DNA from: Sedimentisphaera cyanobacteriorum
Lineage (GTDB): Bacteria > Planctomycetota > Phycisphaerae > Sedimentisphaerales > Sedimentisphaeraceae
Direction: 5' to 3'
NCBI RefSeq assembly: GCF_001997385.1
Contig: NZ_CP019633.1
Coordinates: 210,001-242,000 of the forward strand
DNA length: 32,000 bases
In this document: positions 1 to 32,000 of the stretch, in pieces
How positions within the stretch are numbered: the first letter of the stretch is position 1
Layout of the letters: every line of letters starts with the position of its first letter
Notes under the pieces: generated by a model
Database searches by the model: none
The model's input: the letters and a program-made list of their open reading frames with translations, nothing else
Told to the model about the DNA's origin: nothing
Program-made: the position numbers and the translations under genes

Positions 1-97
1 TCTAATCAGCCGTCCGGCGTTTTATTGTCATAATGCTGCTTAATTTTTGGCGGCTTTAATAAAAATTTCAGAAAAGATTCTCTTAAGGGAGAAATTT

Positions 98-3000
98 ATG
101 CCACATTCGTTAAAAATATTTCTGTTTGGGGCGATTGCCTTATCTTTGCTGCATGGCAATGCTGTACTTGGCGATGAACCCAGTTCAGCAAGCCAGATTG
201 TAATAGATACTGCCTCTGATAAATTTTCTCAAATCGGCTTTACAATGCTCAATGATCCAAATTCTTTTGGCGGAACTATTGCAGTGGGCGATGGGGGCAA
301 TTCTGCTCCAAGTTATGCCCGCTTCACCCCGAATATTGAAGGTCGTTTTGATGTGTATTTGTACTGGCGGGATTATCAGGATAAAGATGTTTTCGCTTAT
401 TGGAATGTTAAGCATACCGGCGGGATAACTACTCATCCTTTCATCCAAAAGGAAAACCCCGGCTGGCATTTTCTGGGTACATACCAGCTTGATGGTGATT
501 CTTACGTAGAACTGGACGGCACAAAAAAACAAAATGCTCAAATCGTGGCTGATGCTGTAAAGTTTGTTCCTGCAGCACAGCGTGTGGTTGAAAGAGCTGC
601 CAAAAATACTATTACACCGGTTGAATTGAATATTGGCGACGAATTCCATTTTACATTACGCAGCGGTCAGGTTCGCCGCATAAGATTGCTCTCAACAGAA
701 GCTCATATTACTGAAAGCCCAAACTACTCTTTTTCTGCCGAATTTGATATAGACGGAGAGAATTACCGTTTTGAGCGAATAGTTGCAGATCAGGCAAGTT
801 TTTACGAGCCGTGGGTGGTTAATGGAATGCGAATCTGGCTGGATGCTGTGAGCGATATCTTTGAGGATGACGGAGGCTGGATGGTTCACAGGACGAAATG
901 TCGTCCAAAACGGAAAGCCCGCATTGTGGTTAATGATTTGAGCGATCGAATCTGCCCGGAGCAAATTCATTGGTGGTATCCCGAGACACGCGAGAGCCCG
1001 GATATTCGAGACTGCTGGTATGGCAGAAATGTGTGGATAGGCCCGCAGAAACCAACATATACGCACGAAGGGCTGGATATTAATATGCCTCCGGAAACGC
1101 CGCTTTATGCCCCGATTGGTATTGATGACCATTACCTGTTCGATTCTTTGGAGGCAGGCGATATTAATAATCGCTGGCGTGGTGTTCGCCATTGGGATAA
1201 CGGGAGTACGTGGTGGCTCCAAGCGCACCATCTTGATGAAATGCTGGTGCCTGAACACGAAACTTTGAAGAAGGGCGAAAATTTTGCCCTTTCGGGGGGT
1301 GTTTACAGCGGCAGCCGTCCCCATACTCACTTTGCTTTTCGAGTTATTGAGGAAGGCCAAGCTTATTATATCGATCCATGGATTTTCTTTTGGCAGATGT
1401 TTAAAGATAATCCGCAGGATGAAATTGCAGAAGAGGATGAGTTGGTTTCTAACGGTGATTTTGAGCAGCCGCACAGGCCTGATGCCAACAATCTGCTGAT
1501 TGATGTGCCTAACTGGAATTCTATTGAAGGTACTCAGAAAAGAGTTAGGCTTGAATCCAAGTTTGTTGAAACCAGAAAATCTGTTCCGGGGCAGGAGGGT
1601 AATCAGGTGCTTCGGCTTCCCGCGGGAAACTCAACCGGAACAATTCGTCAGGTAATTGAGCATCCTTGGTCTTCAGGTGAACTTTTTCGCCTGAAATTTA
1701 ACGCATGCTTAGTTCGATGGCTTGCTAGCGCATCAGATGCAGTTATAAAGGCAAGCTTGCTTCAGGAGGATGGATCGCTTCTTTGGTCGTCCGAAATACC
1801 GATGACCTACACGCACACAGGCGATACAGAGGTAGGAGACTGGCTAGCCTGGCAGACTTTTGAGTTTCTTATAGATACTGATTCTTTTACTGGTTCAAAT
1901 ATTGATGAGGGAAGCAGCTTAATACTTCAAATAGAATTTCTGCAGCGAGACCATTGGGTGGATAATGTTTCGCTCAGTGTAATGAACGAATCGGATATTA
2001 TTAAATCTCAGCCAAACGACAAAATCGTGAATTGGGGCGATGGTGCAGGGTTTTCAGTGAGTATAGAAAATTTGTCTAATCCGGTTTGTCAATGGTACTT
2101 CTCAGAAAGCGGCGAGATTTCCCCGTCCACTGATAAGCCAAAAGGCACGCCCAGCATTAACCCTGACTTTTATATTGATAATGCCCAGCTCAGTGATGAA
2201 GGTTATTATTACTGCCAAGTAACCCACGACGGCGGTATGGTTTATTCGGATGTGGTGAGCTTGGCTGTTAAAAGAAAGGTGGCGCATTGGACATTGGATT
2301 TGTCTGACTATATAAGCTCAGAATACCTCCCCGGCAGCAGCGATAAATACATTGACAGCAGCGGGGAGGATAGGGATGCAATCTCTCAAGCGGCTCTGGA
2401 TATTGATGCATTTGTTCAGGGTGCTAATCCTGCTAAGACCAACGAAGGCCTCGATTTTGGCCAATATCCTGATGCAGCAGCACTTGCCGGCACCGATTCG
2501 CCCGCTGAATTAAGCGATGAAATGACTGTGTCTTTATGGGTAAAATGGGAAGGAGTTCCCGGCAGCTGGACAGGCATAATATCTAAACGCGAAGGCTCAG
2601 ACTGGCAAAGCGGGGCTGACTGGTTCTGGACAATATCGCCGACAGGCGATTCTATGAGCATCAGCTCGGCAGGTGTTGGTACTAAGAATATCTCTTATGA
2701 TCCGCCTGCCGTTGGCGAATGGACACATCTTGCCTTCACAGTAGATGCCGGTGGCGGAAAGCTCTACTATAATGGAGTCAAAGTTGACAGTGAGCCCGAG
2801 TTCAAGATAAATAAAACTGATGCCCAGCTTGTAATCGGGGGCAGTATTTTGCAGGATGACGGCACAATCAGCGGCGCATTCAATGGGGTTATGGATGATG
2901 TGCGCATCTATAATTACGCAAAGGATGAGGCTGAGATTGCAGATATCTGCTACGAGGTTACCGAAACTCCCGTTTGCAGCAATCTGCAGGATTTGGATCT

Positions 3001-5857
3001 GCAGTTTGATGTTGCAGGCGGAGGCGACGAAGGCGACCAGCCGGACTGCAGGGTGAGCCTTGCAGATTTTGCAGTGTTAGCTTCAAGCTGGTTTAATTGC
3101 GGCTTATATCCCTTTGGGTTTTGTTTTTCTGATGAACCGGAATATTATGAGCCGAATATACAAACATACAATTGTAACGAACTGCCCGTTACTGTTTCTT
3201 CTGGCGGGGAAGTTTCAAATAAAAGTGAGTCTTGGAAATGGTATCTGCCGCAGCATCAGTATGTCCATGCAGACCTTCAGAATGTAAACGATTTTGTTGA
3301 GTTTGATGTTTATCTCTCTAACCCTGGCACTTACTCAATTCAAGTTCTTAATAGAAAAGAGCCAGACAGCGGTATGTATCAGCTTTACATAAGCGAAAAT
3401 GGCTCTGATTATAACCCTGTCGGTAATAATATCTCTTTCGACCAAGGGGATATCATTACTGAAGCAATGGTTGAAAAAGCAAATTTGGGGCTTTATACCT
3501 TTGCCTCGGAGGGGGTTAAAAAATTCAAATTTAAGGTTATTGGTAAAAACTCAGATTCAGACGACTATAATTTGTCTTTAATTGATATAGTATTAAAAGA
3601 GGTAAGGCCTGTTTCGGCTTTGCCCTCAAATGCCTTGAGTTATGAAAGCAGCTGGAATTCGGCGGATGGTTATCATCATCAAGTTAATTCTGATTTGCAG
3701 AACCAGATTCTGCGAATCCCTGTTGATATAACTGAAACTGGAAATCAAGTTGTTACTGTTAGAAATGTCAATGGGCAAGACGCAGGCCAGTATCAACTTT
3801 ATATAGATGGTGAACCGCTGGGGAGTATGGTAGATCAGTACAGCCCCGAAAAGTCTTATTCTCTGGAAATTATAGGGATTTTGGATGTTGTAAGTTCTGG
3901 TATTAAGATGTTTGAATTCAGGACGAAGGGAAAAAATGACAGCAGCAGTGGTTATAAAATTAGCATAGACAATATTCAGTTGGAGAGCCCAGATATTATC
4001 GTTACAGCAGGATGGGGCATCAATGCAGAGAGAACTGCTGGGTGGTGGCCAACATCTCAATATGCAGAGAACCACTTTGGAAGATGGTATAGTTATTCTA
4101 CGCCCGGATACTGCAGGTTTCGCTGGCCTCCTTTGGAGCCGTGCAATGTTATTGAAAAATTTGCTTGGAAGCCTTGGGGAACTGATTTTACAGGTTTTCT
4201 CGCTTCAGGCTGGTACAATGTTTATTACTGGCTGCCAGACGGCAAGCATGATCGTGCTTCAAATGCACCTTACACAGTATATCATAAAGGCGGTGAAACT
4301 ACGTATTTGATTGACCAGCGTCAGCCGGGCGGAGAGTGGAAACTTTTAGGCACCCATTTCTTTGAAAAGGGGCGTGCAGGCCGTTCAGGATATGTAGAGC
4401 TTTCTAACGATGCTGACGGAATTGTTATTGCCGATTCAATTAAATTTGAATATGCGTTTTCTCAAGATGCTCCGCCGCCGCAAACTCCGCCCCTGCAAGA
4501 TGCAGAATCCGGTACCTACGTTGTTCAGCACGACAGCAGTAAACAAACCGTCTGGGGGCTTGGCGTGGAGATCCAGCCGGAAAATGAAAGAGGAGCTGAT
4601 TCCAACAGGGCTCGTGGTATACCTTCTGATTTAACTGATTCAGAGCGTCAGCGCTTTTATGACCAGCTGCTCGGATTCGGCCATGGATTCCGTTATATGC
4701 GTCTTCCAATGGGGCTCTTTTATACAGGGCTGGACGAGGAACGAAAGCAGTTTGAGCAGAGCTGGAGCTCCCAGAACAGCGAACTGGCTGAAATGATAGA
4801 GGAATCCGGCATTGAAGGCTTTAATTTTGAGTACTGGTCTCCTGCGCCGTATTTCAAATCAAACAACAAATTCACCGGTGGCTCTCTCAAGCAGTTTGAC
4901 AATGCTTTTTTAACCGATTTTGGAAATTCGATTGTCGATGATTTGCAGTATGTTCAGGACAATATCGCCCCTGTCAAAATGTTTTCTCTGCAAAATGAGC
5001 CCAGCGTTGGAGCTGCCGGCTATGGCTGCTGCGAATATACTCATCAGCAGTATTACGATGCCTTTAGTGTGGTAGCGCCAATTATAAAATCTTCTTTCCC
5101 AGACCTTTTTATCCATGCTGACAGCGAGGCAGGACAGTATGGTCACGGCAGTGAACTGCTGCGAAATGATCCTGCAGCTTTGCAGTATGTCGATGGCTGG
5201 TCATGGCATTGGCAAGGCAAGAATTCCGATGAAAAGATCAGATATGCAGAGCCCTATTTTAATAATGACACTCTTGGCAGGCCAGTTTTTAACAGTGAAT
5301 GGCAGTATAACCTCGGAGCAGGCTCTGCGTGGAGAACAATAAATACAGCTCAGTCAATAATGAATTGGTTTTCGTTTATTGAATCCCCAACATGGTTTTG
5401 GCTGCATGCTCTCAAACCTACAGACACTATTATAGGTGAAAGGTTTGGTTTGGGATTTTGGCGTCCTTCAGGCGACAGCGACTTCAGCAAATATGCGAGC
5501 ATAGAAAAGGGGCACTGGCAGTACAATTGGTATCATTGGAACGCAATTGCCGGATTTCTGAAGTATATGCCTTGGGATTCGGTAATATATAATGTTGATG
5601 AAGACAGCGTCCGTATGGATAATCGTATATTGGCATGGAAGAGGCCTGATGGGAAATTAGTATTAGCGATAACCAACCGAGCTTCAGACGCCCCGTTTAT
5701 CTTTAATGTTGATGTTGGCTTAAATGAAGTTTTTAAGGGCTATCGATACACTTCACAGACTCGCAATAACGACGGGGAGTTCATTGGCAGCAGCAGCGGA
5801 GACCAGCTTTCATGTGAAGTTCCTCCGCTGTCAATCGAATTTTGGGTGCAGCAGTAA
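98..5857 (+). CDS. Giant secreted multidomain glycan-active protein. Order: signal peptide, golvesin-C-like domain, M23 (LytM-type) metallopeptidase-like domain, jelly-roll CBM-like domain, Ig-like domain, LamG/ConA-like domain, internal Cys-bracketed dockerin-like tail motif, two beta-sandwich repeats, second golvesin-C-like domain, C-terminal GH30-like (clan GH-A) catalytic domain.
   Basis: The ORF is continuous (track 47..5857). I moved the start to ATG 98 because AAGGGAG (85..91) lies 6 nt upstream and the product then begins MPHSLKIFLFGAIALSLLHGNAVLG, which looks like a signal peptide. Motifs read from the translation: HEGLD (nt 1064..1078) plus PHTHF (nt ~1319..1333) match the M23 HxxxD/HxH ligands; DEGYYYC is Ig-like; WVKW...MDDVRIYNYA is LamG; PDCRVSLADFAVLASSWFNCGLYP is the tail motif (nt ~2991..3127); GWYNVYYWLPDG...VELSNDADGIVIADSIKFEY is golvesin-C-like. 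MRLPMG, EYWSPAPYFKSNN, FSLQNEP (nt 4991..5002) and FNSEW (Glu codon 5297..5299) parallel the GH30 glucosylceramidase-type blocks. Names come from motif recognition only. Confidence 0.85.
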   Translation: MPHSLKIFLFGAIALSLLHGNAVLGDEPSSASQIVIDTASDKFSQIGFTMLNDPNSFGGTIAVGDGGNSAPSYARFTPNIEGRFDVYLYWRDYQDKDVFAYWNVKHTGGITTHPFIQKENPGWHFLGTYQLDGDSYVELDGTKKQNAQIVADAVKFVPAAQRVVERAAKNTITPVELNIGDEFHFTLRSGQVRRIRLLSTEAHITESPNYSFSAEFDIDGENYRFERIVADQASFYEPWVVNGMRIWLDAVSDIFEDDGGWMVHRTKCRPKRKARIVVNDLSDRICPEQIHWWYPETRESPDIRDCWYGRNVWIGPQKPTYTHEGLDINMPPETPLYAPIGIDDHYLFDSLEAGDINNRWRGVRHWDNGSTWWLQAHHLDEMLVPEHETLKKGENFALSGGVYSGSRPHTHFAFRVIEEGQAYYIDPWIFFWQMFKDNPQDEIAEEDELVSNGDFEQPHRPDANNLLIDVPNWNSIEGTQKRVRLESKFVETRKSVPGQEGNQVLRLPAGNSTGTIRQVIEHPWSSGELFRLKFNACLVRWLASASDAVIKASLLQEDGSLLWSSEIPMTYTHTGDTEVGDWLAWQTFEFLIDTDSFTGSNIDEGSSLILQIEFLQRDHWVDNVSLSVMNESDIIKSQPNDKIVNWGDGAGFSVSIENLSNPVCQWYFSESGEISPSTDKPKGTPSINPDFYIDNAQLSDEGYYYCQVTHDGGMVYSDVVSLAVKRKVAHWTLDLSDYISSEYLPGSSDKYIDSSGEDRDAISQAALDIDAFVQGANPAKTNEGLDFGQYPDAAALAGTDSPAELSDEMTVSLWVKWEGVPGSWTGIISKREGSDWQSGADWFWTISPTGDSMSISSAGVGTKNISYDPPAVGEWTHLAFTVDAGGGKLYYNGVKVDSEPEFKINKTDAQLVIGGSILQDDGTISGAFNGVMDDVRIYNYAKDEAEIADICYEVTETPVCSNLQDLDLQFDVAGGGDEGDQPDCRVSLADFAVLASSWFNCGLYPFGFCFSDEPEYYEPNIQTYNCNELPVTVSSGGEVSNKSESWKWYLPQHQYVHADLQNVNDFVEFDVYLSNPGTYSIQVLNRKEPDSGMYQLYISENGSDYNPVGNNISFDQGDIITEAMVEKANLGLYTFASEGVKKFKFKVIGKNSDSDDYNLSLIDIVLKEVRPVSALPSNALSYESSWNSADGYHHQVNSDLQNQILRIPVDITETGNQVVTVRNVNGQDAGQYQLYIDGEPLGSMVDQYSPEKSYSLEIIGILDVVSSGIKMFEFRTKGKNDSSSGYKISIDNIQLESPDIIVTAGWGINAERTAGWWPTSQYAENHFGRWYSYSTPGYCRFRWPPLEPCNVIEKFAWKPWGTDFTGFLASGWYNVYYWLPDGKHDRASNAPYTVYHKGGETTYLIDQRQPGGEWKLLGTHFFEKGRAGRSGYVELSNDADGIVIADSIKFEYAFSQDAPPPQTPPLQDAESGTYVVQHDSSKQTVWGLGVEIQPENERGADSNRARGIPSDLTDSERQRFYDQLLGFGHGFRYMRLPMGLFYTGLDEERKQFEQSWSSQNSELAEMIEESGIEGFNFEYWSPAPYFKSNNKFTGGSLKQFDNAFLTDFGNSIVDDLQYVQDNIAPVKMFSLQNEPSVGAAGYGCCEYTHQQYYDAFSVVAPIIKSSFPDLFIHADSEAGQYGHGSELLRNDPAALQYVDGWSWHWQGKNSDEKIRYAEPYFNNDTLGRPVFNSEWQYNLGAGSAWRTINTAQSIMNWFSFIESPTWFWLHALKPTDTIIGERFGLGFWRPSGDSDFSKYASIEKGHWQYNWYHWNAIAGFLKYMPWDSVIYNVDEDSVRMDNRILAWKRPDGKLVLAITNRASDAPFIFNVDVGLNEVFKGYRYTSQTRNNDGEFIGSSSGDQLSCEVPPLSIEFWVQQ
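3986..5857 (+). repeat. Paralogous block copy 1 (golvesin-C-like plus GH30-like unit), duplicated at 15839..17704.
   Basis: The translations align end to end (SPDIIVTAGWG... to ...EFWVQQ versus DPDIIVTSGWG... to ...EFWVQQ), with roughly three quarters identical residues by eye. Long shared nucleotide strings include ccgtctgggg(gc/ac)ttggcgtggagatccagccggaa. Confidence 0.9.
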
Positions 5858-5927
5858 AATTGCTGTATTTGGTATTTGTGTCTTGCTTGTAATATTTTGA
5901 TGTTTTCATAAAATGCTAAAAACTTAG

Positions 5928-9131
<3,204 letters not shown>

Positions 9132-9175
9132 CTTAAAAACATTTTAGCTGCATTGTTCCATGTATAAACTTGAAG

Positions 9176-9210
9176 ACTGCCGCAGGCTAATACTGCGGCA
9201 GTTTCATTTT
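9176..9210 (+). terminator. Rho-independent terminator after the GH2 gene.
   Basis: Perfect 10-bp inverted repeat ACTGCCGCAG (9176..9185) / CTGCGGCAGT (9193..9202), with a 7-nt loop GCTAATA, followed by TTCATTTT. Confidence 0.7.
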
Positions 9211-9364
9211 ATCAGTTAGCTGGAGATGTATAATCAGACTCTAAACTGTTTGCGCATAAAGGGCTTTAGTTTCCAATAAATCTCCGTCTGATTCGGCTAG
9301 TCTTGATTTATAAATGCGGCTTTATATACTCTCTTGAAAAGTGTTTTTAATTACGGCGAAATGA

Positions 9365-10525
9365 ATGAAACAGTTGCTTATTTTAGTAGATACCTCACGA
9401 GGCCCCGGCAGAAGTTTTCTTTCCGGAGTAGAGTCTTATCTTAGATTCAATCCATCTTGGGATGTGTTGATGCCCCCGCCAAAATACGTTTGTGATAGCG
9501 GGCTCTTCCCAGCCAAGTGGTGTTATCAGCAGAATCCGGATGCGATGATTGTTTTTGGCTACTATGACATAAAGAATATCCTCTCTTTTAACAAGCCCAA
9601 AGTTGTAATGTCTCTTGATAATACCGCTGGCAGTGATGCAGCTGCCTTAAAGGCCGATTCTAAGGCTATTGCACAAATGGCGAGCGATTACTTGTTTTCT
9701 TTAGGACACAAACGTTTCGGTTATTGTAATTGTGGAAATATCACTTGGGCTAATGAGCGAAAGACGGCTTTTAAAGAGATTATAGAACAGAACGGGGCAG
9801 AGCTGTACTCTTACAATCTTTTGCTGTCCAGCAGTACAAAAATAAACAGGGCTCGTAAAGAACTTTCGGATTGGATATATTCCCTGCCTAAGCCAATATC
9901 GCTGCTGGTATGTAATGACGACATCGCAAGGATTGTATTAGATGCCTGTAAACTTGTTTCTGTAAGTGTACCTGAAGAGGTTTCTGTATTGGGAGTAGAT
10001 AACGATAGTTTGATATGTCATCTTTCACGTCCTGCTCTTTCAAGCATTGAATTAGATTTTGAAGGTGCCGGTTATCGTACTCTCGAACATTTAGACAGGA
10101 TTATCTCGGGAGAAGAAACTGCCCGGGTAATGAATATTGAGCCGGTCAGGATTGTAACTCGTCAGTCAACTGATATGTTGGCAGTAGAGGATTCTATTGT
10201 CAGAGAGGCTCTTATTTTCATAAGAAACAACTATCAGCGCAAAATTTCAGTTTCAGATGTAACTGAGCATATCTGTTTTTCTCGCAGCGCCTTGGAAAAG
10301 AGATTTGAGGCTGCAATACATCGTTCTGTTGCCGGAGAGATAACCCGCCTCAGGATAGGTATGGCAAAGAATAAACTCCTCAATTCAAGACTCTCAGTAA
10401 ATTTGATAGCTTCAAAGTTTGAGTTTACCAATCCGCAGCATTTTTCACGTTTTTTCAAAAATGCTGTCGGTATAACACCGGATGATTTTCGTAAAAGATA
10501 CTCAAAGAACAACGCAGCTGACTAG
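9365..10525 (+). CDS. Hybrid transcriptional regulator: N-terminal periplasmic-binding-protein/LacI-type sugar-binding fold plus C-terminal AraC/XylS HTH (XylR-like).
   Basis: 386-aa ORF. The N-terminal ~270 aa carry the PBP-type pattern (LLVCNDDIARIVLDACKL, VSVLGVDND). The C-terminus carries the AraC HTH_18 pattern (ISVSDVTEHICFSRSALEKRFEAAIHRSVAGEITRLRI...FTNPQHFSRFFKNAVGITPDDFRK). This architecture is typical of XylR-type sugar-responsive activators. Confidence 0.9.
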   Translation: MKQLLILVDTSRGPGRSFLSGVESYLRFNPSWDVLMPPPKYVCDSGLFPAKWCYQQNPDAMIVFGYYDIKNILSFNKPKVVMSLDNTAGSDAAALKADSKAIAQMASDYLFSLGHKRFGYCNCGNITWANERKTAFKEIIEQNGAELYSYNLLLSSSTKINRARKELSDWIYSLPKPISLLVCNDDIARIVLDACKLVSVSVPEEVSVLGVDNDSLICHLSRPALSSIELDFEGAGYRTLEHLDRIISGEETARVMNIEPVRIVTRQSTDMLAVEDSIVREALIFIRNNYQRKISVSDVTEHICFSRSALEKRFEAAIHRSVAGEITRLRIGMAKNKLLNSRLSVNLIASKFEFTNPQHFSRFFKNAVGITPDDFRKRYSKNNAAD

Positions 10526-10560
10526 GGCTGAAGGCAGCATTAATTGAGCAGGATAAAACT

Positions 10561-12249
10561 ATGACTGAATTAGACATTGTTACCTTCTTAGTTTATATAG
10601 CCGGCCTTTTGGCGCTTGGTATATTATATTCCTCTCAAATCAAAAATACTAAAGATATGTTTGCTGCAGGAGAAAGCTCGCCTTGGTGGTTAGCAGGGAT
10701 TTCAGGGCATATGGCGATGTTTACTTCAGGAACATTTGTTGTTTGGGGAGGCATTGCCTTTCGTCAGGGATTGGTTGGTGTCAGCATACTGATGATGATT
10801 GGGATTTCTGCATGGATGGCGGCTTTCACAATCGCAGCCCGCTGGAAAGCCTCAGGGGCAGTTACGCCTGCAGAATATATAGAAAATCGCTTTGGACACG
10901 CAGCAGTACACTTTTATTCTTGGGTTTCAACGACTTTCCGTATGATTGATGTTGGGATTGCTTTATATGCTGTCTCTGTGATACTTTCAGCGCTTATTAC
11001 AGTTCCAGAAGGGCATTTTTTAGCTGGTAGAAACGGTGAGACAATATCAGTTTACTGGGCGATTGTGATTTGCGGCTTCGCAATGGTGCTTGTTTCTGCT
11101 GCTGGGGGGCTTTGGGCAGTATTGATGGCTGATGTGATTCAATTTGTTGTTTTGACTGTCTCAGTATTAATTGTAATCCCATTGCTCTTAAATGAGGTTG
11201 GAGGAATTAAATCGTTTATTGATAATGCGCCCGAAAGGTTTTTTATACCATACAGCAGGGAGTTCCCTCCGTTGTTTCTTGTTGGATGGATCATTATTCA
11301 TTTCTTCAAAATTGGCGGACAGTGGGCATTTGTGCAGAGATTTTTGTGTGTTTCATCAAAACAAGACGCAAAAAAGGCAGCTTTGCTGTTTGGCCTGCTC
11401 TTCATTGTCAGTCCGATATTCTGGATGCTTCCTCCTATGATGTATCGGATTATAGATTCAAACGCAAATTCAGAAAAGGCCTTTATTCTCGCCTGTCAGT
11501 CTGTATTGCCTCCTGGGATGCTGGGGCTCATAGCGGCTTCTATGTTTGCCGCCACGGCAAGTACGGTTAACTCTCAGATAAATGTTTTTGCAGGTGCGTT
11601 CTCTCGTGAGATATACGGCAAAATTGCCCGTTTTAAAAGCTCTGAAAAATCGATGCTTCTGTTCGGTCGTTTTGTTTCTTTATTGCTGGGCTTAATTGTT
11701 ATCTCTATTGCAGTTTTGATTCCTTCTTTAGGGGGCGCAGAAAATGTTGTTCTGCATCTGACAGGAATGTTGGTAACCCCTATAGTACTTCCTTCAATTT
11801 GGAGTTTGTTTTCTCGTAAAATTGGCTTGAGCTCTGTTATTGCCACCTTTGGGGTGAGTATTGGCGGTATGAGTTTATTGAAGCCTTTTATTGAATCCAG
11901 ATCAGGGTTTATAGACAACCCGCTTTTGCTGGAAATTTGGATTATTGGAATAATATTACCTGTTTCTGTGTTGCTGTGGTTTGAATTTACAGGCAGCACT
12001 AAATCAATAAGCTGCTCGAGAGTTAGAGCTATAAAAGATTCTGCTGAAAAAGTGCCCTCTCTCTCTAAGGCAGGGAGACTCAGACATTTTCTGATTTCTG
12101 GCTATGTTTTTTCAACTGGGTTAGTAATTCTGATTATTGCTGTTCTTAATGAGCAGGGCAGGAAAGTTTTGTTAATTGCTGCATCTGCACTTATTTTAGC
12201 TGTAGTTGTTATAAATTTCCGTTTATTGAAAGATAAATTTGGTGATTGA
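10561..12249 (+). CDS. Sodium:solute symporter family (SSF/SGLT-like) sugar transporter.
   Basis: 562-aa ORF that is very hydrophobic, with about 13 or more predicted TM stretches. It contains the SSF-type block GGLWAVLMADVIQFVVL. It lies 35 nt downstream of the sugar-type regulator. Confidence 0.85.
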   Translation: MTELDIVTFLVYIAGLLALGILYSSQIKNTKDMFAAGESSPWWLAGISGHMAMFTSGTFVVWGGIAFRQGLVGVSILMMIGISAWMAAFTIAARWKASGAVTPAEYIENRFGHAAVHFYSWVSTTFRMIDVGIALYAVSVILSALITVPEGHFLAGRNGETISVYWAIVICGFAMVLVSAAGGLWAVLMADVIQFVVLTVSVLIVIPLLLNEVGGIKSFIDNAPERFFIPYSREFPPLFLVGWIIIHFFKIGGQWAFVQRFLCVSSKQDAKKAALLFGLLFIVSPIFWMLPPMMYRIIDSNANSEKAFILACQSVLPPGMLGLIAASMFAATASTVNSQINVFAGAFSREIYGKIARFKSSEKSMLLFGRFVSLLLGLIVISIAVLIPSLGGAENVVLHLTGMLVTPIVLPSIWSLFSRKIGLSSVIATFGVSIGGMSLLKPFIESRSGFIDNPLLLEIWIIGIILPVSVLLWFEFTGSTKSISCSRVRAIKDSAEKVPSLSKAGRLRHFLISGYVFSTGLVILIIAVLNEQGRKVLLIAASALILAVVVINFRLLKDKFGD

Positions 12250-12346
12250 TTTGTGAAAAATGGCGTTGAAGAACCTGCCCTATAAATTATACTTCATCTC
12301 AGTTTTATTGCATTAAGCGAAGTTAATTATTTTGAAAGGAATCAAA

Positions 12347-14905
12347 GTGGAACTTTTATCCGGTTGCTCATTGCCCAAGTTTAAGGCTCTCAGTACTGCT
12401 CAAAAAATCATTTCGCTATTTTTGAGGAAGAAAAAATTGCGCCAATCTTTTATGTTTCTTTTCCTGATTAGTTTTGCTGTTCTCTCGGCAGGCAGCGCTG
12501 TGGGCGGGTCAGAACCTCGTTCAAGCTGGTCGGGTGTTTATCCGCATCTTGCATATTTCAATGATAACAGAGAATGCGGCACTGGTGCAGTTGTGCCTTG
12601 GGCTGATCGGCTCTGGGTTGTTACTTACGCCCCTCACAGCCCAAAAGGCTCGGAGGGTGAGAATCTTTATGAAATTGACAGTGATTTAAATCTTACTGCC
12701 CATCCTGAAAGCATTGGAGGCACGCCCGCCGCTCGTATGATTCATCGTGAGTCGAATCAGCTGTTCATTGGCCCTTATGTTGTTGATGATGAGCGTAATA
12801 TTAGAGTTATCCCTTACTCTAAGATGATGGGACGTCATACAGGGATTGCCCGGCATTTGTTTGAGCCTTCATCGAAAGTATATTATGCAACCATGGAAGA
12901 AGGGCTTTATGAAGTCAACGTTAATACTCTTGAAGTAAATTGTTTGATTAGAGACGGCAATTCGGGTGCTCCGAAAGAAGGGATTAAGAGTGATCTGCCC
13001 GGCTATCACGGAAAAGGATTTTATTTAGCTCAAGACCGGCTCGTTTATGCGAATAACGGACAAAAAGGCCCAAAGGCAAAAACCGACCCTACAATCCCCT
13101 CAGGTGCTTTGGCAGAGTGGTACGGGCAGGGGGACTGGCAGCTTGTTCGCAGAGATCAGTTTACTGAGGTAACAGGCCCAGGAGGGATCTACGGCAATCC
13201 TAACAGTTCCGACCAGCTGTGGTCAATTGGCTGGGATCAGCGTTCTTTAATTCTCGCTCTGCTTGATAAGGGGCAATGGAGCTTTTACCGTTTACCGAAA
13301 GCTTCTCATACCTATGACGGTGCGCACGGCTGGAATACCGAGTGGCCAAGAATTAGAGATATCGGTGAAGAATACTTGCTTATGAATATGCATGGAATGT
13401 TTTGGCAGTTTCCAAATAACTTTTCACGTGAAGACCGCAGCGGAATCAGGCCGATGTCAACTTATCTGATGGTGCTTGGTGATTTCGCTCAGTGGCGGGA
13501 CAGGGTTGTTTTAGGATGCAATGTTACTGCCAGAAGCGAGTTTTTGAATACTCTAAACGCTAAAGGGGATATGGCTTCGCCAGGCCAGTCTCAATCTAAT
13601 CTCAGGTTTATCGACAGCGGCCGTTTGGACAGTTTTGGAAAACCTATTGGCCGAGGTGCAGTGTGGCTGAATGATTCTGTTAAAAAAGGTCAAGCTTCTG
13701 ATCCATACCTGTTTGCCGGTTTTGACATGCGCAGCGTGCATTTGGCACATCAAAATGATAAGCCGGTTAGTTTTATATTCGAAGTGGACAAGCTTGGAGA
13801 TGGAAGCTGGGAGCATTTGAAAACTGTAACTGTAGATGCGGACGGTTATAAATGGGCAGCTTTCTCCCCTTCAGAAAAGGGCGAATGGATACGAGTACAT
13901 ACCAACAGGGACTGTTCACAGGCAACAGTATTCTTCCAGTACAGCAGCCATGAAAAACGCACAACCCAGCTTGATAAAATCTTCGACGGTATCGCTCGTC
14001 CCGGAAGTTCAGCTGTTTGCGGAGGTTATATTAGAGCAAGAGGGGAAAACAAAAAAACGCTTCAGTTTTCAGCTAAAACCAGAGAAAACGGAAAAGTTAA
14101 GAACGCAGGCTATTACGAGATGATGCTGGATAACAAAGATTCTATGAGCTTGCGCAGAGTTGATGATGAACAAGCCCATACCTTTATGCAGGAAAATATG
14201 GAAGTTCCTGAAGATGTTATAAGCGTAGATCAGGCCTCTTTGATATATGTTGACGAAAAGGGCAAGCGTTTTCGTCTTCCCAAAGGCGATGAGTCTTTTG
14301 ATAAAACCGGACCGGTTGGTTCAGAGCGTATTTCCCGTGAAGTTGTAACTGAAAGAGATCTGTTCAATGCTCACGGCACGTTCTATGAACTCCCGGCGAA
14401 AAACGCTGGCGGTTTTTCCAAAATACGTCCAGTTGCAACTCACAATCGCCGTATCGCAGATTACTGCAGCTGGCGAGGCCTTTTAATTCTTTCCGGCATT
14501 GCTGATAATGCCCCAGAGAGCAATAAACATATTATTCGTTCCGAGGACGGCAAGGCTGCCCTTTGGGTTGGCGCAGTTGATGACCTATGGGAGTTTGGCA
14601 AACCTGTCGGCAGGGGAGGCCCTTGGAAAGATACCCATGTAAAAGCTGGTGAGCCTTCAGATCAGTATCTGATGACAGGGTACGAGAATAAAACTCTGGA
14701 GCTCTCTCATAAAAGCGATAAACCGGTAGAGGTATGCATCGAAGTGGATATCGACGGACAGGGCACTTGGAAAACTTACCGTAAGATTCAAATTCCTGCT
14801 GACTGTACTGTTAAGCACCGCTTCCCTGAAGGTTTCAATGCCTATTGGGTGCGCACAACAGCCGATACCGAAACCGTTGCCACCGCCTATTTTATATATG
14901 AATGA
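12347..14905 (+). CDS. Conserved secreted protein of unknown function: N-terminal propeller-like region plus two copies of a ~100-aa beta-sandwich-like repeat. Candidate uncharacterised glycan-active enzyme.
   Basis: The ORF is open from 12332 (TTG). GTG 12347 has GAAAGGA 6 nt upstream. ATG 12452 (MFLFLISFAVLSAGSAVGG) is an alternative start. Internal repeats: FGKPIGRGAVWLNDSVKKGQASDPYLFAGF...DKPVSFIFEVDKLGDGSW (nt ~13630..13942) versus FGKPVGRGGPWKDTHVKAGEPSDQYLMTGY...DKPVEVCIEVDIDGQGTW (nt ~14593..14902). I recognise no named family. Confidence 0.8.
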   Translation: MELLSGCSLPKFKALSTAQKIISLFLRKKKLRQSFMFLFLISFAVLSAGSAVGGSEPRSSWSGVYPHLAYFNDNRECGTGAVVPWADRLWVVTYAPHSPKGSEGENLYEIDSDLNLTAHPESIGGTPAARMIHRESNQLFIGPYVVDDERNIRVIPYSKMMGRHTGIARHLFEPSSKVYYATMEEGLYEVNVNTLEVNCLIRDGNSGAPKEGIKSDLPGYHGKGFYLAQDRLVYANNGQKGPKAKTDPTIPSGALAEWYGQGDWQLVRRDQFTEVTGPGGIYGNPNSSDQLWSIGWDQRSLILALLDKGQWSFYRLPKASHTYDGAHGWNTEWPRIRDIGEEYLLMNMHGMFWQFPNNFSREDRSGIRPMSTYLMVLGDFAQWRDRVVLGCNVTARSEFLNTLNAKGDMASPGQSQSNLRFIDSGRLDSFGKPIGRGAVWLNDSVKKGQASDPYLFAGFDMRSVHLAHQNDKPVSFIFEVDKLGDGSWEHLKTVTVDADGYKWAAFSPSEKGEWIRVHTNRDCSQATVFFQYSSHEKRTTQLDKIFDGIARPGSSAVCGGYIRARGENKKTLQFSAKTRENGKVKNAGYYEMMLDNKDSMSLRRVDDEQAHTFMQENMEVPEDVISVDQASLIYVDEKGKRFRLPKGDESFDKTGPVGSERISREVVTERDLFNAHGTFYELPAKNAGGFSKIRPVATHNRRIADYCSWRGLLILSGIADNAPESNKHIIRSEDGKAALWVGAVDDLWEFGKPVGRGGPWKDTHVKAGEPSDQYLMTGYENKTLELSHKSDKPVEVCIEVDIDGQGTWKTYRKIQIPADCTVKHRFPEGFNAYWVRTTADTETVATAYFIYE

Positions 14906-14917
14906 TGCAGTTTTATT

Positions 14918-17704
14918 ATGATGATAAAAAGCGTGATTAGGATTTCAGAATTGGTTGCATTTCTCGCAGTGATACTGTTTTTGAGCAGTTCGGCTCTATC
15001 TGCTGAGAATGTGTTTACTTATGATTTTACAGAGCTTGATGCGGAGGTTTCCAAAGGTGTCTCTTTGGAAGTTCGCAAAGATTCTGCGAAATGGTATGGC
15101 CGTGAGCAAGGTTACCAGCATGCATATCTTAGTGAAAAGAAGCAGTTCGTTGAATTTGCTGTTAATGTTCCTGAACCCGGGATGTATGCCCTGAAGGTAA
15201 AGCAGCTCAATCAACCTGATAACGGCATCTATCAGCTGCTTTTGGGCAGTGAAAATGATGGATTTGCTTTGGCTGGCGGCGGCCTGAAGATCGATCAGGC
15301 CGATCTCTGCGGAGAATACAGTTTTAGAAATGTCAATTTGGGCGTGCATCGTTTTCAGACAGCCGGCCTTAAAAAATTCAGGTTTAAGACTGTAGGCAAA
15401 AATAAAGACTCCAAAAGTTACAATCTCTCCTTCTCTGAACTGACTCTCATGAAAATCCTGCCGCTTGAGGTTTCTGATTTCTCAGATATGGAGTATGTGA
15501 GCGATGTTAATTCACAAGACGGCTTCTATTATCGAATAAAATCTGACGCCCCGGGTGAAGTTGTGAAGTATCCTGTTAAGGCAGAAAAGGAAGGTTTTTA
15601 TGCAATCGTAATACGAAACGTATTAAGCCCTGCGGGTGCTGAATACAAAGTGTCTTTTGATAATAAAAATTTAGGCAGCAAGATTGATTCCTTCAATCCT
15701 GATTTGCAGTATTCAATGTTTACAGCTGGCGTTATAGAAGTTGATTCCCCGGGTGAGCATATTGTAGAATTAAAAATCACAGGGAAGAATTCGATAAGTT
15801 CCGGCTACTCGTTAAATTTTGACACAATACGCTTGGTTGACCCGGATATTATCGTAACATCCGGGTGGGGTGTTAATTCAAGCAGGGTTAAAGGGTGGTG
15901 GCCGAAATCGACTTATGCAGATAATTACTACGGGAGATTCTACCGTTATTCAAGGGCGGGTCATACCCGTTTCTACCGTAATTTGAAACCCTCCGATGAG
16001 CCGGAAATAATAGCATGGTGGCCCTGGCAGCCTGATTTTCAAGGTTTTCTTGCTTCTGGATGGTATAATGTTTATTACTGGCTTCCCGACGGCGACCCTG
16101 ACCGTGCATCAAATGCGAAATATACCGTGCATCATATTTCCGGCCAAACAACCTACACCGTTGACCAGCGAAAGACAGGCGGAGAATGGAAACTGCTGGG
16201 CAGCCATTTCTTTGAGAAGGGGCGGGCAGGGCGTTCAGGGTATGTGGAGCTTTCGAACGATGCAGATGGTGTGGTTATTGCCGATTCGATCAAATATGAG
16301 TATGCTGAAAAACAGGGTTTAGAGCCGAAATCGCAATCTCTGCAAGATGCAGAGTCTGGTTCATACACAGTTCAGTTAGCTCAAGAGAAGCAAACCGTCT
16401 GGGGACTTGGCGTGGAGATCCAGCCGGAAGCCGAAAGGAGAGGCGGAATTAACCGCAGCAAGGGCATCCCGGGCGATTTAACCGAATCGGAGCGAAAGAG
16501 ATTCTATAATGAACTGCTCGGATTCGGCCATGGGTTCCGATATATGAGGCTTCCTATGGGGCTATTTTATACCGGGCTGGATGATGAGAAAAAGCAGTTT
16601 CAGCAGAATTGGAGCTCTCAGAACGAGCAGCTGGCAGAAATGATACAAGAATCCGGTATTGAAGGCTTTAATTTTGAATACTGGTCGCCAGCTCCGTATT
16701 TCAAATCTAACAATAGGTTTGTTGGCGGTTCTCTGAAAAAATTTGATGAAAAATTTTTGACTGAATTTGGCAATTCAATTGTTAAAGATTTAAAATATGT
16801 TCAGGAAAATATCGCACCTGTCAAAATGTTTTCTTTGCAGAATGAACCAACCGTTGGCGAAGCCGGCTACGGCTGCTGCGAGTATAGCGGGCAAGAATAC
16901 TGCGATACGTTTCGAGCAGTCGCGCCGATTGTTAAGAATGAATTTCCTGAGCTTTTTATACACGCCGACAGTCAGGCCGGCCAGTACGGCAAAGGCTCGA
17001 TACTTATTCGAGATGATTCCAAGGCGATTGAATATGTGGATGGCTGGTCTTGGCATCGTGTCGGGAAAAATTCTGATGAACAGATCAAGTACAGCGATTC
17101 GAAATTTAAGAAAGATACACAAGGCAGGCCTGTGCTGAACGTGGAATTTGAATATCTTGATGGTGCAGGTTCTCAGTGGCGATTTGTAAATACTGCTCAG
17201 TCTATTATGAATTGGTTTGCATTTAATGAGTCTCCTGCATGGTTCTGGCTGCACGCTCTAAAACCTACTGATACTCTTATAGGTGAAAGGTTTGGGCTTG
17301 GTTTTTGGCGGCCTTCAAGCGATAATGATTTTACCCGTTATGTTGACATCAAAAAGAATCACTGGCAGTACAATTGGTATCACTGGAACGCTATTGCCGG
17401 ATTCTTGAAGTATATGCCGTGGGATTCAGTTATTTGCCGTGTAGATGAAGACCAGACCCGAAAAAATCAGCGAATTCTGGCTTGGAAAACGCCTGAGGGC
17501 AAGTTGGTTCTTGCTTTAACCAATCGCTCTTGTGACGCACCTTTTAAATTCAATCTTGATGTCGGGGTTGATGCTGAATTTAAAGGATATCGCTATACTT
17601 CTCAAACCAGAAATAATATTGGAAAGTACGCAGGAATAAGACGGGGGCGGGAGTTTTCAAGGGAATTAAAGCCTTTTACTGTTGAGTTTTGGGTGCAGCA
17701 GTAA
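14918..17704 (+). CDS. Secreted GH30-like (clan GH-A) glycoside hydrolase with two N-terminal beta-sandwich repeats and a golvesin-C-like domain. Paralog of the C-terminal half of the 98..5857 gene.
   Basis: 928-aa ORF beginning 12 nt after the previous stop, with a signal-peptide-like N-terminus (LVAFLAVILFLSSSALSA). It shares blocks with gene 1: FRYMRLPMGLFYTGLD, IEGFNFEYWSPAPYFKSNN, MFSLQNEP (nt 16838..16849), VDGWSWH, a retained Glu in LNVEFEY, and the C-terminus EFWVQQ. Confidence 0.87.
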   Translation: MMIKSVIRISELVAFLAVILFLSSSALSAENVFTYDFTELDAEVSKGVSLEVRKDSAKWYGREQGYQHAYLSEKKQFVEFAVNVPEPGMYALKVKQLNQPDNGIYQLLLGSENDGFALAGGGLKIDQADLCGEYSFRNVNLGVHRFQTAGLKKFRFKTVGKNKDSKSYNLSFSELTLMKILPLEVSDFSDMEYVSDVNSQDGFYYRIKSDAPGEVVKYPVKAEKEGFYAIVIRNVLSPAGAEYKVSFDNKNLGSKIDSFNPDLQYSMFTAGVIEVDSPGEHIVELKITGKNSISSGYSLNFDTIRLVDPDIIVTSGWGVNSSRVKGWWPKSTYADNYYGRFYRYSRAGHTRFYRNLKPSDEPEIIAWWPWQPDFQGFLASGWYNVYYWLPDGDPDRASNAKYTVHHISGQTTYTVDQRKTGGEWKLLGSHFFEKGRAGRSGYVELSNDADGVVIADSIKYEYAEKQGLEPKSQSLQDAESGSYTVQLAQEKQTVWGLGVEIQPEAERRGGINRSKGIPGDLTESERKRFYNELLGFGHGFRYMRLPMGLFYTGLDDEKKQFQQNWSSQNEQLAEMIQESGIEGFNFEYWSPAPYFKSNNRFVGGSLKKFDEKFLTEFGNSIVKDLKYVQENIAPVKMFSLQNEPTVGEAGYGCCEYSGQEYCDTFRAVAPIVKNEFPELFIHADSQAGQYGKGSILIRDDSKAIEYVDGWSWHRVGKNSDEQIKYSDSKFKKDTQGRPVLNVEFEYLDGAGSQWRFVNTAQSIMNWFAFNESPAWFWLHALKPTDTLIGERFGLGFWRPSSDNDFTRYVDIKKNHWQYNWYHWNAIAGFLKYMPWDSVICRVDEDQTRKNQRILAWKTPEGKLVLALTNRSCDAPFKFNLDVGVDAEFKGYRYTSQTRNNIGKYAGIRRGREFSRELKPFTVEFWVQQ
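15839..17704 (+). repeat. Paralogous block copy 2 (golvesin-C-like plus GH30-like unit). Partner at 3986..5857.
   Basis: See copy 1. The two are collinear, of similar length (1866 versus 1872 nt), with no indels obvious by eye in the catalytic part. Confidence 0.9.
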
Positions 17705-17782
17705 AAAGTTTAAACAATAACTTACAGACAACTATTGAACAAAATGCTAATGCTTGTCAGGTAAAGTAGTGGCTAGTACTGG

Positions 17783-18097
17783 TTAATTCCCCTTTTTTTT
17801 AAGCTCACCCTCGGTTTCTCTGAGCTCAGGTGCATAGCGTTCAATTATACGGGGCGCCGCAGCGTGCGACCATTTGCCAGCTCGAGCGGGGAAACCGTTC
17901 TCATTCAGTCAGCAAGCTGTCTCACTCCAGCCTTCGCCTTGTTTCCTTTGCTGAATGGTCTGTCCTCAAAGGAGTTCTACGATTTAATTCGTAAAAGTTT
18001 AGAACGATGCTATTGCTTCAATATTTTTCTGAGCCTCTAAAGCCGTTTGCCGCAGCTCGTTAATTTGCCGGTTGAAGTTTGTGTTTGTGTATTCCAT
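17783..18097 (-). pseudogene. Decayed small gene whose C-terminal fragment resembles the LNxxGxPxxxGxxWS...RI HTH segment of serine-recombinase (Recombinase-domain) proteins.
   Basis: The minus-strand reading breaks into three frames: MEYTNTNFNRQINELRQTALEAQKNIEAIASF* (18097..17999), then ...NSFEDRPFSKGNKAKAGVRQLAD*, then LNENGFPARAGKWSHAAAPRIIERYAPELRETEGELKKKGN* (17908..17783). Restoring one nt at gctga-ctgaat would join RQLA(D/E) to LNENGF. The segment is visibly GC-richer than its AT-rich surroundings. Confidence 0.35.
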
Positions 18098-18435
18098 CCA
18101 CGTGCTCTCACACACTTATTCAAGGCTTTTGCAATTTAACCACAAACTTTGGGACGTTGTCAGCTTTTTTAGAGTCTTCGATGTTTGTTAAATTTAACAC
18201 GAAAATATTTAGTGTTTGTAAGTCTGTGTTAAATAATGATTTAAATCTGTTTTCAAGCAGCTTTTTATTCTTTTTTAAAAAAAAATCATACTAAACTGCT
18301 CTGTGAAATTCATAGATTCATATAAGCATAATGTGCTGAAGGTTTTAAATATAAAGTCTTATGCGAAATTAATCATTTTAAGAGTGATTAGAAAATGCAG
18401 TGTAGTTAATTTTATTTTTTGAAGGAGATTTAATC

Positions 18436-19272
18436 ATGAAGAAATCAGTTTTGTTTGCAATCTTTTTAGTATTTGCAGCGGGTGCAGCAAAAGCCGCATT
18501 TAATGCTGTAGGAGTGTATGACGAACAGGATGTTCAGTCTAATCAAGTTGATTACGACATGGGTTATTCGAGCAACAGCTCATGGACAACAGGTATTGGC
18601 CAGACACTTGGTGATAATCAGATTTTAACTCTCCAAGAGTTTAAGCCTATGGTTGAACAAGCCTTTACGAACGGCCGCGGCGGAGTTGTTGACTTCGAAC
18701 ACCAGGGTACAATAGACGATGCTTCATCATTTGATGTCAAATTTGACGGGGGCAACAAGCAATTTACGGTAACCGCAACTGGAAATAGCGGCGCAGCCGG
18801 CACATTCAAGTTTGACGAGACCGGCGGTGACAGAACACCAATATCAGGTGCCGACAGGCTTCAGGGAAATAGTCAGTCCCTTGATTTTGACTTTAGTGAT
18901 TATATTGGTATGGAATCAGACGAAAGAATAAAGGCCATCGGCTGGACAATCCTCGGCCGAAGCAATTCGTCGGGCTCCGCTAACTGGCGGGTGATTGCTC
19001 GTTATACTAACGGCACAGATACCGGCAGCAGCAGTACCTTCCGCACGATAAATATGTCCAGCGGGGATACTACCCATGATAGTTTCTCGGGGATTGCTGC
19101 ACCTGATGGTTACTGGATTACTGGTATGAGGATAAACAGCGACCAGGGCGCTTGGTCAGCTCATGATGATTTTGGATTTGTAACAGTTCCCGAGCCCGCA
19201 ACTCTAGCGATATTTGGTCTTGGCGGCTGCATTGTTTCTCTAAATAAACGCAAACGCAGAAACGGCAGATAA
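18436..19272 (+). CDS. PEP-CTERM-anchored surface protein made of a signal peptide, one copy of an unrecognised ~230-aa module, and a PEP-CTERM sorting signal.
   Basis: 278-aa ORF with a strong SD GAAGGAG (18421..18427). The signal peptide is MKKSVLFAIFLVFAAGAAKA. The C-terminus VPEPATLAIFGLGGCIVSLNKRKRRNGR has the PEP motif, a TM helix and an Arg-rich tail, which is the canonical exosortase substrate signature. Confidence 0.9.
   Translation: MKKSVLFAIFLVFAAGAAKAAFNAVGVYDEQDVQSNQVDYDMGYSSNSSWTTGIGQTLGDNQILTLQEFKPMVEQAFTNGRGGVVDFEHQGTIDDASSFDVKFDGGNKQFTVTATGNSGAAGTFKFDETGGDRTPISGADRLQGNSQSLDFDFSDYIGMESDERIKAIGWTILGRSNSSGSANWRVIARYTNGTDTGSSSTFRTINMSSGDTTHDSFSGIAAPDGYWITGMRINSDQGAWSAHDDFGFVTVPEPATLAIFGLGGCIVSLNKRKRRNGR
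18496..19185 (+). repeat. Unrecognised ~230-aa module, copy A (most divergent).
   Basis: It shares these blocks with copies B and C: AVGVYDEQ.VQ.NQVDY, NSSWTTGIGQ.LG, FDGG.KQFTV.ATGNSGA, GG.RTPISG..RLQGN, F.FSD..GM, WRVIA.YTNG.D.GS, INMSSGDT..DSFSGI.AP.GYWIT. Confidence 0.85.
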
Positions 19273-19300
19273 TATTTTAAGGTTTAACAGATAGTAATAT

Positions 19301-20761
19301 ATGATGTCAAAGAGAATGAGCCGCAGACAGTTTTTGAGCTTGACAGCGATAGCTGGTACTGGCGCAGGCTTTCTTTGGGGATTATCTTCAGAGGCGAATT
19401 CTTCTGCTAATAAAAAGCCTAATATCATCTTTGTTATGCTGGATGATATGGGCTATGGTGATTTAAGCTTGTATGGGCAAAAACGGATTCGAATGCCAAA
19501 TATTGAACAGATGGCCAGAGAAGGAATCCGGTTTACTCAGGTTTATTCCGGCGCAACGATATGTGCTCCCGCACGCAGCACTCTAATGACCGGCCAGCAT
19601 ACAGGCCGCACCACAGTTCGAGGCAACTGGGGTGATCTCAAGCAAGGCGCAGTGCCCTGCAGCGGCGGCTCTGGGCCGCGAGTACCGCTGAAGGATGACG
19701 ATGTTACAATCGCAGAAGTACTCAAGGATGCCGGCTATGCAACCGGCATTACTGGAAAATGGGGGTTAGGCGAGCCTGATACTTCAGGCCTGCCTAACCG
19801 GCAGGGCTTTGATGAATGGTTTGGGTATCTCAATCAGCATCTTGCTCATTCACACTACCCTGAATATTTATGGGATAACCGGAAAAAGAAAAAGCTTAAA
19901 GGCAATACTGGCACAACAAAAAACTTTGCAAATCAATCACATTACAGCCACGACCTTTTCACTGATTTTGCAATGGATTTTATTAAGCGGCGCGGGGCTG
20001 GCGAAGCGCCCTTTTTCCTCTATGTACCTTATTGCCTGCCCCATGATTCCTTTCAAAACCCTGAAATCGAATCATATGCTTATGAAGCTGGCTGGTCTAA
20101 AAAGGAAAAAGTTTACGCTTCGATGCTAACCCGTGCGGACAGGGATATGGGAAAAATGTTTTCTCTGCTTACAGAGATGGATATTGATAAGGATACTATT
20201 GTTTTTTTCTGTTCAGATAACGGCGCAGCTAATCGCTATGAGGGCACTTTCAACAGTTCCGGAAAGCTGCGCGGGAAAAAACGCAGTATGTATGACGGGG
20301 GCTTGCGTACTGTAATGGTATTAAGGTGGCCAGGCCGTATCAAAGCGGGTGCTGTGAGCGATGATATTTGGTATTTCCCGGATGTATTGCCTACCTGCGC
20401 AGAGCTGGCCGGGGTTGCACCGCCTGGGAATATAGACGGGGTAAGTGTTCTTCCAAGCATCTTGTCTCAGCCGCAGCCGCAGCTCTACAGTCGACCGCTG
20501 TATTGGGAAGACCATGAAAGAGGTTTTCGCTGTGCAGCGAGAAAGGGTAACTGGAAATTTGTCTGCAATGATGTGGATAAGCCTCCCGAGGTTTACAATC
20601 TCTCAGATGATATTGGTGAGGAAGAAAACCTTGCTGAATCGAATCCTGAGCTTGTTAAATGGTTCTGGGATTTTGTTAAAGAATCACATAAGCCATCAGC
20701 AAATTGGCCTGTCCCACGGTTAGATAAAGGTGAGGGTGAAATTTCAAATCGAGTTTTATAA
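19301..20761 (+). CDS. Cys-type (formylglycine-dependent) sulfatase, arylsulfatase A / GalNAc-6-sulfatase-like, with twin-arginine (Tat) signal.
   Basis: 486-aa ORF. SRRQFLSLTAIAGTGAG is a Tat motif. PNIIFVMLDDMGYGD and the sulfatase signature ICAPARSTLMTGQHTGR (C-x-P-x-R) are present, as are GKWGLG and FFCSDNGA. The start could be ATG 19301, 19304 or 19316. Confidence 0.93.
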   Translation: MMSKRMSRRQFLSLTAIAGTGAGFLWGLSSEANSSANKKPNIIFVMLDDMGYGDLSLYGQKRIRMPNIEQMAREGIRFTQVYSGATICAPARSTLMTGQHTGRTTVRGNWGDLKQGAVPCSGGSGPRVPLKDDDVTIAEVLKDAGYATGITGKWGLGEPDTSGLPNRQGFDEWFGYLNQHLAHSHYPEYLWDNRKKKKLKGNTGTTKNFANQSHYSHDLFTDFAMDFIKRRGAGEAPFFLYVPYCLPHDSFQNPEIESYAYEAGWSKKEKVYASMLTRADRDMGKMFSLLTEMDIDKDTIVFFCSDNGAANRYEGTFNSSGKLRGKKRSMYDGGLRTVMVLRWPGRIKAGAVSDDIWYFPDVLPTCAELAGVAPPGNIDGVSVLPSILSQPQPQLYSRPLYWEDHERGFRCAARKGNWKFVCNDVDKPPEVYNLSDDIGEEENLAESNPELVKWFWDFVKESHKPSANWPVPRLDKGEGEISNRVL

Positions 20762-20792
20762 TGTTTAATTAATATTTTGAGGAGCTATTACA

Positions 20793-23039
20793 ATGAATAA
20801 TATCAAAATTATATTGGCGCTGTTTCTTTTTCTTGGCTGCGGATTAACCTTCGCTGCCACTTTTGAAGCTGTAGGCGTTTACGACGAACAGGACATGCAG
20901 GCTAATCAAGTTGATTACAGTATGACCTATTCAGACAATTCTGTATGGACAACAGGTATCGGCCAAACCCTTGGAGAGAGTCAGGTAATGACGTATGAAG
21001 AATTCAAGGTGATGGTCGAAGAATATTATTTAGATGGTGATGGAGGAGTAATAAATTTTGATAATGCGGAAATGAGCGATTCGGCCTCATTCGCTGCGAG
21101 TTTTGATGGAGGCCAGAAACAGTTTACAGTGAATGCGACGGGAAATTCAGGTGCTAGCGATACAGTTCAAAACACATCTTCCGGAGGGAATAGAACGCCC
21201 ATCTCCGGCGATAAAAGACTCCAGGGCAATACGAACAGGTATGAATTCGAATTCAGCGATTTTACAGGGATGGACCCGCAGGACATAATCGCCGCAGGAA
21301 TCACTGTTCTCGGCAGAGACGGCAGCAGCGACAGCTGGTGGCGCGTTATTGCATATTACACCAACGGAGAAGACTCAGGAAGCACAAGCACCTCAAGATA
21401 TATCAATATGAGCAGCGGAGACACAACTGAGGACAGTTTCTCAGGAATAAGGGCGCCTGAGGGATACTGGATTACAAAATTGCGTGTACATTGCGATATA
21501 AGCTGGACATGGAGCGCGGCAGATGATTTGGGCTTCGTGTTTGAATCGTCAACTAAGCCTTACGGGCCTTCTGTAAGTCAGACTGCCCAGCCCGGCGGGG
21601 TAGATGCAGTTCTTTCATGGCAGGCTGGTCCTGATGAGAATGATGTTTATGCTGTGAACCCCGACATTGTTGATCAGTACGTTTTTATGACAACTGGCGG
21701 GGATGACCCGAACCTTTATTACGTTGGAGCTGCAGGCGAAGACCCGGGCACTGAAGATCCTTCCTCAGAATATGCCGTTTCAGACCTCAATTATGATGCT
21801 TCTTATCAGTGGGCAGTCGTAGAGGCTCTTGACGGATACGAGCAGAGCTTAACCGTAGGGGTAAGTGAGCTTGAGGATGTTAATGAAAATAATATCATCG
21901 GTTCAGTATGGAGCTTTGATACGCTTTCAAGCGTTCCGGTTATAGAAACTCAGCCTGCAGATGTTCTGGAAGATGCAGGAGAGGATGCTTCGATTTCTGT
22001 TGAAGTCAGCAGCGTGTCTCCTGAGCAGTATCTCTGGTATAAATCTGATGATAATTCTAGCGATACTCCCGAAGATGACGTTGAGGCAGGCAGCTCTTCA
22101 AATACACTGAATCTGGACAGCATTGCTGTTGCCGACGAAGGATACTACTATTGCGTTATAACAAATAACGGCGGGTCTGTTACTTCTGATACCGCCAACG
22201 CAGCAGTAAAGCGTCAGATGGCGCACTGGACATTTGATCAGGCAGATTATTCCGGCGGGCAGTATCTTGATGTCAGCAGCGATGATGATGTTTATTATCC
22301 CGCAGACCCCAACGGAACACCCGCATTTAATACAGGTATCGATGGTGATTCGATTCTGATTGACGAGGTAAACAGCTGGGCTCGTGCAGGTACGTGGAAT
22401 CCTTCAAAGTATTCCAATCAGCTTACTGTAAGCGCTTGGGTTAAATGGGATGGAGATACTTCATCCCACAAAGGAATTGTAAGCAAGCGTGATATCTGGG
22501 GAAGTGAAACTATGCTCTGGAGTTTGATAATTAGAAATGAATATCCGGGCGGTACTGTCCGTTTTTACAACAGCAGCGGACTAAGCGTTTGGACAAGCGA
22601 ATCTCTTCCGATTGATGAATGGACGTTGATAACAGCAGTCTTTGACGGCTCAGAAGGCAAAGTTTATTTCAATGGATTAGAGAAGGCTTCCGGAAGCGGC
22701 AGCCTATCTTCTGGAACAGAGACTATGATTATGCTGGGTGCTGTAGATAATCCTTCTGTCAACGAAGAATTTGACCCGCTCAGCGGCAGCGAACTGGATG
22801 ATGTTCAAATTCTAAATTATGCAGCAGATAAATTCGCTGTGGCTGATATGTACTATGAAGTTACAGGCATAAAATCCTGCATATTAGATTATGAGTCTCA
22901 GCTCGATGTTGCAAATACCAACACCGACCTTGTGATAGGGCAGGAAGGCTTTGAGCCTGATTGCGTTATCGATATCTCTGATTTTGCTGCTCTTGCCGGG
23001 AATTGGCTAAGCTGCGGATTATACCCTGAGTGTGAATAA
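20793..23039 (+). CDS. Secreted protein: signal peptide, unrecognised ~230-aa module, WSF(D/T)T-type beta-sandwich, Ig-like domain, LamG/ConA-like domain, Cys-bracketed dockerin-like C-terminal tail.
   Basis: 748-aa ORF with SD GAGGAG upstream. The signal peptide is MNNIKIILALFLFLGCGLTFA. Motifs: LSWQAG...YQWAVVEA...GSVWSFDT; VADEGYYYCVITNNGG (Ig); VSAWVKWDG...LDDVQILNYA (LamG); and the end EPDCVIDISDFAALAGNWLSCGLYPECE. Confidence 0.88.
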   Translation: MNNIKIILALFLFLGCGLTFAATFEAVGVYDEQDMQANQVDYSMTYSDNSVWTTGIGQTLGESQVMTYEEFKVMVEEYYLDGDGGVINFDNAEMSDSASFAASFDGGQKQFTVNATGNSGASDTVQNTSSGGNRTPISGDKRLQGNTNRYEFEFSDFTGMDPQDIIAAGITVLGRDGSSDSWWRVIAYYTNGEDSGSTSTSRYINMSSGDTTEDSFSGIRAPEGYWITKLRVHCDISWTWSAADDLGFVFESSTKPYGPSVSQTAQPGGVDAVLSWQAGPDENDVYAVNPDIVDQYVFMTTGGDDPNLYYVGAAGEDPGTEDPSSEYAVSDLNYDASYQWAVVEALDGYEQSLTVGVSELEDVNENNIIGSVWSFDTLSSVPVIETQPADVLEDAGEDASISVEVSSVSPEQYLWYKSDDNSSDTPEDDVEAGSSSNTLNLDSIAVADEGYYYCVITNNGGSVTSDTANAAVKRQMAHWTFDQADYSGGQYLDVSSDDDVYYPADPNGTPAFNTGIDGDSILIDEVNSWARAGTWNPSKYSNQLTVSAWVKWDGDTSSHKGIVSKRDIWGSETMLWSLIIRNEYPGGTVRFYNSSGLSVWTSESLPIDEWTLITAVFDGSEGKVYFNGLEKASGSGSLSSGTETMIMLGAVDNPSVNEEFDPLSGSELDDVQILNYAADKFAVADMYYEVTGIKSCILDYESQLDVANTNTDLVIGQEGFEPDCVIDISDFAALAGNWLSCGLYPECE
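20856..21545 (+). repeat. Unrecognised ~230-aa module, copy B.
   Basis: It aligns collinearly with copy C (25455..26141) and copy A (18496..19185). All copies are the same length to within one codon. Confidence 0.9.
21191..21498 (+). repeat. Near-identical nucleotide tract within module copy B. Partner at 25787..26094.
   Basis: My by-eye alignment finds about 10 mismatches in 308 nt. This includes a perfect run of about 90 nt (ggcgataaaagactccagggcaatacgaacaggtatgaattcgaattcagcgattttacagggatggacccgcaggacataatcgccgcagg). Confidence 0.9.
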
Positions 23040-23052
23040 TAAAACCTTATCC

Positions 23053-23095
23053 GGGACCGGCTGGCCTGCAAGGGTTGGCTGGTTCCAGTTTTTTT
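23053..23095 (+). terminator. Rho-independent terminator after the module-Ig-LamG gene.
   Basis: The arms GGGACCGGCUGGCC (23053..23066) and GGUUGGCUGGUUCC (23073..23086) pair over 14 positions, 5 of them G-U wobbles. The loop is UGCAAG, and the stem is followed by AG plus a T7 run. Confidence 0.65.
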
Positions 23096-23142
23096 CAAAA
23101 GCACAAAACTCAATCTGTTAAGAAAATTATAAGGAATGATTC

Positions 23143-23376
23143 GTGAAAAATTTACTCTCTTTAATGGCTGTCATTTTAATATTTTCTGCTGCCGGCAAAA
23201 GCTTTGGCGAAACCATAACTATAGATAATGATATTCAAACCTACACATCCCTTGCTGATACTGCAGTAAATATCACCGGCACCTCAGAGCTGCACCTTTC
23301 CGGCAGCGCGACTGTATTAGATAACTGTCAGATAAATTTGAATTCTGCGGAAGCTTGGCTTTTTTTTCATCTCTGA
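23143..23376 (+). CDS. N-terminal fragment (signal peptide plus the first ~55 mature residues) of the downstream large protein, separated from it by a frameshift in a T8 run.
   Basis: GTG start at 23143 with AAGGAA 6 nt upstream. The signal peptide is MKNLLSLMAVILIFSAAGKSFG. The fragment ends ...NSAEAWLFFHL* immediately after the T8 run at 23360..23367, and the reading continues sensibly in the -1 frame. Confidence 0.6.
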   Translation: MKNLLSLMAVILIFSAAGKSFGETITIDNDIQTYTSLADTAVNITGTSELHLSGSATVLDNCQINLNSAEAWLFFHL

Positions 23377-26300
23377 AGCCCTCTGAGGTCAATTCGCCAG
23401 TTTATCTCAGCCAAATTTATGTAAGCGGCACACAGTCTGCATTGAATTCAAATATTAGAATAGTACGTTACCATAACGGCGCTGTTTTAATTCCGCATGG
23501 CGAGGATTATGAGCCGCTTAAAGTGTACAGCGGAATGAACTTTACTGGCAGTTCCCTCAGCCTCGGCCTGCATACCTATTACAAAACTGACCAGCTCGGG
23601 TTTATGAACGATTCAATTCGCTCTTTTACTTTGAAACGAGGCTATATGGCCACATTTGCCGAAAATAGCGACGGTACAGGAATCAGCAGAGTTTATATAG
23701 CAGACCAGAAGAATTTGAAAATTGGAGTTATGCCCGCAAATCTTGATAAATCTGTTTCGTTTGTCCGGGTGTTCCCATGGCACTGGACAACCAAAAAAGG
23801 CTGGGCAGGCGGAACTCCAAGTTATGTTTCAGGTTCGGCTTCTGAAGCTTTGAATTGTTCATGGCGGTATGACTGGGGCAATGGCGGAGAGACTACTCTG
23901 GATGTGGAATATGTTCCGATGAGACACGGCCCAACATGGCCGAGCTATTCTGTAACCAACGCAAAGGAAAATGTAACGCATGTGCTGGGATTTAATGAAC
24001 CCGACCGGCCGGATCAGGCTGATATGTCAGTTTCAGAAGCGATTGACAGATGGCCGAATCTGCTTGCCTCAGGCCTGCGTTTAGGAGCGCCTTCGCCCAG
24101 CGACGGCGGCCTGAACTGGCTGTATGATTTTATTGATCAGGCCGATGCCTTGAACTATCGTGTAGATTTTGTCCCAGTGCATTTTTATAAAAATAACTGG
24201 TCTGCCTCACAGATGTATAATTGGCTGAAAGCCGTGCACGAAAGAACAAAAAGACCTCTCTGGATTACTGAGTGGAACAACGGCTGCAACTGGACAGCCC
24301 CTCATCCCACATACGAGCAAAATGGCGATAAGATTGCGGAGCTGCTTTCAATGCTTTCCACCGCTTCATTTGTGGAAAGATATTCAATCTATCAGTGGTG
24401 CACAAATCGTGAGATGTTTTATGATGACGGCTGGATTACCCCTGCGGGCAATGCCTACAAGGACCATGTCAGCTTCCCAGCGATATCATTAGACCAAAAC
24501 AAGGAATGTATTGGTTTTTACAAACTCGATGCACCTAACGGAACTTCGGCTGTTGATTTGTCCGGCAAGCAGATGGAAGCCGGCTTGAAAAACGGCCTCT
24601 CATTTGATAATGATTCTGTTCAGGGAATGCGGGGATATGCCCTTAGTTTGGATGGTGATGAGTATATTGAATTGCCCGATGGATACGATGAACTGGAAAA
24701 TGGCTTTTCAGCTTCCTTCTGGGTATATCCGACAGCGGTGAAATCGTATGCGAGATTCTTTGATCTCGGCAATGGCCCAAATGGAGATAATATCGTAGCC
24801 GCAAGATATAGTGATACTGATGATTTATATTTTAAGGTATATAATAATGCCACCGGCGGCACTATGGTTCGGGCTTCCAATGCCATAGAGCTGAATAAGT
24901 GGCAGTTTTTTTCTGTTACAATTGACAGCATTGGTAATGTGAAGATTTATAAAGATTCACAGCTTATCAAAACAGGCACTTCCTCGCCGCCTCGGAGTGT
25001 CTTTAGAAGCTCAAATTTTATAGGCCGCAGCAATTGGCCTTACGATGGATATTATGAGGGCAGGATAGATGATATTCGTTTGTTTGATTATGCTCTCAAT
25101 GAAAATGAAATTGATGCCTTGTTTAATATAAGTATGACTTCAGAGCCTTATGACGGAACACCTGCTGATATACCCGGCCAAATCTCAGCTGAACGTTTTG
25201 ATTTAGGAGGGCAGGGCATTGCTTATTACGATTCTACAATAGCAAACGAGCAGGGAGCTTTCAGGTCGGGTGAAGACGTGGATATTCGGGGCGTTTTTGA
25301 TTATTTTAACAGCTTTGCGGTAACCGATATCGAACCTGATGAATGGCTTAATTATACAGTTAATATTCCCGATTCTGACAATTACTGTATGTACCTGCGT
25401 GCCAGTACAACTTTAAACGAAACTCCAGTTCTAATTAAACATTTCACTTACCCTTTTTTTGAGGCTGCAGGAGTGTATGACGAACAGGAGGTTCAGACTA
25501 ATCAAGTTGATTACAGTATGAGCTATTCGAGCAATTCCTCATGGACAACGGGTATCGGACAAAACCTTGGAGCAAGTCAGGTTATGACGTATGAAGAATT
25601 CAAGCCGTGGGTGGAAGAGAAATACTTAAGCGGCAATGGAGGCGTGCTCAATTTTGATAATACCGAGCTCGGTAGTTCAGAGTCTTTCAATGCAGTCTTT
25701 GCCGACGGGCAGAAAAAATTCAGCATTACTGCAACCGGCAGCTCGGGTGCAAGCAGCTTTGTCAACAATACAGCTTCCGGAGGCGGTAGAACGCCCATCT
25801 CAGGCGATAAAAGACTCCAGGGCAATACGAACAGGTATGAATTCGAATTCAGCGATTTTACAGGGATGGACCCGCAGGACATAATCGCCGCAGGCATCAC
25901 TGTTCTCGGCAGAGACGGCAGCAGCAATGCCTGGTGGCGCGTTATTGCATATTACACCAACGGAGAAGATTCAGGAAGCACAAGCACCTCAAGATATATC
26001 AATATGACCAGCGGAGACACAAGCGAGGACAGTTTCTCAGGAATAAGGGCGCCTGAGGGATACTGGATTACAAAATTGCGTGTACATTGCGATAACAGCT
26101 GGATTTGGAGCGCTGTGGACGACTTAGCTTTTGTTTTTGAAAATCAGGCACAAAGTTCTTCGGTTGTGGAATTAAGCAGTTTAGAAGAACAAATGCTTGC
26201 CGAGTTTACAGTCAGTAGCACAGGTTCTTCTGATAATTTCAAAACCTTTGTACTCAATGATGTGATTTTGCCTGCTGGCGGAAGTAAGCTTTTGCGGATG

Positions 26301-27452
26301 GAATTTCCGGTTGGCGGGCTTGATGTAAACTGGCTTAGAATTGAGAAAGAAGGGCATTGGAGCGAAACTCCCCCAACGATTCCGGGAAGGATTCAGGCTG
26401 AAGAATACGACTTCGGCGGTCCCGGCAAAGCGTATTACGACACTACTTTTGATAACGCCATCGGCGATTTTAGGTATTATGAAGATGTTGATGCTGCTGA
26501 TATCGGTGATTCTGGAAGCCGGTATGCAGTAGGCGGTATTGAGGCAGGTGAATGGCTCAGATATACAGTGAACAGTAATGAGGGGGCAGCAGATGTATAT
26601 GCCAAAGTTGCTTCTGTTCAGTCCGGAGGCCAAATCTTTGTTCGGATTGATGGTGAGCTTTCGGCCGTTATTGATGTTCCCAATACATGCGGATTAACAA
26701 ACTGGCAAATTATTCCCGCACCTTGTGAAACATTGCCGGAAAATCAGAATGCTTTAGTTGAGCTTGAATTTGCAGGGGAGGGCTTCCAGCTGGATTGGGT
26801 ACAGTTCGCAAAGCAGATTCCCTATCCGGAAAATGTTCCGCACTCAATTCCCGGCCAGATAGAATTTGAGGATTTTGATACCGGCGGCCATGATATAAGC
26901 TTTTATGATACAACTCCTGCAAATACTTATGGCGGGTATCGGCCTGATGAAGCCGTGGAAATTGCTGCTGTAAATGACGGATTTGCTGTGTATGCAGAAG
27001 CCGGCGAATGGCTTGAATACACCGTTGATTTAACAGGCGGAAACTATGATCTCTCAATTCTTTCCGCAGGGCCTTATTCCGGTCAGCAGCTTACATTATC
27101 TCTTGATGGGAATCATATTGTGTCTGCAGATTTGAATACAACAGGAGGCTGGTCAGACTGGCATACAACCGTGATCCCTGATTTGGTCCTCCCGGACGGG
27201 CAGGGACAGGTTTTGCGGATGAAATTGGATAGCTCAAGCGCTTTCATCGATAATATGAGCTTTATCAGGCATTATAATCCCGCAGATATTGACCAGAGCA
27301 CTAAGGTTGATTTAGAAGATTTTTCGATATTAGCTGATCAATGGCTTGATGCACCGGGCGAGCCGTCCGCTGATATTGCAAAACCTCCGAACAATCAGGT
27401 AGGAATAGAGGATTTACTGATTCTACTTGAAAACTGGCTTATAGAGGAATAA
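23355..27452 (+). CDS. Large secreted multidomain protein (body of the frameshifted gene): Glyco_hydro_cc-type (PF11790, GH128-like, clan GH-A) catalytic domain, LamG domain, CBM6 interrupted by the ~230-aa module, two intact CBM6 domains, dockerin-like C-terminal repeat pair.
   Basis: 1365-aa ORF. The TTG at 23355 is probably not a real start (see the frameshift). Catalytic blocks: SWRYDWGNGG, VLGFNEPD (acid/base Glu), VDFVPVHFY, PLWITEWNNG (nucleophile Glu). LamG: FSASFWVYP...GRIDDIRLFDYALNENEIDALF. CBM6 starts: IPGQISAERFDLGG, IPGRIQAEEYDFGG, IPGQIEFEDFDTGG. Tail: KVDLEDFSILADQWL...VGIEDLLILLENWL. The GH128 link is tentative. Confidence 0.85.
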   Translation: MAFFSSLKPSEVNSPVYLSQIYVSGTQSALNSNIRIVRYHNGAVLIPHGEDYEPLKVYSGMNFTGSSLSLGLHTYYKTDQLGFMNDSIRSFTLKRGYMATFAENSDGTGISRVYIADQKNLKIGVMPANLDKSVSFVRVFPWHWTTKKGWAGGTPSYVSGSASEALNCSWRYDWGNGGETTLDVEYVPMRHGPTWPSYSVTNAKENVTHVLGFNEPDRPDQADMSVSEAIDRWPNLLASGLRLGAPSPSDGGLNWLYDFIDQADALNYRVDFVPVHFYKNNWSASQMYNWLKAVHERTKRPLWITEWNNGCNWTAPHPTYEQNGDKIAELLSMLSTASFVERYSIYQWCTNREMFYDDGWITPAGNAYKDHVSFPAISLDQNKECIGFYKLDAPNGTSAVDLSGKQMEAGLKNGLSFDNDSVQGMRGYALSLDGDEYIELPDGYDELENGFSASFWVYPTAVKSYARFFDLGNGPNGDNIVAARYSDTDDLYFKVYNNATGGTMVRASNAIELNKWQFFSVTIDSIGNVKIYKDSQLIKTGTSSPPRSVFRSSNFIGRSNWPYDGYYEGRIDDIRLFDYALNENEIDALFNISMTSEPYDGTPADIPGQISAERFDLGGQGIAYYDSTIANEQGAFRSGEDVDIRGVFDYFNSFAVTDIEPDEWLNYTVNIPDSDNYCMYLRASTTLNETPVLIKHFTYPFFEAAGVYDEQEVQTNQVDYSMSYSSNSSWTTGIGQNLGASQVMTYEEFKPWVEEKYLSGNGGVLNFDNTELGSSESFNAVFADGQKKFSITATGSSGASSFVNNTASGGGRTPISGDKRLQGNTNRYEFEFSDFTGMDPQDIIAAGITVLGRDGSSNAWWRVIAYYTNGEDSGSTSTSRYINMTSGDTSEDSFSGIRAPEGYWITKLRVHCDNSWIWSAVDDLAFVFENQAQSSSVVELSSLEEQMLAEFTVSSTGSSDNFKTFVLNDVILPAGGSKLLRMEFPVGGLDVNWLRIEKEGHWSETPPTIPGRIQAEEYDFGGPGKAYYDTTFDNAIGDFRYYEDVDAADIGDSGSRYAVGGIEAGEWLRYTVNSNEGAADVYAKVASVQSGGQIFVRIDGELSAVIDVPNTCGLTNWQIIPAPCETLPENQNALVELEFAGEGFQLDWVQFAKQIPYPENVPHSIPGQIEFEDFDTGGHDISFYDTTPANTYGGYRPDEAVEIAAVNDGFAVYAEAGEWLEYTVDLTGGNYDLSILSAGPYSGQQLTLSLDGNHIVSADLNTTGGWSDWHTTVIPDLVLPDGQGQVLRMKLDSSSAFIDNMSFIRHYNPADIDQSTKVDLEDFSILADQWLDAPGEPSADIAKPPNNQVGIEDLLILLENWLIEE
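23360..23367 (+). other. T8 homopolymer at the frame junction. It is a candidate indel, phase-variation or slippage site.
   Basis: The sequence is c-tttttttt-c. With T9 the reading would be ctt ttt ttt tca tct ctg aag, giving ...AWLFFSSLKPSEV... in a single frame. In the 0 frame the run also forms the heptamer T_TTT_TTT. Confidence 0.8.
25455..26141 (+). repeat. Unrecognised ~230-aa module, copy C, nested inside the first CBM6.
   Basis: The sequence PFFEAAGVYDEQEVQTNQVDYSMSYSSNSSWTTGIGQNLG...GYWITKLRVHCDNSWIWSAVDDLAFVFE is flanked by CBM6 N-half and C-half sequence. Confidence 0.9.
25787..26094 (+). repeat. Near-identical nucleotide tract within module copy C. Partner at 21191..21498.
   Basis: Same alignment as for the partner. 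Identity drops sharply upstream of 25787, and more gradually downstream of 26094. Confidence 0.9.
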
Positions 27453-27500
27453 GGCTTCGTAAATTGAAATAATATTTTGAAGTTAAGAAGGTTATATCAA

Positions 27501-27527
27501 TTGCACAGTTTTACTTATGGGTATAAT
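27501..27527 (+). promoter_or_regulatory. Candidate sigma70-like promoter upstream of the GH92 gene.
   Basis: TTGCAC (27501..27506), a 15-nt spacer, then TATAAT (27522..27527), about 85 nt upstream of the start. The spacer is shorter than optimal, and the host promoter consensus is unknown. Confidence 0.25.
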
Positions 27528-27611
27528 AGTCGGTGTAAAGGTTTCAGTGCAGAACCCGCCGGCGGCTGAAATTGATAACGCAGAAACTTTATTAAATCAA
27601 AGAGTCCAATA

Positions 27612-29768
27612 TTGAGAAACCAGATTAGTACAATAGCATTGAAGTTACTTTCAGTGTTAATTTTAATTTTTTTCGCAGTCAGCCTTCAAGCACGAGTCAT
27701 CGATTACGTTGATGTATTTGTCGGCACAGAAGCTGATCACGGCCAGATGTATCCGGGTGCTGCTCTGCCTTTCGGGCTTGTGAAGTTAAGCCCCGATACC
27801 TCCTCTAAAGGCCATGCCGGATATGATTACTCGTGCAGAGAAATAAAAGGCTTTTCACATACAAGGCTTGGAGGAGTAGGCTGTTCTGGTGCAGGGGGGA
27901 GTGTAAGGATTAAGCCGTCATTTGGAATGAAAACGGCTGACACTCTCGATAAGTCATCAGAAAAGGCATGGCCAGGCTTTTACAGTGCTTGTTTTGAAAA
28001 TGGGATTAAAACTGAGCTAACGGTATCATATCGAGTAGGATTTCATCGATACACCTTCCCTGTTTCAAAGGAGGATGTCTGCATACTTATTGACCTTTCT
28101 CAAAGTTATGCAGGCAGTATTGATTCAGGGTGGGAAAAGATTGCTTCTGATACAATAGCAGGCTTCACCAAAGGGAAAAACGTTTGCGGTAACGGCTTTT
28201 ACAAGCTGTATTTTGCCGTCAAGTTTGACCAATGCTTTGATGGAATTGAACGAAGCGGCAAATCTTTATGGAGCAGATTCCCCTCTGCCTCAAAAGACAG
28301 GGACGCAGTTATTAAGCTTAAGGTTGGTATTTCACCAGTCAGTGTTGAAAAGGCTGTAATGGAATGCAGAAAGGACCTTCCCGGATGGGATTTCCAGGCG
28401 CCAAGGGAAAACGCCGAAAAGATATGGGAAGAAAAGCTTGGTAAAGTCGAAATCTTTGGGGTTAGCGGTGAGCTTGAAGAATTTAGGGATTTATTTTATA
28501 CTTGCCTGTACCGTTCTTACCTGCTGCCTCATAACGTAACCAGCAGCGACGGATTTTACAGGCCGGCGGGCAAACAGCAAACTATCCGCAAAACGGCAAA
28601 TCAAAGCCGCAGTTTCGATTATTATTCCGGCTGGAGCAGCTGGGATGATTATCGCAAGTACAGCCTTGTATCCCTGCTTGAGCCTGATATTTTAAGTGAT
28701 ATCGTCCTTTCAGCTTTAGATATGTTTGCCGGCGAGGGGATACCTGCCTGGGCAGAGGGATACTGGCCGTCGCCTTCGGTTAGAAATGAGTTTATCAATA
28801 CCATAATACTTGATACAATCCAAAAAGGACTTGTAGAGTATGACTTAGAAAAAGCTTATTCAGGGATCATTTCTTCCATAGATGGCAATGAGCAGGTTGA
28901 GAAGCCCTATCAATACTATATTGCTATGAAAATCGCCGAGATCCTTGAGAAGAAACAGGACATTCAAAAGTTCAGGAAAAAAGCACTTTCATACAAGGAC
29001 TTTTGGGCAGAATCTCAAGAAGACGGGGAAGGCAATGTGAGAGGTTTTTTTACTCCTGACGGTGAAATCGTCCCGAAGGAATCGGTGAATAAAGTGGATG
29101 CTCATTTCTATGAGGGCTCACTGTGGCATTATCGTTTTTTTGTACCTCATGATATTTATGGGCTTGCCTCGCTGAGAGGAGTGGGGGAAAAACTGGCGGA
29201 TGATTTGGAATATTATTTCAATTCATGGAAGCATATGGCGCTGAATGAACCTCCCTTAGCATATCCCTTCTTGTTTAACTTTCTCGGCCGGCCATACCAG
29301 ACACAGTATTGGTCAAGGGTTTACATTACTGATACTGTTATGAGCCGATATCACAATCACGGCAAGTTTGACAGCCCTGTTATCAGAAGGGTATATAAAA
29401 AACAACCTGCCGGCTGGCTTGAGACAATGGATGATGATACCGGTGCTATGTCGAGTCATTTTGTTTTTTCCGCAATGGGGCTTTTCCCTGTGTGCATGGG
29501 CGAACCTTATTATGTTATAGGATCGCCGCTTTTCCCCAAAATGGTTTTGCATATGAAAAACGGGGATTTAGTGATAGAGGCTGAAAATGCATCATTGTCT
29601 AACAAGTATATACAGTCTGTAAGTTGGAATGGGAAAGACCTTGCCAACACATGGCTAAGCTATGAACAAATAAAACAAGGGGGGAAGCTTGATATGGTGA
29701 TGTCAGATACCCCAAATATGCAATGGGGAAGTGATAATTCGGCGGCTCCGCCTTCTCTCTCAAAATAA
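27612..29768 (+). CDS. GH92 family alpha-mannosidase (exo-alpha-1,2/1,3/1,6-mannosidase class), secreted.
   Basis: 718-aa ORF with a TTG start, AAAGAG upstream, and the signal peptide LLSVLILIFFAVSLQA. GH92 blocks: VDVFVGTEADHGQMYPGAALPFGLVKLSPDT, IKGFSHTRLGGVGCSG, FYEGSLWHYRFFVPHDI, DDDTGAMSSHFVFSAMGLFPVCMGEPYYVIGSPLFPK, NKYIQSVSWNGKDL. Confidence 0.93.
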   Translation: MRNQISTIALKLLSVLILIFFAVSLQARVIDYVDVFVGTEADHGQMYPGAALPFGLVKLSPDTSSKGHAGYDYSCREIKGFSHTRLGGVGCSGAGGSVRIKPSFGMKTADTLDKSSEKAWPGFYSACFENGIKTELTVSYRVGFHRYTFPVSKEDVCILIDLSQSYAGSIDSGWEKIASDTIAGFTKGKNVCGNGFYKLYFAVKFDQCFDGIERSGKSLWSRFPSASKDRDAVIKLKVGISPVSVEKAVMECRKDLPGWDFQAPRENAEKIWEEKLGKVEIFGVSGELEEFRDLFYTCLYRSYLLPHNVTSSDGFYRPAGKQQTIRKTANQSRSFDYYSGWSSWDDYRKYSLVSLLEPDILSDIVLSALDMFAGEGIPAWAEGYWPSPSVRNEFINTIILDTIQKGLVEYDLEKAYSGIISSIDGNEQVEKPYQYYIAMKIAEILEKKQDIQKFRKKALSYKDFWAESQEDGEGNVRGFFTPDGEIVPKESVNKVDAHFYEGSLWHYRFFVPHDIYGLASLRGVGEKLADDLEYYFNSWKHMALNEPPLAYPFLFNFLGRPYQTQYWSRVYITDTVMSRYHNHGKFDSPVIRRVYKKQPAGWLETMDDDTGAMSSHFVFSAMGLFPVCMGEPYYVIGSPLFPKMVLHMKNGDLVIEAENASLSNKYIQSVSWNGKDLANTWLSYEQIKQGGKLDMVMSDTPNMQWGSDNSAAPPSLSK

Positions 29769-29857
29769 TGTTATTTGCCCGCACAGAATATTGTTTAACT
29801 ATTATCTGCAAGTGAAAGGTATAAAAATTGACTGCACAAAATACTCTTTTCAGCAAA

Positions 29858-32000
29858 ATGTTATTTATCTCGGCATTTCTTACAGTTATTAATGTTTGTT
29901 TTTCGGTTCAAACTGAAAAATTAATGCTTTCCGGCAGCGGCTTTCAGCAGCAGACCGAATGGCAGTTTTACTGTACAAAAGGAAGGCAGAGCGGCTTTTG
30001 GACAACTATTCCAGTGCCTTCAAATTGGGAGTTTCACGGTTTTGGACGCTATAACTACGGACACGACGGGAACAAGTCTGATGAGAAGGGCAAATACCGC
30101 AAAGAATTCAAAGTTCCCTCAGAATGGCAGGGCAAGCGTATTAGTATTGTCTTTGAAGGCGTGATGACTGATGCAGAGGTGTTTGTAAACGGCTCCTCAG
30201 CAGGTCCTGAGCATCAAGGGGGTTTTTATGAATTTGAGTATGACATAACAGACCAGCTGAACATAGGAGGCAATAATCTGCTTGAGGTAACGGTAAGCAA
30301 AGTTTCAGATAACAAATCTGTTAAAAAAGCTGAGCGAAAAGCTGATTTCTGGGTTTTCGGCGGAATTTACAGGCCGGTTTATCTAAAAGCTGTGCCTCAG
30401 GAATCTATTAGCTGGACAGCTGTTGATGCACAGGCCGACGGGAGTTTTACCGCGAAGGTCTATATAAAAAACGTTCAAGAATGCAATCTTATTAAAGCAA
30501 AAATTTTTGATCAGTCAGGTGAAATGCTTGGAAAGCCTTACAAGCAAAGCATTAAAAAATCGGAAGATTGCAGCACTCTCAAAACTCGGGTAAAAGGCCA
30601 TAAAACTTGGACTGCCGAAAGCCCTGATTTATATACCCTGCAAGTTGAGCTTTGCAGAGATGATAAAACCGTTCATAAAGTAAAAGAGAAGTTCGGCTTT
30701 AGAACTTTTGAAGTGCGTGAGAAAGGGTTTTATCTCAACGGAACTCGAATCCGTTTCAAAGGCGTAAACAGGCACAGCTTCTGGCCTGATTCCGGCCGCT
30801 GCGTGAACAGAGAGATAGACTATAAAGATGCAAAGCTGATCAAAGAAATGAATATGAATGCTGTGCGTCTTTCGCATTATCCTCCAAATAAAAGCTTTCT
30901 GCAGGCCTGTGATGAATTGGGGCTGTATGTTATTGATGAGCTTACCGGATGGCACGATGCCTATGATACGCAGGTGGGCAGGAAGCTTGTTGCCGAGATG
31001 GTAAAAAGAGATGTTAATCATCCGAGCATTATGCTGTGGGCGAACGGAAATGAGGGAGGCCATAACTTTGATTTGGTTTCAGAGTATTCTCTTTACGACC
31101 CTCAGGAAAGGACAGTGATACATCCTACGCCCTCATGGAACTCCCCTTCGGTATTCAACGGCATTGATACCGCCCATTACTGCAGCTATGAGGATTTTAT
31201 CAAAAGGCTTGCCAAGCGGGAGAATATCTTTATGCCTACTGAATACCTGCATGGGCTTTACGATGGAGGCCACGGTGCAGGGCTTGAGGATTACTGGAAG
31301 GCAATGATGAAATCGCCGGTAGGTGCAGGCGGTTTTTTATGGGCTCTGGCAGATGAGGGCATTGTGCGAACAGACAAAAACGGCCGAATAGACACCGACG
31401 GCAATCATGCACCTGACGGGATTGTCGGGCCTTACCGTGAAAAAGAAGGAAGCTTTTATACGATAAAAGAAATATTTTGCCCGGTAGAAGCCTTTATTGA
31501 AGAAAGCTCGCATTTCAAAGGAAAGATACAACTGCGTAATTTGTATGACTTTACAAATCTCAGCGAGATTAAATTCAAATGGCAGCTGGCCGTTTTTTCC
31601 AAAGGTAAAAATGCTGATAAAATTATCAAAGAATCAGGCCGAATAAATGGGCCGAAAATTAAGCCAGGCAGAACTGGCAGTCTTAAGCTTGATTTGCCCG
31701 AAAACTGGAACCGGCATGATGTTTTATATCTCAAGGCTTATGACCCCGCCGACCGGCTTTTATGGACTTGGAGTTTTGCCCTGAAAAACCGAAATGAAAT
31801 GCTCCCTGAGATCATTTCACGGAAGTCTGAGAGCAAGCCCGAAGCGGCAGAAGAGGGAAGCAGTATCGTTGTGCAAACAGCAGATCATAATTTCAGTTTT
31901 AACAGCAGCAGCGGCCTGCTTGAGAAAGCGATGTACAAAGGGAGTGAATTCAGCATCACAAACGGCCCTGAAATAGTTCATTCTCAGCAGAAATATAACA
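29858..32000 (+). CDS. GH2 family glycoside hydrolase (beta-galactosidase / beta-glucuronidase / beta-mannosidase-like), 3' end outside the window.
   Basis: This gene is not in the supplied ORF track because no stop is reached. My manual translation is open from 29825 to 32000. Possible starts are TTG 29828 (GAAAGG 8 nt upstream) or ATG 29858 (MLFISAFLTVINVCFS). GH2 blocks: ADFWVFGGIYRPVYL, FKGVNRHSFWPDSG, MNAVRLSHYPPN, LGLYVIDE, HPSIMLWANGNEGG (acid/base), FMPTEYLHG. Confidence 0.85.
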   Translation, partial: MLFISAFLTVINVCFSVQTEKLMLSGSGFQQQTEWQFYCTKGRQSGFWTTIPVPSNWEFHGFGRYNYGHDGNKSDEKGKYRKEFKVPSEWQGKRISIVFEGVMTDAEVFVNGSSAGPEHQGGFYEFEYDITDQLNIGGNNLLEVTVSKVSDNKSVKKAERKADFWVFGGIYRPVYLKAVPQESISWTAVDAQADGSFTAKVYIKNVQECNLIKAKIFDQSGEMLGKPYKQSIKKSEDCSTLKTRVKGHKTWTAESPDLYTLQVELCRDDKTVHKVKEKFGFRTFEVREKGFYLNGTRIRFKGVNRHSFWPDSGRCVNREIDYKDAKLIKEMNMNAVRLSHYPPNKSFLQACDELGLYVIDELTGWHDAYDTQVGRKLVAEMVKRDVNHPSIMLWANGNEGGHNFDLVSEYSLYDPQERTVIHPTPSWNSPSVFNGIDTAHYCSYEDFIKRLAKRENIFMPTEYLHGLYDGGHGAGLEDYWKAMMKSPVGAGGFLWALADEGIVRTDKNGRIDTDGNHAPDGIVGPYREKEGSFYTIKEIFCPVEAFIEESSHFKGKIQLRNLYDFTNLSEIKFKWQLAVFSKGKNADKIIKESGRINGPKIKPGRTGSLKLDLPENWNRHDVLYLKAYDPADRLLWTWSFALKNRNEMLPEIISRKSESKPEAAEEGSSIVVQTADHNFSFNSSSGLLEKAMYKGSEFSITNGPEIVHSQQKYN

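Follow-up and report, generated by a model that had tools for sequence, protein, structure and literature searches.

A family of extracellular jelly-roll modules in Planctomycetota and Verrucomicrobiota with a candidate role in glycan binding

A module present three times in the 32-kb window (the whole stretch of Sedimentisphaera cyanobacteriorum DNA that was analysed) was found to belong to a large family that has no curated model. With a probability of roughly 0.55, it represents a new CBM-like glycan-binding family, whose members would act as surface glycan-binding proteins when sorted by PEP-CTERM and as CBMs when borne on enzymes. Non-catalytic binding of a ligand, most probably a glycan, is its most likely role. 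Glycan binding was one half of the function suggested in the initial annotation, and it is the reading best supported by the fold analogues, the glycan-active fusion partners and the glycan-degradation loci in which the module was found.

Module copies and genes of the locus

Three collinear copies had been reported on the forward strand at 18496..19185 (A), 20856..21545 (B) and 25455..26141 (C), and were reproduced by translation and alignment at 230, 230 and 229 codons. Pairwise amino acid identity was 62% for A and B, 57% for A and C, and about 81% for B and C. The three-copy alignment contained 124 invariant columns out of 233, and copy-versus-copy tblastn E values of 1e-71 to 1e-126 place the repeat far beyond chance. 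The sequence blocks that had been quoted as shared were essentially correct, except that two are not strictly invariant, copy C having AAGVYDEQ and FADGQKKFSITATGSSGA instead. All three copies are alike under purifying selection (dN/dS 0.16–0.19), and comparison of copy C with its S. salicampi ortholog gave a dN/dS of 0.19.

Pfam domain search bore out the proposed contexts, namely a sorted stand-alone protein for A, an Ig-LamG protein for B and a GH/LamG/CBM6 protein for C. Gene A (L21SP3_00157; ORF at 18436..19272, forward strand; 278 aa; product matching Sedimentisphaera cyanobacteriorum P0001 at 100% identity) encodes a signal peptide (residues 1–20), copy A in the stand-alone, exosortase-sorted form (HMM score 267.6) and a PEP-CTERM segment (19186..19269, forward strand). 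This segment combines a VPEP motif, a hydrophobic helix and a basic KRKRR tail, and scored above the cut-offs of both PF07589 (23.1 bits, cut-off 20.7, E 7.6e-5) and TIGR02595 (24.6 bits, cut-off 16). PEP-CTERM is regarded as a signal that routes proteins to the cell surface, probably with cleavage by exosortase (PMC4960237), so that "membrane-anchored", as copy A had been described, is a simplification. A surface location is inferred for the sorted form. No exosortase (EpsH) gene was detected in the 32-kb window.

A sulfatase gene (19301..20761, forward strand; PF00884, E 1.3e-48), syntenic in S. salicampi, lies between genes A and B with gaps of 28–31 nt on its two sides, and A, sulfatase and B probably form one operon. 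Gene B (20793..23039, forward strand; 748 aa) encodes a signal peptide, copy B in the N-terminal enzyme-borne form (delimited by profile and alignment), Ig_3 (residues 382–458), Laminin_G_3 (residues 539–677) and a C-terminal dockerin-like motif, DxxDFxxLAxxWL (22965-23009, forward strand). Directly 3' of it is a terminator-like hairpin (15 bp, 8 GC) with a T-run (23053..23096, forward strand). Gene C (23143..27452, forward strand) starts with GTG at 23143 and has its main ORF at 23355-27452; the 5' part, which encodes a signal peptide and a further ~70 aa, is frame-shifted relative to this ORF, a break attributed to the T8 run at 23360-23367. The product contains Glyco_hydro_cc (residues 162–368), Laminin_G_3 (residues 433–586), a split CBM6-1 with the nested module, CBM6-2 (26379-26813), CBM6-3 (26847-27272) and two dockerin-like motifs (27303-27347 and 27399-27440), the last four all on the forward strand. 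Neighbours in the window include GH2, an AraC-type regulator, an SSS transporter, a sulfatase and GH92. A sigma-70 promoter scan returned 27 sites against 24.6 expected from shuffled controls, which is no excess.

Predicted fold

The AF2 model of copy B was of high confidence (pLDDT 92.2, pTM 0.90; copy A, pLDDT 80, pTM 0.79). Structure prediction and Foldseek comparison, which had been proposed as a check, were run, and by this model the module falls in the galactose-binding-domain-like jelly-roll class. The top match in the PDB was a CBM61 (2xon; E 3.4e-4, probability 0.99), accompanied by CBM22 in Xyn10B (probability 0.97–0.99) and in 1dyo (TM 0.51, rmsd 4.6 Å over 150 columns) and by CBM35 (2w1w, TM 0.45); further down the list came domains of the discoidin type and the sugar-binding domain of Fbs1. 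Similarity to CBMs is at the level of fold only (TM ≤0.51, rmsd ≥4.6 Å). Factor VIII C2 and SUN domains were also among the matches, and the same fold class serves lipid and protein binding as well, which counts against the glycan-binding reading.

The likeness to CBM61, CBM22, CBM35 and CBM6 lies in the fold class of the C-terminal ~150 residues and in the habit of being appended to glycoside hydrolases and lyases. As is generally expected of a CBM, the module is predicted to be a discrete fold (pTM 0.90) within carbohydrate-active enzymes (GH_cc, GH16 and pectate-lyase proteins). In CBM6/35, acidic residues of the N- and C-terminal strands hold a structural Ca2+, and acidic residues are likewise conserved on the first and last strands of the module. 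Nine polar positions (Y-D after the signal peptide, N, S, T, R, D and a C-terminal DD) are ≥92% conserved over 177 domains and would be compatible with a metal or ligand site. Unlike these CBM families, to which it has no sequence or profile relationship and with which TM is only 0.44–0.51, the module has an additional ~60–80 N-terminal residues, a long loop plus helix without CBM counterpart (the helix at residues 47–59 of the copy B model, ahead of the sandwich), and it occurs mostly as a stand-alone PEP-CTERM protein, which is unusual for them.

Database comparisons

The view that the module matches no named domain family held up in Pfam-A, NCBIfam and PDB sequence comparisons. Neither Pfam-A nor NCBIfam matched it, 30 family members gave no consistent weak match in Pfam at E ≤5, and the best PDB sequence match (E 0.24) was not significant. 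None of the three modules matched PF03422 or PF18099 (CBM6/CBM35) at E ≤1, and a divergent CBM6 was rejected because hhalign gave a probability of 0.2% when the module profile was compared with an alignment of the CBM6 domains of the locus. Cohesin (PF00963) and dockerin (PF00404) likewise gave no Pfam match in the module. P0001 and P0002 carry the UniRef name "Ice-binding protein", which we take to stem only from the way InterPro labels the PEP-CTERM domain; Pfam and fold searches turned up no similarity to ice-binding proteins. No account of the module was found in the literature on Sedimentisphaera, PEP-CTERM, PF11790 and novel PVC CBMs. As far as these sequence comparisons reach, the family is therefore unnamed by Pfam, NCBIfam and PDB sequence, and a recent CAZy CBM family without Pfam model or structure is conceivable.

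Family size and architectures

A profile search, of the kind that had been suggested, retrieved at least 742 representative clusters (50% identity) at E ≤1e-3, of which 526 also passed E ≤1e-10. Where organisms were named, they were Planctomycetota and Verrucomicrobiota, and as far as seen the module is particular to these PVC bacteria.

Architectures were counted in 169 sampled family members, comprising 134 stand-alone proteins (~80%), 22 N-terminal fusions, 5 internal copies and 8 tandem forms (arrays in P0029, P0033 and P0035, for example). A PEP-CTERM regex matched 122 of the 134 stand-alone members and 2 of the 22 N-terminal fusions. In 22 of 27 single-copy fusions the module directly follows the signal peptide, and the mature N-terminus xxxGVYDE is conserved in stand-alone and fused forms. 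Fusion partners were mostly glycan-active (Glyco_hydro_cc, GH16, Pectate_lyase_2, Laminin_G_3 and CBM6/35); peptidase S9 was a further enzyme partner.

Genomic contexts and the glycan-binding reading

Pattern-based contig scans yielded 3 loci in genomes and 1 locus in metagenomes. Loci L008 and L010 adjoin Y_Y_Y sensor kinases, L017 has a sulfatase and GH43 as neighbours, and L011 and L013 share the order LacI–module–N_methyl–GH10 even though their module proteins are just 52% identical. Also in keeping with the glycan-binding reading, an anchored copy is again paired with enzyme-borne ones in distant genomes (S. salicampi, L002 and L008). The contexts of L012 (an EPS export cluster) and L009 (an ECF sigma factor with FecR) are non-degradative. 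The fused forms outside the close subfamily (L014-L016) are on contigs of 5–8 kb, whose context is uninformative.

The module is an extracellular beta-jelly-roll domain of ~215–230 residues, and its default form is signal peptide–module–PEP-CTERM, a small protein predicted to be sent toward the cell surface via the exosortase pathway. On the glycan-binding reading, this form would bind glycans at the surface on behalf of polysaccharide-degradation loci that are under the control of a regulator. Certain lineages have grafted the module onto secreted enzymes, where it would be a substrate-targeting CBM; it usually follows the signal peptide directly and, in the Sedimentisphaera group, is also found inside a CBM6 loop. 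In the window, the putative A–sulfatase–B operon and gene C would put one binding specificity on the surface and on two large LamG/GH enzymes, so that the substrate captured at the surface would be the substrate targeted by the enzymes.

Functional analogues would be the SusE/SusF-like SGBPs of Bacteroidota PULs, which resemble the predicted sorted form as small, surface-targeted, non-catalytic beta-sandwich proteins in regulator-controlled glycan loci whose enzymes presumably have the same specificity. The two differ in phylum and in anchoring (PEP-CTERM/exosortase versus lipoprotein) and are not homologous, and the module loci have N_methyl/DUF1559-type proteins instead of a SusC/SusD pair. 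In marine and soil habitats, Planctomycetota and Verrucomicrobiota have a major part in breaking down complex polysaccharides, sulfated ones included, and, to our knowledge, they lack the SusC/D machinery, which explains surface glycan capture in Bacteroidota. The module is a concrete candidate for surface substrate binding in these bacteria, and its family ties the little-understood PEP-CTERM/exosortase pathway to glycan-degradation loci. If binding is confirmed, the module would found a CBM family of its own, and CAZymes in PVC genomes could be annotated better.

Alternative readings

The other half of the function first suggested was a self-associating, cellulosome-like tether. By analogy with the cohesin-dockerin cellulosome, which also combines one cell-bound component with enzyme-borne modules from the same locus, the sorted copy A and the enzyme-borne copies B and C might bind each other as homotypic or cognate pairs. 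The sorted copy would then be a surface scaffold into which the enzyme-borne copies of a self-recognising docking domain plug, directly or bridged by a glycan, and secreted enzymes would stay attached to the cell surface with no need of cohesin-dockerin. We regard this as unlikely. Anchored and enzyme-borne copies co-localise in four loci of three lineages (the window, L001, L002/L003 and L008), and in one Opitutia MAG the two forms occur on different contigs; a shared glycan ligand, however, predicts such co-localisation equally well. PEP-CTERM and enzyme fusion are nearly mutually exclusive, natural tandem arrays exist, and copies resemble others of their lineage more than others of their architecture, Sedimentisphaera A going with B and C and the two L008 copies with each other (69% identity). 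On this reading, ongoing gene conversion between copies would keep partners compatible. Identity of A to B and C is only 57–62%.

The prevalence of stand-alone members weighs against docking, as does the distribution of the anchored form. No second copy lies within ±8–10 kb of the anchored one in L009, L011, L012 and L013, and the adjoining GH10 is without the module; near the fused forms of L005, L006 and L010 there is no anchored copy. Enzymes with the module also carry C-terminal elements of their own that differ between lineages, either dockerin-like DFxxLAxxWL or ...RxFxRLxV. Module-to-module tethering can thus hardly be the general function; for the close subfamily, in which anchored and enzyme-borne copies occur together (the window, L001, L002 and L008), it keeps a small probability. 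It would also depart from the cohesin-dockerin system in that its partners would be copies of one domain, with many genomes and loci holding the anchored copy alone. Were docking true, PVC bacteria would hold giant glycan-degrading enzymes on their surface independently of cohesin and dockerin.

That the module is itself catalytic, a small lyase, hydrolase or esterase of jelly-roll fold acting on glycans, is judged quite improbable. The thought is kept alive by the nine polar positions, among them Y, R and several D, a larger number than in most CBM families, which leave room for catalysis. At ~225 aa the module also exceeds typical CBM size, and stand-alone copies occur in operons beside GH10; PL7 and GH16 are jelly-roll catalytic families of like size. 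The top Foldseek matches were nevertheless to non-catalytic CBM, lectin and discoidin domains, with no PL or GH jelly-roll in the top 50, and no Pfam or NCBIfam enzyme family was matched. The module is also repeatedly appended where a catalytic domain is already present, and its nesting inside CBM6 is behaviour typical of an accessory module.

The position of the module behind the signal peptide and the conserved xxxGVYDE in stand-alone and fused proteins would also suit a ligand-free N-terminal carrier that PVC surface proteins need in order to be secreted, to fold or to undergo processing linked to exosortase. This is very unlikely, given five internal or nested copies (copy C being under the same selection, dN/dS 0.19, as A and B), the tandem arrays, and stand-alone proteins that consist of the module alone and have no cargo.

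A divergent cobalamin-binding protein of the DUF4465 (BtuJ) type was suggested by 4jqr, first match of the lower-quality model 1 (E 4e-3, probability 0.93, TM 0.31/0.37), and DUF4465 too is an extracellular jelly-roll with extra elements. It is an augmented jelly-roll with five additional strands at the N-terminus, a helix within loop DE, a Ca2+ ion and PVC members (PMC13398666). This reading was rejected as a negligible prospect, since no DUF4465 chain (4jqr/9FCT) was among the 50 best matches of the confident model, PF14717 matched 0 of 30 members at E ≤5, the order of secondary structure differs (the helix of the module precedes the sandwich), and sequence and genomic context are unlike, with no cobalamin riboswitch or btu genes in the window and no Rfam family at threshold.

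Gene conversion and nesting of copy C

Copies B and C share a gene-conversion tract at 21191..21498 (B side) and 25787..26094 (C side), both on the forward strand, with 304 of 314 aligned nt identical. B–C dS was 0.096 inside this 314-nt tract versus 1.43 in the 5' half. If binding is confirmed, these two modules would supply a natural example of concerted evolution between binding modules.

Copy C had been described as buried in a GH/LamG/CBM6 protein, which is true and can be refined: by profile, in silico excision and alignment, it is inserted in a loop of the first CBM6 domain. The interrupted CBM6-1 comprises an N-terminal half at 25170..25454 (forward strand; profile and alignment) and a C-terminal half at 26142..26351 (forward strand; CBM_6 profile positions 63–125). 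Excision of copy C in silico restored a full-length CBM_6/CBM_35_2 match (profile positions 5–125 of 125), and the joined halves were collinear with both intact CBM6 copies. With binding confirmed, gene C would also supply a natural example of a domain nested inside CBM6.

Copies of the module and the genes that carry them

Copies A (18496-19185), B (20856-21545) and C (25455-26141), all on the forward strand, were translated to 230, 230 and 229 residues and aligned collinearly, with pairwise identities of 62% (A-B), 57% (A-C) and about 81% (B-C), invariant residues in 124 of 233 columns, and copy-versus-copy E-values of 1e-71 to 1e-126 (tblastn). Translation, alignment and tblastn thus bore out the three collinear copies of the initial annotation; the conserved blocks quoted there were right in essence, copy C departing from them slightly. 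Purifying selection acts on each of the copies (dN/dS 0.18, 0.16 and 0.19 for A, B and C).

Domain scans returned three differing architectures, as had been claimed. Gene A (18436-19272) encodes a signal peptide, the module and a PEP-CTERM segment (PF07589 and TIGR02595 both above cut-off), and its product matches L21SP3_00157 of Sedimentisphaera cyanobacteriorum at 100% identity (Phycisphaerae, Planctomycetota). Gene B (20793-23039) encodes a signal peptide, the module, Ig_3 and Laminin_G_3; in gene C (main ORF 23355-27452) the scans returned Glyco_hydro_cc and Laminin_G_3 as well as CBM6/CBM35 domains. The start of gene C (GTG at 23143, signal peptide and ~70 residues; 23143-23367) is in a frame other than that of the main ORF, owing to a T8 run at 23360-23367. 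In S. salicampi the ortholog (P0032) reads through, and one extra T in the window would restore that frame; the T8 junction reflects either a sequencing error in the homopolymer or a true frameshift or phase-variable tract.

Dockerin-like 'D-x-x-D-F-x-x-L-A-x-x-W-L' repeats end genes B and C (22965-23009, 27303-27347 and 27399-27440) and also the module-bearing proteins P0034, P0040, P0139, P0032 and P0038. They matched no Pfam model at E<=0.01, and the motif was absent from the other nine large window proteins checked. Verrucomicrobia-like module-bearing enzymes have a C-terminus '...RxFxRLxV' in its place. Both elements may be lineage-specific sorting or anchoring signals.

Family size and architectures

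No model in Pfam-A (2025 copy) or NCBIfam 20.0 covered the module, 30 family members scanned singly at E<=5 gave no recurrent family, and PDB sequences compared with the family profile gave nothing (best E 0.24), so that the initial failure to name a family held in all three collections. A literature search found no publication on the module. Judged against Pfam-A, NCBIfam and the PDB, the module is in kind a new family within a familiar category, that of jelly-roll binding modules and surface glycan-binding proteins. What is unusual in it is that its default form is PEP-CTERM-sorted, that it has been grafted onto enzymes repeatedly, that it is nested in CBM6 and that gene conversion is ongoing.

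An exhaustive profile search returned 742 representative clusters (50% identity) at E<=1e-3, 526 of them at E<=1e-10 and 134 at E<=1e-30. Members with an organism name were Planctomycetota; genome loci added Opitutia and Akkermansiaceae MAGs. Architectures were counted in 169 retrieved proteins. Stand-alone modules (~250-310 aa) made up 134, with a recognisable PEP-CTERM in 122. The module directly followed the signal peptide as an N-terminal fusion in 22 (PEP-CTERM in 2), was internal in 5 (PEP-CTERM in 0) and occurred in tandem, as 2-4 modules, in 8 (PEP-CTERM in 3). Fusion partners were Glyco_hydro_cc (four proteins), Pectate_lyase_2 (three), GH16, Peptidase_S9, Laminin_G_3, Ig_3, TSP3, PATR, fn3 and Calx-beta. 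Fusions accounted for 9/23 proteins in the close 'WTTGIGQ' subfamily and 26/146 outside it. Tandem arrays included P0029, P0033 and P0039 (504-520 aa) and P0035 (945 aa); some had two modules followed by PEP-CTERM, and one had three modules with ~100-residue spacers.

Predicted fold and conserved residues

Whole protein A was modelled first (pLDDT 80, pTM 0.79), and copy B was then modelled alone from 136 aligned sequences (pLDDT 92.2, pTM 0.90). The copy B model comprised a short N-terminal strand, a long loop, a helix (residues 47-59) and a sandwich of about eleven strands. Its sole Foldseek PDB match at E<=1e-3 was CBM61 2xon (E 3.4e-4, probability 0.99, target-normalised TM 0.44), followed by CBM22 (2wys/2w5f, probability 0.97-0.99; 1dyo, TM 0.51, rmsd 4.6 Å over 150 columns) and CBM35 2w1w (TM 0.45); lower ranks went to discoidin/F5-8 type C and SUN domains and to the Fbs1 sugar-binding domain. 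The module is accordingly predicted to be a galactose-binding-domain-like jelly-roll, alike to CBM61, CBM22 and CBM35 at the level of fold class and not of family membership. Against the CBM6 domains of the locus itself, a profile-profile comparison was null (probability 0.2%).

Nine polar positions were at least 92% conserved across 177 domains: Y and D just past the signal-peptide cleavage site, N, the S of 'ISG', T and R of 'GxTxLxR', D of 'DxF', and 'DD' on the last strand. They may form a site for a metal, a ligand or both.

The top structural match of the first, weaker model was DUF4465, an augmented jelly-roll for which B12 binding is now described (PMC13398666); it was gone with the better model. 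Binding of B12 in the DUF4465 manner is effectively excluded; sequence, topology order and genomic context give it no support.

Genomic associations and proposed function

S. salicampi has the A, B, C trio in synteny. Loci L002/L003 belong to a distant metagenomic organism whose module copies are 43-50% identical to those of the window; there a stand-alone PEP-CTERM copy is flanked by two large proteins with an N-terminal module, one GH_cc/LamG (1621 aa) and one LamG (1438 aa), and an AraC-type regulator adjoins. At L008 the gene directly after a stand-alone one encodes a protein of 1106 aa whose module is N-terminal, beside a Y_Y_Y sensor kinase, and one Opitutia MAG has stand-alone and fused forms on separate contigs. 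Module copies grouped largely by lineage, not architecture, and therefore either moved repeatedly between anchored and enzyme-borne forms or were homogenised within genomes.

At L009, L011, L012 (an EPS export cluster) and L013 the stand-alone copy is the sole module within +/-8-10 kb. In both L011 and L013 the genes run LacI regulator, module-PEP-CTERM, N_methyl/SBP_bac_10 protein, GH10, even though the two module proteins are just 52% identical; the GH10 beside the lone anchored copy is module-less. At L017 the module protein lies amid other PEP-CTERM and N_methyl proteins, a sulfatase and GH43. No anchored copy lies in the vicinity of the fused forms on which L005, L006 and L010 were seeded.

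Stand-alone module genes repeatedly adjoin prepilin-type N_methyl/SBP_bac_10 (DUF1559-like) genes (L011 8001-11578, L013 8001-11649, L009, L002, L017). This adjacency and the LacI-module-N_methyl-GH10 unit suggest that the module, pseudopilin-like proteins and glycan use are functionally linked in Planctomycetota.

We favour, at a probability of about 0.55, a new CBM-like binding domain, which with PEP-CTERM would act as a surface glycan-binding protein and on enzymes as a substrate-targeting module; anchored and enzyme-borne copies would co-occur through a common ligand. The probability is no higher because ligands other than glycans are also bound by domains of this fold class. PEP-CTERM is regarded as a signal for sorting to the cell surface, a role that has been little tested (PMC4960237). 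The CBM-like reading accounts for the fold class and the fusion partners, for the loci linked to regulators and those where a lone anchored copy adjoins a GH10 that lacks the module, and for the anchored/enzyme-borne co-occurrence. That co-occurrence would also fit the self-associating tether of cellulosome-like logic proposed initially, which is conceivable for the close subfamily and unlikely even there: tethering cannot be the module's general function, co-localisation is explained without it, and module-bearing enzymes have lineage-specific C-terminal elements of their own. The cellulosome-like proposal is thus not favoured. A catalytic role is somewhat less probable again, and an export-carrier role very improbable.

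L014 (1-246) contains the 3' end of a PEP-CTERM gene directly upstream of a pectate-lyase-type fusion (P0074). The last 55 residues of its product did not match the module, so a PEP-CTERM protein of another kind can fill the position of anchored partner.

Nesting in CBM6 and gene conversion

Copy C sits inside a CBM6 domain of the gene C product. With the module excised in silico the flanks matched CBM_6/CBM_35_2 full-length (profile positions 5-125 of 125), and with it left in place the match was limited to the C-terminal half (63-125). The rejoined halves were collinear with the two CBM6 copies that are intact in this protein and in its orthologs, and the alignment placed the insertion point between two strands. 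This nested arrangement recurs in S. salicampi P0032 and in P0038, the latter with GH16 in place of GH_cc as its catalytic domain.

A gene-conversion tract joins copies B (21191-21498) and C (25787-26094), with 304/314 nt identical; over the module's 5' half, outside the tract, B-C identity is about 72%. B-C dS (Nei-Gojobori) was 0.096 in codons 109-215 versus 1.43 in codons 1-108. Orthologous copies of the two Sedimentisphaera species differ by dS 0.25-0.32, and the B/C conversion therefore post-dates the species split. S. salicampi B/C has the same mosaic, weaker.

Organisation of the window locus

The window is a glycan-degradation locus, with two Golvesin_C/LamG giants, GH2, an SSS transporter, a sulfatase, GH92 and an AraC-type regulator with a periplasmic-binding-protein domain. 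Gene A, the sulfatase and gene B are probably one operon and gene C a separate unit, given the intergenic gaps of 28-31 nt and a GC-rich 15-bp hairpin with T-run (23053-23096) 3' of gene B. An 857-aa ORF between the SSS transporter and a Golvesin_C protein (12332-14905) had no Pfam match at E<=1e-3. The two large Golvesin_C proteins (47-5857 and 14918-17704) end in near-identical sequence ('...NRA/SSDAPF.FN.DVG...FKGYRYTSQTRNN...EFWVQQ'), which is a second module shared within the locus and different from the one described above. In S. salicampi the ortholog of the A-B sulfatase (L001, 10918-12377) is in two ORFs (275 + 204 aa), the split being, like that of gene C, either a frameshift or a sequencing error.

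Follow-up and report, generated by a model that had tools for sequence, protein, structure and literature searches.

A near-identical 3' tract shared by two copies of a ~228-residue β-sandwich module in Sedimentisphaera cyanobacteriorum, directly repeated 4.6 kb apart, very probably arose by intrachromosomal (ectopic) gene conversion. The copies belong to a bacterial gene cluster for polysaccharide (glycan) degradation. The window, i.e., the whole 32,000-nt stretch analyzed (contig NZ_CP019633.1, positions 210,001 to 242,000), contains three copies of the module, designated A, B, and C, in the following setting:

18499..19188, + strand: module A, the outgroup paralogue, in a 278-aa stand-alone PEP-CTERM protein (ORF 18436-19272)
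20793-23039: gene B, an ORF for a 748-aa protein with Ig_3 and Laminin_G_3 domains
20862..21545, + strand: module B, 228 aa, the N-terminal domain that follows the signal peptide of the 748-aa protein (located with tblastn)
23143..27452, + strand: gene C, encoding Glyco_hydro_cc, Laminin_G_3, a split CBM6-like domain with module C, and two CBM6/35 domains (Pfam)
25458..26141, + strand: module C, 228 aa, nested in the first CBM6-like domain of this glycoside hydrolase gene (located with tblastn)

The PEP-CTERM motif is found in copy A only (PF07589, 23.1 bits versus a cut-off of 20.7, residues 250 to 270; TIGR02595, 24.6 bits versus a cut-off of 16) and is missing from B and C. Gene C is frameshifted in the window at a T8 run (23360-23367), where the alignment reveals a 1-nt deletion relative to S. 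salicampi; its upstream frame extends from the GTG at 23143 to a stop at 23374-23376.

Syntenic loci were recovered in three cases: S. salicampi (orthologues As, Bs, and Cs), a close strain of S. salicampi (module C copy C6), and the distant metagenomic relative L007 (module B orthologue B7). The sampled sister lineage is thus a single one, consisting of two close salicampi-type genomes. Scans of genome contigs and metagenome contigs yielded distant relatives only (L002-L005), which were of no use for dating. The B- and C-type proteins were retrieved by an exhaustive profile search; a word-index protein search with module B returned stand-alone A-type PEP-CTERM proteins only and missed the B- and C-types. 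An exact-match look-up of the 748-aa protein of gene B did not return any record.

The features that bear on the exchange are as follows:

21191..21498, + strand: converted tract of module B, probably the donor (supported by the same data as the tract of C)
25787..26094, + strand: converted tract of module C, the probable recipient (10/308 differences from B, max-chi-square segment, dS of 0.083, no C-private substitutions)
25803..25894, + strand: longest run of perfect identity, 92 nt, equal to B 21207-21298
25926..25930, + strand: two-codon hypervariable patch within the tract
25618..25786, + strand: segment N2 of module C, never homogenized, corresponding to B 21022-21190; the barrier at the upstream boundary of the tract
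25464..25555, + strand: older stretch resembling A (18505-18596), located at the 5' end of module C

The original prediction had put the number of differences between the two tracts at about 10, the longest perfect run at about 90 nt, and the distance between the copies at 4.6 kb; the count is indeed 10, the run is 92 nt long, and the spacing is 4596 nt. In the remainder of the two modules, 107 of the 376 nt differ. When every segment of the 684-nt module alignment was scanned by max-chi-square, the one selected was exactly that proposed before (chi2 of 75.9; 0 of 300 permutations as high). The amino acid contrast, first estimated at about 36 differences in 112 residues versus 4 in 103, comes to 34 in the first 110 residues versus 4 in the tract (module residues 157, 158, 184, and 189). 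The sharp upstream boundary that had been placed before the RTPISG block also holds, as the last paralogue-specific sites (B 21189-21190 and C 25785-25786) immediately precede the RTPISG codons. Four of the 10 differences fall into the hypervariable patch (tract offsets 139 and 141-143), which reads SS[NA]WW in C and DS in B (21330-21334) and differs among all four orthologue/paralogue copies (DS, TD, NA, and DG). In the structure model, this patch forms the end of the loop after strand 142-150 and lies just upstream of strand 158-167, abutting its start.

Synonymous divergence, calculated by the Nei-Gojobori method, is far from uniform over the module. Synonymous sites of the tract are, as claimed, nearly unchanged between B and C (5.0 differences in 63.7 sites; dS of 0.083), codons 0 to 52 show a dS of 0.52, and codons 53 to 109 are saturated (31.2 synonymous differences in 37.2 sites); for the tract versus the N-terminal part, Fisher p = 1e-11. 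Gene conversion is supported because synonymous sites are homogenized inside the tract only. The orthologous dS values in the tract are normal (0.290 for A-As, 0.286 for B-Bs, and 0.248 for C-Cs), so that neither protein selection, which had been considered insufficient by itself, nor nucleotide selection explains the identity. A minus-strand ORF (25577-25927) overlaps the tract of C, and copies B and C have an identical promoter-like match, as might be expected if an embedded RNA, a regulatory site, or an antisense ORF kept the two sequences alike. However, no counterpart of this ORF with at least 100 aa is present on the minus strand of copy B, the orthologous identity in the C tract (87 to 95% in sliding windows) is not above the gene average, Rfam gave no match, and promoter-like matches numbered 21 versus the 18.2 expected. 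Given that Rfam and the promoter/terminator scans produced nothing above chance, a nucleotide-level element was rejected; such selection is barely credible and is effectively refuted already by the normal orthologous dS of all three copies.

Comparison with the orthologous loci, suggested earlier as a way to date the event, revealed that the window copies B and C resemble each other more than either resembles its orthologue; this points to conversion after speciation. In the 308-nt tract, B and C differ at 10 sites, B and Bs at 22, C and Cs at 32, and Bs and Cs at 36 (Fisher p = 0.04, 6e-4, and 9e-5, respectively, for B-C versus the other three pairs), with the contrast to B-Bs being weak (p = 0.04 when all differences are counted and 0.016 for synonymous differences). 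The B-Bs rate is the same as in the upstream flank (12/169). Homogenization of the 3' ~310 nt of B and C after the split from S. salicampi is thus shown at the level of aligned sequences. Its age may be put roughly at 0.3 of the species divergence (dS of 0.083 versus 0.25-0.29), a timing that rests on few sites because there is one sister lineage only.

Site patterns point in the same direction. Nine sites of the tract are informative: five group B with C, three have a crossed pattern that is left without explanation, and one follows orthology, which gives modest support for the (B,C) grouping. Orthology-type sites thus make up 1/9 of the informative sites in the tract versus 40/40 in N2 (p = 2e-8). 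The five window-specific derived states common to B and C (B=C, unlike Bs=Cs) have no counterparts in N2. Private substitutions in the tract number 22 in Cs and 0 in C, versus 9 for C in the 169 nt upstream (P = 7.5e-8).

The same data bear on a simpler history, in which a single pre-speciation homogenization or partial duplication was followed by fast evolution of Cs and slow evolution of B and C, with no later conversion. The synonymous distances are about equal for Bs-Cs (0.295), B-Bs (0.286), and C-Cs (0.248), and the B and C tracts must therefore have been nearly identical around speciation; in addition, the Cs excess is mainly nonsynonymous (dN of 0.075-0.085 versus 0.02-0.03). However, each of the cross-species values is about three times the B-C dS of 0.083, and the 10 observed differences compare with 22-27 or more expected (Poisson P of 0.0035 to 1.6e-4). 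The single-event history also has to accommodate the five derived states common to B and C and the lack of private substitutions in C, where ~16 would be expected, and is therefore improbable.

Conversion after the split does not preclude earlier exchange, and an older homogenization of the same segment, around or before speciation, is likewise shown by the interspecies alignments. In S. salicampi, Bs and Cs differ at 37/330 positions inside the same tract and at 101/354 outside it. In the comparison with L007, the distances among B, C, and B7 are all alike in N2 (66-73 of 166-169), and in the tract B differs from B7 at 121/308 positions versus 34 from Cs. Homogenization in the common ancestor was partial. 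The two salicampi strains also differ from each other by a separate patch of ~45 nt located at the upstream boundary of the tract. No difference separates Cs from C6 in the remaining 376 nt of the module, but a 45-nt stretch at the start of the tract contains 8 differing sites, where C6 has the B-type states (P ~3e-12). Judging from these patterns, conversion is not a single event but a recurrent and homology-limited process.

The homology limit is seen most clearly at the upstream boundary. In N2, B and C differ at 66/169 positions; 40 sites follow the orthology pattern, and none is shared-derived. The longest perfect runs between B- and C-type copies are 12 to 14 nt in N2 and 27 to 37 nt or more in the tract. 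Exchange is thereby shown, as far as the run lengths indicate, to be limited to the segment with perfect-identity runs of ~27 nt or more; the preceding ~170 nt (runs of ≤14 nt) were never homogenized and are shown to set the fixed upstream endpoint. The homology-length pattern is consistent with RecA-type homologous repair, the putative pathway. A break or a stalled fork in one copy would be repaired with the other copy as the template and, after heteroduplex correction, the transfer would be nonreciprocal and would not change the length. Each conversion would restore identity and thereby make the next one more likely, so that the 3' half of the module would be held in concerted evolution while the 5' half diverges.

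The direction of transfer was probably from B to C. Both window copies match Bs in their amino acid states, and only a C copy was changed in the strain-level patch. The synonymous distances of B and C to Bs and Cs are similar (0.20-0.32) and do not settle the direction. Since the excess divergence of Cs is mostly nonsynonymous, it may stem from accelerated evolution of the Cs protein and not from C-type states kept from the ancestor. Polarization of the Cs-specific states with the outgroups A and B7 gave mixed signals, and these outgroups are ~39% diverged, so the direction is left as probable.

Two other sources of the identity were considered. The tract could be chimeric if reads of one copy had polished or bridged the other during assembly. 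The analysis rests on assembled sequence, and the 1-nt indel in gene C of the same window could itself be a consensus error. However, this explanation is highly improbable because 10 sites still differ, spread over the tract with 4 of them in a 5-nt patch, and because two independent sister-species assemblies have the same tract with reduced divergence; furthermore, the window protein is on a 2.95-Mb contig, indicating a finished genome. It is also very unlikely that a third, unseen donor, either a paralogue elsewhere in the genome or DNA taken up from a relative, supplied the sequence of both tracts. Only 32 kb of the genome is in view, and some orthologous distances are odd (B-Bs 23/86 in the first 83 columns and C-Cs 1/137 in columns 33 to 169). 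However, the window tracts fall within the Sedimentisphaera B/C clade, with 14 to 22 differences from the salicampi B copies, no third B/C-type copy was found in the window or the syntenic loci, and a donor 4.6 kb away suffices without any extra element.

The original prediction had offered gene conversion or domain shuffling, and the first of these stands, given the synonymous homogenization and the 10/308 differences. Shuffling was rejected as the cause of the tract, as module C occupies the same position in all three Sedimentisphaera-type loci and the exchange involved no indel. The L007 orthologue of gene C lacks the module, with a clean gap of 247 residues (residues ~695-942); shuffling therefore explains the presence of the module in gene C but not the tract. 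By this comparison, module C is evidently an old nested insertion in the CBM6-like domain. Its 5' A-like stretch differs from A at 12/92 positions versus 258/589 elsewhere (chi2 of 31.5; 0 of 300 permutations as high) and is present in S. salicampi as well (As-Cs, 17/110). The tract of module A shows ~39-40% nucleotide difference from those of B and C.

In Salmonella, tufA and tufB exemplify ectopic gene conversion between bacterial paralogues. Ectopic conversion or concerted evolution has also been described for class-I release factor genes (PMC4530459), rRNA operons (PMC6002687), and Mycobacterium tuberculosis antigen families (PMC13061034). The B/C tract resembles such cases in the probably nonreciprocal transfer between dispersed copies of one genome, in discrete tracts over which paralogues are more alike than orthologues, in the homogenized synonymous sites, and in its recurrence. 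Unlike in whole-gene conversion, the unit here is half of a protein domain in two genes of otherwise different architectures and, unlike in other paralogues, a strongly diverged neighboring segment fixes the endpoint of the tract. The pilE/pilS system of Neisseria represents cassette-type antigenic variation by gene conversion. Similarly to that system, a coding segment is copied here from a nearby paralogous copy, probably by homologous recombination; however, silent donor cassettes are absent, diversity is reduced rather than generated, and the conserved half of the module is homogenized while the variable half remains untouched. Cassette-based antigenic or phase variation was accordingly rejected: all three copies in the window are in long ORFs, and the variable N2 is never exchanged.

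The B/C tract illustrates a well-known process cleanly, but it is an ordinary case and leaves the current understanding of gene conversion unchanged. It does offer a well-resolved natural case of concerted evolution below the domain level in a little-studied phylum (anaerobic Phycisphaerae), in which the endpoint of recombination can be related to how long the local runs of perfect identity are. The tract needs to be masked in phylogenies or dS dating of these CAZyme modules, which would otherwise be misleading. As a 97%-identical direct repeat, the two tracts also provide a substrate for deletion of the 4.6 kb that separate B from C. The B gene has already undergone a comparable fusion: in the window, it consists of the head of the salicampi 734-aa gene and the tail of the 682-aa gene, two genes that share 93-98% identity in their middle parts and ~57% in their tails.

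The 228-aa module had no sequence match in Pfam, NCBIfam, or PDB. It is predicted to be an all-β sandwich (pLDDT of 86.6), and its best Foldseek matches in the PDB were carbohydrate-binding modules (CBMs), namely, the pectate lyase CBM 8wc1, the CBM22 structures 1h6x and 1dyo, and the CBM35 structure 2w1w. The module was assigned to no family because these CBM-like matches are weak (E of ~0.01; TM-score of 0.32-0.41 by query length and 0.49-0.55 by target length). For the top three, 8wc1, 1h6x, and 1dyo, E was 0.008-0.03 and the TM-score was 0.37-0.41 by query length and 0.52-0.55 by target length. The module is similar to β-sandwich CBMs in its predicted fold and its occurrence in CAZyme-type proteins beside CBM6/35, LamG, and GH domains; unlike typical CBMs, it is larger (228 aa) and does not match the sequence profile of any described CBM family. 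The module family, for which Pfam and NCBIfam have no model, is large (1171 clusters at 50% identity) and represents a candidate glycan-binding module open to characterization.

It is conceivable, albeit doubtful, that the C-terminal seven strands were kept alike since both proteins must present an identical surface, rather than as a neutral by-product of conversion. If so, the common surface would correspond to a shared docking partner or glycan epitope, the diverged N-terminal half would provide copy-specific specificity, and gene conversion would keep a modular glycan-degrading machinery matched. The pair concerned consists of a secreted Ig/LamG protein and a glycoside hydrolase with the module nested in its CBM6-like domain.

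The module of ~228 residues is present three times in the window, as copies A, B, and C, in the following gene layout (position, strand, feature):

18436-19272, +, 278-aa protein with a signal peptide and a PEP-CTERM motif
18499-19188, +, module A, the entire mature part of the PEP-CTERM protein
19301-20761, +, sulfatase
20793-23039, +, 748-aa protein with Ig_3 and Laminin_G_3 domains (gene B)
20862-21545, +, module B, the N-terminal domain of the Ig/LamG protein
23053-23086, strong terminator-like hairpin
23355-27452 (ORF as listed), +, glycoside hydrolase with Glyco_hydro_cc, Laminin_G_3, and CBM6/CBM35 domains (gene C)
25458-26141, +, module C, internal to the hydrolase
27612-29768, +, GH92

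Copies B and C, spaced 4596 nt apart, differ at only 10 of 308 positions between 21191-21498 and 25787-26094, with a longest perfect run of 92 nt. A maximum chi-square scan over all possible segments returned exactly this tract (10/308 differences inside versus 107/376 outside; value 75.9, reached in none of 300 permutations), which bears out the coordinates and counts of the original prediction. The encoded proteins differ at 34 of the first 110 residues and at 4 in the tract. By the Nei-Gojobori method, dS is 0.52 in codons 0-52, saturated in codons 53-109 (31 of 37 synonymous sites differ), and 0.083 in the tract (Fisher test on synonymous differences, p = 1e-11). The module accordingly falls into three zones, a moderately similar N1, a very diverged N2 (B 21022-21190, C 25618-25786), and the nearly identical tract. 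Thus, the module starts are indeed far more diverged in protein, synonymous sites are almost unchanged in the tract, and dS is not uniform along the module, all as had been proposed. The gene conversion reading is supported, and extended, by these and the following sequence comparisons.

Among named relatives, a PEP-CTERM protein of Sedimentisphaera salicampi is closest to copy A. The locus encoding it (CP021023.1) shares synteny and 84-92% nucleotide identity with the window and carries the orthologues As, Bs, and Cs. Two more loci were traced from two matches of an exhaustive profile search: L006 (GCA_002239625.1), from a strain 1.07% different from the CP021023.1 locus over 13.9 kb, and L007, of metagenomic origin, distantly related and with an unchanged gene order. 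Only two Sedimentisphaera species have been described (PMC11266412); the window lineage is probably the sister species of S. salicampi.

Nucleotide-level conservation of the tract was considered and rejected, because it would also make orthologues unusually similar there, and they are not: in the tract, A-As, B-Bs, and C-Cs have dS values of 0.290, 0.286, and 0.248, compared with 0.083 for B-C, and identity between the C tract and its orthologue is 87-95%, not above the gene average. As originally argued, selection on the protein alone is likewise insufficient. An Rfam search found nothing, promoter-like matches were at chance level, and a minus-strand ORF overlapping the C tract has no B counterpart of at least 100 aa.

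The orthologous loci, whose use for dating had been suggested, place an exchange after the species split. Differences per 308 tract positions were 10 for B-C, 16 for Bs-C, 22 for B-Bs, 32 for C-Cs, 34 for B-Cs, and 36 for Bs-Cs. B-C is significantly below C-Cs and Bs-Cs, marginally below B-Bs, and far under the 22-27 or more expected if the copies last shared sequence before speciation; therefore, conversion occurred in the window lineage after the split. In N2, differences per 169 positions follow orthology (B-Bs 12, C-Cs 25, B-C 66), the pattern B=Bs versus C=Cs occurring at 40 sites and B=C versus Bs=Cs at none; the respective tract counts are 1 and 5, plus 3 crossed sites. Substitutions private to C number 9 in the 169 nt of N2 and 0 in the tract, where about 16 would be expected (P = 7.5e-8); Cs has 22 private substitutions there. 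The dS ratio (0.083/0.29) would date the window-lineage event to roughly 0.3 of the species divergence.

This event does not stand alone. In S. salicampi, Bs and Cs are likewise less diverged in the same segment (37/330 differences inside versus 101/354; observed value reached in 0 of 200 permutations), with a dS of 0.295, about equal to the species divergence, and so the copies were nearly identical in the tract around speciation. In N2, B, C, and B7 (the L007 orthologue of B) are equidistant (66-73 of 166-169), whereas in the tract B-B7 is 121/308 and B-Cs only 34; the older homogenization therefore postdates the split of the L007 lineage. Moreover, a comparison of Cs with C6, the C copy of L006, shows 8 differences clustered in 45 nt at the upstream tract boundary (CP021023.1 locus 19552-19596; L006 approximately 12646-12690) and none across the other 376 module positions; with a background difference of about 0.3% in that gene, such a cluster has a P of about 3e-12. 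At most of these sites the base in C6 is of the B type, and the likeliest interpretation of the cluster is a short and recent B-to-C conversion patch in the L006 strain; alternatively, Cs may have been altered from an unseen donor. Judged from these sequences, conversion is recurrent and limited by homology.

Homologous recombination requires an uninterrupted match of at least a few tens of bases. The longest perfect B-C runs are 12-14 nt in N2, 21-24 nt in N1, and 92 and 70 nt in the window tract; the tract runs in S. salicampi, representing the state before the latest window event, are 37, 30, and 27 nt. Exchange would thus be sustainable only in the tract and marginally in N1, and N2 would act as a barrier, which would explain why the exchanges end so sharply at a shared upstream point, immediately ahead of the RTPISG codons, a boundary that had been interpreted as a conversion endpoint. 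The same requirement would make conversion self-reinforcing. Selection against conversion of N2, if it has a putative copy-specific function, could be an added factor.

The direction was probably B to C, a reading held with modest confidence. It is suggested by the B-type amino acid states (dN of window B and C is 0.02-0.03 to Bs and 0.07-0.075 to Cs) together with the strain-level patch in a C copy. At synonymous sites, B and C lie at similar distances from Bs and Cs (0.20-0.32), and the outgroups are too diverged to polarize the Cs-specific states. One of the three crossed sites is a T/S codon near tract offset 236; the other two lie in a hypervariable two-codon patch, SS[DS/NA/TD/DG]WW. This patch (21330-21334 in B, 25926-25930 in C), in an otherwise identical tract, encodes DS in B, NA in C, TD in Bs, and DG in Cs, B resembling Cs and C resembling Bs; in the structural model it is predicted just upstream of strand 158-167, abutting its start.

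No Pfam or NCBIfam model matches the module. Its family comprises 1171 clusters at 50% identity in the exhaustive profile search, mostly stand-alone proteins of 250-300 aa, some members being embedded in large multidomain proteins. The AlphaFold2 model, built from a 21-sequence alignment, is confident (pLDDT 86.6, pTM 0.87), with 14 strands and one helix; the tract corresponds to residues 110-213 and spans strands 118-211. No sequence match to a solved structure was found, and Foldseek against PDB gave only weak matches (E 0.008-0.04; TM-score about 0.5, normalized by target length), mostly to carbohydrate-binding modules: CBM22 (1h6x/1dyo), a pectate-lyase CBM (8wc1), and CBM35 (2w1w). Going by the model, the module is here called a CBM-like beta-sandwich of an undescribed family and is placed in no named CBM family.

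Module C sits within the first CBM6-like domain of the hydrolase (25437-26180; protein residues ~695-942). The L007 hydrolase orthologue (L007 12555-16121) aligns end to end, with an intact CBM6-like domain and a clean 247-residue gap at module C, and a different, unrelated hydrolase (P0027) has the module nested in the same way. On these alignments, module C is a nested insertion. Of the two processes originally offered, gene conversion or domain shuffling, conversion thus stands for the tract; shuffling accounts for how module C came to be there, over a longer period, and not for the tract. Bacterial paralogues are well known to undergo gene conversion (e.g., PMC4530459, PMC6002687, and PMC13061034), and the B/C tract is a further, rather clean instance, in an undescribed module family.

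Other parts of the locus point to similar events. S. salicampi has two Ig/LamG genes (CP021023.1 locus 12405-16706), one of 734 aa that contains module B and one of 682 aa whose head is different; the two are 93-98% identical over the middle ~900 nt and about 57% in the tails. The window has a single such gene (21584-23100 compared), its head matching the 734-aa gene. Its tail (22481-23100) is 77-96% identical to the 682-aa gene per 100-column window (84-96% beyond about 22580) versus 42-72% to the 734-aa gene; amino acid identities are 89% and 56%, respectively. The N-terminal domain of the 682-aa gene is absent from the window. The 748-aa gene looks like a fusion of a 734-aa-type head and a 682-aa-type tail, and the pattern fits an unequal-recombination deletion in the window lineage plus conversion in S. 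salicampi. By these comparisons, homologous exchange evidently occurs readily at this locus.

Copies A (18505-18596) and C (25464-25555) have synonymous states in common, with 12/92 differences versus 258/589 elsewhere, and likewise in S. salicampi; B and Bs have each diverged independently in this stretch. This suggests an older A/C exchange. Divergence is also uneven between B and Bs (23/86 in the first 83 columns, 20862-20945, versus 42/598 after) and between C and Cs (only 1/137 in columns 33-169, 25491-25627), possibly reflecting further small exchanges or inter-strain recombination. Elsewhere in the window, a 1936-aa ORF (47-5857) and a 928-aa ORF (14918-17704) share paralogous C-terminal parts of ~590 residues with ~72% nucleotide identity (3988-5769 versus 15841-17616); no near-identical tract was seen between them, local stretches reaching at most 87% over 55 nt.

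Gene C has one base fewer than both salicampi-type genomes, a T8 run at 23360-23367 versus TTTTCTTTT in S. salicampi. The difference places the 71 opening codons and the signal peptide in them (GTG at 23143) in another frame than the ORF at 23355-27452; the upstream frame stops at 23374-23376. This may be a real frameshift, gene C being a pseudogene or slippage-prone, or it may be a consensus error. The conversion argument is unaffected because it is based on nucleotide comparisons. The sulfatase gene beside copy A is broken into ORFs of 275 and 204 aa in S. salicampi CP021023.1 (locus 10918-12377) and unbroken in L006 (481 aa) and the window (486 aa).
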